From Alphaproteobacteria bacterium (GTDB lineage Bacteria > Pseudomonadota > Alphaproteobacteria > Rs-D84): 28,149 nucleotides of DNA. The stretch lies in the NCBI GenBank assembly GCA_009783855.1, contig WRCO01000015.1, positions 1-28,149 of the forward strand, given 5' to 3'. Under the pieces are notes generated by a model. The model made no database searches, was not told the origin of the DNA, and saw only the letters and a program-made list of their open reading frames with translations. Below are positions 1-28,149 of this stretch, in pieces. Each line of letters opens with the position of its first letter. Positions within the stretch are counted from its first letter, which is position 1. The position numbers and the translations under genes were made by a program.

Positions 1-102
1 AATGGGATATTTATCCCCAAAAAACACACCCATCACCAGGCGGAACGTTTTTATCCCACCCGCCTTCGCTCCGCTCCGGCGCGGCTCGCGAAGTAACTTA
101 CA

Positions 103-123
103 TGTGTGTGTGTGTGTGTGTGT
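103..123. repeat. (TG)n dinucleotide microsatellite, ~10 units
   Basis: Read directly: catgtgtgtgtgtgtgtgtgtgtagc in a region with no convincing ORF. Confidence 0.9.
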
Positions 124-280
124 AGCTTTCTGCGGGTTTCAACGCGGTGTGCCTGTAGGGGACGAATATCCTCGGCCTCATGGGACCTTCGATAGCCGAC
201 CCCTGCAAACCGTGTGATGCGTTCTACAAATCTCATAGCGGGATTATAGCATAAAAGCAATCAAATATATGTAAAACATC

Positions 281-300
281 TTGTCTACTATAGTAGACAA
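281..300. repeat. 20-bp perfect palindrome TTGTCTACTATAGTAGACAA (T-variant of the palindrome family found at 25-28 kb)
   Basis: Exact self-complementary 20-mer; identical to copy at 26582-26601 and 18/20 identical to TTGTCCACTATAGTGGACAA copies. Confidence 0.9.
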
Positions 301-335
301 CCATAAATAACTGACGCAGTAATCCAACATTAAAA

Positions 336-361
336 ATCCCGCCAAGTGGCGGGATTTTTTG
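336..361. terminator. Bidirectional rho-independent terminator hairpin (ATCCCGCC-aagt-GGCGGGAT) flanked by A-run and T-run; ends dsbA-like gene
   Basis: taaaaATCCCGCCaagtGGCGGGATttttttg immediately downstream (minus strand) of stop at 365. Confidence 0.7.
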
Positions 362-364
362 TCA

Positions 365-1201
365 TTACTTCAACGCATTTATAATGTCGTCGTACGGCAT
401 CGCACCCGGGAAGGCACGGTCGCCGATAATGATAAACGGCACGCCGCGGACATCAAGCCTTTCGACCAATTCGCGAATCTGGTTCGCTTCTTGGCGGACC
501 GCGCTTCCGCGCATGTCGTTTTCAAGCTGGGCCACGTCAAGCCCGACTTCCCGCGCAGCGTCCATCACACCTTTTTCAATGGCCTTCACCATTTCTTCCG
601 GCGTTGTCGCGCGGCCTGCGGCTTCCAACCAATCGCGGTTGCCGTGGAAATAATCGGATAATGCGACAGCCTTGTCATTGCTTTGCAATTTCGCGGCAAT
701 CATCGCGCGCACAGCGGCGTCGGAACGCGGACCGTGTATCGACCACGCTTTGATAACAACGCGGACGTCGTCGCGGTCTTCAATCACGCGGTTAAGTTCG
801 CGATGCGCATGGATGCACGCCGGGCAAGTCGGAACGGTAAACATGAATATGGTATGTTTCGCATCCGGGTTGCCCTTTATCGGCGCGAACTGTGTCATTC
901 TGTCGCCCTGTTCCCGAAGGATGCGGCGCACCTCGCGTCTTGATACGGCTTGTTGCGGCTGGCGCTGAGCCGCTTCAATCATTTCTTGTAAAATCATCGG
1001 GTTCGACCGGACAAGGTAATGACTTACGCCAAGTCCCATGCGGTTGATGCCGATAACCAGGAAGGCAATGGAAAGAAGCATGACGCCCTTTTTGCCCCAG
1101 TATATGGTCTGCGTATCTTTTTTGCCGACTTTTTGGAACAAAAGTTCGTTGCCGGCAAAGAGAGCAATCGCAAGGACCAGAATTAAGATTGTCCAAATCA
1201 T
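365..1201 (-). CDS. DsbA-family thiol:disulfide oxidoreductase with N-terminal membrane segments (CxxC = CPAC)
   Basis: 278 aa; FTVPTCPACIHAH thioredoxin-fold CxxC motif, two N-terminal hydrophobic helices; SD aaggaga 7 nt before ATG at 1201. Confidence 0.7.
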   Translation of the reverse strand: MIWTILILVLAIALFAGNELLFQKVGKKDTQTIYWGKKGVMLLSIAFLVIGINRMGLGVSHYLVRSNPMILQEMIEAAQRQPQQAVSRREVRRILREQGDRMTQFAPIKGNPDAKHTIFMFTVPTCPACIHAHRELNRVIEDRDDVRVVIKAWSIHGPRSDAAVRAMIAAKLQSNDKAVALSDYFHGNRDWLEAAGRATTPEEMVKAIEKGVMDAAREVGLDVAQLENDMRGSAVRQEANQIRELVERLDVRGVPFIIIGDRAFPGAMPYDDIINALK

Positions 1202-1246
1202 AGAGTTTCTCCTTGTTTTGTTGAACTTCGCGATTGTACCAGAAAT

Positions 1247-1894
1247 TCAGGCGGATGCAAGGGGAAATATCGCGCGTTCTATTGGTAATTTCACGCCGTG
1301 GGTCAAAGCCGCGCGGGAAAGAAAAAACCGCGTCGCCGCCAAATCGACGGGCATCGGAAATACATGTTCCATATATGGCGCGGCGCATTCCGCGCAAACC
1401 GCCCGGCCCGTCCTTTGGGACAGGAATTCCAAACCGGCCGCCCGACCGCACCCGCCGCACGCCGATAAATCAAGCGCGTACCCAAGCGACCGTAACAGAT
1501 GAACCTCCCAATCCAAATACCGCGCCGCGGATGGCAACCGCAGCATTTCAATCGTCATATCGAACAGCGGCGCGTCTTCCGCCCGTTCGGGCAACAGCGT
1601 CGTCAAAAGAGCAAACGCGGAATTCATAAACGACAGCGCCGCCGAATCCGACATTAACGGCGCCGCCATATTGCGTTCGGATTCAAAATGAAATACCCCC
1701 AATTGAGAATCAAGCCGCGCATTCCATGAACACGGTCCGTATTGCCCGACAAGCGGTTTGTTTTTCCGCGCGACCTGTGCCCCCTTCATCATTCCGGCAA
1801 GGACGCCGTGGCCCCGCGTGAATATTCGCGCGATGCTGTCCCGTTCTTCAAACGGCCGCAATCCGATAATAATGCCGACACTTTCAAGTTTCAT
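1247..1894 (-). CDS. recO: DNA repair protein RecO
   Basis: 215 aa; N-terminal OB-fold-like segment, C-terminal zinc finger CGGCG...CAEC typical of RecO. Confidence 0.75.
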   Translation of the reverse strand: MKLESVGIIIGLRPFEERDSIARIFTRGHGVLAGMMKGAQVARKNKPLVGQYGPCSWNARLDSQLGVFHFESERNMAAPLMSDSAALSFMNSAFALLTTLLPERAEDAPLFDMTIEMLRLPSAARYLDWEVHLLRSLGYALDLSACGGCGRAAGLEFLSQRTGRAVCAECAAPYMEHVFPMPVDLAATRFFLSRAALTHGVKLPIERAIFPLASA

Positions 1895-1933
1895 GGCAAC
1901 AGTATATAGCAGAAAATAAAAAGCGAAAAGAAC

Positions 1934-1961
1934 AAAAAATCCCGCTTTGCGGGATTTTTTT
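1934..1961. terminator. Bidirectional intrinsic terminator hairpin (ATCCCGC-ttt-GCGGGAT) with flanking A/T runs; ends flotillin transcription unit
   Basis: aaaaaATCCCGCtttGCGGGATttttttt; near-identical in sequence to hairpins at 336 and 3806. Confidence 0.7.
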
Positions 1962-1969
1962 ATAAGGCA

Positions 1970-2086
1970 TCACATTTGCCGCATTCCGTCCAGAACGATT
2001 TTTTGGCGAATCTCGGCGGGAGCGGGCGATTTTTCAATACCGTATTTTTCACGAATTGCATTATAGCCTGATGAATTTACAGTCAT
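1970..2086 (-). CDS. Small ORF (38 aa, MTVNSSGYNAIREKYGIEKSPAPAEIRQKIVLDGMRQM) downstream of flotillin gene
   Basis: Manually translated; strong SD (aaagagg) 9 nt upstream of ATG at 2086; below ORF-track size cut-off; no homology recognised. Confidence 0.25.
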   Translation of the reverse strand: MTVNSSGYNAIREKYGIEKSPAPAEIRQKIVLDGMRQM

Positions 2087-2163
2087 GCGGGCACCTCTTT
2101 TCATGCCAAAAACAACCCGGAGAATTTAATACTTTTTCTGGGTTGTTTTTGACGCCTTTGTTT

Positions 2164-3693
2164 TTACTTTTGATTAACACCTTTCACCAAAGCAAATTTT
2201 TCAATCACTTCTTTCATCGTATCGATAAAGCCTTTGCCATCGGCCGCGTTTTTAAGCGCGGTATCCGCCGCCCCAAGCTTGGTCGCGAATTCAGGCGTGA
2301 ACAAATCACCAACCGATTGCAAGCCCGATTGAACGCTGCCACCGGTATTCGCAACGACGCTGATGTTGGCTTTTTCAAGCGCCTTAGCTTGTTCGACTCC
2401 GACAAGCGCATTTTGTTTGGCGCGTTCAATCTCAACATCGGCGTTACGCTGTACAGTTTCAAGGTTGACCAGATATTCCTGATAGCCTTTGTTTTCGCCA
2501 ATCTTTTCCGCCAAAGTCGTTTCCGCTGTAACGCGCGCCAACTGCATCTGCTTTTCGGCATCCGCGGCGGCCGTTCCGACTTCTTTGACACCCTTTGCTT
2601 CCGCCATTTTTGCAGCGATTACTGCGTCCGCGTCTTTCTTGGCCGCATCAAGTTTGGCGGTCGCGATTGTTTCGACATTATATTTTTCCGCATCGGTTTG
2701 GATTTGGATTTGTTCCCTTTCCGCTTCGGTATCTATAATACGTTTTTCTTTGTCTTGGTTAGCCTGGATGATTGTTTGCTTTTTGACCGTTTCGGCATCA
2801 ATGACCGCTTTTTCTTGGTCTATCTGGGCCTGGGTCAGCGCTTTTACCTTTTCAACGGCAAGGTCTTTTTCCGCAGTGGTTTTTGCGGATTCGGCAATTT
2901 CTTGTTTTGATTTTTCTTGCGCGATTCCGATCAATTGGTCGCGTTCTGCTTCCTTTTCGCCGACGATGCGGGCGGTGTCCGCCTTTTTGACATCAACTTC
3001 TTGCGCTGCTTCGATTTCCGCGGTTTCGGCCAGTTTTTTGTTTTCAGCAACTGTCACGCGGCTGTCCTTTTCGATTTCAGACATTTTCTTGGCCATGATA
3101 TTCGCTATGACGCTTGACCCGGCGCTGTCACGAATGTCCATCAGTTCGATGTTTTTGACCGCCACCACGCCCCATTCTTTCAACTGTTCGCTGACCGCGT
3201 CGGTGAACTGTTGTCCGTATTTAGAGCGTTCTTCCATAATTTCCTGGAGCGGCGCTTTTGCCATGATGTTACGAACGGCGCCTTGGACGATAGCCGCCAA
3301 GTGCCCTTTCAATTCGTCGAACGACGATACTCTTTCTGCGGCCCGGTCGGTGTCGGATATGCGGAAGAATGTGTGTATGTCGACTACGAACGGCACGCGG
3401 TCCTGGTCGTACGCTTCGTATCTGTCGATAAGAATATTAAAGTTGGTCACGGGCAGTTCCTTTACATCCACGCCAAGCACGGGAATCCATTTCGGCCATT
3501 CGTAGTACACGTTTCCATGAGAACTCTCTTTACCATAAGAAGTCGTCTTTTTCCGGGTCTGCACAATGTGCATCTTGTCGACCGGCACGATTGTGCGCCA
3601 GGACAGAATTTTTCCGGCGGTGATGATGGCGGTAAGCGACGGAAGCCCAACCGCAACCCCAAGTCTTATAATTTCATTCATATTTCCAATCAT
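2164..3693 (-). CDS. Flotillin / SPFH (band 7) domain protein (YqiK-like)
   Basis: 509 aa; N-terminal membrane anchor, SPFH-like region then long charged EA-rich coiled-coil (KEAERDQL...AEKDLAVEKVKAL) typical of bacterial flotillins; SD aaggaaag before ATG. Confidence 0.75.
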   Translation of the reverse strand: MIGNMNEIIRLGVAVGLPSLTAIITAGKILSWRTIVPVDKMHIVQTRKKTTSYGKESSHGNVYYEWPKWIPVLGVDVKELPVTNFNILIDRYEAYDQDRVPFVVDIHTFFRISDTDRAAERVSSFDELKGHLAAIVQGAVRNIMAKAPLQEIMEERSKYGQQFTDAVSEQLKEWGVVAVKNIELMDIRDSAGSSVIANIMAKKMSEIEKDSRVTVAENKKLAETAEIEAAQEVDVKKADTARIVGEKEAERDQLIGIAQEKSKQEIAESAKTTAEKDLAVEKVKALTQAQIDQEKAVIDAETVKKQTIIQANQDKEKRIIDTEAEREQIQIQTDAEKYNVETIATAKLDAAKKDADAVIAAKMAEAKGVKEVGTAAADAEKQMQLARVTAETTLAEKIGENKGYQEYLVNLETVQRNADVEIERAKQNALVGVEQAKALEKANISVVANTGGSVQSGLQSVGDLFTPEFATKLGAADTALKNAADGKGFIDTMKEVIEKFALVKGVNQK

Positions 3694-3804
3694 GGTCTTT
3701 CCTTTTTTTGTTGTTCTCTCTGCTTGTGATATTACCTTCCCCTTTGGCTTTTTGTCAAGAGAGAATTAATAGCTCCAACGAATATATTTGGCAAATTCAG
3801 GGGG

Positions 3805-3835
3805 TAAAAAATCCGCCGGGTGGCGGATTTTTTTA
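3805..3835. terminator. Bidirectional intrinsic terminator (ATCCGCC-gggt-GGCGGAT) after rplI
   Basis: aaaaaATCCGCCgggtGGCGGATtttttt located 4 nt past rplI stop on minus strand. Confidence 0.7.
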
Positions 3836-4477
3836 TTCGGTGACTTCCTTGTCCGCCGGAACATCGGCAGGGGCGGATTCAACAACCTCTTCCGCGGCTT
3901 CGACCGGTGCTTCCGGCGCGGCCTTGTCCGCCGGAGCATCGGCAGAGGCGGATTCGCTTGCCTCGGTCGCGTCAACCTTCTTTGTGCCGAATGTCAGAAT
4001 TTTTCCAGCGACAAGCGCGTCGATTTCATCCTGGGTCTGCGCGACATAAATCTTTACCGGGACAATCACGTCGGCGTGCAATGCGATTTTCGTATCGAAC
4101 GCGCCGATGGATTTAATCGGCGTGCCAAGCAATACCTGGCTTGATTCGACCACGACGCCGGTAAGCTCTTTAAGCATGCGCGCGATATCGCGGCTTGACA
4201 CGGAACCGTACAGATGGCCGGTGTCACCCGCGCTGCGAATCATGTGGAACTTTGCGGTTTCGACGGCTTTTACCTGACTTTCTGCGGTGGTAATCGCCGC
4301 GGCCTGTTTTGCCTGTAATTCGGCTTTCTTCGTTTCGAACAAAGCGATATTACCCTTTGACCAGCGCAGAGCCTTGCCGCCCGGCAAAAGATAATTGCGC
4401 GCGTATCCGGTTGCGACATCGACGGTGTCGCCGATATTGCCAAGTTTGGAAATTTTTTCTGTAAGTATGATTTTCAT
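3833..4477 (-). CDS. rplI: 50S ribosomal protein L9 with acidic Ala/Pro/Glu-rich C-terminal tail
   Basis: MKIILTEKISKLGNIGDTVDVATGYARNYLLPGGKA... canonical L9 N-domain; third gene of rpsF-rpsR-rplI. Confidence 0.9.
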   Translation of the reverse strand: MKIILTEKISKLGNIGDTVDVATGYARNYLLPGGKALRWSKGNIALFETKKAELQAKQAAAITTAESQVKAVETAKFHMIRSAGDTGHLYGSVSSRDIARMLKELTGVVVESSQVLLGTPIKSIGAFDTKIALHADVIVPVKIYVAQTQDEIDALVAGKILTFGTKKVDATEASESASADAPADKAAPEAPVEAAEEVVESAPADVPADKEVTE

Positions 4478-4569
4478 AATCTGTCCTTTTGTAAGTTAGG
4501 GCGTTGCCCAGATTAGCCTTATATACAAAATCAATTCAGGTGGTGCAGATGCGCCGCATCAATTGATTT

Positions 4570-4797
4570 TTACCCAATATTGTTTCTGACAAACGGAATC
4601 AATCCGATATGCCTTGCCCTCTTAATCGCCTGGGCCAGTTTACGCTGGTCCTTTTGGCTTACTCCGCTTATACGGCTTGGGATAATTTTACCGCGTTCGG
4701 TGATATATCCTTCAAGCATTTTTTTGTTTTTGTAATCAATCTCTTTGCCCTTTAACGGGTTGGATTTTTTGCGATATATCGCAGCTCTTACAGCCAT
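4570..4797 (-). CDS. rpsR: 30S ribosomal protein S18
   Basis: 75 aa; ...IDYKN...LIPFVRNN canonical S18. Confidence 0.9.
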
Positions 4798-5132
4798 TAC
4801 TCCACCTCTTCTTGTTTTTTCATCATAACGGACGGGCCTTTGGCCAGTTCTTCAACGCGGACGTTAAGAAAACGGATAAGGTCTTCGTCAATGCGTTCGC
4901 GGCGCTCGAATTCGGACAACTGCGCGCCCGGCATTTCGACGTTGAAGAACACATAGTGCGCTTTTTTATTCTTGCGGATAATATACGCAAGGTTTTTCAG
5001 GCCCCAGAATTCCGAAGACACAACCTTGCCGCCAAGCTCTTTGATGATGTCGGTGAATTTTTGCGCCTTTTCTTTGACCTGCGCTTCGGTCAAGTCCTGG
5101 CGAAAAACCAAGACGCTTTCATAGAATGCCAT
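4797..5132 (-). CDS. rpsF: 30S ribosomal protein S6
   Basis: [21 protein letters not shown]... canonical S6; stop overlaps rpsR start (4797). Confidence 0.9.
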
Positions 5133-5227
5133 GTTTGCTCCTTTGGATTTATAGCCGGCAACACAACGTCACCAGCAGGAAAGCACGGCTATTATGAACA
5201 AATTTTCATGGAAATCAAGAAAAAACG

Positions 5228-5665
5228 TTATCTTTTCCTCTGCGGCAAAGGCACCGGCACCGCGAACCGAATGCCAACGTTGGGATTTCGGACCGCATCT
5301 TGCAACCTCTTGGTGGACAAATCGGTCATATTAAGGTCAAGGTCGATATACGGCACTATGACGCCCCGCCTTATAAGCGCGTCAATCTTTTTATAAAATC
5401 GCCAATCGCCGCCAATCGGGGGCACATATATTTTTTGGCGGCGGACGTAATCCAGCGTTACGGACATATGCCGGTCTTCTTTGTCGCATGGCCAAATCTG
5501 GTATTCGCATGTAAGGGAAAAGTGATTCTTCCACACCGGCTTTTTATCAAACCCGCCAAGCGTATCGGTAAGCGTCTTGTTCTCTTGCGCCGGGATAACC
5601 TTTGCGATGAAAAGCATCAAGAATACAAGCGCAAGCGTATTAAAAGAATTCCTTGTAAACCGCAT
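5228..5665 (-). CDS. Hypothetical secreted protein (signal peptide)
   Basis: 145 aa; N-terminal MRFTRNSFNTLALVFLMLFIAKVIPAQE signal-like segment; no recognised domain. Confidence 0.45.
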   Translation of the reverse strand: MRFTRNSFNTLALVFLMLFIAKVIPAQENKTLTDTLGGFDKKPVWKNHFSLTCEYQIWPCDKEDRHMSVTLDYVRRQKIYVPPIGGDWRFYKKIDALIRRGVIVPYIDLDLNMTDLSTKRLQDAVRNPNVGIRFAVPVPLPQRKR

Positions 5666-5779
5666 CCGGGCATTTTAGACAAACAAATCCCGATGTCAAA
5701 GTAAAAGTTAGATTGGAATTTGATGACACAGAAAATCATATTGACGAGGCTTTCGATTTTTTACTAAGATAGACCGAGA

Positions 5780-6586
5780 ATGAACACGCAATTTCATAAA
5801 AATCTTAATCGAATGGCTTTGTTTACCGCGCTTGTCGCGGCGGGGATTGTCTTTTTCCACGAAGAATTCATCGCCATCGCGCTTAACAACATCTGGCTTA
5901 ACGGCGTTATTATCGGCGCGACTTTGTTCGGCATCGGGCTTTGCTTTATGGATATGTTCCGCCTTCTTCCCGAATACACATGGCTTCACAAATTCTTTTA
6001 CACTCCGGCGCGGACCGCCGAATTGCCGCCGCGCCTGTTCCGCCCGATTGCAATCATATTGAACCGCGCGAAAACCGACCGCAACCATTATATATCGCCC
6101 CAGACTTTGGATAACTTCCTTAACATAATACTGGGCCGATTCGAAGACAGCCGCGAAGCGGTCCGGTACATTACGAATACTTTGATATTCCTTGGGCTGC
6201 TTGGAACATTCTGGGGGCTTATCACGACCGTCGGCGGATTTGGGGAATTGATGTCCGCGATGGATTTCACCGACGACGCCATCATGACCACGATGCAGCA
6301 TAATCTTGCCGTGCCGCTTTCCGGCATGGGCACGGCGTTTTCGACTTCGCTTCTTGGTCTTGGCGGGTCGCTTATCGTCGGATTTCTGGGACTTCAGGCA
6401 TCGCTTGCCCAGAATGCCATATTCCGCGAATTGGAAGAAAACCTTTCCGACCGCGCGCGCCTGTTCGGATTTCTTGGCACCGGCAATCATGGTTATGACG
6501 GCGCGCTTCCATACGTCAACGCGGCGGCGCGGGATTTATCGAAATCTATCGACCGATTGGAAAAGACGATTGGGAAACTTAAATAA
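5780..6586 (+). CDS. MotA/TolQ/ExbB-family proton-channel protein (4 TM, large TM2-TM3 cytoplasmic loop)
   Basis: 268 aa; TM pattern 2+2 with ~100-aa loop; LGLLGTFWGLITT and ...MGTAFSTSLLGLGGSLIVGFLG resemble MotA/TolQ channel helices. Confidence 0.65.
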   Translation: MNTQFHKNLNRMALFTALVAAGIVFFHEEFIAIALNNIWLNGVIIGATLFGIGLCFMDMFRLLPEYTWLHKFFYTPARTAELPPRLFRPIAIILNRAKTDRNHYISPQTLDNFLNIILGRFEDSREAVRYITNTLIFLGLLGTFWGLITTVGGFGELMSAMDFTDDAIMTTMQHNLAVPLSGMGTAFSTSLLGLGGSLIVGFLGLQASLAQNAIFRELEENLSDRARLFGFLGTGNHGYDGALPYVNAAARDLSKSIDRLEKTIGKLK

Positions 6587-6601
6587 GGGGACAAGAGAGA
6601 G

Positions 6602-7768
6602 ATGTTAAAATACAGAGTCAAGGAGAGAACAAACACATGGCCCGGTTTTGTGGACTTGTTTTCCAACCTTGTCATCATACTTATATTTCTGCTTATCGTG
6701 TTTGTGTTTCTTTGGGCGACGACGAACGTATTCGGGACAAGCGGCGGCATCCGTCAGATTGCCTCGCTTACAAGACAGAACATCGAAAAGACCGAAGAGC
6801 TTGAACAACTTCGCATAAGCGAAGAGCGCGCACGCGAACTTTTGATACTTGCCCACAGCGCGCTGCAGGCGCTTGAAGAAGATAACCAGGCATTGCACGA
6901 AGGCATGCACATTGCCCTTGCGGAAAGCGTGGAGCGGGAACACTTGCTTGACGTGACGAACGCGACGCTTTCCGAACTTGTCGCAAGTTACGAACAGAAA
7001 CTTCACGACATGCGAAGCGGCGAGGCGTCGATGCGCGAAATAATCCAAACGTTGGAAGAACAGCTTCGCGTTACCACGCACGACCAGCGATTGCAGACCG
7101 GCGAACTTGAAACTCAGCGCCAGACGCTTGCGGCGGAACTTGCCCGCATGAATGCGTTGCTTGGCGCGGCAGAGGCGCAATCGGCCGCACAGGAAGTGCG
7201 ATACGTCGAACTGTCGACGCGGCTTAACCGCGCGCTTGCCGACAAAGTCGCGGAACTTTCCCAGATGCAGGACAACCTTATGGATGCGGAAATGCGCGCG
7301 GCGTTGATGGGTCAATTCCAATCGGAATTCTATCGCGCCATACGCACGACGCTTGCGGGACTTCCCGGCGTCGACGTGTCAAGCGACCGGTTTTTGATTT
7401 CAAGCGATATATTGTTCGCGGTCGGCTCGTTCGCGCTTTCACCGGATGGAAGACAGCAAATCGGACTTATCGCGCGCGTCATAAGCGAATTGGAAGAAAA
7501 AATTCCACAGGGCACCCAATGGATAATCCGCGTCGACGGGCATACGGACATACAGCCGGTCGTACTTGGAAACCGCGGATTCCGGAACAATACCGAATTG
7601 TCGCTTTTGCGCGCACAGGCAGTAGTGAACGAGCTTGTCCGCGCAGGCGTGCAACAGCGCCGCCTTATACCGTCCGGATTCGGCGAATTGTTCCCGATTG
7701 CCGAAGACACCGACCCGGCGTCATTGCAAAAAAACCGCCGCATAGAATTGCGGTTGACAAACCCGTAA
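6602..7768 (+). CDS. MotB/OmpA-like peptidoglycan-binding protein with N-terminal TM and ~200-aa coiled-coil linker
   Basis: 388 aa; WPGFVDLFSNLVIILIFLL TM, heptad-rich Q/E/L region (res 50-250), C-terminal OmpA-like domain (...NRGFRNNTELSLLRAQAVVNEL...NRRIELRL); SD aagggga; 15-bp after upstream gene. Confidence 0.65.
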   Translation: MLKYRVKERTNTWPGFVDLFSNLVIILIFLLIVFVFLWATTNVFGTSGGIRQIASLTRQNIEKTEELEQLRISEERARELLILAHSALQALEEDNQALHEGMHIALAESVEREHLLDVTNATLSELVASYEQKLHDMRSGEASMREIIQTLEEQLRVTTHDQRLQTGELETQRQTLAAELARMNALLGAAEAQSAAQEVRYVELSTRLNRALADKVAELSQMQDNLMDAEMRAALMGQFQSEFYRAIRTTLAGLPGVDVSSDRFLISSDILFAVGSFALSPDGRQQIGLIARVISELEEKIPQGTQWIIRVDGHTDIQPVVLGNRGFRNNTELSLLRAQAVVNELVRAGVQQRRLIPSGFGELFPIAEDTDPASLQKNRRIELRLTNP

Positions 7769-7815
7769 ACCCGGCACTCTTTTTTACCCCGCCCAATATA
7801 TTGGACACGCGTTGT

Positions 7816-9879
7816 TCAATCATGCGTTTTCTGCAAAAACTTTGCAATATTCTGGTCGCCGATTATCCGCGACATTCTGACTTTAATCAATCCTTGGTCC
7901 GCAAGTTTGGCCAAGATTTGCGGACGGCGGTCTTTAAGTTCGTCTATTATGATGTCTTCCATTTTATCCCGAGGCCGTCCGCAAAGATAACGCAATGTGT
8001 ATGGGCGTCCGCCTTTGTTTTTCCAAAGCCGCGCGGCAATGTAATGGGTCAATAATCTGTTTTCTGAAAAAGTAATGAAACTTGCATTTGTGCACAGCAC
8101 TTCGAAAATATCTTTTTCGTTTTTTCTTTTGGCCGCGGGCGACTGCAAAGCAAATGCTTTTTTATCATTCATCGCGACGAACAGGTTGAATCGGCTTATG
8201 ATGGTTTCGGATTTCATGGTAAGCAACGCCGGATTTACTATCGTCGCCCTCAGATACCGCTCTAACGATATATGCGGCGTGAATGCTTCGACAACCCCCT
8301 TGATATTGCGTTCCACCGTATCGGGAGAAGTGGTAAACAGCATTGCCGTTCTCATCGCAACATGCAGATATTGTTCGACCGGCATGTGCGGCGCGAATTT
8401 TTCCACCGCGCCGTTTATGTTGCTTATTATCTTGTCCGGCGACCTGCTGAACAATTCCAACAATGGCGCCTTTGCGGCAGTCTTTATATATTTTTCAAGC
8501 GTCAGCCCGGCGCGCCTAAATTCTTCAACAACGCCCATTATGTTGCGTTCTACAACACGCGGGGAAATGCTGAACAGCCAGGGATTGCTCATCGCTATCT
8601 TCGTATACTGCGCCAAAGTCGGGCCGCCCACATGTTCGAATTTTTCAACGACACCCTTTATATTGCCCACCACTGTATCGGACGATTGAGCCAACAGGTT
8701 GGGATATTTTTTCACAAGTTGCAAATATTGCGCGCGATTGGACCCCAGCTGTTCTGTAAATTCGTTCATCTTTCCTTCAAGTGTGTCCGGTGACCGAGTA
8801 AACAATGACGGCGCGCTTATCGCCATTTTCACAATTTGCGCGAACGAAAGTTCCGGCGCAAATTTTTCGGCGATTCCTTTTATATTGCGCTCTATTGTTT
8901 CGGGTAAGATGCAAAGCAGTTGCGGGACGTATTCCGCCGCTTTGATATATTGCCCAAGCGATATGTGCGGCGCAAATTTTTCCACAACGCCTTTTATATT
9001 TCGCTCTATTGTTTCCGGGTGAAGAGAAAGCGTCCTTGGGGCAGTTTCCATCATCTTCAAATATTTTTCCAACGTCAAATGCGGCGCGAATATTTCAACG
9101 GTGGCGTTTATGTGGCGTTCTATCAAATCGGGCGATGCCGTAAGCAATTGCGGAGATTTTTCCGCCATCCGCAAATATTTGCGCAAGCTCAGGCCCGCAT
9201 GCGCGAACCTTGCCACGACTTCGTTGGTCACTTCGTCTATTTTGCGGTCCGCTCTGTCGGACAGTTGAACATCCGGCGACGACCATTTCAGTTTCCCTTT
9301 GCGCAAAGCGTATATCGACACTGGGCCGGTCGGCTTTCCGGATTGTTCGCCGGCTTTGGCAAACTCCGCCCATCCAAGAATTCCGGCAACCTTTTCACGG
9401 TCGAACATTTTGTCAAACAGTTCCGGGGCCGAAAGCGCCGCCGACAAAGCCTGTGCGCGGGTAAGCGGTGGGAATTCTTTGACCAGGGCACCTATGTTAT
9501 ATCCCGCCATCCTGGGCGAAAGGGTAAACAGCACCGGATTTTCCAGCGCCGCCCGCCGATACCTTGGCCACGTCAGGCCGTCTCTTTCGAATTGCCGGAC
9601 CATCCCGTCCACAACATATTCCATTTCATCAACCGACATGGAAAGCAGCGACGGCATCTTTGTCACTATTTGCAGGCAATACGAATGCGACAAATCAAAG
9701 AATGCAAGCATATCGTCGAAAGTTTTCCTGAAATTCAAACGAAAGCCGTTTTTTTCGATTTGTGTTTTGGTAAACTCGTCATTTATCAATTTTTCTGCGA
9801 CATCGTCTATGGTGTCTTTTGGGAATCCCGAAATTGTCATAAGCTGCAATTTGACCTGGGTCTTTAGATTGTTTGTCAT
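7816..9879 (-). CDS. Large tandem-repeat protein: >=12 copies of ~37-aa helical repeat (P-x-LL-x-x-SP-[DE]-T-[IV]-E-R-N-I-K-G-V-V-E-K-F-A-P-H-x-S-L-x-x-Y-L-K), mTERF-like
   Basis: 687 aa; repeats read directly (e.g. PQLLCILPETIERNIKGIAEKFAPELSFAQIVKMAISA); spacing of P-LL, I-x-x-V-x-x-F and L-x-x-I matches mTERF-type motif (inference). Confidence 0.6.
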   Translation of the reverse strand: MTNNLKTQVKLQLMTISGFPKDTIDDVAEKLINDEFTKTQIEKNGFRLNFRKTFDDMLAFFDLSHSYCLQIVTKMPSLLSMSVDEMEYVVDGMVRQFERDGLTWPRYRRAALENPVLFTLSPRMAGYNIGALVKEFPPLTRAQALSAALSAPELFDKMFDREKVAGILGWAEFAKAGEQSGKPTGPVSIYALRKGKLKWSSPDVQLSDRADRKIDEVTNEVVARFAHAGLSLRKYLRMAEKSPQLLTASPDLIERHINATVEIFAPHLTLEKYLKMMETAPRTLSLHPETIERNIKGVVEKFAPHISLGQYIKAAEYVPQLLCILPETIERNIKGIAEKFAPELSFAQIVKMAISAPSLFTRSPDTLEGKMNEFTEQLGSNRAQYLQLVKKYPNLLAQSSDTVVGNIKGVVEKFEHVGGPTLAQYTKIAMSNPWLFSISPRVVERNIMGVVEEFRRAGLTLEKYIKTAAKAPLLELFSRSPDKIISNINGAVEKFAPHMPVEQYLHVAMRTAMLFTTSPDTVERNIKGVVEAFTPHISLERYLRATIVNPALLTMKSETIISRFNLFVAMNDKKAFALQSPAAKRKNEKDIFEVLCTNASFITFSENRLLTHYIAARLWKNKGGRPYTLRYLCGRPRDKMEDIIIDELKDRRPQILAKLADQGLIKVRMSRIIGDQNIAKFLQKTHD

Positions 9880-10003
9880 TTTGATGATTCCTTTTCGTCC
9901 GCCCTCCGTTACAGTATTAGACTAAATAACAATAAGTCAAGCCCAAAAACAGCCCCCGCATTCGCAAATTGATTTCCAAAAATATTAATATATACTGACC
10001 CTT

Positions 10004-10972
10004 ATGAAAACAACCAAAATCTTTGGTGCCGGCGAACTTGGCGCGGCGGCGGATATTATCCGACGCGGCGGGCTTGTCGCATTTCCGACGGAAACTGTTT
10101 ACGGACTTGGCGCGGACGCGGCGAACGGCGCGGCATGCGCCGAAATCTATGCCGTAAAGGGCCGGCCCGGCGACAACCCGCTTATCATCCATGTCCATGA
10201 TATTGCCGCGGCGGATAAAATCGCCGTCGTCTGTCCGCTTGCAAAAAAATTATTCGAAACATTCGCGCCCGGTCCAATCACAATCGTTATGCAATGCCGG
10301 CCGCCGTCTATAAACGGCGGACCCGATGTCGGGGTTCGCATTCCGCGTCATCCGGTTGCGCGAAAATTTTTGGAATTGTGCGATACGCCGGTCGCCGCGC
10401 CGTCTGCGAATATATCGGGCAGATTATCGCCGACGACCGCCGGCATGGTTATGCGCGATTTGGATGGGCGGATAGACGGCGTCATCAAATCGGACGACGA
10501 CATTGAATGCGGTTTGGAATCAACCGTTGTGTCTGTTCTTGGCGGCGCGGTGCGCCTGTTGCGCGCCGGAACAATTTCGCCGGAACAAATCGAAGAATGC
10601 ATCGGCGCGCCTGTTACGGTCGCAACCGCGCCCACAGCGGGCGAGCGCGCCCTGTCCCCGGGACAAAAATACAAACATTATTCGCCAAGCGTGCCGATGG
10701 AAACAATCGAAGACATTGACGCCTTGCATGCTATAACAGACAAACATAAAAACGAAAAAATCGGTGTCATGACCCTGGCCGCGCCGAAGCAAAGCACAGA
10801 CGGATGGGATGTGCGGGTCTTCAAAAGTCCGGCCGATTATGCAAAAAATCTTTATCGCACGATGGATGAAATGGGTCGCGGCGGATGCAAGAAAATCATC
10901 GCAATCCTTCCGCCGGATACCGGCGTCGGGCGCGCGATTCGCGACCGCCTTGTCAAAGGCGCGGCTGTCTAG
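10004..10972 (+). CDS. tsaC: L-threonylcarbamoyladenylate synthase, Sua5/YrdC/YwlC family (t6A biosynthesis)
   Basis: 322 aa; FPTETVYGLGADA YrdC signature, C-terminal Sua5 extension. Confidence 0.8.
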   Translation: MKTTKIFGAGELGAAADIIRRGGLVAFPTETVYGLGADAANGAACAEIYAVKGRPGDNPLIIHVHDIAAADKIAVVCPLAKKLFETFAPGPITIVMQCRPPSINGGPDVGVRIPRHPVARKFLELCDTPVAAPSANISGRLSPTTAGMVMRDLDGRIDGVIKSDDDIECGLESTVVSVLGGAVRLLRAGTISPEQIEECIGAPVTVATAPTAGERALSPGQKYKHYSPSVPMETIEDIDALHAITDKHKNEKIGVMTLAAPKQSTDGWDVRVFKSPADYAKNLYRTMDEMGRGGCKKIIAILPPDTGVGRAIRDRLVKGAAV

Positions 10973-12618
10973 CGCGCTTTTTTCTGAATCTTCAAAACGG
11001 CATCAGCCCGTATGGAATTGGCGGCAAGGATTGCATCCATTTCTTCCTGTGATTTTTTGAAAAGCGTTCTGAACGAATACATCTGCCCGCACTTTGATTT
11101 CAAAATATTCGCGGCGCGCGAAAGGTATTTCAAATGTTCTTCCGGCAATTCCAGCACGACGGGCATTTTGCACAGCGCGTCCCAAATATTCTGGGCGGCG
11201 GCGATATAGAATTCCTGTCTTGCATGCATTCCGACAATTATATTGATGCGGCGTATAACGACCTTTGGTTCCATAAACAGCAATGGGCACTTTTGCGCCA
11301 TTTGTTCGCAATAGGGGCGGGTAAGCCCCGCGCGTTTGAAATACAATCCGACGGTGTCTATATTGCGGTTCACAGTTGCCGGCGCCCAATTGTCAAACAC
11401 AGAGTCAGGTTTGCGGCAAGGTTTCGCGGGCTCCGTCTCTATTTTGTTATCCCGCCTTTTCATATTTGCGCGGCGGTCGGCGGCGCGTTGTTGGGGCGCG
11501 TTTATAATTTCGCGAATTTCTTTGTATGTCACCGCTTCGGGCGGAGTGACAAACAGCCGCGGATTATCCAGCGCCGCCTGTACATATATAGAACGTGTCA
11601 ATCCAAAGACAGTAAATTTGGCAACCGTTCCGTTTATATTTTCGGGCAAAGTTTCCGGAGTGACCAGCAACAGGAATCTGTTAGACCGCACCGCCGCTCG
11701 GAATTGATTGAATGTCAAATCCGGCGCCAACAGTTCGACGACTTTGTTTATGAATTTCGCAACCCTGCCCTTTTCGAACAAATCCTCTGCGGAAGCGTCC
11801 GCCGTTTCGTGCCCCGTTTTTTCCGGCAATTCAACCGGGGGAAGCAATGACAACGAAAGCGGCCGATAATACAGCGGCAACGACAGCGGCAACGAATACA
11901 ACGGCAACGACAAACGCGGCAATGATAATGTCGGCATCGGCATCGACGGCAACGGCACGAACACAGGCGGCGGCGCGCGTTCCGAAGTTTGCGTGATTTC
12001 AAGTTCCGCGATATGCGGCACGACTTCGACGACCGGTGGCGCGGACAGCGCGGGCGTTTGTATGGTTTTTTCTTGCACGTCTATTTCTATCGCGCCTTTT
12101 TCACAAGGCCCGGCAAGGACAATCCGGCCATCCAAAGCCGCGTTAAAGTAATCCGCATGGGAACACCCAAGCTTTTTAATAATCGATTCGATTTTTTCCG
12201 CCATCCGGTCGGGCGACAAATAAAACAACTGTAAGCATCCGCAAAGCGCCATCCGCACGGCGTCCGCCCGCGTCAGGTATTTTCCGTATTTGCCCATAAA
12301 CGCGTCCATGCAATATCTTGCGGCGCCGGATTGCGTGTAAAACACCTGGCTGTCTTGGAATTCAAGCGCCGCTGCAAGATATTCCGGAATGGTCAAGCCA
12401 TCGCTTTGGAAAGTTTCGGCGGTGTCTTTTATATTGTCGGCTATGTCGGGAAGCGACAACCGCGGCTTTTCAGAAATTAATTCCTTGAATTCTTTCCTTG
12501 GCAAATCCGGCGCAAGCGGCTTCAGTTTATCATAAATCCTGTCCGCCCATTTCGCAACAACCATTGGGTCAATTCCCACGCCGTCCAGCCTGATAGGTCC
12601 CGATTGAAATGGCTTCAT
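10969..12618 (-). CDS. Second repeat protein of same ~37-aa (mTERF-like) family, split by Pro/Leu/Ser-rich low-complexity linker
   Basis: 549 aa; repeats e.g. NRFLLLVTPETLPENINGTVAKFTVFGLTRSIYVQAALDNPRLFVTPPEAV; linker LSLPRLSLPLYSLPLSLPLYYRPLSLSLLPP encoded by imperfect CAGCGGCAACGA-type nucleotide repeats. Confidence 0.55.
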   Translation of the reverse strand: MKPFQSGPIRLDGVGIDPMVVAKWADRIYDKLKPLAPDLPRKEFKELISEKPRLSLPDIADNIKDTAETFQSDGLTIPEYLAAALEFQDSQVFYTQSGAARYCMDAFMGKYGKYLTRADAVRMALCGCLQLFYLSPDRMAEKIESIIKKLGCSHADYFNAALDGRIVLAGPCEKGAIEIDVQEKTIQTPALSAPPVVEVVPHIAELEITQTSERAPPPVFVPLPSMPMPTLSLPRLSLPLYSLPLSLPLYYRPLSLSLLPPVELPEKTGHETADASAEDLFEKGRVAKFINKVVELLAPDLTFNQFRAAVRSNRFLLLVTPETLPENINGTVAKFTVFGLTRSIYVQAALDNPRLFVTPPEAVTYKEIREIINAPQQRAADRRANMKRRDNKIETEPAKPCRKPDSVFDNWAPATVNRNIDTVGLYFKRAGLTRPYCEQMAQKCPLLFMEPKVVIRRINIIVGMHARQEFYIAAAQNIWDALCKMPVVLELPEEHLKYLSRAANILKSKCGQMYSFRTLFKKSQEEMDAILAANSIRADAVLKIQKKAR

Positions 12619-12620
12619 GT

Positions 12621-13154
12621 CTAGTGTTCCGGGTTTGATATTTTTTTAAGCTTTGCCGCAAACAGTCCGACTTCCGAAGCCTGGCGTTTTGCATATCTGG
12701 CAATCGCGTCGTTGATAATTTTGTTACGCTTGTCCGCATTGTCGTTGTTATAGGCTTTTTCCAATATCTTGTACGCAACCATGGCGTGAAAGCCTTTCAG
12801 GCATTGCTCTGATTCTATCACCACTTCGTACGTTTCTTTTTTCGCCCCGACCGTATATGGATATTTTTCCACGGTTCTTGTTGCTTGGGCGTACTTGTGA
12901 AAGTCCATGGTTTCGGTATAGCGGACATCATCGCATTTTGTAAGAACTTTTTCGTCCGTGGTCGACCCTATACTGTCAACGCCATTGCCGCCTATATAGT
13001 GTATTTCACAGGAATATGTTAAATTTTCCGGCGATGCCGTTGCAAGCGCGCCCCTCAGTTCGTTCGACACTGTGTCAACGGCTTTGTGATTGACAGAGCG
13101 AATCTCTTCGTAATCAGACTTTTTCATAACGGTTGCAAGGTTTTCGTTTTTCAT
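12621..13154 (-). CDS. Hypothetical protein, co-transcribed upstream of repeat-protein gene (2-bp gap)
   Basis: 177 aa ORF; no recognised domain; operon position. Confidence 0.45.
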   Translation of the reverse strand: MKNENLATVMKKSDYEEIRSVNHKAVDTVSNELRGALATASPENLTYSCEIHYIGGNGVDSIGSTTDEKVLTKCDDVRYTETMDFHKYAQATRTVEKYPYTVGAKKETYEVVIESEQCLKGFHAMVAYKILEKAYNNDNADKRNKIINDAIARYAKRQASEVGLFAAKLKKISNPEH

Positions 13155-13252
13155 GAATCTTTCCTTTTTATTTTATGGTTGTTCCCTTCTCCGTGTTCGG
13201 GATAGTACACTAAAATATATATTTATCAAGTATAAAATCCCCTGCGGGCCGA

Positions 13253-13282
13253 CTTGAAATCGCAAAAATTTCATCTATAGTG
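13253..13282 (+). promoter_or_regulatory. Candidate sigma32 (RpoH)-type heat-shock promoter for groESL (CTTGAAA ... CTATAGT)
   Basis: CTTGAAA -35-like element 15 nt upstream of CTATA core, ~20 nt before groES SD; no CIRCE inverted repeat seen. Confidence 0.4.
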
Positions 13283-13300
13283 TCTTCAAAGGAGCCCCCT

Positions 13301-13582
13301 ATGAAACCATTATACAATTACGTATTGCTTGAACGATTGGAAGAGCAAGATGTCACAACCGGCGGAATTCTTATACCCGACAACGCCAAGGAAAAGCCGG
13401 CGCGCGGAAAAGTCGTCGCGGTCGGCAACGGAACGTGGATTGACGGAATGCTTGTGCCGCTTACCGTGCGGTCGGGCGATACGGTGATGTTTGCCAAATG
13501 GGCGGCAAGCGCATCCGATATAAAAATCGACGGCAAAGACTTCGTAATCATAAAAGAAACGGATATTTTGGGAATTTTATAG
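13301..13582 (+). CDS. groES: Co-chaperonin GroES
   Basis: MKPLYNYVLLERLEEQDVTTGGILIPDNAKEKP...; start placed at ATG 13301 with aaggag SD (track ORF begins at upstream GTG 13280). Confidence 0.9.
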   Translation: MKPLYNYVLLERLEEQDVTTGGILIPDNAKEKPARGKVVAVGNGTWIDGMLVPLTVRSGDTVMFAKWAASASDIKIDGKDFVIIKETDILGIL

Positions 13583-13687
13583 TGGGTGCTGGCGGCTCGT
13601 GGTTTGCTTGTTTGGGAAATTCTTCCAACAAATTCATTCTACCGGCCACCAATACGAACCACCGGCACGAATAACAAGGAAAAACTT

Positions 13688-15298
13688 ATGGCAAAAGACA
13701 TAGTGTTTAACACTGACAAAATGCTTGCGGGCGTGGACAAACTTGCGAACGCTGTAAAAATCACAATGGGGCCAAAGGGCCGCACTGTCGTCATTGAAAA
13801 ATCGTACGGCGCGCCGAACGCGACCAAAGACGGCGTGACCGTCGCGCGCGAAGTATCGCTTAAGGACCCGGCGGAAAATATCGGCGCCAAACTTATTCAA
13901 GAAATGGCGAAAAAAGCGGGCGATGTCGCCGGCGACGGCACAACGACCGCGACCGTCTTGGCGCAAAAATTAATAGAAGGCGGAACGGCGAAAATCAAGA
14001 CGGGCATGAACCCGATGGATATAAAGCGCGGAATCGACATGGCCGCCAATGCCGCCTGTGCCGATATAGACGCGCACGCCGCGCCCGTGAAATCGTCGGA
14101 CGAAATCGCGCAAGTCGCGACAATTTCCGCAAACGGCGATGCGGACATCGGCGCGAAGATTGCGGACGCCATGGAACGCGTCGGCAAAGAAGGCGTAATA
14201 ACGGTTGAAGAGGCAAAGGGATTGGACACCGAAATCGATGTCGTCGAAGGCATGCAGTTCGCGAACGGATTCATGTCTACGTACTTTGTGACGAACGCCG
14301 AAAAAATGCTGTGCGAAATGGAGGGCGCGCAAATACTTGTTTCGGAAAAAAGAATTTCGGGCCTTCAGGCGCTGCTTCCGATATTGGAACCCGTGGCGCA
14401 ATCCGGCCGCTCGTTATTGATAATCGCGGACGACGTCGAATCCGAAGCGCTTGCGACGCTTGTACTAAACCGTCTTCGCGGGGGGCTTAAAATCTGCGCG
14501 GTAAAGGCGCCGGGATTCGGCGACCGCCGCAAGGAAATTCTTCGCGATATTGCGGCGCTTACCGGTGCGACGGTAATAAGCGACGATATGGGAATGACTT
14601 TTGAAAATGTAACGCCCGCCGTGCTTGGCGGCGCGAAGAAAATCGTCGTATCGAAAGATAATACTTTGATAACCGGAGGCGCGGGCGATGCGGGCGCGGT
14701 AAGCGCGCGCGCGGATGAAATCCGCGTCGCGTTGGAAAAAACAACGTCCGATTACGACCGCGAAAAATTATCGGAAAGATTGGCGCGCCTTGTCGGCGGC
14801 GTCGCGGTTATAAAAGTCGGCGGGATGACGGAATTGGAAGTCAAAGAAAAACGCGACCGCGTGGACGACGCGCTTGCCGCGACGCGCGCGGCGGTGACAG
14901 ACGGCATTGTTCCGGGCGGCGGCATCGCCCTGCTTCGCGCGGGCTCTGCGCTTTCCAAAATCAAGGGCGCGAACGCGGACCAGGACATCGGAATTGAAAT
15001 TGTGCGCGGCGCGCTTTCATCGCCGGCATCGCAGATTATCGAAAACGCGGGCGATTCCGCCCTTACAATCGTTGCGAAAATCGCGGGCGATAACGATTAC
15101 AATTTCGGATACAACGCGCAGACGGGCGAATACGGCGACATGATGAAGATGGGAATCGTCGACCCGGCAAAGGTTGTGAAGACCGCGCTTCTTGCCGCGA
15201 CGTCGACCGCGGGCGTGATGCTTACCACCGGATGCGTGATGACGGAAATTCCGGAAGAAAAACCGGCATCGCCCGCGGGCGGCATGCCGATGATGTAA
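13688..15298 (+). CDS. groEL: Chaperonin GroEL
   Basis: [11 protein letters not shown]..., [12 protein letters not shown] motif, C-terminal GGMPMM; start refined to ATG 13688 with aaggaaaaa SD. Confidence 0.9.
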
Positions 15299-15303
15299 GG
15301 AAT

Positions 15304-15330
15304 CGCGCGCCCACGGGCGCGTGTTTTCTT
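15304..15330. terminator. GC-rich hairpin + T-run after groEL
   Basis: GCGCGCCCacGGGCGCGtgttttctt directly after groEL stop. Confidence 0.55.
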
Positions 15331-16018
15331 ATCTGCGGTTCAGCTTGCACCGGGCAATGCGGTATAAAAGCTCCACGGCTGTTTTTTGCGACTTTCTGAA
15401 TATTGCCATATTGCTGATTTGATTTATCGGGCCATACTTGACGCGCCAATACGCGCCGCCGTGGTCGTCAAAGAACGCCTGTTGCGTGTCGCATACTATA
15501 ATGTCGCCCGGCGCATCGCGCAAAGATAATTCCACGCGTATTTTGTATACCAATCCCAATGCTTCGAACGCGTATTCCGGCTCTCCGTATTTCGGATATA
15601 TCTGCTGCCACTTGGTGCCCTTTGTACCCGAAGCTGCGCGCGAAAGAAAGCCAAGAATTTTGACGTTAATTCCCGGGCATCTGTATTCAAAATCCGATTC
15701 AATCTGTTGTTTTGCCCGCGGAAACCAAGGTCCCCGGTGAGTGAACACACGGACAGTTTCAAATTCTCCCCATTTGTTTGTGATGTTTTGGTATATTCTT
15801 TTGTTGTTAAAAAATCTGTCATCGCATACGACCCACGGCACGCCTTCTTTGTCTACTATTATATGATTGCTTAATTCATATTCGCCGCGCAGCAACGGAA
15901 AATCCCACGAAGAATATTCCGCAACGCCAAAGGGCTTCGGCGCGACCGGGGCGGACAGGCGGCCCGATAAATTTTTTACAAATTCTACAATAGTGTCCGT
16001 GATGATTTTCATTACCAA
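15329..16018 (-). CDS. Hypothetical protein
   Basis: 229 aa ORF; W/F/Y-rich; sits next to GT92 locus; no family recognised. Confidence 0.4.
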   Translation of the reverse strand: MVMKIITDTIVEFVKNLSGRLSAPVAPKPFGVAEYSSWDFPLLRGEYELSNHIIVDKEGVPWVVCDDRFFNNKRIYQNITNKWGEFETVRVFTHRGPWFPRAKQQIESDFEYRCPGINVKILGFLSRAASGTKGTKWQQIYPKYGEPEYAFEALGLVYKIRVELSLRDAPGDIIVCDTQQAFFDDHGGAYWRVKYGPINQISNMAIFRKSQKTAVELLYRIARCKLNRR

Positions 16019-16083
16019 CGTTTTTGTTACACGCCCATGATAATATAATTTTAATTTCTGTCAATGATTTTCAGAAAAACCGC

Positions 16084-16111
16084 TTGCAAACGCCGACGAA
16101 TAAAATATAAT
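16084..16111 (+). promoter_or_regulatory. Sigma70-like promoter TTGCAA-16bp-TATAAT upstream of tRNA-Gln
   Basis: -35 TTGCAA (16084-16089), 16-bp spacer, perfect TATAAT (16106-16111); ~45 nt upstream of tRNA 5' end. Confidence 0.5.
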
Positions 16112-16162
16112 GCGCACGCCGAACCACCCATCACGAACTTTGTTCGCGTCGGGGCCCGGTAT

Positions 16163-16236
16163 TGGGACGTAGTTTAACGGTAGAACAGCAGACTCTGACT
16201 CTGTTGGTTGGGGTTCGAATCCCTGCGTCCCAACCA
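16163..16236 (+). tRNA. tRNA-Gln (anticodon CTG)
   Basis: Manual fold: 7-bp acceptor (TGGGACG/CGTCCCA), D-arm GTTT/GAAC with GG loop, anticodon stem GCAGA/TCTGT, loop CTCTGAC (U33-CUG-A37), T-loop GGTTCGAATCC, encoded CCA. Confidence 0.75.
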
Positions 16237-16275
16237 GCTGTTCAAACCACAGGTGTTTACAAAATATGGGCCTTT

Positions 16276-16289
16276 CCCCCCCCCCCCCC
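16276..16289. repeat. Homopolymeric C14 tract between tRNA-Gln and glycosyltransferase start
   Basis: tttCCCCCCCCCCCCCCtcgc; 64 nt upstream of ATG 16354 and in the same continuous reading frame as the GT gene. Confidence 0.95.
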
Positions 16290-16353
16290 TCGCTTATACC
16301 TTTACCTGTTTTCGCTGATTCACAGGCGTTTTGTCGGTTTTGTATGCGGACTT

Positions 16354-17259
16354 ATGCCGGCGAAGTCTTTGGCCGTAAAAGTTGAAAGATTCCTTTATCT
16401 TTGCCGCCGACGTTTCAGGTCGGAAGCCGCCGCGGAATTTCCAAATTTCCTTTCCATCGTCTGCATCTCGAAAAACGAAGGACTTTATTTCAGGGAATTC
16501 ATAGAATTCCACCGCATGGTCGGTGTTGATAAATTCTATGTATACGACAATGAATCCGACGACGGCACCCGCGAAATTTTGGAACCGTATGTCAAAGCCG
16601 GCATCGTGGAATATATCTGTTGGCCGGGCAAAGCACAGCAACGTATCGTTTACAACCACGCGCTTTTGAAATATCGTTTCGACACCAAATGGATGGCCGT
16701 TGTTGATTTGGACGAATTCATCGTCCCGGTTGCGGATAAAACGGTCGCGGATTATTTGCGCCGCACGCCGCCATATGTGACACAGGTTGTCATCGGATGG
16801 GTGAATTATGGCTCTGGCGGGCATGAGGCGGCGCCACGCGGCCTTGTCATCGAAAATTTCAAAATGCGCATCGCGGACCCGTGCGACAAGAATGCATTCC
16901 AGCCGCGGCATGTAAAGGGAATCATAAATCCGCGGCACGTTGTAAAAGTGCGATGCCATCGTCACAAACACCTTGGGCTGGACGACGTTTCGTCCGACCC
17001 GGAGCGCAACAATTTCGGGACATGGCCGCTTCGCGTCAATCATTATCAATCCAAATCATGGGAAGAGTTTGCGAAAAAGAAAGCGCGCGGTTCGGCAAGC
17101 CCTGTGGCCCATGCCGACAATCATTTCCGCGTGGATAAAAATCAAGTTTTGGTCCGGCTGTATTCGCGCGAATGGTTTGACAGGCTTGACACGAACGATG
17201 TCAAAGATTCGATTATGGATAAACATATCGCAAAGTTGAAAAACATCTGCCCGGTATGA
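16354..17259 (+). CDS. Glycosyltransferase, GT92 (DUF23)-like
   Basis: LSIVCISKNEGLYFREFIEFHRMVGVDKFYVYDNESDDGT pattern typical of bacterial GT92 proteins; start set at first ATG after C-tract. Confidence 0.6.
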   Translation: MPAKSLAVKVERFLYLCRRRFRSEAAAEFPNFLSIVCISKNEGLYFREFIEFHRMVGVDKFYVYDNESDDGTREILEPYVKAGIVEYICWPGKAQQRIVYNHALLKYRFDTKWMAVVDLDEFIVPVADKTVADYLRRTPPYVTQVVIGWVNYGSGGHEAAPRGLVIENFKMRIADPCDKNAFQPRHVKGIINPRHVVKVRCHRHKHLGLDDVSSDPERNNFGTWPLRVNHYQSKSWEEFAKKKARGSASPVAHADNHFRVDKNQVLVRLYSREWFDRLDTNDVKDSIMDKHIAKLKNICPV

Positions 17260-17299
17260 AACAGGCCCGGGGCCGCCCACCTTTCAAAGCAACGTTGAA

Positions 17300-18505
17300 T
17301 TACAAACCAACAGCGGTAAAGCCGTTTTTCTTGATTTTCTTTTTAATCCGGTGTGTTTTTTGATTTTCAAGCAGTCTGAAAATATTGGCGCTTTTGTCCG
17401 ATACGAAAACATTCGCCGGCGGCAAATCTTTCAAAGTAATATCATAACCGTTTGTCATCGGAATGACATCCGGGATGATTATGTAATTCTGAACCTCTTC
17501 CGCAACTTCGGAAATCAACGATACGTGCCTTGTCAATATCTTTTCATCTTGGACGCCGTTTTGCATCAAATTATCCCGGGTGATTTCAAGCTGTAACAAA
17601 TCGCGCCCGGCAAGTATGTATTTCGTTATCTTCCCGGAAAACTTTTTATGCATTATTACCGGAACATGACCCTGCATCGGGTTCCAGAAAAGGCACGCGC
17701 CGCAAAGCTTTTCATCGACAAGCAATCCGGCAAGCAATCCGGATTGATAGCCAAGCGTATCAAAATCCGGCAAGTTATAAACCGTTTTCAACCGATATGA
17801 AAAACCAAAATTATTATGCACGGCGTCACCCCGGATATAAGGCGAAAGCGCGGCGGCGGACGCAGGAGTGCCGACAGGATTTTCCGGCGCGCTGAAATGA
17901 AAAACCGTGTGGGTTTTGCCCGCTTCTTTGAATTTTATAACGGCGCAGGCCGCGGCAAGAATTTCTTTTATTTTCGCCTCAAGCGGTTTTATCACAACGA
18001 TGGCGCAAAGCCCGCCGCGTGAATGCGACGAAAGCATTTTCTTTAACAGGTCTTCAAGTCCTTTGTCCCCTATTTTCGCCGGAACGTTCGATACGATAAA
18101 ATCGTATTTCAAATCCGTGCTTTTGATGCCAAGTTCGCCGGAAAATCTACAACCCGCGATATCATTCAATCCGGCGTTAAGTTTTGTAAAATCAAGCGCA
18201 AGCATATCGCGGTCGGTAAACGTCACATCGATATGCGGGTGTTTTTTCTTCAAACATATTCCGATAATTCCCGCGCCGGCGCCGATGTCCTTCACTTTTG
18301 CAATTGATTCGAAATCAATATTCTGGGCGATGGTTTTTAACAACAGCCTTGTCCCCGTATCGACGTCGAAACTGCTGAACAACGCATGCGACAGACAGAA
18401 TTTCAATTTTTCCCCCGTAAAGGAGAAATCCGCCACCTTGTCGACAAGAATCGAAATCTTTTCGTCCGCGATTTTTTTCGGCAATGATAAGTTCGTTTTT
18501 TTCAT
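17300..18505 (-). CDS. Class I SAM-dependent methyltransferase, RsmC/RlmG-like (two-domain rRNA guanine-N2 MTase family)
   Basis: 401 aa; VKDIGAGAGIIGICL (motif I), DVTFTDRD, FDFIVSNVPAK (NPPF-like motif IV). Confidence 0.55.
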   Translation of the reverse strand: MKKTNLSLPKKIADEKISILVDKVADFSFTGEKLKFCLSHALFSSFDVDTGTRLLLKTIAQNIDFESIAKVKDIGAGAGIIGICLKKKHPHIDVTFTDRDMLALDFTKLNAGLNDIAGCRFSGELGIKSTDLKYDFIVSNVPAKIGDKGLEDLLKKMLSSHSRGGLCAIVVIKPLEAKIKEILAAACAVIKFKEAGKTHTVFHFSAPENPVGTPASAAALSPYIRGDAVHNNFGFSYRLKTVYNLPDFDTLGYQSGLLAGLLVDEKLCGACLFWNPMQGHVPVIMHKKFSGKITKYILAGRDLLQLEITRDNLMQNGVQDEKILTRHVSLISEVAEEVQNYIIIPDVIPMTNGYDITLKDLPPANVFVSDKSANIFRLLENQKTHRIKKKIKKNGFTAVGL

Positions 18506-18519
18506 ACGGCCTGTTTCCC

Positions 18520-19284
18520 TTAAAACCTGTAAGTCGCGCCGACGCCGAACAGCAATTGATTTTTATCGTGCGTAATCGGCGATTTTGCGGCCGCGCCGAC
18601 AAGGCGCATATATTCGAACGCAAAATCAATCGAGGCTTTTTCGGTTATGAAATATCGCGCAAGTCCGCCGAAATCAAGGCTTTTAAGCCCTGCGCCCGGC
18701 CGGTATAAATCATATACATATCCGTACCGCATGTTTTCCGATTCCGTTATTCCGAAATATGTTCGGTTGTATTGCCTGCTTCCATATATTGCGGTCGCAT
18801 ACAAAGTCAAATGCACGGACCGGGAAATATCGTCCCGCCATGTGACGCCAAGATTATAAGACGAACCTTTGTTGTCGTTCGCAAGCCCTTCGGTTATTCG
18901 GAAATTGAACAATACGGGTTCAAACCGCAATATGGTATTCAGCGTCGCGGTCGGGCGGACATTTTTAATCCATTCGACTGTGTCCATCGCTTCGCCAAGA
19001 TTTCTTTTGGCGCGCCATCGTACGGCGGGCGCGAAAATAAGACTTCGCGATTCGTTCACGGGAAGAAACGCGCCGACGCCCTGTATAGTGTTCAAAAAGA
19101 AAGGCCCGTATTCCACGTCAATCATGGGAAGATAATATGGTTCGAAACTGTTCGACCCCATGTATTTCGGCGCGACAAAGCCCATCGCGCCGACGGACGC
19201 GCGCCATTCGAAATCGGCGGCGGCGGTTCCGCAAAAGAGCGCGGCGGCGATAAAAATAATCGCTTTTATATTTTTCACGCCCAT
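18520..19284 (-). CDS. MipA/OmpV-family outer-membrane protein
   Basis: Start refined to MGVKNIKAIIFIAAALFCGTAAA (signal peptide); beta-rich, ends ...FGVGATYRF (C-terminal Phe). Confidence 0.6.
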   Translation of the reverse strand: MGVKNIKAIIFIAAALFCGTAAADFEWRASVGAMGFVAPKYMGSNSFEPYYLPMIDVEYGPFFLNTIQGVGAFLPVNESRSLIFAPAVRWRAKRNLGEAMDTVEWIKNVRPTATLNTILRFEPVLFNFRITEGLANDNKGSSYNLGVTWRDDISRSVHLTLYATAIYGSRQYNRTYFGITESENMRYGYVYDLYRPGAGLKSLDFGGLARYFITEKASIDFAFEYMRLVGAAAKSPITHDKNQLLFGVGATYRF

Positions 19285-19299
19285 ATTATAGTACGCGAA

Positions 19300-20580
19300 A
19301 TGGATAAAAGGAAACTTTTCTTTTGGTGCCTGTACACTTTCGCGAATTCCATCGTGTTCGTGAACTTTCTTGTCTATTTCGCAAAATGGATGGTGGTCGA
19401 CAGCGGCGTATCCGACATGGCGTACAATATGATATTCGTCATTGCGGCCGTCATGCTTCTTTTTTCCGCGCCGGCGCTTGCGGCGCATACGGACGCGTGC
19501 GGAAATCGGAAACTGTTTTTGAACCTTGCGACCGTCGGGACGGTCGGCGCGTATCTTGTCGCGGGACTTTGCGCGATTTACGGCGCTCCGGTTTTGTACG
19601 CGTTTTTGGCGCGAATGGCCGGTCATTATTTTTTCCAATTGTCGTATATATTTTACGACCCGATGCTGAACGATTTGTCCGACGAAAAGCACCGCGCGCG
19701 CGCATCCGGTATCGGTCAATTTTGCAGCAACGCCGGAATGATTTTCGGCCTCGCGGTATTTTTGCCGCTTGTGGCAAGCGGCGGGCGCCTTGCCCCGCTT
19801 ATCCCGTCGGTTGCTTTATTCGCGCTTTTGGCGCTTCCGATGATGATTTTTTACCATGAAAAACCGTGCCGCGCGGAACCGGTTAAAAAGCAGAAAATCA
19901 AACTTGGGTTCGATTGGAAAAAATTCAGAAAGTTCATCCTTACATCCGCCGCGGCGCCAATCCTTATCGCGTTTTTCTTTTACACGAACGCGCTGAATAC
20001 GATTACGAACAATTACGCGATTTACGCGAACAAGGTTTTATCAATGTCGGACGGATTGACGTCGGTCATACTTATGGTTAATTTGGCGGCGGCGGCGCTT
20101 GGCGCGCTTGTCATCGGATTTATCGGAGACAAGATTGGTATCCGCCGGTGCCTTATCGGTATTCTTTGGACTTGGCTTGTCCTTATCCCCGTTATTGCGG
20201 CGGCGGACAGCACGGGCGTGTTCTTTGCGCTTGCCGCCGTTTTGGGACTTACCATCGGCGCCGGCTGGGCGATAAGCCGCGCGTATGTAAGCACGAATTT
20301 GGAACAGGGTCAGATAGGATACGGATTTTCGTTCTATACCATATTCGAACGCTTTTCATCAACCATCGGGCCGCTTGCGTGGGGCGGAATTCTTTTGTTC
20401 GGCGGCGGGTATCGGACGGCGATGCTGTCGATGGCGGGATTCATAGTCGTCGGACTTATTGTCTTGCAATTTTTTACAAAGCCCGAGACGCGCCAAGTCT
20501 ATAAGATGCAAGGCGGTCGTAAAGTTTCTTCTTCTGTGGTATATAAGCCATCGCCCAAAGCCCGATTAAAACGGAAATAA
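19300..20580 (+). CDS. MFS transporter (UMF1/Atg22-like)
   Basis: Start refined to MDKRKLFFWCLYTFANS...; multiple TM helices. Confidence 0.6.
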   Translation: MDKRKLFFWCLYTFANSIVFVNFLVYFAKWMVVDSGVSDMAYNMIFVIAAVMLLFSAPALAAHTDACGNRKLFLNLATVGTVGAYLVAGLCAIYGAPVLYAFLARMAGHYFFQLSYIFYDPMLNDLSDEKHRARASGIGQFCSNAGMIFGLAVFLPLVASGGRLAPLIPSVALFALLALPMMIFYHEKPCRAEPVKKQKIKLGFDWKKFRKFILTSAAAPILIAFFFYTNALNTITNNYAIYANKVLSMSDGLTSVILMVNLAAAALGALVIGFIGDKIGIRRCLIGILWTWLVLIPVIAAADSTGVFFALAAVLGLTIGAGWAISRAYVSTNLEQGQIGYGFSFYTIFERFSSTIGPLAWGGILLFGGGYRTAMLSMAGFIVVGLIVLQFFTKPETRQVYKMQGGRKVSSSVVYKPSPKARLKRK

Positions 20581-21691
20581 GCCCGGTAAGCAGTATGGAA
20601 AGCCGGTATCCGCCGCCCATCATCACCCCCGCCATCATGACCATATATGACAAGATACACGTCGCCTGTTCGCAAAAACTGTACGCGGACAAAAACGCGC
20701 TTCGACTTGCGGGCGGAAGGGCATGTTGAAACCTTGAATAAACAAGAACGCGAACAATGGCATATACGAAACAAAACAGTCCAAGGAACACAAGACCCGG
20801 CACGGAATAGAATATCGAAAGCAGAATCAACATCAATCCGATAACGACCACGCCCGCGAAAAGTTTTTTATCCGGAAGCCATTCAAACCTGTCCGCGACG
20901 GAATTTCCGAAAGTCTGGCACAAAAGCGATATGACGAAAAGACCGCCGACAAGTTCCGGCCGGACGCCCACCTCTACGCCTATAAGCCCAAGATATTCGT
21001 CTATCTGCGAAACGGCATACACCAGGGTGACCAGAACCAAAAGATAGAAAACATACGGCACCCGCTTCATAACGGTTCCCGCAAGGCGAAGAGATTTTAC
21101 AGCATTCGCTTTTCTTTTAACCTGGAGACGCGACCGAATCTTCATCCGGGCAAGGAATAGCGCCGACAAAGCCACGGACGCGATTGTCACATGCGCGACA
21201 AAATCATACCCAAGCGGAATCATCAAAGACCCGGTGCACGCAAGGATAAGCGCCACGCATTCAATCGCAGTCTTGTGCCCGCAGACTTTGGCGTAAATAG
21301 ACCGGTATCTTCGTGCCTGTAATTCATCGTACACAAGCGCTTCCCACACCACGTTGTACGCCGCCCAATGTATGCCCCAAAGCAGAAATCCGAACGCAAA
21401 TCCCCAAAACGTCGGCCACAGTATCCACGCGCCGAAACACGCCGCCTTTAACAAAACCGCGATAATCATTATAAGTTTTTTTGAAATCCTGTTCGAAGCG
21501 GCAAGCACCGGTATCTGCGCCGCGACAACGCAAAGCGACCATATTATAAGCAAAACCGACACGCCGACGTCCGAAACACCGCTTTTGGAAAAGAACAGCA
21601 TGTATATCGGATACATGAAGACAAGGCTGTTAAAAAACGAATAGCCGTATACGTTGAAAAGAAAGCTTCGCAAAGAGGATTGTTTTTTCAT
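20474..21691 (-). CDS. MFS-type transporter
   Basis: 405 aa, ~12 hydrophobic helices; 3' end overlaps preceding plus-strand MFS gene by 107 bp. Confidence 0.6.
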   Translation of the reverse strand: MKKQSSLRSFLFNVYGYSFFNSLVFMYPIYMLFFSKSGVSDVGVSVLLIIWSLCVVAAQIPVLAASNRISKKLIMIIAVLLKAACFGAWILWPTFWGFAFGFLLWGIHWAAYNVVWEALVYDELQARRYRSIYAKVCGHKTAIECVALILACTGSLMIPLGYDFVAHVTIASVALSALFLARMKIRSRLQVKRKANAVKSLRLAGTVMKRVPYVFYLLVLVTLVYAVSQIDEYLGLIGVEVGVRPELVGGLFVISLLCQTFGNSVADRFEWLPDKKLFAGVVVIGLMLILLSIFYSVPGLVFLGLFCFVYAIVRVLVYSRFQHALPPASRSAFLSAYSFCEQATCILSYMVMMAGVMMGGGYRLSILLTGLISVLIGLWAMAYIPQKKKLYDRLASYRLGASRAL

Positions 21692-21747
21692 GCTGGGAAT
21701 AATATCACAAATTGATATTTATGTCAAAGAGCGGTATCATAAACATC

Positions 21748-21777
21748 TTGACAAACATTTGAAGCGGGGTGTATAAA
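21748..21777 (+). promoter_or_regulatory. Sigma70-like promoter TTGACA-18bp-TATAAA for paralog pair
   Basis: perfect TTGACA (21748-21753), TATAAA (21772-21777), SD aaggat before ATG 21803. Confidence 0.5.
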
Positions 21778-21802
21778 CCAACATAATCCAAAGGATATAA
21801 AG

Positions 21803-22078
21803 ATGACGATGGAAGAAACAGCTTTTATTAGCCGAGTCAACGCATGGCTTAAAACACATTCGCCGACATTTGCCGAAACCCCCATTCGCGGCGGCGAGAC
21901 AATTGTCACTATGTACAACATCGGCAACCATATAACACTGGAACGCCAAGTAACGGACGAATACATAGAATACAGCGGCGGGATAAACGACGGGGGCAGA
22001 TTCCGCACGTTCCGTCAAAGGACGCTTAAACAGGCATTCAACCTTGCCGCCGCCGCACATGCAAGAATAAAAGCATAA
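21803..22078 (+). CDS. Hypothetical small protein (paralog 1)
   Basis: 91 aa; good SD; N-terminus MTMEETAFISRVNAWLKT parallels next gene. Confidence 0.45.
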   Translation: MTMEETAFISRVNAWLKTHSPTFAETPIRGGETIVTMYNIGNHITLERQVTDEYIEYSGGINDGGRFRTFRQRTLKQAFNLAAAAHARIKA

Positions 22079-22081
22079 AGC

Positions 22082-22708
22082 GTGACGTGGTCGGATGAAC
22101 AATTTATCGAACAAGTGCGCGGCTTTCTTAACAAGCCGGACAGGACGACGGACGAAATAAGAACATCCGGCGCAACCGCGTACATTATAAAATGCAAAGA
22201 CGGCCTGATAAGCCTTGAAACACACAAAGCCGGGCACCGCTTTGTAATATGCGGAAACAACCGTTCGACTTTGGACACGGAAATGCCGGGGATAAGCAAG
22301 ACAGCAATCGCGCGGGCGTACGGCATGGCGAACCTTGCGCATCGGCGCGACCGGTCGCACCGCCCTGTGACAAAAGAGCAAACGGCGGCGCAATTATTAT
22401 TGGAATTAACGGAATCCGATGTCGTGCCAAGAAATAAATTTCTTTCCGACCTTCAAAGAAACCTTCAGCATCCGCAATGGAAAATCGACCTTTGGCACAT
22501 TGAAAACCGCCACCCCGACATCATAGTATGCTGGGTCGATGGTTACAGTCTTGAATGCCACCGCACGGAAAAGGCAATCGAATACAAAATCACATGGATG
22601 GACAACCGCGATGCGTCCCGCCCGCGGCTTGGGCATGAAACGCTTCGCGCGGCATGCAATATGATTGCATCCGCGTTTATAAACAGACAGCGGTACGGAC
22701 GCGGGTAA
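22082..22708 (+). CDS. Hypothetical protein (paralog 2 with ~110-aa C-terminal extension); GTG start
   Basis: 208 aa; MTWSDEQFIEQVRGFLNK... aligns with paralog 1 over first ~90 aa; opposite-strand 218-aa ORF judged antisense artefact. Confidence 0.45.
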   Translation: MTWSDEQFIEQVRGFLNKPDRTTDEIRTSGATAYIIKCKDGLISLETHKAGHRFVICGNNRSTLDTEMPGISKTAIARAYGMANLAHRRDRSHRPVTKEQTAAQLLLELTESDVVPRNKFLSDLQRNLQHPQWKIDLWHIENRHPDIIVCWVDGYSLECHRTEKAIEYKITWMDNRDASRPRLGHETLRAACNMIASAFINRQRYGRG

Positions 22709-22712
22709 AATA

Positions 22713-23309
22713 TCACCGCGCCTTTTCTTTATACAACGTTTCGACCAATTCCATCACAGGCCGCACGCCGATGTCGAAAAATTTCATCTGGCCGATACTG
22801 TTCGAAATCATATATGAATGAAACAATCTGCATCCGGCGAAGGAAATGTCAAAGTAATACGGCCCCCCGTCCAAAACGCCGTCAAGATAGTTAAGGACAT
22901 CCCCGTTCGTCGGATTATGGATAACATACCCGGTAAGCCCAAGCTTTTCATGCCTTATCAGATATTTTACGACAACGGTGTCGTCTTTTTTCACATAGTC
23001 GTTATAAAGCATCCGGTCAAGCGCGTCTTCGGAATCCGCGGCGCAAACAATGCGTTCTATGGGATAAATCTCTGCAAGCGATTTCACGGTTTCAAGACTG
23101 AGGGTTTCGAACTTTTCTATCGCCGCCTTCACCAACCGCTTGCGCTTAAGCATTCTTTTGTAAAAGTTTCGCAGCACGGTATTGACGGGCTGCCAGCCCA
23201 ATTCCGCCCTGGATCCTGCGCGCTCTACGCGCATGCATTCTACCATAAACTTGCATACAATCGTTTTTGCCCTCTCTTGCGCCGAAATGATGTCGGTGTT
23301 GGAATTCAT
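22713..23309 (-). CDS. Hypothetical protein (second gene of 2-gene operon)
   Basis: 198 aa; start ATG overlaps upstream stop (TGAtATG). Confidence 0.45.
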   Translation of the reverse strand: MNSNTDIISAQERAKTIVCKFMVECMRVERAGSRAELGWQPVNTVLRNFYKRMLKRKRLVKAAIEKFETLSLETVKSLAEIYPIERIVCAADSEDALDRMLYNDYVKKDDTVVVKYLIRHEKLGLTGYVIHNPTNGDVLNYLDGVLDGGPYYFDISFAGCRLFHSYMISNSIGQMKFFDIGVRPVMELVETLYKEKAR

Positions 23310-23310
23310 A

Positions 23311-24225
23311 TCATCGTACTATCGTGCATCTTGTCGCAATCATGCACCGTGCGCCCACGTCCTCGACAGCGGCGTACGGCACGTGGACTTTGACCGGCCT
23401 GCCCGAATCAATCCGTTCGCGGCCGTCGTAATACGAACCTTTGCCGAATGCCTCTTGCCATCTTTGTTCGGTGAAGACTTCTATCTTTTTCGGCGGGAAT
23501 TTTTTTGTGCCGGCGGTGATTTCTCTGAACCAGCTTATGTTGCAAACCGTCGAAGTCGGAATCTCCGCCAATTCATACGTTATTTCGCCGTCAAGGCCGA
23601 TGATGGCGTATGTTTTTTCGATTTTTTCCCGGGGGTTCTCCCATGACTGATTCTGTGCTATGTACCCGATGACGTAACCCTGCATCAATACGAATCCTTT
23701 GACGGCGAATTCGGTATCGGAAAAGCCCGGGTATGCCAAAACGAACCTTTTCGACGCCGAATCCAGTTCGCCAAGGTATCCGCGCATCGCCGGTCCGTAC
23801 AAATTCTTTTGATATTGCAGTGTCGGCTTGTCCAGAATATTTTTGTCATCCTTGGCATGCGCAAGCCAGAAATTATAATAAGCATTCGGATGTATGATTC
23901 CGTCGACCATCCAGAAGTTTGTCATAATTTGTAATTTCCTATAGAAGTCTTCGCCGGCATTCCGGAATATAATGTCGCAGAACAGGTTTTGTTCCACAAT
24001 CTTGTTTATATTCTGTGTATATTCGTTCATGAAACTTTCCGGAAAATTTATGCCGCGGCAAGTGAACGATTTCAAATCATACGCATTCATCCCGCTTGCT
24101 TTTCCCCTCAAGCCGGCTGGGTCGGCAAGGAATTCGGCAAAACTTTGGTATGTGCGGGCGTCGCAATTGTAATTCTTCGCTCTTTTCTTTATCGATTCAT
24201 TGACAAGTCGTATTGCTGTTTTCAT
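23311..24225 (-). CDS. Hypothetical protein (first gene of 2-gene operon)
   Basis: Start refined to MKTAIRLVNES with SD aaagagg 6 nt upstream; 304 aa; W/Y/F-rich, no domain recognised. Confidence 0.45.
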   Translation of the reverse strand: MKTAIRLVNESIKKRAKNYNCDARTYQSFAEFLADPAGLRGKASGMNAYDLKSFTCRGINFPESFMNEYTQNINKIVEQNLFCDIIFRNAGEDFYRKLQIMTNFWMVDGIIHPNAYYNFWLAHAKDDKNILDKPTLQYQKNLYGPAMRGYLGELDSASKRFVLAYPGFSDTEFAVKGFVLMQGYVIGYIAQNQSWENPREKIEKTYAIIGLDGEITYELAEIPTSTVCNISWFREITAGTKKFPPKKIEVFTEQRWQEAFGKGSYYDGRERIDSGRPVKVHVPYAAVEDVGARCMIATRCTIVR

Positions 24226-24462
24226 ATTGCGCCTCTTTTGAACGACCGCCGCGCCGCGCCGGTTTGTGGGCGCCATTGTATTATATAATTACATTTTGTC
24301 AAGCGTCGGACGACTTATAATCCCCTTACATATTTCTTGACTTCATTCCTGCGCGGGTATATCATTCCCGCATCTGATATTTACATACAGGGCGCGGGTG
24401 CCGTCGGCGCGCCGGCTGATGGGTTCGATGGAAATAAACAAACAACAAAAAGGAAAAGAAAC

Positions 24463-24999
24463 ATGAAGAATATGAAGAAAATTAATGTAAAGGATTTGGC
24501 GAAAGTGCTTAAAGTCGGCGGATGGATTGTCGCCGGCATGCCCGCGATTTGGGCGCTTGGCAACTTGTTGTCGCTTTCGGCCCTTGTGTCTTGCGTGCTT
24601 TTTATCGCGGTTCTTACGATTTCATTTCTGGACAGGAACTGGCTTAAAAAAGCGGGCAAAGATGTCAAGAAGATTGAAATCTGGTGGTGCCTTTTGCCGC
24701 CGGTTTATCTCTTCAAACGCGCAAAGCTTTTGGGCGGTAAATTGACCGCGGTTTGGATCTGGTCCGGACTTTTTGCGATTGGGCTTATCTTTGCGCTTAT
24801 TTCCGGTGGTAATAATCCGGCGGCGCAATTTAATGCGCAATGCATGCAGGGTCTGCGTTCCGACGCTCCGGTTGAAATCGCACAGAGATATTGCGATTGC
24901 ATGACGGAACTTGCCGCGCGGGTTAACTTTATTCCGGAAGTCCTTGCGAACCCGCAATTGCAACAGCATTGCGCGCGCGTCGCGATGAGATTGCAGTAA
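24463..24999 (+). CDS. Small membrane protein (3-4 TM) with Cys-rich C-terminal domain
   Basis: Start at ATG 24463 after aaaaggaaaag SD; TM helices; followed by terminator. Confidence 0.5.
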   Translation: MKNMKKINVKDLAKVLKVGGWIVAGMPAIWALGNLLSLSALVSCVLFIAVLTISFLDRNWLKKAGKDVKKIEIWWCLLPPVYLFKRAKLLGGKLTAVWIWSGLFAIGLIFALISGGNNPAAQFNAQCMQGLRSDAPVEIAQRYCDCMTELAARVNFIPEVLANPQLQQHCARVAMRLQ

Positions 25000-25020
25000 A
25001 GAAAAACAAACAAATAAAAA

Positions 25021-25041
25021 CCGCGCGCCGCGCGGTTTTTA
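25021..25041 (+). terminator. Intrinsic terminator CCGCGCGccgCGCGCGG + TTTTTAT
   Basis: aaaaaCCGCGCGCCGCGCGGttttta 20 nt after stop. Confidence 0.75.
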
Positions 25042-25261
25042 TTTACTCGGCGATTTGGTGGCAGGAACGTCCCTTATGAGACGAGAAGCGCACACATTGC
25101 AGGTCAAACCGCGATAACCACTTCTTCTTTTTTGTAGTCTAAATTGTATTTGAAAGTATTTCCGAACGGCAGAAAGTGACATATGCCGGACATAAGAAAT
25201 GAACATACTGCCGACATAAGCTAAACTATTTTTAGTAGCTTTTCAACGTGGTTTTTATATA

Positions 25262-25281
25262 TTGTCCACTATAGTGGACAA
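25262..25281. repeat. 20-bp perfect palindrome TTGTCCACTATAGTGGACAA; -35 (TTGTCC) of promoter with TATAAT at 25284-25289
   Basis: Exact palindrome; extended flank atat...atat; 77 bp upstream of ATG 25359. Confidence 0.9.
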
Positions 25282-25358
25282 TATATAATGGATGCTGTAA
25301 ATTGCTTTTCGTAAATATATGAATTACAATTACTCTCGAAAATTCAAAAGGAGATTTA

Positions 25359-26036
25359 ATGTTCGTACCTAATCTTGATTTGTTGCACAAAAGCTCTGAA
25401 AGACCCGAACGAGAGCCGTATATTGCGATATTCAGGAAAGGTGAGAAAATTTTGATATACATTGCGGAAAAGCATAGTGCCAACGAGTCTTTCGATATGA
25501 CGGATTTTTGTTTTTCGGACAAATCTCCGGCCGCACCGCAGGTAGTACTTGTAGAATTTGAGCGGTCCGGAAGAAAAGCAGGGACTGGCGAGATTCATGG
25601 CAACAATTTAGCCTATGCGGCCGCACGCGCCACAGAGTGCGGACTGCCGGTAATCTTTGCGGATTTATCTCGGGACGAATGTCTGGATGTTTGGCGTAAA
25701 AGGTATCCGGAACGCATATTTACGGATGAAGATTTGCGGAGAGCTCGAAGAACCGGTAGACCGAGCACAAACAAAGGCGAGGACAGTTTACTTTTATATG
25801 AACTTGAGTTATATGGTCGCGATCCTTTTATGGTAAAAAACATAGTGGCGGCATTAAACAAATATGAAGTCGTTTTGGCAGTATTTGGTGAAGGACATTA
25901 TCGCGCCCAAAGACTTGTTCTGGAAGACATTATGGGCAAGCCGGAATATATAAAAGATGTCCCGAATACGCGCGGCGATTTCAGCAATTGTAAAATTGTC
26001 CCGATAGATTTAGGTGTTACAATAGCAGAACGATAA
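25359..26036 (+). CDS. TraB/GumN/PrgY (Tiki-like) family protein
   Basis: 225 aa; YIAEKHS (cf. GTAHVS), PQVVLVEFERS (cf. PDvVavElc), C-terminal VLAVFGEGHY (cf. vvGagHl) match TraB-family landmarks (inference). Confidence 0.4.
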   Translation: MFVPNLDLLHKSSERPEREPYIAIFRKGEKILIYIAEKHSANESFDMTDFCFSDKSPAAPQVVLVEFERSGRKAGTGEIHGNNLAYAAARATECGLPVIFADLSRDECLDVWRKRYPERIFTDEDLRRARRTGRPSTNKGEDSLLLYELELYGRDPFMVKNIVAALNKYEVVLAVFGEGHYRAQRLVLEDIMGKPEYIKDVPNTRGDFSNCKIVPIDLGVTIAER

Positions 26037-26069
26037 ACTATTGTCCACTATAGTGGACAATAGTTTATC
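26032..26069. repeat. 38-bp perfect palindrome GATAAACTA-TTGTCCACTATAGTGGACAA-TAGTTTATC containing family palindrome; between convergent genes
   Basis: Exact; encloses TAA stop (26034-26036) of TraB-like gene; candidate bidirectional hairpin terminator. Confidence 0.9.
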
Positions 26070-26370
26070 TGATTTCGACTTGAAGTTTTATATCAAATAA
26101 ATTCAACAGACGTAAAATTGTTATAAATTCGGGATTGCCGTCCGATGATAGCATTTTATAAAATCCGCTTTTGGAAATTCCCAGTGTTTCAAAAATAGTA
26201 GAAATTCTGTGATGCGTTTTCGAGAGTTCTTTTAATACAGATTTAATTTTTTCTATATCCAAATTATCCAATGCGACGGATAGTTCGCCAATCAATTTTG
26301 GGTCGATTTCTTTATTTTTCAAAAAATGTTCCCGCTCAATCTTTGGCTTGGATAAAAGTGAAAAACGCAT
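26065..26370 (-). CDS. HigA-like addiction-module antidote protein (HTH; TIGR02684-type), orphan
   Basis: 101 aa; C-terminal ISTIFETLGISKSGFYKMLSSDGNPEFITILRLLNLFDIKLQV matches ...GLSRESLYKALS.GNP.FDTILKVLKALGLKL... of this family; no RelE/HigB-like partner upstream. Confidence 0.6.
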   Translation of the reverse strand: MRFSLLSKPKIEREHFLKNKEIDPKLIGELSVALDNLDIEKIKSVLKELSKTHHRISTIFETLGISKSGFYKMLSSDGNPEFITILRLLNLFDIKLQVEIR

Positions 26371-26405
26371 ATTGCTCTCCTTGGGCTATATGCATCATTA
26401 TAATG

Positions 26406-26425
26406 TTGTCCACTATAGTGGACAA
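26406..26425. repeat. 20-bp perfect palindrome TTGTCCACTATAGTGGACAA forming -35/spacer of HigA-like gene promoter (TATAAT at 26397-26402 on minus strand)
   Basis: Exact palindrome 36 bp upstream of start 26370; TTGTCC-17-TATAAT then SD aaggagag. Confidence 0.85.
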
Positions 26426-26541
26426 GCATTTAATTAACGCGGCATAAATAAAACAAAGACATAGTTGGAAAATATTGGTGTTTTTATAGTTTATGAGGTG
26501 GCGTTGCTTGCTACATATCCGGGACATAGAAATCGGAGATA

Positions 26542-26570
26542 TTGCCGACATATATCAAACTATTTTTAAT
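26542..26570 (+). promoter_or_regulatory. Sigma70-like promoter TTGCCG-17bp-TTTAAT inside conserved ~70-bp module, reading into palindrome 26582 and antisense to the HExxH gene
   Basis: Module ~78% identical to 25178-25247 upstream of TraB-like gene. Confidence 0.4.
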
Positions 26571-26581
26571 AGTTTTTTAAC

Positions 26582-26601
26582 TTGTCTACTATAGTAGACA
26601 A
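26582..26601. repeat. 20-bp perfect palindrome, T-variant TTGTCTACTATAGTAGACAA
   Basis: Exact; abuts stop of HExxH gene (26603). Confidence 0.9.
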
Positions 26602-26602
26602 A

Positions 26603-27538
26603 TTATCGAACGGTTTTTCGTGATCCAATCGTACGGGAAATTATTTTGAACATCACTTCTTCTAAATCTTCTTTGCAGCCGCTGTCATAGTATTCTTTGA
26701 TTAAAGGATACGATACTGGGAATACATCATCCACGCCACATCCCTTGTGGTAATCTTTCGCGGCAGAATCAATATTTCGAATGCAACAATCAAGACCCAC
26801 CACCAATGCCTGTTCATAGTGGAATTGCCATCCTTTATAATCCACTTTTTCCATAAATTTGACGATTTTATTATTTTTTGCCCATTCTTCTTTTAACAAT
26901 ATATGCAAGCCTTCGTGAGTAAAACCAAAATCATGCCCCGGGCGACGCATTGTTCCCATGCTGACATTGGGCTCGAACCATATTGCTGCCTCTGCCGTTG
27001 CTTCTGTGGGAAATACATAGAAATCATCCCCCGGTATGCGCTGCGTGGCAAGTTCCATTTTTTCAAGGGCTTCGGCGAAATCGAAACCGTTCGCGCATTT
27101 TTCAAACAAAGCCTCTCTGTCTTTCAATGTTTCCCGCCAGTAATCCCGATAGAATTTTTCCCAGCTTTTCCGCAAAGCCCGATCGAAATTAACTTCAGTA
27201 ACACCCATGTGAACGTTCTCCAAATCGACCGGCTTTTCCCAGATTTTATTGTCCATTATGTATTGCATGCCGGTTTCATATATTCGCAAACGTTTTTTCG
27301 GCTTCCAATCAGACGCATAAAAATTCTGGCCGGTGCGGGTGCAGTACTGGGGTTGTATTATTTCTTCAAATATTTCACTGTCGATTGACTGACGCACTTT
27401 TTCATTCTGCCGCAAGGCATACTGGTTGCCCTGCACCCCCAGCATCCCGTAAATATTCAACGTATGAATAAAAAAGTTCACCGCTTCGTTACAGCTGATG
27501 ATTATTTTTGCGTTTTTTGTGGTTACTACTTTATTCAT
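26603..27538 (-). CDS. Putative zinc metallopeptidase (HExxH: FTHEGLHILL), family not recognised
   Basis: 311 aa; single HEGLH motif; low-GC gene bracketed by palindromes. Confidence 0.45.
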   Translation of the reverse strand: MNKVVTTKNAKIIISCNEAVNFFIHTLNIYGMLGVQGNQYALRQNEKVRQSIDSEIFEEIIQPQYCTRTGQNFYASDWKPKKRLRIYETGMQYIMDNKIWEKPVDLENVHMGVTEVNFDRALRKSWEKFYRDYWRETLKDREALFEKCANGFDFAEALEKMELATQRIPGDDFYVFPTEATAEAAIWFEPNVSMGTMRRPGHDFGFTHEGLHILLKEEWAKNNKIVKFMEKVDYKGWQFHYEQALVVGLDCCIRNIDSAAKDYHKGCGVDDVFPVSYPLIKEYYDSGCKEDLEEVMFKIISRTIGSRKTVR

Positions 27539-27617
27539 TTCTTGGTCCGCTTATAGGTAATTTTGAATATTATAAATCATATTTTTACATAAACAACCTC
27601 AAAAGCGCTAATTATGC

Positions 27618-27637
27618 TTGTCCACTATAGTGGACAA
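27618..27637. repeat. 20-bp perfect palindrome TTGTCCACTATAGTGGACAA (extended gcTTGTCC...GGACAAgc); -35 for HExxH gene promoter (CATAAT 2 bp downstream on minus strand)
   Basis: Exact; 80 bp upstream of ATG 27538. Confidence 0.85.
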
Positions 27638-27723
27638 GCATATGCGAACAGCCGGATATGGTAGGCATGTCTCCACATATAATGATTGTTATACGAAAAA
27701 AGAAAAAATAATAGAAAAATGCG

Positions 27724-27743
27724 TTGTCCACTATAGTGGACAT
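27724..27743. repeat. Near-perfect palindrome TTGTCCACTATAGTGGACAT (1 mismatch), tandem to 27618 copy (106 bp apart)
   Basis: Read directly. Confidence 0.85.
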
Positions 27744-27849
27744 AATTGTAAAATATTAGCGTTCTTGTAGTTTAAGCGCACGCATCCGGCCTTTGCCCGT
27801 TGGGCTTCGGCGGACAGGTTGCCCGCTACATATACGGAACTATTTTTCA

Positions 27850-28125
27850 TTATCTGCCCTGTCGCATTTGTGACAAGGCTTGCTTTATTATCATAAATTC
27901 ATTGGTGCCGAAATAAGCATAGCAATGCACAAAAAAGGCCGCTTCAAGCGCTTTGTCGTCGATGTTCTTGTCGCTTGCTATTTTTTGCAGCCGTTGCAAC
28001 AAATCAAAGGCCTCCGGGATTTGTATCCGCACGATGCGGTTTTTGTCGGCCGACTTCGCCTTTTCTTTCACGATGGCGTACATTTGATTCCACTGCACCG
28101 TAAAATCGTTCATCAGATTGCGCAT
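27850..28125 (-). CDS. Hypothetical small protein
   Basis: 91 aa ORF; low-GC; no domain recognised. Confidence 0.35.
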   Translation of the reverse strand: MRNLMNDFTVQWNQMYAIVKEKAKSADKNRIVRIQIPEAFDLLQRLQKIASDKNIDDKALEAAFFVHCYAYFGTNEFMIIKQALSQMRQGR

Positions 28126-28149
28126 TTGCGGGGCAAGTTCTCCCGTGGT

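What the first reader, a model, noticed from the sequence alone, without database searches (positions are those of the whole stretch)
5780..7768. Stand-alone MotA/MotB-like stator pair in which the MotB homolog carries a ~200-residue coiled coil
A 268-aa MotA/TolQ/ExbB-type 4-TM protein is followed after 15 bp by a 388-aa protein with a MotB-like single TM, an uninterrupted heptad-rich Q/E/L/A segment of ~200 aa, and a C-terminal OmpA peptidoglycan-binding domain. No flagellar, Tol, TonB or gliding partners are adjacent: the neighbours are a ribosomal operon and a repeat protein. The coiled coil sits where canonical MotB has its short plug and linker. This recalls the Zorya ZorAB defence motor, but with the long helical extension on the B rather than the A subunit and no ZorC/D-like genes. 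It could be a PG-anchored ion-driven motor of unknown output: envelope tethering, a defence trigger or a secretion accessory.
Basis: partly seen in the sequence, partly recalled or inferred. Interest (0 to 1): 0.6.

Follow-up and report, generated by a model that had tools for sequence, protein, structure and literature searches.

The report
ZorAB-like motor with coiled-coil stalk
Two adjacent genes encode what looks like a small proton-driven membrane motor, anchored to the cell wall through an unusually long rigid stalk; the pair belongs to a large, conserved and apparently unstudied family of Alphaproteobacteria whose closest known relatives are the anti-phage Zorya motors rather than the flagellar ones.

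Summary
A (5780-6586, 268 aa) and B (6602-7768, 388 aa) lie 15 bp apart. B has one TM helix with an Asp conserved in 73 of 74 relatives, about 200 helical residues, and a MotB-type OmpA peptidoglycan-binding domain.

The pair is not an oddity of this contig. In 77 of 80 related genomes an A homologue is directly followed by a full-length B homologue. These include Bradyrhizobium, Azospirillum, Thauera and, separately, Sinorhizobium meliloti. B there is NCBIfam PRK09039, "peptidoglycan-binding protein".

A is specifically ZorA-like: 44-56 bits to ZorA profiles, where E. coli MotA and ExbB score nothing and TolQ 14.7. Its best fold match is Shewanella ZorA. It is not a canonical ZorA: four predicted TMs, no beta-hairpin, a short tail. 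No ZorC-G, flagellar, Tol or Ton genes lie nearby. Synteny is housekeeping, with no real plasmid or phage copies.

New here: the B linker is always long (154-322 aa), and its length varies in steps of seven residues (corrected p 5e-7). This points to a continuous, phase-preserving coiled coil.

Best reading: a constitutive, PG-anchored, proton-driven motor of presumed 5:2 stoichiometry. Its output is unknown; a role in the cell envelope is my guess. Nine literature searches found no paper on it.

The parts
5780..6586 (+). A subunit gene (268 aa): ZorA-like member of the MotA/ExbB/TolQ superfamily with four predicted TM helices
   Evidence: ORF. PADLOC ZorA1 2.7e-13 and ZorA3 3.9e-12. Foldseek best match is ZorA 8vvn_D. 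The 25-sequence family alignment is 57% identical per column on average. The N-terminal 11 residues (M1, F5, H6, L9, N10, R11) are nearly invariant, which supports this start over the 257-aa start in the public annotation.
6170..6400 (+). A residues 131-207: the channel-forming TM3, periplasmic loop and TM4 core, with motif GLLGTFWGL and invariant T143 (6206-6208) and S190 (6347-6349)
   Evidence: Invariant columns. This stretch aligns to Shewanella ZorA 149-231. ZorA Thr147 and Ser184 contact ZorB Asp26 (PMC11946911). Residue-level equivalence is inferred from the motif alignment.
6401..6583 (+). A residues 208-268: short cytoplasmic helical tail, with a disordered loop at 228-247 followed by helix 242-267
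   Evidence: AF2 secondary structure and pLDDT. The homologous tail is 105-225 aa in most family members. ZorA3 profile alignments extend into this region.
6602..7768 (+). B subunit gene (388 aa): diverged PRK09039-type protein with a TM helix, a coiled coil and an OmpA-like domain
   Evidence: ORF. NCBIfam NF006543 matches full length at E 4.8e-59, but 200.9 bits is below the 305 cut-off. AF2 model.
6641..6736 (+). B residues 14-45: the single TM helix with motif W-P-G-F-V-D; Asp18 is codon 6653-6655
   Evidence: Hydropathy 3.17. Helix 14-45 in the model. D18 is conserved in 73 of 74 members; W13 and V17 in 74 of 74.
6746..7354 (+). B residues 49-251: periplasmic helical stalk of about 200 residues. 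It has a variable, indel-rich part (about aa 100-138) and a strongly conserved part (aa 161-220 and 238-251)
   Evidence: Helices 49-160 and 167-251. No proline and L/E/A/R/Q-rich composition. Heptad contrast above all shuffles. Family-wide length quantised in sevens. Conservation profile.
7262..7312 (+). B residues 221-237: insertion (QMQDNLMDAEMRAALMG) shared only with the nearest relatives
   Evidence: Gapped in 85-99% of 74 family members. Present in P0002 and P0003, half-length in P0004-P0013, absent in the rest.
7370..7765 (+). B residues 257-388: OmpA/MotB-type peptidoglycan-binding domain with invariant DGHTD (312-316) and N330..L333-S334..R337-A338
   Evidence: Pfam OmpA 2.6e-12. Invariant columns. 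Foldseek matches DVU_2228 MotB-like at 1.3e-9 and H. pylori MotB at 30% identity and rmsd 2.0 A. PADLOC ZorB3 1.3e-21.
5741..5770 (+). Weak sigma-70-like promoter candidate upstream of A (TTGACG, 18 nt spacer, TAAGAT)
   Evidence: Consensus scan, 9 of 12 matches. The number of such sites in the region is not clearly above shuffles. Low weight.

Best explanation
A and B form an inner-membrane, proton-driven stator-type complex. A5B2 stoichiometry is presumed by analogy with the solved MotAB, ExbBD, TolQR and ZorAB complexes. The complex belongs to the ZorAB branch of the MotA/ExbB superfamily but is a constitutive, chromosomal, vertically inherited system of Alphaproteobacteria rather than a defence module.

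Two B chains would sit in the centre of an A pentamer and present Asp18 to the invariant Thr143/Ser190 pair of A as the protonatable site. Beyond the membrane the two B chains would continue as a long, continuous, register-preserving coiled coil. It has about 200 residues here and 154-322 across the family, always changing in heptad steps. It ends in a MotB-type OmpA domain that grips peptidoglycan.

With B fixed to the wall, proton flow would turn or power-stroke the A ring, whose conserved cytoplasmic loop and helical tail would be the output. Alternatively, torque or tension would pass along the B stalk to the wall. I consider a cell-envelope role most likely, meaning mechanical coupling or sensing between inner membrane and peptidoglycan.

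Shown here: gene pair, domain architecture, conserved residues, obligate pairing, family breadth, specific ZorA affinity, and heptad quantisation. Inferred: stoichiometry, ion, rotation and PG binding. Guessed: the envelope function.
For: Architecture.

Specific ZorA/ZorB affinity. A scores 47.5 bits to ZorA1 and Bradyrhizobium A scores 56.2 bits to ZorA3, with the alignment running into the tail. E. coli MotA and ExbB give no hit and TolQ only 14.7 bits. The only PDB sequence match is ZorA 8vvn, and the best Foldseek match is 8vvn_D. B's PG-binding domain scores 75 bits to ZorB3, against 34 bits for E. coli MotB.

Catalytic residues. B D18 is present in 73 of 74 members. A T143 and S190 are invariant. 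They align with the motifs that hold the ZorA Thr/Ser filter.

PG-binding motifs. DGHTD and NxxLSxxRA are invariant, and the fold matches MotB, PomB and MotS domains.

Obligate pairing. In 77 of 80 loci A is followed at once by a full-length B.

Housekeeping character. No conserved third gene was found. The commonest neighbours are suhB, efp, thiE, an ABC exporter and ribosomal protein genes. Only three 'plasmid' hits were found, all on 3.5-4.6 Mb replicons, and there were no phage hits. A has 1,918 relatives among 50%-identity cluster representatives.

Continuous coiled coil. 18 of 33 distinct Asp-to-domain distances fall in one residue class mod 7 (corrected p 5e-7), and every 7-residue step from 183 to 253 is occupied. 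Indels sit inside the first helix while the second helix is gap-free and conserved. A visible 7-residue duplication, KVAELQA|KTAELDN, occurs in two homologues.
Against: No complex was modelled or observed, so stoichiometry and rotation are by analogy only.

Pfam MotA_ExbB is below threshold for A. NCBIfam ZorA models are hit far below their cut-offs (22 bits against 500).

The TM segment of B has no detectable sequence similarity to MotB or ZorB TM helices. A profile search of the PDB gave only chance hits, and pairwise alignments were not above shuffles. Equivalence of Asp18 therefore rests on position and conservation.

A straight coiled coil of 154-322 residues would be about 21-46 nm. That is 2-5 times the roughly 9 nm inner membrane to PG distance quoted for E. 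coli. The simple 'stalk that reaches the wall' geometry does not fit unless the coil is tilted, bent, or lies along the wall. The AF2 monomer shows a break at 161-166.

Nothing here identifies an output partner. The envelope role is inference from context alone.
Confidence: 0.6

Rival explanations
1. It is a flagellar stator (MotAB/PomAB-type), as public annotations suggest ('flagellar motor protein MotA', 'chemotaxis protein MotB'), with the rest of the flagellar system elsewhere in the genome.
For: Source names. B's OmpA domain resembles MotB, MotS and PomB domains. A has four predicted TM helices, as MotA does.
Against: No NCBIfam MotA or PomA model is hit by A at E<=0.1. An HMM of the A family does not find E. 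coli MotA. MotA and PomA structures rank below ZorA, ExbB and TolQ, with TM-scores of 0.21-0.34. The cytoplasmic loop between TM2 and TM3 is about 70 residues, too small for the 4-5 helix torque interface that defines flagellar stators (PMC12505986). The linker is 200 helical, Gly/Pro-poor residues, not a roughly 50-residue Gly/Pro-rich plug plus linker. No flagellar gene appeared as a conserved neighbour in the 80 related loci, nor among the window ORFs that could be identified.
Confidence: 0.03
2. It is a Zorya-type anti-phage system, either a minimal or new subtype or an orphan ZorAB whose effectors are encoded elsewhere.
For: ZorA and ZorB are the best-matching profiles, and specifically so. 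ZorA is the best structural match. A carries a helical cytoplasmic tail in most family members.
Against: No ZorC, D, E, F or G-like gene is present, and no conserved third gene exists in 80 loci. Synteny with suhB, efp, thiE, an ABC exporter and ribosomal protein genes is conserved across orders, and identity falls off with taxonomic distance; both are typical of a core gene and not of a defence island. The pair is absent from real plasmids and from phages. NCBIfam ZorA cut-offs are missed by a wide margin. A has no beta-hairpin in its cytoplasmic domain and four rather than three predicted TMs. ZorB has no linker, whereas B has about 200 residues. All ZorA tail truncations abolished Zorya defence, yet this clade's tail is only about 60 residues.
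Confidence: 0.08
3. It is a Tol-Pal or Ton-like energiser. A/B would be a TolQR or ExbBD analogue, with B fusing the roles of TolR, the long helical TolA domain II, and Pal.
For: TolQ and ExbB are among the fold matches (TM-scores up to 0.55). The motif GLLGTFWGL resembles ExbB GLFGTVWGI. The layout of one TM, a long helix and a terminal domain recalls TolA; this rests on established knowledge and was not tested here.
Against: No TolQ, ExbB, TolR or ExbD NCBIfam model is hit. The family HMM gives only 8 bits to ExbB and nothing to TolQ. B carries an OmpA domain, not the TolR/ExbD fold. No tolA, tolB, pal, cpoB or tonB lies nearby in any locus.
Confidence: 0.05
4. It is a passive structural tether rather than a motor. 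B would be a coiled-coil spacer linking inner membrane to peptidoglycan, with A as a membrane partner or chaperone, and no ion flux would be needed.
For: The most striking feature is a long rigid spacer with heptad-controlled length, as in known periplasmic rulers. No output partner has been identified.
Against: A buried Asp in the single TM helix is kept in 73 of 74 members. The polar Thr/Ser pair and the GLLGTFWGL motif of A are invariant. Such conservation is hard to explain without ion translocation. The A-B pairing is obligate.
Confidence: 0.12

Closest known systems
ZorAB, the membrane motor of Zorya anti-phage systems (E. coli 8qyd; Shewanella 8vvn)
   Same: It is the best profile and fold match for A, and specifically so. 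The B partner has a TM Asp and a dimer-type OmpA/MotB PG-binding domain. The Thr and Ser facing the Asp are conserved. A continues after the last TM helix as a helical cytoplasmic tail.
   Different: No ZorC-G genes accompany the pair, and its context is core-genome. A has four predicted TMs against three, and no beta-hairpin. The A tail is 32-225 residues against about 500. B has a coiled coil of 154-322 residues where ZorB has no linker at all. NCBIfam ZorA cut-offs are not met.
NCBIfam PRK09039 (NF006542-NF006546), 'peptidoglycan-binding protein' of Alphaproteobacteria
   Same: The match to B is full-length, covering TM, coil and OmpA domain (E 4.8e-59). B homologues next to A homologues in Bradyrhizobium, Azospirillum and Thauera pass the curated cut-offs. 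The S. meliloti B homologue (locus L087) carries the PRK09039 product name 'peptidoglycan -binding protein' in its GenBank annotation.
   Different: Window B (200.9 bits) and its Enterousia-like relatives (243 bits) fall below the lowest cut-off of 305. They form a diverged clade with a different residue class of stalk length. The family carries no functional annotation beyond its name, and no curated model exists for the A partner.
Flagellar stator MotAB/PomAB
   Same: B has a single TM with an Asp near the cytoplasmic end and a C-terminal OmpA-like domain whose fold matches H. pylori MotB at 30% identity. A has four predicted TMs.
   Different: A lacks the large torque-generating cytoplasmic domain and is not found by MotA models. 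The linker is a 200-residue helix rather than a flexible plug plus linker. There is no flagellar context.
TolQR-TolA-Pal and ExbBD-TonB
   Same: They share the superfamily fold of A. They also share the idea of a long periplasmic element that carries inner-membrane energy outwards; TolA domain II is a long helix (established knowledge).
   Different: Here the long helix and the PG-binding domain are fused to the B subunit itself. No TolA, TolB, Pal or TonB genes are present, and no family-level sequence match exists.

Membership tests
MotA/ExbB/TolQ/ZorA superfamily (A subunit of 5:2 motors) | Two C-terminal TM helices forming the channel core (Pfam PF01618) and the superfamily fold | tested here: met
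   Pfam is below its gathering score (18.8 against 22.9). However, PADLOC ZorA1 gives 2.7e-13 over aa 124-227, and all top Foldseek PDB hits are ZorA, ExbB, TolQ, PomA or MotA at probability 0.8-1.0.
MotA/ExbB/TolQ/ZorA superfamily (A subunit of 5:2 motors) | Assembly as A5B2 around a B dimer, with ion-driven rotation | not testable with these tools
   Only monomer prediction is available. No multimer modelling or experiment could be run.
MotB/ExbD/TolR/ZorB-type B subunit | Single N-terminal TM helix with a conserved protonatable Asp near its cytoplasmic end, encoded directly downstream of A | tested here: met
   TM helix 14-45. D18 is present in 73 of 74 members. B lies directly downstream of A in 77 of 80 loci. 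Equivalence to MotB D32 or ZorB D26 is positional; sequence searches of the TM segment were uninformative.
Zorya system (ZorAB plus effectors) | ZorA/ZorB sequence family membership at curated thresholds | tested here: not met
   NCBIfam ZorA_4 gives 22.2 bits against a cut-off of 500, and ZorA_2 gives 12.6 against 100. The PADLOC hits cover only the TM core and the start of the tail.
Zorya system (ZorAB plus effectors) | Adjacent subtype-specific genes (ZorC/ZorD, ZorE, or ZorF/ZorG) | tested here: not met
   The neighbours are rpsF/rpsR/rplI, a 145-aa ORF and an mTERF protein, with no Zor hits in PADLOC. No conserved third gene exists in 80 loci.
Zorya system (ZorAB plus effectors) | Very long ZorA cytoplasmic tail (about 500 aa), three TMs, a beta-hairpin in the membrane-proximal domain, and ZorB PGBD fused to the TM without a linker (PMC11946911; PMC12505986) | tested here: not met
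   The tail is about 60 aa here and 32-225 aa in the family. Four TMs are predicted. The model contains no strands. The linker is about 200 aa.
Flagellar stator MotAB/PomAB (the 'FIT' clade of PMC12505986) | Expanded cytoplasmic torque-generating interface of at least four helices in A | tested here: not met
   The cytoplasmic loop is about aa 61-130 and holds one short helix (88-99) plus extensions of the TM helices. No MotA model is hit.
Flagellar stator MotAB/PomAB (the 'FIT' clade of PMC12505986) | Gly/Pro-rich plug plus linker of about 50 residues, followed by an OmpA-like PG-binding domain in B | tested here: not met
   The OmpA domain is present. The linker, however, is about 200 helical residues with no proline and only 10 Gly between residues 41 and 262.
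Flagellar stator MotAB/PomAB (the 'FIT' clade of PMC12505986) | Presence of a flagellar system in the same genome | not testable with these tools
   Only a 28-kb contig of the MAG is available. No flagellar gene was identified in it; nine ORFs had no Pfam match.
TolQR-Pal / ExbBD-TonB | TolQ/ExbB and TolR/ExbD family membership, with neighbouring tolA-tolB-pal or tonB | tested here: not met
   No NCBIfam TolQ, ExbB, TolR or ExbD hits at E<=0.1. The family HMM scores 8 bits to ExbB and nothing to TolQ or TolR. No such neighbours were found.
NCBIfam PRK09039 'peptidoglycan-binding protein' (NF006542-NF006546) | Whole-protein score at or above the curated equivalog cut-off | tested here: not met
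   The best score is 200.9 bits against 305 for NF006543. Homology is nevertheless full-length and unambiguous. Orthologous-position proteins in Bradyrhizobium (690 bits), Azospirillum (466) and Thauera (417) pass. I therefore file B as a diverged relative, not as an equivalog member.
OmpA-like peptidoglycan-binding domain (PF00691) | Pfam gathering score and conserved PG-contact motifs | tested here: met
   47.4 bits against 27.2. DGHTD and N..LS..RA are invariant in 30 sequences. PG binding itself was not tested.

The most novel reading that the evidence does not exclude
This family is a constitutive, housekeeping counterpart (sister or ancestor) of the Zorya defence motors. It would be a PMF-driven rotary or power-stroke machine in the core genome of Alphaproteobacteria, using a phase-locked periplasmic coiled coil up to about 45 nm long to couple the inner membrane mechanically to the cell wall. 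On this reading Zorya would have arisen by recruiting such an envelope-monitoring motor. The heptad-quantised stalk would be a new kind of torque- or tension-transmitting element in the periplasm.
Probability: 0.3. Interest if true: 0.8.

Novelty: new variant of a known kind. Interest (0 to 1): 0.6.

Why it matters
Every 5:2 ion-driven motor characterised so far defines a major envelope function: flagellar rotation, Tol, Ton, gliding and type IX secretion, or Zorya defence. This is a further conserved branch. A has 1,918 relatives among 50%-identity cluster representatives. It has a distinct architecture, and I found no published function for it.

It offers a testable route to two questions. 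First, where did the Zorya motor come from? Second, what can a stator-like unit do when it has no rotor genes beside it?

The heptad-quantised stalk gives a concrete structural prediction: the angular phase between the TM Asp and the PG-binding domain matters. Insertions of 7 residues against 3-4 residues would test it.

For annotation, the public names 'flagellar motor protein MotA' and 'chemotaxis protein MotB' are very probably wrong for these genes.

Tried and rejected
1. Literature. Nine full-text searches used PRK09039, combinations of motor-family names, ZorA-like/ZorAB-like, MotA-like/MotB-like with coiled coil, and the product-name phrases. None returned a paper on this family. Two recent surveys of stator homologues and periplasmic force transducers contain neither 'Alphaproteobacteria' nor 'coiled' in their text, and the passages I read do not mention this architecture. 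The library lacks most subscription papers, so this is absence of evidence only.

2. Sequence proof that B Asp18 equals MotB D32, ExbD D25 or ZorB D26. Local alignments of the TM region to E. coli MotB, TolR and ExbD were not above shuffles. A profile of the TM segment found only chance hits in the PDB, namely fumarate reductase C and PomA TM1. I rejected both as uninformative, so the equivalence stays positional.

3. A global 3.5-residue periodicity in the window's own coil. No peak was found. Local heptad contrast and family-level length quantisation carry the argument instead.

4. A helical hairpin for the B stalk, suggested by the break at 161-166 in the AF2 monomer. I consider it less likely. 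Indels lie inside the first helix with no matching indels in the second. Lengths also change in single-heptad steps rather than paired steps. Coordinates and PAE were not available to check the model.

5. The afdb50 fold library was unavailable, so no named UniProt homologues were retrieved.

6. A conserved third component. Clustering of all flanking ORFs in 80 loci found none that is universal. An extra upstream OmpA-domain gene occurs in 17 loci only.

7. A mobile-element or defence-island origin. I rejected it because tblastn found no real plasmid and no phage copies and composition around the pair is unremarkable.


Full report
OBSERVATION

A is 5780..6586 (268 aa). B is 6602..7768 (388 aa). 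They are separated by 15 bp, with AAGGGG ahead of the B start.

A has hydrophobic stretches at about 12-35, 38-60, 131-153 and 183-207. It is modelled as an all-helical protein with pLDDT 77.6.

B has one very hydrophobic segment. It is modelled with pLDDT 79 as a TM helix 14-45, helices 49-160 and 167-251, and an OmpA-type alpha/beta domain 257-388. Pfam OmpA scores 2.6e-12.

Between residues 15 and 254 of B there is no proline. L, E, A, R and Q make up 59% of aa 46-250. Local heptad contrast is above all 500 shuffles, although no single register persists.

The 28-kb window carries DsbA-like, RecO, an SPFH protein, rplI-rpsR-rpsF, a 145-aa ORF, A, B, an mTERF-repeat protein, Sua5, GroEL, tRNA-Gln, a GT92 glycosyltransferase, a methyltransferase, MipA and an MFS transporter, plus several ORFs without Pfam matches. 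No flagellar, Tol, Ton, gliding or Zor accessory gene was identified.

WHAT THE TWO PROTEINS ARE RELATED TO

A reaches Pfam MotA_ExbB only below threshold (18.8 against 22.9 bits). No NCBIfam MotA, PomA, TolQ or ExbB model is hit at E<=0.1. The only NCBIfam hits are ZorA models, far below their cut-offs.

Against PADLOC, A hits 13 ZorA profiles, the best being ZorA1 at 2.7e-13 and ZorA3 at 3.9e-12. B's C-terminal domain hits ZorB3 at 1.3e-21.

I checked that this is not a generic superfamily cross-hit. E. coli MotA and ExbB hit no ZorA profile at E<=0.01, and TolQ reaches only 14.7 bits. A homologues from Bradyrhizobium and Azospirillum reach 56 and 44 bits, with alignments that run past the last TM into the tail. 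E. coli MotB reaches 34 bits on ZorB3, against 75 for B.

A profile of the A family finds a single PDB sequence of the superfamily, a type I ZorA (8vvn, E 0.043). The A model's best Foldseek match is the same ZorA (8vvn_D, TM-score 0.50), followed by ExbB and TolQ. MotA and PomA rank lower. An HMM of the A family does not recover E. coli MotA, TolQ or ExbB.

B's PG-binding domain matches MotB-like DVU_2228, H. pylori MotB (30% identity, rmsd 2.0 A), MotS, PomB, YiaD, and the ZorB chains 8vvn_A and 8qyd_F.

A LARGE CONSERVED FAMILY, NOT A ONE-OFF

B matches NCBIfam PRK09039 ('peptidoglycan-binding protein', five equivalog models) over its full length at E 4.8e-59. At 200.9 bits it stays below the lowest cut-off of 305.

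Word-indexed searches gave more than 1,200 B and more than 4,500 A homologues, mostly from uncultured Alphaproteobacteria. An exhaustive search of 50%-identity representatives gave 1,918 A relatives at E<=1e-3, 840 at <=1e-10 and 161 at <=1e-30.

The best 80 range from gut 'Candidatus Enterousia' and similar MAGs (50-61% identity) to Bradyrhizobium, Nitrobacter, Azospirillum, Roseospira, Kordiimonas and Acetobacteraceae. A few are labelled Thauera, Azoarcus, Dokdonella or Desulfobacula, at 35-42% identity.

In 77 of the 80 loci, A is followed at once on the same strand by a B homologue; in all but a few this match runs from the TM helix to the OmpA domain. The other three contigs end shortly after A. 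B proteins of Bradyrhizobium (690 bits), Azospirillum (466) and Thauera (417) pass the PRK09039 cut-offs. None of their A partners has a curated model. The window pair is therefore a diverged orthologue of 'PRK09039 plus its MotA-like partner'.

CONTEXT

Clustering all flanking ORFs of the 80 loci shows no third universal gene.

- The rpsF-rpsR-rplI adjacency is confined to about 10 close relatives.
- Elsewhere the common neighbours are suhB (28 loci), an ABC exporter on the opposite strand (29), efp (13) and thiE (13).
- In 17 loci an additional upstream gene encodes a secreted protein with its own OmpA-like domain.
- In Sinorhizobium meliloti Ak57 the order is thiE, a sel1-repeat gene, suhB, A (368 aa), B (342 aa, 'peptidoglycan -binding protein'), an ABC gene, then rpmE.

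tblastn of A against 72,556 plasmid records found three hits, all on 3.5-4.6 Mb replicons. Against 50,697 phage records it found none. This is the signature of a vertically inherited core gene pair, not of a defence island.

FUNCTIONAL RESIDUES

B Asp18 lies in the motif W-P-G-F-V-D, five residues into the TM helix from the cytoplasmic side. It is kept in 73 of 74 members; W13 and V17 are kept in 74 of 74.

A's GLLGTFWGL (TM3) and TAFSTSLLGL (TM4) contain the invariant T143 and S190. These motifs align with the Shewanella ZorA segments that in E. coli ZorA hold Thr147 and Ser184. Those are the two residues that contact ZorB Asp26 and act as the ion filter (PMC11946911).

B's OmpA domain keeps DGHTD and N330..L333-S334..R337-A338 invariant. 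These are the usual PG-contact motifs of this domain family (established knowledge).

I could not show by sequence that Asp18 aligns with the MotB, ExbD or ZorB Asp. The equivalence is positional.

DIFFERENCES FROM CANONICAL ZorAB

E. coli ZorA has three TMs, a membrane-proximal domain with a beta-hairpin and Ca2+ sites, and a tail of about 500 residues. ZorB's PG-binding domain is fused to its TM helix without any linker.

Here A has four predicted TMs (the N-terminus is positively charged and two hydrophobic helices precede the cytoplasmic loop). Its model has no strand, and its tail is about 60 residues. B has about 200 helical residues between the TM helix and the domain.

Across the family the A tail is 32-225 residues (median 131). 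It is helical and E/A/R/Q/L-rich, with conserved motifs such as VPAYVQALLEQTAEN. The window clade has a truncated tail. 'Extension on B instead of A' is therefore a property of this clade; the family has extensions on both sides.

THE STALK

The B linker is long in every member: 154-322 residues, median 192.

I measured the distance from the TM Asp to the Asp of the conserved DRF at the start of the OmpA domain.

- In the diverse genomes, 55 of 74 proteins and 18 of 33 distinct lengths fall in one residue class mod 7. The binomial p, corrected for seven classes, is 5e-7.
- Every step of seven from 183 to 253 is occupied.
- The window's own clade uses classes 2 and 6 mod 7. These differ by 4, which is the same as 11 or 18 residues and thus preserves helical phase. 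The window itself is 244, in class 6.

Indels concentrate at aa 100-138. Residues 161-220 and 238-251 are gap-free and strongly conserved, for example L187, L208, N209, A211-L212-A213, V216, E218, L219, S241 and F243. A literal heptad duplication, KVAELQA|KTAELDN, is visible in two homologues. The window's segment 221-237 is an insertion shared only with its nearest relatives.

Single-heptad steps, and indels inside one helix without compensation in the other, argue for a continuous parallel coiled coil that preserves the angular phase between the TM helix and the PG-binding domain. They argue against a symmetric hairpin, despite the break at 161-166 in the monomer model.

There is a difficulty. 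A straight coil of this size would be about 21-46 nm, well beyond the roughly 9 nm inner membrane to PG gap quoted for E. coli. The stalk must then be tilted or bent, lie along the wall, or reach PG at a distance.

MECHANISM (COMMITTED, WITH STATUS)

Shown here: architecture, pairing, conserved polar residues, specific ZorA/ZorB affinity, housekeeping context and stalk quantisation.

Inferred by analogy with solved 5:2 motors: A5B2 assembly, proton flow through Asp18 and the T143/S190 pair, and movement of A relative to a wall-anchored B dimer.

Guessed: the output. It may go through A's conserved cytoplasmic loop (LPPRLLRP, RFEDxRE) and tail, or through the B stalk to the wall. I favour an envelope role.

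Confidence is about 0.6 for 'constitutive PG-anchored ZorAB-like ion-driven motor' and much lower for any specific physiological role.

Rivals:
- Flagellar stator, 0.03.
- Zorya-type defence, 0.08.
- Tol/Ton orthologue, 0.05.
- Passive tether without ion flux, 0.12.

NOVELTY AND LITERATURE

Nine full-text searches found no study of this family.

The recent classification of stator homologues contrasts two groups. Flagellar units have a large torque interface, a Gly/Pro-rich plug plus linker, and an OmpA-like domain. Generic transporters have a condensed cytoplasmic domain and no OmpA homology. Zorya is treated as a remote outlier (PMC12505986).

The present family combines a condensed cytoplasmic domain, an OmpA-type domain and a 150-320-residue Gly/Pro-poor coiled coil. 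That paper's main text contains neither 'coiled' nor 'Alphaproteobacteria', and the passages I read do not mention such a combination; I did not read it in full.

B is catalogued in NCBIfam and named only by its domain. A is variously and probably wrongly named 'flagellar motor protein MotA'.

I rate the finding a new variant of a known kind, with interest 0.6. The window itself adds a diverged member. The family-level picture is what deserves follow-up.

Noticed in passing
window 7816-9879 (-): A 687-aa protein made of mTERF repeats (Pfam PF02536, 1.5e-11). This family is typical of mitochondria and plastids and unusual in bacteria. The gene is convergent with B and is present in the same position in three other metagenomic contigs that carry the identical B protein.
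   Followed up: partly
window 5228-5665 (-): A 145-aa ORF with an N-terminal signal-peptide-like segment and no hit in the Pfam, NCBIfam or PADLOC scans (PHROGs was not searched). It sits between rpsF and A, where close relatives have rpsF only about 510 bp upstream of A. Public gene calls give it 129 aa. An 11-of-12 sigma-70-like promoter match (5699-5672, minus strand) lies just upstream of it.
   Followed up: partly
window 5780-5812: The public annotation starts A at Met12 (257 aa). The 11 upstream residues (M1, F5, H6, L9, N10, R11) are nearly invariant across 25 homologues, so the 268-aa start is probably correct.
   Followed up: yes
L034:6780-7913 and 16 other related loci: In 17 of the 80 related loci, a gene directly upstream of A encodes a secreted protein with a long low-complexity region and its own C-terminal OmpA-like domain (Pfam OmpA 5.6e-13; weak CpaD-like hit). 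It may be a lineage-specific third component. It is absent from the window.
   Followed up: partly
window 16162-17259 (+) and 16163-16236 (+): The mechanical ORF for a GT92/GT2 glycosyltransferase (365 aa from a TTG) overlaps tRNA-Gln(CTG) at its 5' end. The real start must lie downstream; the Pfam domain begins at about residue 98.
   Followed up: no
window about 25000-28149: GC content drops to 0.36-0.42, against about 0.50 elsewhere. The ORFs here and at 21737-24999 have no Pfam match. This may be a horizontally acquired or fast-evolving segment.
   Followed up: no
window 2164-3693 (-): A 509-aa SPFH/Band 7 protein lies immediately downstream of rplI. The adjacency is conserved in another contig carrying the same genes (L084).
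   Followed up: no
L005:7986-9173, L006:7995-9143: Two gut or rumen relatives at 54% identity have A ORFs of 382-395 aa with long tails, whereas other close relatives have 249-273 aa. Tail loss therefore seems recent and confined to a subclade, unless these long ORFs are read-through artefacts.
   Followed up: no
L010 (Patescibacteria group MAG), L056 (Desulfobacula MAG), L040/L075 (Thauera/Azoarcus), L063 (Dokdonella): Full A-B pairs occur in a few genomes labelled as non-Alphaproteobacteria. Some may be binning errors and others real lateral transfers. I did not examine this.
   Followed up: no

Follow-up and report, generated by a model that had tools for sequence, protein, structure and literature searches.

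A poly-C tract at the 5′ end of a GT92 glycosyltransferase gene as a candidate translational frame switch in a termite-gut alphaproteobacterium

The tRNA-Gln–GT92 locus and its surroundings

The window, i.e. the whole stretch of 28,149 nt analysed here, comes from an uncultured alphaproteobacterium of the termite gut represented by a metagenome-assembled genome (MAG; NCBI proteins MCL27584xx). Its GroEL shares 89% identity with that of the termite-gut MAG Nt197P3bin78, and 75–80% with those of Candidatus Enterousia and other gut MAGs. The features referred to below are the following, in local order:

+ strand: groES-groEL
− strand, between groES-groEL and tRNA-Gln: gene for a 227-aa hypothetical protein
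16084-16111, + strand: sigma-70-type promoter TTGCAA-16-TATAAT, assigned on sequence to tRNA-Gln
16163-16236, + strand: tRNA-Gln, anticodon CUG (ARAGORN; Rfam RF00005, 65.9 bits)
16266-16268, + strand: ATG16266, the sole canonical start 5′ of the conserved N-terminal helix; 7 nt separate it from the tract
16266-16385, + strand: 39-codon upstream ORF from ATG16266 in the C14 state, translation MGLSPPPPSLIPLPVFADSQAFCRFCMRTYAGEVFGRKS, TGA stop at 16383-16385
16276-16289, + strand: C14 homopolymer between tRNA-Gln and the GT92 gene
16316-16320, + strand: TGATT, whose TGA is the stop of a 17-codon upstream ORF in the C15/C12 frame and overlaps ATT16318
16318-16353, + strand: GT-frame coding sequence of the N-terminal helix, IHRRFVGFVCGL, 5′ of the annotated start
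16354-17259, + strand: GT92 glycosyltransferase, annotated coding sequence of 301 aa, NCBI MCL2758407.1
− strand, after the GT92 gene: MTS-type methyltransferase
− strand, after the methyltransferase: MipA
Both strands, after MipA: MFS transporters
281-300, 25262-25281, 26041-26060, 26406-26425, 26582-26601, 27618-27637 and 27724-27743: copies of the palindrome TTGTCYACTATAGTRGACAA

As the first-pass annotation had described, a run of 14 Cs occupies positions 16276-16289, downstream of a + strand tRNA-Gln(CUG) gene; the gap between them is 39 nt. The first in-frame ATG of the GT92 ORF, at 16354, lies 64 nt 3′ of the tract, and a single open frame (16162-17259) spans the tRNA, the tract and the GT gene. 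The length of the run is far beyond chance: elsewhere in the window C and G runs reach 6 nt at most, and the longest in 1.43 Mb around groEL of 80 related genomes is 10 nt, which C14 exceeds by 4 nt. Runs of G:C of 9 or more occur about four times per Mb in the same 1.43 Mb. G:C homopolymers of about 8 or more were regarded as hypermutable, a range in which C14 lies. The repeat is also so placed that changes in unit number would alter expression, judging from the frame simulation and the upstream-encoded helix described below and given the start codon presumed to be in use.

The gene content 3′ of tRNA-Gln is variable among relatives and differs between the related loci L001, L081 and L082 and the window. 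A metagenome scan with the 3′ half of the tRNA retrieved two contigs of related organisms in which the tRNA was identical, the downstream sequence different and the tract absent. In the groEL synteny of 80 related genomes, L001 alone shares neighbouring genes with the window, and no GT92 gene follows its tRNA. The notion of a genomic island bounded by the tRNA found no support, since no direct repeat of the tRNA 3′ end was found in the window besides the tRNA itself (up to 3 mismatches allowed), no composition shift was seen (GC of 0.46–0.53 across the GT gene, like the flanks) and none of the 10 neighbouring proteins scanned carried an integrase domain. Separately, a 61-nt partial tRNA-Gln copy lies about 200 nt upstream of the full gene in L081 (5005-5282), L082 (1588-1866) and L001 (11800-11940), with 3′-end fragments nearby; these copies suggest that integration or recombination has taken place repeatedly at tRNA-Gln in relatives.

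Transcription of the GT gene likely starts at the tRNA. The promoter TTGCAA-16-TATAAT, previously described as perfect, is present but agrees with the consensus at 10 of 12 positions, the −10 hexamer alone being perfect. Identical hexamers with identical spacing precede tRNA-Gln in the closest relative, L001, and the promoter thus appears to belong to tRNA-Gln. The scan called no terminator-like site on the + strand from 16237 to the GT stop, so transcription from the tRNA-Gln promoter into the GT gene, and hence co-transcription of the two, is likely. In the relative L082, a terminator directly follows tRNA-Gln; in L001, a hairpin with a T-run is seen by eye after the tRNA, where the scan makes no call. 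A known RNA element or structured leader was rejected for the window, given that Rfam matches only the tRNA and that the stretch from the tRNA to the GT gene has no stable structure (leader fold z-score +0.9). The suggestion that tract length might alter promoter spacing did not hold either. The scan found no sigma-70-like hexamer pair around the tract, and the only candidates by eye, TTTACA (16256-61, −35-like) and TATACC (16295-300, −10-like), are 33 nt apart. A promoter-spacer switch of the opc or porA type was therefore rejected for the window locus.

Several other repeats were observed in the window. Close to the left end, at 103-123, apparently non-coding DNA contains a (TG)10.5 dinucleotide repeat, the second repeat here that is prone to slippage. 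Seven copies of the 20-nt perfect palindrome TTGTCYACTATAGTRGACAA, one of them with a single mismatch, are present where none would be expected; the majority lie at 24–28 kb, between small genes without Pfam matches, and the 80 related groEL loci contain none. Possible identities are an operator, a REP-like element and the end of a mobile element. On the − strand, a 687-aa ORF (7816-9879) is made of repeats of about 114 nt (38 aa), with a faint mTERF match as its sole precomputed Pfam match, and the adjacent 549-aa ORF (10969-12618), without a match in a direct Pfam scan, carries related repeats. DNA uptake sequences of Neisseriaceae and Pasteurellaceae were searched for and are absent from the window but for one chance 9-mer of the Actinobacillus type, ACAAGCGGT, at 1749.

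The N-terminus of the GT92 enzyme and the reading frame through the tract

The assignment to GT92 in the first-pass annotation is confirmed by Pfam (PF01697, E=8e-31; 107.9 bits, with the curated family cut-off at 23). The closest homologue of the protein is 44% identical. The ORF is intact over 301–322 codons, and all invariant residues of the homologue alignment are present, including the D-x-D-E-F motif (VDLDEF).

In the alignment, homologues share an N-terminal module consisting of a hydrophobic helix, an I-P-x-K turn and a basic helix. A regular expression for a hydrophobic helix with [IVLF]-P-x-[KR] behind it, close to the N-terminus, matched 36 of 74 homologue sequences, leaving out a spurious match in P0068. 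Many homologues begin exactly 12 residues ahead of I-P, among them P0004, with an ATG start, and a group beginning MNKVLAEIIAG; the closest homologue, P0001, uses a TTG start at this usual family position. In the window protein, L-M-P-A-K corresponds to the turn, with the annotated Met where homologues have the conserved I; the 11 GT-frame codons ahead of this Met (16321-16353) read HRRFVGFVCGL, and ATT (16318) stands where the family usually has its start codon. Including the extension raised the score of the full-length family HMM by just 1.4 bits, which was not decisive, and we therefore adopted a position-fixed N-terminal PSSM built from 18 non-redundant homologue segments. HRRFVGFVCGL scored +4.05 bits (p=0.0019, i.e. 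0.19% of the six-frame 11-mers of the window score as high), a value reached by 13 of 13109 shuffles of its 33 nt.

The AlphaFold2 model, for which the frame-1 translation from just after the tract was used as input, points in the same direction (mean pLDDT 83, pTM 0.82). It places a helix at residues 2–20 (pLDDT 74–87), wholly before the annotated Met22; the helix breaks at L-M-P-A, and residues 25–39 form the second one. The rest of the model has a GT-A fold, and the PDB structure that matches best is that of the GT92 enzyme GalS1 from poplar (E=1e-11). With Met22 in the turn after the first helix, the annotated protein would lack helix 1. Homology and model together thus indicate that the GT coding sequence reaches upstream of the annotated ATG, to about 16318, and that the annotated start at 16354 is probably too far downstream. 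A comparable annotation problem was observed at the homologue P0010 (L096 123-158), where the called start is probably 12 codons too far downstream; translation from an in-frame ATG that has an AAAGAG site would include the conserved helix.

At the assembled C14, ATG16266 is in frame 0 and the GT gene in frame 1. The first-pass annotation was right that this upstream ATG is out of frame with the GT gene, but had expected a slip of +1C or −2C to join the two. Simulated translations show that this direction is wrong: fusion occurs at −1C or +2C, whereas +1C gives a 17-codon ORF and C14 the 39-codon ORF. ATG16266 therefore joins the GT frame at C13, C16 or C10, with simulated products of 330 aa at −1C and 331 aa at +2C, compared with 16–17 aa at −2C and +1C. 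The upstream ORF of the C14 state overlaps both candidate GT starts.

There is no in-frame ATG, GTG or TTG between the tract and 16354, which makes ATG16266 the only canonical start able to supply the helix. Since it needs C13, C16 or C10 to do so, the tract would form codons 5–9, a Pro run, of a 330-aa ORF. Most likely, then, the tract represents codons 5–9 of a 330-aa full-length gene, a placement that is the usual layout of frame-switch genes. From the assembled C14, most likely an OFF or low state, a single deletion would lead to ON. The homology evidence itself ends at about 16318, and reading through the tract is the most likely continuation. However, ATT16318 coincides with the start position of homologues, where P0001 uses TTG, and a non-canonical start 3′ of the tract is possible on these grounds. 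Regarding ribosome binding, many well-defined genes in the window (groES, groEL, S6, S18, L9, Band7 and others) have an AAGGAG-like Shine-Dalgarno sequence 6–9 nt upstream. None was found ahead of ATG16354, and ATG16266 has a weak, distant AGGTG alone, 12 nt upstream.

Six homologue loci were inspected for tracts of their own (P0001, P0003, P0004, P0010, P0012 and P0017), and two of them carry a G11 or G9 tract towards the 5′ end of the gene. At P0001 (L100, JGI Ga0466699_307763), a G11 is located in the intergenic region 67 nt upstream of the TTG start, flanked by TTGATT and TAGACT with a spacer of 20 nt (L100 6923-7004); no other G/C run in these 14.9 kb reaches 7. At P0003 (L099 1721-1729, JAFTPS010000003.1), from a gut alphaproteobacterial MAG of roe deer, a G9 lies within the gene at codons 78–80, just before the catalytic domain. 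No G:C tract was found at P0004, P0010 or P0012; the contig of P0017 begins 27 nt upstream of the gene, so this locus was judged on its coding sequence only, and no tract was counted. Poly-Pro or poly-Gly near homologue N-termini, used as a proxy for in-frame tracts, was found in P0003 alone. A recurrence in two of six loci would arise by chance with p of about 5e-5, by a rough binomial estimate that takes target regions of about 450 nt and a background of about four tracts per Mb from other genomes. The tracts of the window and of the homologues differ in strand and position and are non-homologous, so the association of G:C tracts with the 5′ ends of GT92 genes looks convergent on sequence comparison.

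Two further observations were made at these loci. P0001 has a 17-codon upstream ORF (ATG 6951) whose TGA overlaps the TTG start (TTGA), mirroring the C15-frame ORF of the window. The roe-deer MAG that carries P0003 also has a G10 near the 3′ end of a 176-aa ORF (L039 19833-19842), which we take by eye to be acetyltransferase-like; the G9 of L099 and this G10 are possible further switch sites.

A predicted frame switch and its alternatives

We propose, with a probability of roughly 0.5, that C14 acts as a translational frame switch and that the GT92 gene is misannotated at its 5′ end. The homopolymer would be prone to slippage and belong to the true GT92 coding sequence, near its 5′ end, and the transcript would read from the tRNA-Gln promoter into the GT gene. 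At C13, C16 or C10, ATG16266 would be in frame and direct the synthesis of a 329–331-aa enzyme, MGLSPPPPRLYLYLFSLIHRRFVGFVCGL-MPAK..., helix included. At C14, the same ATG would yield a 39-aa peptide across the GT start region, and the enzyme could come only from the poor starts ATT16318 or ATG16354 (no Shine-Dalgarno, product without helix 1), an OFF or low state. One-base replication slips would switch single cells reversibly and so vary a surface glycan. For this predicted switch, we infer the slippage, the start codon in use, the transcript and the phenotype. Against it stand the lack of any observed length variant, an ATG16266 without a well-placed Shine-Dalgarno and the tract of P0001, which is intergenic and not coding. 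The broader claim of phase variation by any mechanism that depends on tract length is a likely one. In this respect, the phase-variation reading of the first-pass annotation survives in part: the tract is an extreme outlier whose length governs the ATG-to-GT92 frame, homology and model extend the coding sequence upstream and G:C tracts recur at the 5′ ends of homologues, while the slip direction, the promoter spacing and the island had to be given up.

The reality of the tract and its length bears directly on this proposal. Three assemblies of one population are available, and all their shared sequence is 100% identical. The JGI/NCBI contig, i.e. the window, is the one that crosses the tract, and in the other two the assembly breaks there. 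The MEGAHIT right-hand contig (ENA, L084) begins exactly with C14 followed by TCGC, and the Logan contig (L085) begins with TT, C14 and TCGC. The MEGAHIT left-hand contig stops four Cs into the tract, and its tip (L087 1-20 / L091 12960-12979) reads ...ATATGAGCCGTACCCC where window positions 16260-16279 read ...ATATGGGCCTTTCCCC. This flank variant, GAGCCGTA, comprises three substitutions in 8 nt (16269, 16273 and 16275) in a contig otherwise identical to the window and could reflect a second haplotype or an error-laden contig tip. Contigs of a second sample end at 17004 and 16115, short of the tract. Every contig that reaches the right flank has 14 Cs, and this agreement indicates that the tract and its length of 14 are reproducible and not the artefact of one assembler. 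The consistent breakpoint could fit read-level length heterogeneity, coverage loss or a flank variant. No tract-length variants were found among the contigs matched via the GT, neighbour and predicted ON-frame proteins, which were 100%-identical contigs only, ending at the tract or short of it, and the predicted ON-frame proteins are absent from a collection of 15 billion proteins.

An artefact, with the tRNA and GT sides misjoined via a low-complexity run, or with a true length of 13 and an intact gene, is in our estimation the least probable of the explanations considered. It could appeal to the tract being crossed in one of three assemblies, to the left-hand MEGAHIT contig, which ends after four Cs and differs from the window at three of its final 12 nt, and to the doubt attached to a 14-nt homopolymer length from Illumina reads, a platform whose length calls are unreliable for runs of this size. 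However, 14 Cs adjoin the right flank in all three assemblers, the TT before the run in the Logan contig matches the left flank of the window, and C runs end both flanks, as they should if the tract is real. Poly-G artefacts usually come after adapter sequence, whereas genomic sequence adjoins the run here, and even a length of 13 would still mean a hypermutable tract within the gene. A doubtful explanation, but the most credible competitor, is that the run plays no part in regulation and has expanded, neutrally or transiently, at a recombination-prone junction downstream of tRNA-Gln, next to a GT gene that is expressed constitutively from ATG16354 or is decaying (ATG to ATT). The sequence 3′ of tRNA-Gln differs in all relatives examined and is accompanied by tRNA fragments, ATT stands at the canonical start position, neither candidate ATG has a good Shine-Dalgarno and no length variation was seen, all of which would suit such a history. 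A 14-nt G:C run is nevertheless far outside the range of the clade, the intact ORF of 301–322 codons with its invariant residues kept and a confident fold does not suggest decay, and the independent 5′-end tracts in two homologues argue for selection.

We consider it unlikely that the tract lies in a 5′ leader or promoter and acts at the RNA level, with the enzyme starting at ATT16318 or ATG16354, either through promoter or activator geometry (as in meningococcal opc) or because C-rich, G-poor RNA loads Rho and attenuates read-through. The G11 of P0001 is consistent with promoter geometry, as its 20-nt spacer between TTGATT and TAGACT would become 17 nt at G8. Rho loading would fit the C/G ratio of 4.8 at 16270-16320, the position of the most C-over-G-biased 78-nt stretch of the window, which starts at 16229 and includes the tract, and a leader free of stable folds; and ATT16318 aligns with the start codons of homologues. 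Against action on RNA, the tract is not bracketed by a sigma-70-like pair, TATACC lacks the conserved final T, and the conserved tRNA promoter, with no terminator behind it, would already provide transcription. The enzyme would also need the annotated ATG16354 or an ATT start, and ATT start codons are rare; the ATG placed 7 nt before the tract would be left unexplained. A very unlikely elaboration of the frame switch is a three-state translational dial, instead of a two-state switch, on the transcript from the tRNA promoter. At C13/C16, ATG16266 would be fused in frame and give the N-terminally extended enzyme. At C12/C15, the 17-codon ORF would end at a UGA (16316-18) that overlaps AUU16318 (UGAUU), the family's usual start position, so that terminating ribosomes could restart there and produce a low level of native-length enzyme. 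At C11/C14, the upstream ORF would overrun both candidate starts and block them. P0001 would then resemble a fixed version of the middle state, with a 17-codon upstream ORF, a UGA overlapping the TTG (UUGA) and the G11 further upstream.

Significance and comparison with known phase-variable loci

Repeat-driven switching of surface-sugar enzymes is well described for pathogens facing host immunity; to our knowledge, far fewer reports concern commensal insect-gut bacteria. If the predicted frame switch is true, small-genome termite-gut Alphaproteobacteria would maintain mixed surface types as well, possibly directed against phages or host factors, and, considering that two homologues have G:C tracts of their own, GT92 enzymes would be a recurrent target of such switches. 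The public annotation probably sets the start codon too far downstream, and in it the tract counts as intergenic. Given that the tract breaks metagenome assemblies, loci of this kind are easily overlooked.

The closest parallels are the lipopolysaccharide (LPS) glycosyltransferase genes lgtA and lgtC of Neisseria meningitidis, in which a change from G8 to G9 inactivates lgtA and one from G12 to G13 activates lgtC (PMC3447861). As in these genes, a G:C homopolymer of comparable length (12–14 nt) in a glycosyltransferase gene would shift the frame by one base. In contrast to them, the window switch is predicted from sequence, the enzyme belongs to GT92 and not to the lgt family, the host is an uncultured termite-gut alphaproteobacterium and not a pathogen, the gene follows a tRNA without a terminator and the tract would lie at codons 5–9, within an N-terminal extension that precedes the usual family start. 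In the opc promoter of N. meningitidis, the length of a poly-C tract of 11–12 Cs sets the expression level (PMC3447861). The window likewise has a poly-C of similar length upstream of an annotated coding sequence but, unlike opc, without flanking promoter hexamers at a workable spacing; the locus of P0001 (L100), with its G11 between TTGATT and TAGACT, is closer to the opc type. At the contingency loci of Campylobacter jejuni, multiple G:C homopolymers in glycan-modifying genes generate standing variation (PMC3025981). The recurrence of tracts in several GT92 homologues echoes this pattern, although the window holds one such tract in 28 kb, and G:C runs of at least 9 are scarce in the clade, at about four per Mb. 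The locus is therefore a plausible addition to the repeat-driven phase-variable glycosyltransferases, one that would extend an already well-known class of mechanism to a commensal gut lineage.

Follow-up and report, generated by a model that had tools for sequence, protein, structure and literature searches.

Small XRE-fold repressors such as HipB, SinR, the 434/P22-type repressors and the controller (C) proteins of restriction-modification (R-M) systems bind as dimers to promoter-overlapping operators of about 14–20 bp and regulate their own synthesis; in this fold, bases are contacted by recognition-helix positions 1, 2 and 6. Related in size and domain order to the protein described here are the HigA2/HI1420-type antitoxins (PF21716, TIGR02684). 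A system with many operators is known from the cluster A mycobacteriophages, in which the immunity repressor (L5 gp71) acts on numerous operators and 'stoperators' distributed through the element; stoperators are 13-bp asymmetric sites of the phage genome that a single repressor monomer binds and that point in the direction of transcription (PMC6550527, PMC9283540).

The window analysed here (the whole 28-kb stretch, which is an entire contig from an uncultured alphaproteobacterium) contains seven copies of a 20-bp palindrome, TTGTCYACTATAGTRGACAA, counting exact and one-mismatch matches. They start at positions 281, 25262, 26041, 26406, 26582, 27618 and 27724, and six of the seven lie inside a 2.5-kb low-GC block. 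Dinucleotide-preserving shuffles (n = 100) yielded 0 matches, for a chance expectation of 0, and a search allowing up to three mismatches to the 18-mer core revealed no extra degenerate palindromes in the whole 28 kb. Each of the seven falls between genes, and the GC content of the block is 0.33–0.46 vs about 0.50 in the rest of the window. These results bear out the preliminary description of this DNA, which had counted seven copies, six of them within 2.5 kb, and had placed them at the boundaries of low-GC genes; its '91-aa ORF', by contrast, is the 3′ portion of a 154-aa gene truncated at the window end. The features of the region are as follows.

281–300: palindrome of the CTAC class (TTGTCTACTATAGTAGACAA), 64 nt past the DsbA stop codon and immediately beyond the DsbA terminator
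25100–25259, + strand: junction element J_A, with promoter-like ...TAGTCT, motif 1 (ACATATGCCGGACATAAGAAAT) and motif 2 (AAACTATTTTT)
25262–25281: palindrome of the CCAC class, 77 nt 5′ of the TraB-like ATG, with a private palindromic extension to 34 bp
25359–26036, + strand: 225-aa TraB/PrgY/GumN-like gene with a weak match in Pfam
26041–26060: palindrome, 4 nt from each of two convergent stop codons (TraB-like and HTH)
26065–26370, − strand: HTH gene, 101 aa, orphan HigA2-like XRE-fold putative repressor
26406–26425: palindrome, 35 nt 5′ of the HTH ATG
26440–26581, + strand: junction element J_B, with TTGGAA-N16-TAGTTT, motif 1 (ACATATCCGGGACATAGAAAT), an AT-rich hairpin with a T-run, and motif 2
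26582–26601: palindrome of the CTAC class, 1 nt 3′ of the HExxH stop codon
26603–27538, − strand: 311-aa HEGLH-motif protein (HExxH), no family match
27618–27637: palindrome, 79 nt 5′ of the HExxH ATG, extended to 28–30 bp
27724–27743: palindrome with one mismatch (…GGACAT; final T, not A), 106 nt from the stop codon of the last ORF
27739–27850, + strand: junction element J_C, a truncated copy with motif 1 fused to motif 2
27850–28149, − strand: 3′ part of the 154-aa gene that runs off the contig; no family reached significance

The HTH protein scored 32.9 bits against PF21716 (cutoff 27) and 30.4 bits against TIGR02684, which is below the cutoff of 53.7, and it also matches phrog_4268, 'transcriptional repressor'. 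Its family is very small and sharply separated, comprising four clusters at E ≤ 1e-10 among 1.84 billion representatives. The AlphaFold model (pLDDT 74) places helices at residues 24–35, 39–50, 56–63, 67–73 and 82–91, a five-helix XRE HTH fold, and among PDB folds it is most similar to HipB, C.AhdI and SinR (probability up to 0.98, with weak E-values), all of which are operator-binding XRE dimers; a PDB sequence search with the HTH profile gave no matches. With the HigA2/HI1420-type antitoxins the protein shares a length of about 100 aa, a C-terminal XRE-type HTH, a predicted-disordered N-terminus and a palindromic putative operator in its own promoter. It differs from them in that no adjacent toxin gene (HI1419/RelE-ParE-like) was called at any of the ~23 HTH loci, in its sub-cutoff TIGR02684 score, and in having many putative operators through which it may control unrelated neighbour genes. 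With HipB, SinR, the 434/P22-type repressors and the C proteins it has in common the XRE fold and palindromic, promoter-overlapping sites, whereas it lacks a HipA, R-M or lysis-lysogeny partner, carries two extra N-terminal helices plus a conserved disordered tail, and has further putative operators downstream of genes, at their 3′ ends, and in extended arrays. The N-terminal 23 residues, which are conserved and predicted to be disordered, may serve as a partner-binding segment or a degron.

We then compared the palindromes with promoter geometry. Three copies form the −35 hexamer and spacer of a promoter: that of the TraB-like gene at 25262 (TTGTCC-16-TATAAT, −10 at 25284–25289, + strand), that of the HTH gene at 26406 (TTGTCC-N17-TATAAT, −10 at 26397–26402, − strand; the same copy also gives TTGTCC-N17-TTTAAT on the + strand) and that of the HExxH gene at 27618 (TTGTCC-N15-CATAAT, −10 at 27611–27616, − strand). 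The earlier claim that the palindrome supplies the −35 of three promoters thus holds, with two of the three (25262 and 26425) among the top matches of an independent promoter scan and the third (27637) read from the sequence. The mismatched copy at 27724 lies directly 5′ of the promoter-like TTGTAA-N16-TAGTTT of J_C. The arrangement at the HTH gene recurs throughout the family: in every one of ~23 distinct homologues a palindrome overlaps a TTGTCC-N17-TATAAT promoter 25–41 nt 5′ of the ATG, and in most of them a second palindrome follows 4–9 nt 3′ of the stop codon, the window copy at 26041 being this conserved 'post-stop' site. At all loci the HTH gene has its own promoter directly 5′ and a palindrome or terminator directly 3′. 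At the right spacing, a −10 scoring 5/6 or better accompanies 36% of all sites, vs 7.5% of control positions. As a point against an operator function, promoter geometry is found in only about one-third of sites, the remainder being 3′-end sites and non-coding arrays of 11–17 sites in L038, L055 and L056.

Taken as sequence evidence, these patterns point to the 20-bp palindrome being the operator of the 101-aa orphan HigA2-like HTH protein, a reading to which we give a probability of roughly 0.75. A dimer of the protein would bind TTGTC-N10-GACAA, and the putative operator makes up the −35 hexamer and spacer of the σ70-type promoters at 25262, 26406 and 27618; owing to this overlap, bound repressor would exclude RNA polymerase, and the protein would shut down the TraB-like and HExxH genes together with its own. 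The family-conserved post-stop site, ~368 bp (about 35 helical turns) from the first, is probably an auxiliary operator and may act via looping or as a roadblock. A double role of the palindrome, as promoter core and dimer operator, with autoregulation by the HTH protein, had been proposed in the preliminary description; the ~23 homologous loci strongly support this proposal, and the comparative evidence that the HTH protein and the palindrome would constitute a cognate, autoregulated repressor–operator pair is strong. If true, a toxin-less antitoxin-type family has been turned into a local master regulator, and horizontally acquired genes are bracketed by operator-promoters and operator-terminators.

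Lineages differ in palindrome sequence, and the variation tracks recognition-helix residues 67–69 and 72, which are positions 1–3 and 6 of helix 67–73 in the AlphaFold model (K67-S-G-F-Y-K72 in the window protein). SKSGFYK is paired with CCAC, SKSGFYN with CCTT, SRSSFYN with CCAA, SRPGFYK with CTAC, SRSGFYR with CTAT and SRPGFYN with CTAA, and the correspondence of helix class to site class is 1:1 over seven classes. When the helix is masked, a CCTT-class protein lies nearest to the CCAC-class proteins of L045 and L050, and the CTAA-class protein of L090 groups nearest to the CTAC-class proteins; K72 together with AC recurs on SKSG, SRPG, SRAG and SRSG-H backbones. Because the helix/site pairing crosses protein backbones, it speaks for direct readout and against shared ancestry, and positions 1–3 and 6 would set specificity. 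Asymmetric hybrid sites also occur (for example TTGTCCACTATAGTAGACAA and TTGTCCATTATAAAGGACAA), suggesting that half-sites act independently, as expected for recognition of half-sites by a protein. The CTAC variant, TTGTCTAC, belongs to the class that in other genomes is cognate to SR(P/A)G..K paralogues, and single genomes hold coexisting HTH paralogues of different classes. The two specificities suggested earlier for the window are in principle upheld by these observations, and since paralogues of other specificity share genomes, the two CTAC-class sites at 281 and 26582 may belong to a paralogue. If the pairing is real, related uncultured bacteria hold at least seven naturally matched repressor/operator pairs that differ by 1–4 recognition-helix residues and 2–3 bp per half-site, from which the recognition code of an XRE-fold HTH could be read and orthogonal parts drawn for synthetic circuits.

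We also evaluated the sites as nucleic acid hairpins. The 26041 copy is the centre of a 38-bp perfect palindrome (26032–26069) predicted to form a 17-bp RNA hairpin of −25 kcal/mol from either strand, and the predicted stabilities of hairpins at the sites lie between −14 and −25 kcal/mol, with z-scores between −4 and −10. A T-rich tail is present at 65% of sites vs 32% of controls, a twofold enrichment, and copy-specific palindromic extensions of at least 4 bp occur at 9 of 64 perfect sites vs 0.6 expected (about 15-fold). Some sites lie immediately 3′ of stop codons, such as that at 3419 in L092, which has a T6 run. As protein binding alone leaves the T-rich tails and stem extensions unexplained, a hairpin function is indicated, and the 3′-end sites, many of which have such tails or private extensions, would probably also serve as transcript-end hairpins insulating each gene. 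The terminator-like geometry and private palindromic extensions of many sites were passed over in the preliminary description.

These same features, together with the perfect symmetry kept by variants across lineages, could be taken to mean that the palindromes act mainly as RNA or DNA hairpins (lineage-specific intrinsic terminators or 3′-end stabilisers) or REP/MITE-like selfish repeats, and that their symmetric changes are compensatory stem mutations. We consider this quite improbable: the upstream site of every HTH gene overlaps the −35 and precedes the transcription start, a position from which no RNA hairpin can arise, hybrids of unlike half-sites are tolerated, and the changes follow recognition-helix residues. 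The flanking of a gene by a lineage-specific palindrome that is also present elsewhere in the genome does resemble REP elements with their RAYT genes (REPtrons). However, REP/RAYT systems have tens to hundreds of dispersed copies and a Y1 transposase, whereas exact copies of the present palindrome number 2–5 per metagenome-assembled genome (MAG) and are clustered, unlike the generic REP/MITE scatter that had been named as a refuting case, and the flanked gene encodes an HTH protein without a catalytic domain, not RAYT or another transposase.

The non-coding arrays bear on a further alternative. Tandem arrays of 7–17 sites, spaced by ~65–107 bp, lie beside the HTH gene in L038, L055 and L056, their copy number differs among sister strains, and some HTH loci are inside prophage-like DNA (L034); such features would suit centromere-like or nucleoid-organising arrays (parS/sopC-like), with the HTH protein as a centromere-binding protein in segregation or silencing of an integrated element. 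The probability of this is very low, given that no ParA, ParM or TubZ partner turned up at any locus, that the window and L037–L039 are ordinary chromosomal settings (RecO, DsbA, PolA, Pth), and that the window sites are spread over gene boundaries and promoters with no tandem array. The repressor–operator reading finds a parallel in L5 gp71: in both, one small (here putative) repressor is accompanied by many near-identical sites, some in promoters and most at non-promoter positions between genes, sites occur both upstream and downstream of the repressor gene, and repressor and site motifs diverge jointly into specificity groups. Unlike stoperators, the present sites are perfect 20-bp palindromes implying a dimer, are located on a bacterial chromosome, and belong to several paralogous systems per genome. 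We regard the likeness as a functional analogy only; if the operator reading is true, the system would be a bacterial-chromosome counterpart to phage stoperator immunity.

The window palindromes are embedded in longer junction repeats, and the modules are separated by the degenerate elements J_A, J_B and J_C, whose motif 1 follows the pattern ACATAT.CGG.ACATAGAAAT. In the related locus L094, four 184-nt repeats separate single genes, and each repeat begins within the 3′ end of tRNA-Asn and contains a palindrome, a structure that is a signature of serial integration. Neither the junction repeats nor this cassette accretion at a tRNA in a related genome had been remarked on before. A 33-aa ORF in J_B was rejected as a small peptide, its frame not being conserved in L088, J_A or J_C.

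Single-gene accessory modules with palindrome-containing repeats between them are reminiscent of integron cassettes (attC) and of CIME/IME accretion at tRNA genes, and L094 has tandem units, each with a partial tRNA 3′-end copy; known CIMEs are far larger than these ~1-kb units (PMC5704250). The palindromes could accordingly be crossover sites of a recombinase encoded elsewhere, bounding mobile single-gene cassettes in which the HTH gene is an accessory or regulatory passenger. This would agree with the low GC and accessory-type functions of the modules (TraB-like and HExxH here; APH and APH(6) kinases, SpoU methylase and GNAT in related loci) as well as with the repeats of L094 and the window, yet it strikes us as very doubtful. 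Neither the window nor any of ~15 long related loci yielded an integrase, resolvase or invertase; the statement in the preliminary description that the window encodes no recombinase is correct for every window ORF, and its alternative of integron, pdif or shufflon sites is unsupported here. No rearrangement was found, site order and orientation being identical across at least five independent assemblies. In L094 the mosaic breakpoint between repeats falls left of the palindrome instead of at its midpoint, a perfectly symmetric core confers no directionality, and recombination does not predict that site and HTH helix covary.

The comparison with individual systems gave the same picture. The present genes have their own promoters and both orientations, unlike integron cassettes, which are promoterless and in one orientation; the sites are 20-bp perfect palindromes, unlike attC (a 57–141 bp imperfect palindrome); and no IntI or other integrase, which in integrons lies with attI beside the array, was found in window ORFs or related loci. 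Modules of the pdif type have 28-bp XerC/XerD sites (11-6-11) in alternating orientation, in contrast to the 20-bp, perfectly symmetric sites here, and we know of no resemblance of the palindrome to the dif consensus. Shufflons and other invertible segments differ in that no inversion junction variants were seen in the five or more assemblies and no Rci/Hin-type recombinase was found. Contig ends at palindromes were rejected as signs of rearrangement; colinearity with the window is 100%, and the breaks are artefacts of repeated or palindromic k-mers.

A broader reading, which we hold to be unlikely when taken as a whole, is that a clade of uncultured gut Alphaproteobacteria possesses a gene-capture system not described before, whose boundaries the palindromes mark. 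Single-gene cassettes of ~1 kb would be stacked at tRNA genes or other hot spots, each bringing an operator-promoter and an operator-terminator; paralogous HigA2-like repressors resident in the genome, with orthogonal specificities, would silence them, and the palindrome or the surrounding junction repeat would double as a recombination substrate. The accretion in L094 raises the possibility of such a new capture-and-silencing route for foreign genes.

The L094 homologue of the TraB-like gene (62% identity) is also flanked by the palindrome class of its own genome, and the HExxH gene has a paralogue in the same MAG (L092) that is again followed by a CTAC-class palindrome. The TraB-like gene is site-flanked in two of three genomes and the HExxH gene solely in the window's own genome (two paralogues); in other genomes, homologues of the cargo genes are not always site-flanked, a point against the operator reading. 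PADLOC defence models gave no matches to the island proteins. Rfam searches of the whole window at the gathering threshold, and of 24950–28149, 1–400 and L033 9200–10700 in E-value mode, returned only tRNA-Gln and weak terminator-driven matches, and positions 1–260, downstream of the copy at 281, have no significant RNA structure (z −0.48).

Several short-motif resemblances of the palindrome were considered and rejected. The half-site TTGTCCAC resembles a DnaA box (TTATCCACA-like 9-mers), and a DnaA-box reading of the TTGTCCACA-like half-site was discarded because the sister classes TTGTCCTT, TTGTCCAA and TTGTCTAT have no CACA. A T7-type promoter, suggested by the CACTATAG core and by the T7-like prophage DNA of L034, was dismissed since the motif is absent from the other classes and no phage RNA polymerase was seen. 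A resemblance to resolvase sites (half-site TGTCYNNTA) was set aside, since a serine-recombinase site I needs more than the 18-bp spacing seen here and no resolvase was found. Counting against the operator reading, the identical 20-mer also occurs at least eight times in a Patescibacteria MAG (JAZQJV01), in the examined portion of which there is no HTH homologue.

A search for TTGTCYACTATAGTRGACAA found seven copies of the 20-bp palindrome in the window (starts 281, 25262, 26041, 26406, 26582, 27618 and 27724), all of them intergenic, and none in any of 100 dinucleotide-preserving shuffles, which bears out the count in the preliminary description. The palindromes are a real feature. The copy at 27724 carries one mismatch, and relaxing the search to three mismatches on the 18-bp core added no site in the window, indicating that the palindromes here are perfect or nearly so. 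Six of the seven fall within a 2.5-kb block with a GC content of 0.33–0.46, versus about 0.50 in the remaining window. The earlier proposal that the palindrome supplies the −35 hexamer of three sigma70-type promoters also held, and those at 25262 and 26425 rank among the top matches of an independent promoter scan; the "91-aa ORF" listed previously is in fact the 3′ portion of a 154-aa gene truncated at the contig end.

Promoters with a palindrome-borne −35 hexamer in the window.
25262, + strand: TTGTCC-16-TATAAT, reading towards the TraB-like gene
26425, − strand: TTGTCC-17-TATAAT, reading towards the HTH gene
27637, − strand: TTGTCC-15-CATAAT, reading towards the HExxH gene

The HTH protein (101 aa, 26065–26370, − strand) exceeds the Pfam threshold for PF21716 (dnstrm_HI1420, HigA2-like antitoxin), scores under the TIGR02684 cutoff, and also matches phrog_4268, annotated "transcriptional repressor". 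Its AlphaFold model (pLDDT 74) has a disordered N-terminus of 23 residues followed by five helices, and the best PDB fold matches, with weak E-values and probabilities up to 0.98, are HipB, C.AhdI and SinR, all XRE-fold dimers on palindromic operators. The subfamily is tiny: only 4 clusters at E ≤1e-10 among 1.84 billion representatives, followed by a gap to 5e-10, with all named members from uncultured Alphaproteobacteria or Rickettsiales MAGs. Within residues 1–23, the segment MRFSLLSKPKIER.HF hardly varies among family members despite its predicted disorder, and by analogy with HigA2 it may bind a partner or serve as a degron. The HExxH protein adjoins the HTH gene in the window's genome only.

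We compared about 23 distinct HTH homologues with their flanking DNA. Every homologue has a 20-bp palindrome over the −35 and spacer of TTGTCC-N17-TATAAT, 25–41 nt upstream of the ATG, and most have a second one 4–9 nt past the stop codon, the two lying about 368 bp apart; no adjacent toxin gene was found at any of these loci. The outer TTGTC...GACAA is invariant, positions 6–8 and their mirror positions vary by lineage, and half-site positions 6–8 track the recognition helix (residues 67–72) one to one.

Recognition helices of the HTH homologues and their half-sites.
SKSGFYK: TTGTCCAC (window)
SKSGFYN: TTGTCCTT
SRSSFY(N/Q): TTGTCCAA
SR(P/A)G(F/Y)YK: TTGTCTAC
SRSGFYR: TTGTCTAT
SRPGFYN: TTGTCTAA
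SRSGFYL: TTGTCCAT, AATT centre

The pattern appears not to reflect shared ancestry only, because clustering of the proteins with the recognition helix masked crosses site classes (named by their variable half-site bases): CCAC-class L045 and L050 are nearest to a CCTT-class protein, CTAA-class L090 is nearest to CTAC-class proteins, and K72 with AC recurs on four or five distinct backbones. The covarying residues are recognition-helix positions 1–3 and 6, the usual base contacts of XRE/Cro-type HTHs (434/P22-type repressors). Asymmetric hybrid palindromes occur, and the half-sites therefore behave independently. This comparison provides strong evidence that the HTH protein binds the palindrome and autoregulates, as suggested earlier; the operator reading is well supported by covariation, and the system would be an orphan antitoxin-type XRE repressor with a co-evolving operator family bracketing acquired genes.

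Two specificities had been suspected from the site variants, and paralogues of different classes do coexist: a single 69-kb contig carries CCAA-class L034 and CTAC-class L088, and in the window's own metagenome/MAG, L090 encodes an SRPGFYN paralogue with CTAA sites and L092 holds CTAC and CTAA sites, one directly after an HExxH-gene paralogue. The window's CTAC sites (281 and 26582) belong to a class cognate elsewhere to SRPG..K paralogues; no SRPG..K paralogue was found for the window's genome. Cross-binding of these sites by the resident HTH protein is equally possible, since CTAC sites are likewise found close to the CCAC-type genes of L010 and L059. T7-like prophage or GTA-like DNA, with genes for T7 capsid, terminase, head-tail connector and DnaB, houses some of the HTH paralogues and TraB-like homologues (L034 1–20306 and L101); one genome with a local HTH of the CCAA class has a CCAC-class site 55 nt ahead of the terminase gene.

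The operator model does not explain non-promoter sites, T-rich tails or stem extensions. A good −10 at correct spacing accompanies 36% of all sites versus 7.5% of control positions; the remaining sites form three groups, at gene 3′ ends, in conserved junction elements, and in tandem arrays of 7–17 sites spaced 65–107 bp apart in non-coding DNA adjoining an HTH gene.

Tandem palindrome arrays, all non-coding and next to an HTH gene.
L038: 10315–11082
L056: 5874–7104
L055: 3906–4238 and 5510–5952

Copy number varies among sister strains (L037, 2; L038, 7; L056, 11), and array units come in two alternating forms, promoter-like (…GGACAA-N3-AATAAT) and terminator-like (…GGACAT with a T-rich tail). 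A one-sided T-rich tail follows 65% of sites versus 32% of nearby control positions, and copy-specific palindromic extensions of at least 4 bp occur in 9 of 64 perfect sites with distinct flanks, against 0.6 expected. Extended palindromes in the window measure 34 bp at 25262, 38 bp at 26041 and 30 bp at 27618; the longest, which stands where the TraB-like and HTH genes converge, has a folding energy of −25 kcal/mol on each strand. From the tails, the private extensions and this fold we propose a dual use: on DNA, the palindromes would act as operators, whether within promoters or at auxiliary, roadblock or looping positions; as RNA, they would fold into insulating hairpins at transcript ends. 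In function they most resemble the operator/stoperator system of Cluster A mycobacteriophages, in which repressors and site motifs likewise diverge in concert (PMC6550527); unlike the palindromes here, those stoperators are asymmetric and monomer-bound (PMC9283540).

The window palindromes are also embedded in longer repeats, here called junction elements.

J_A: 25100–25259
J_B: 26440–26581
J_C: 27739–27850

All three share a promoter-like TTGNAA-N16-TAGTTT, the motif ACATAT.CGG.ACATAGAAAT and the motif AACTATTTTT. These motifs accompany palindromes in at least 7 other genomes, and a GC-rich terminator usually separates them (L033 10343, 15912 and 102(−); L041 1871; L043 3478; L048 93(−); L050 2774; L088 8240; L010 332(−)). 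The conserved element spans 110–150 nt in the order ACATAT.CGG.ACATAGAAAT (ACATA direct repeats about 11 nt apart), terminator hairpin, motif GGAACTATTTTT, with the promoter-like sequence in some copies. It has no match in Rfam, and may represent either an sRNA gene under HTH control or a junction of the att-like kind.

Such embedding would suit cassette recombination at the palindromes, as would a locus in L094 (same MAG as L033; 8688–11106), where four direct repeats of 184 nt come after a tRNA-Asn; every one of them begins 23 nt within the 3′ end of the tRNA and holds a terminator and a palindrome. Between the repeats stand single genes (a 232-aa ORF, a TraB-like homologue 62% identical to the window's, and GNAT), with no integrase nearby, and the pattern looks like the signature of serial integration of about 1-kb cassettes. 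Repeat 4 combines sequence from repeats 1 and 2, and the junction of this mosaic lies left of the palindrome, away from its centre; the palindrome is therefore not identified as the crossover point. Recombination as the primary function, the alternative raised earlier, is very improbable: neither the window nor any long related locus encodes a recombinase, the six sites keep the same order in at least 5 independent assemblies, and the contigs that end at sites show 100% colinearity with the window, their breaks being caused by the repeated palindromic k-mers that the sites form. Accessory-type cargo beside sites elsewhere (APH and APH(6) kinases, a PHP domain protein, a SpoU methylase, an AAA kinase), together with the hairpin, array and junction aspects outside the operator model, keeps alive the wider reading of a repressor-policed cassette platform, which we nevertheless consider unlikely.

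Several other readings were ruled out: REP/RAYT-like repeats (the copies are few, lie in clusters and flank a gene that does not encode a transposase), centromere-like arrays (a partition NTPase is absent), and DnaA boxes or T7-type promoters (the motif is lost in sister classes). The exact CTAC 20-mer and close variants also occur in at least 8 copies in the Patescibacteria MAG JAZQJV01, in front of rpsU, in the groES-groEL spacer and downstream of groEL (L004 1546–1605; L024 1527, 1548, 3263, 4190 and 5719; L018 787); the JAZQJV01 sequence examined has no HTH homologue.

The window is a complete 28,149-bp contig from an uncultured alphaproteobacterial MAG, and outside the low-GC block its genes are those of an ordinary chromosome (S6, S18, L9, RecO, DsbA, Sua5, GroES/GroEL, MipA, OmpA, tRNA-Gln). 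A 687-aa protein (7816–9879, − strand) has an mTERF domain (E 1.5e-11), unusual in a bacterium, as mTERF domains are found mostly in eukaryotes and organelles. Near the contig start, at 100–122, is a (GT)11 microsatellite, and the 260-nt stretch past site 281 has an extended −10 (TGcTATAAT, − strand) but neither an ORF with a family match nor significant RNA structure. RecO-DsbA and a CTAC site occupy one contig end (1–1894) and the HTH block the opposite end; the two ends may be neighbours in the genome, because in the related genome L037/L038 (4234–10306) the HTH locus lies 4 kb past RecO-DsbA, after polA and pth.
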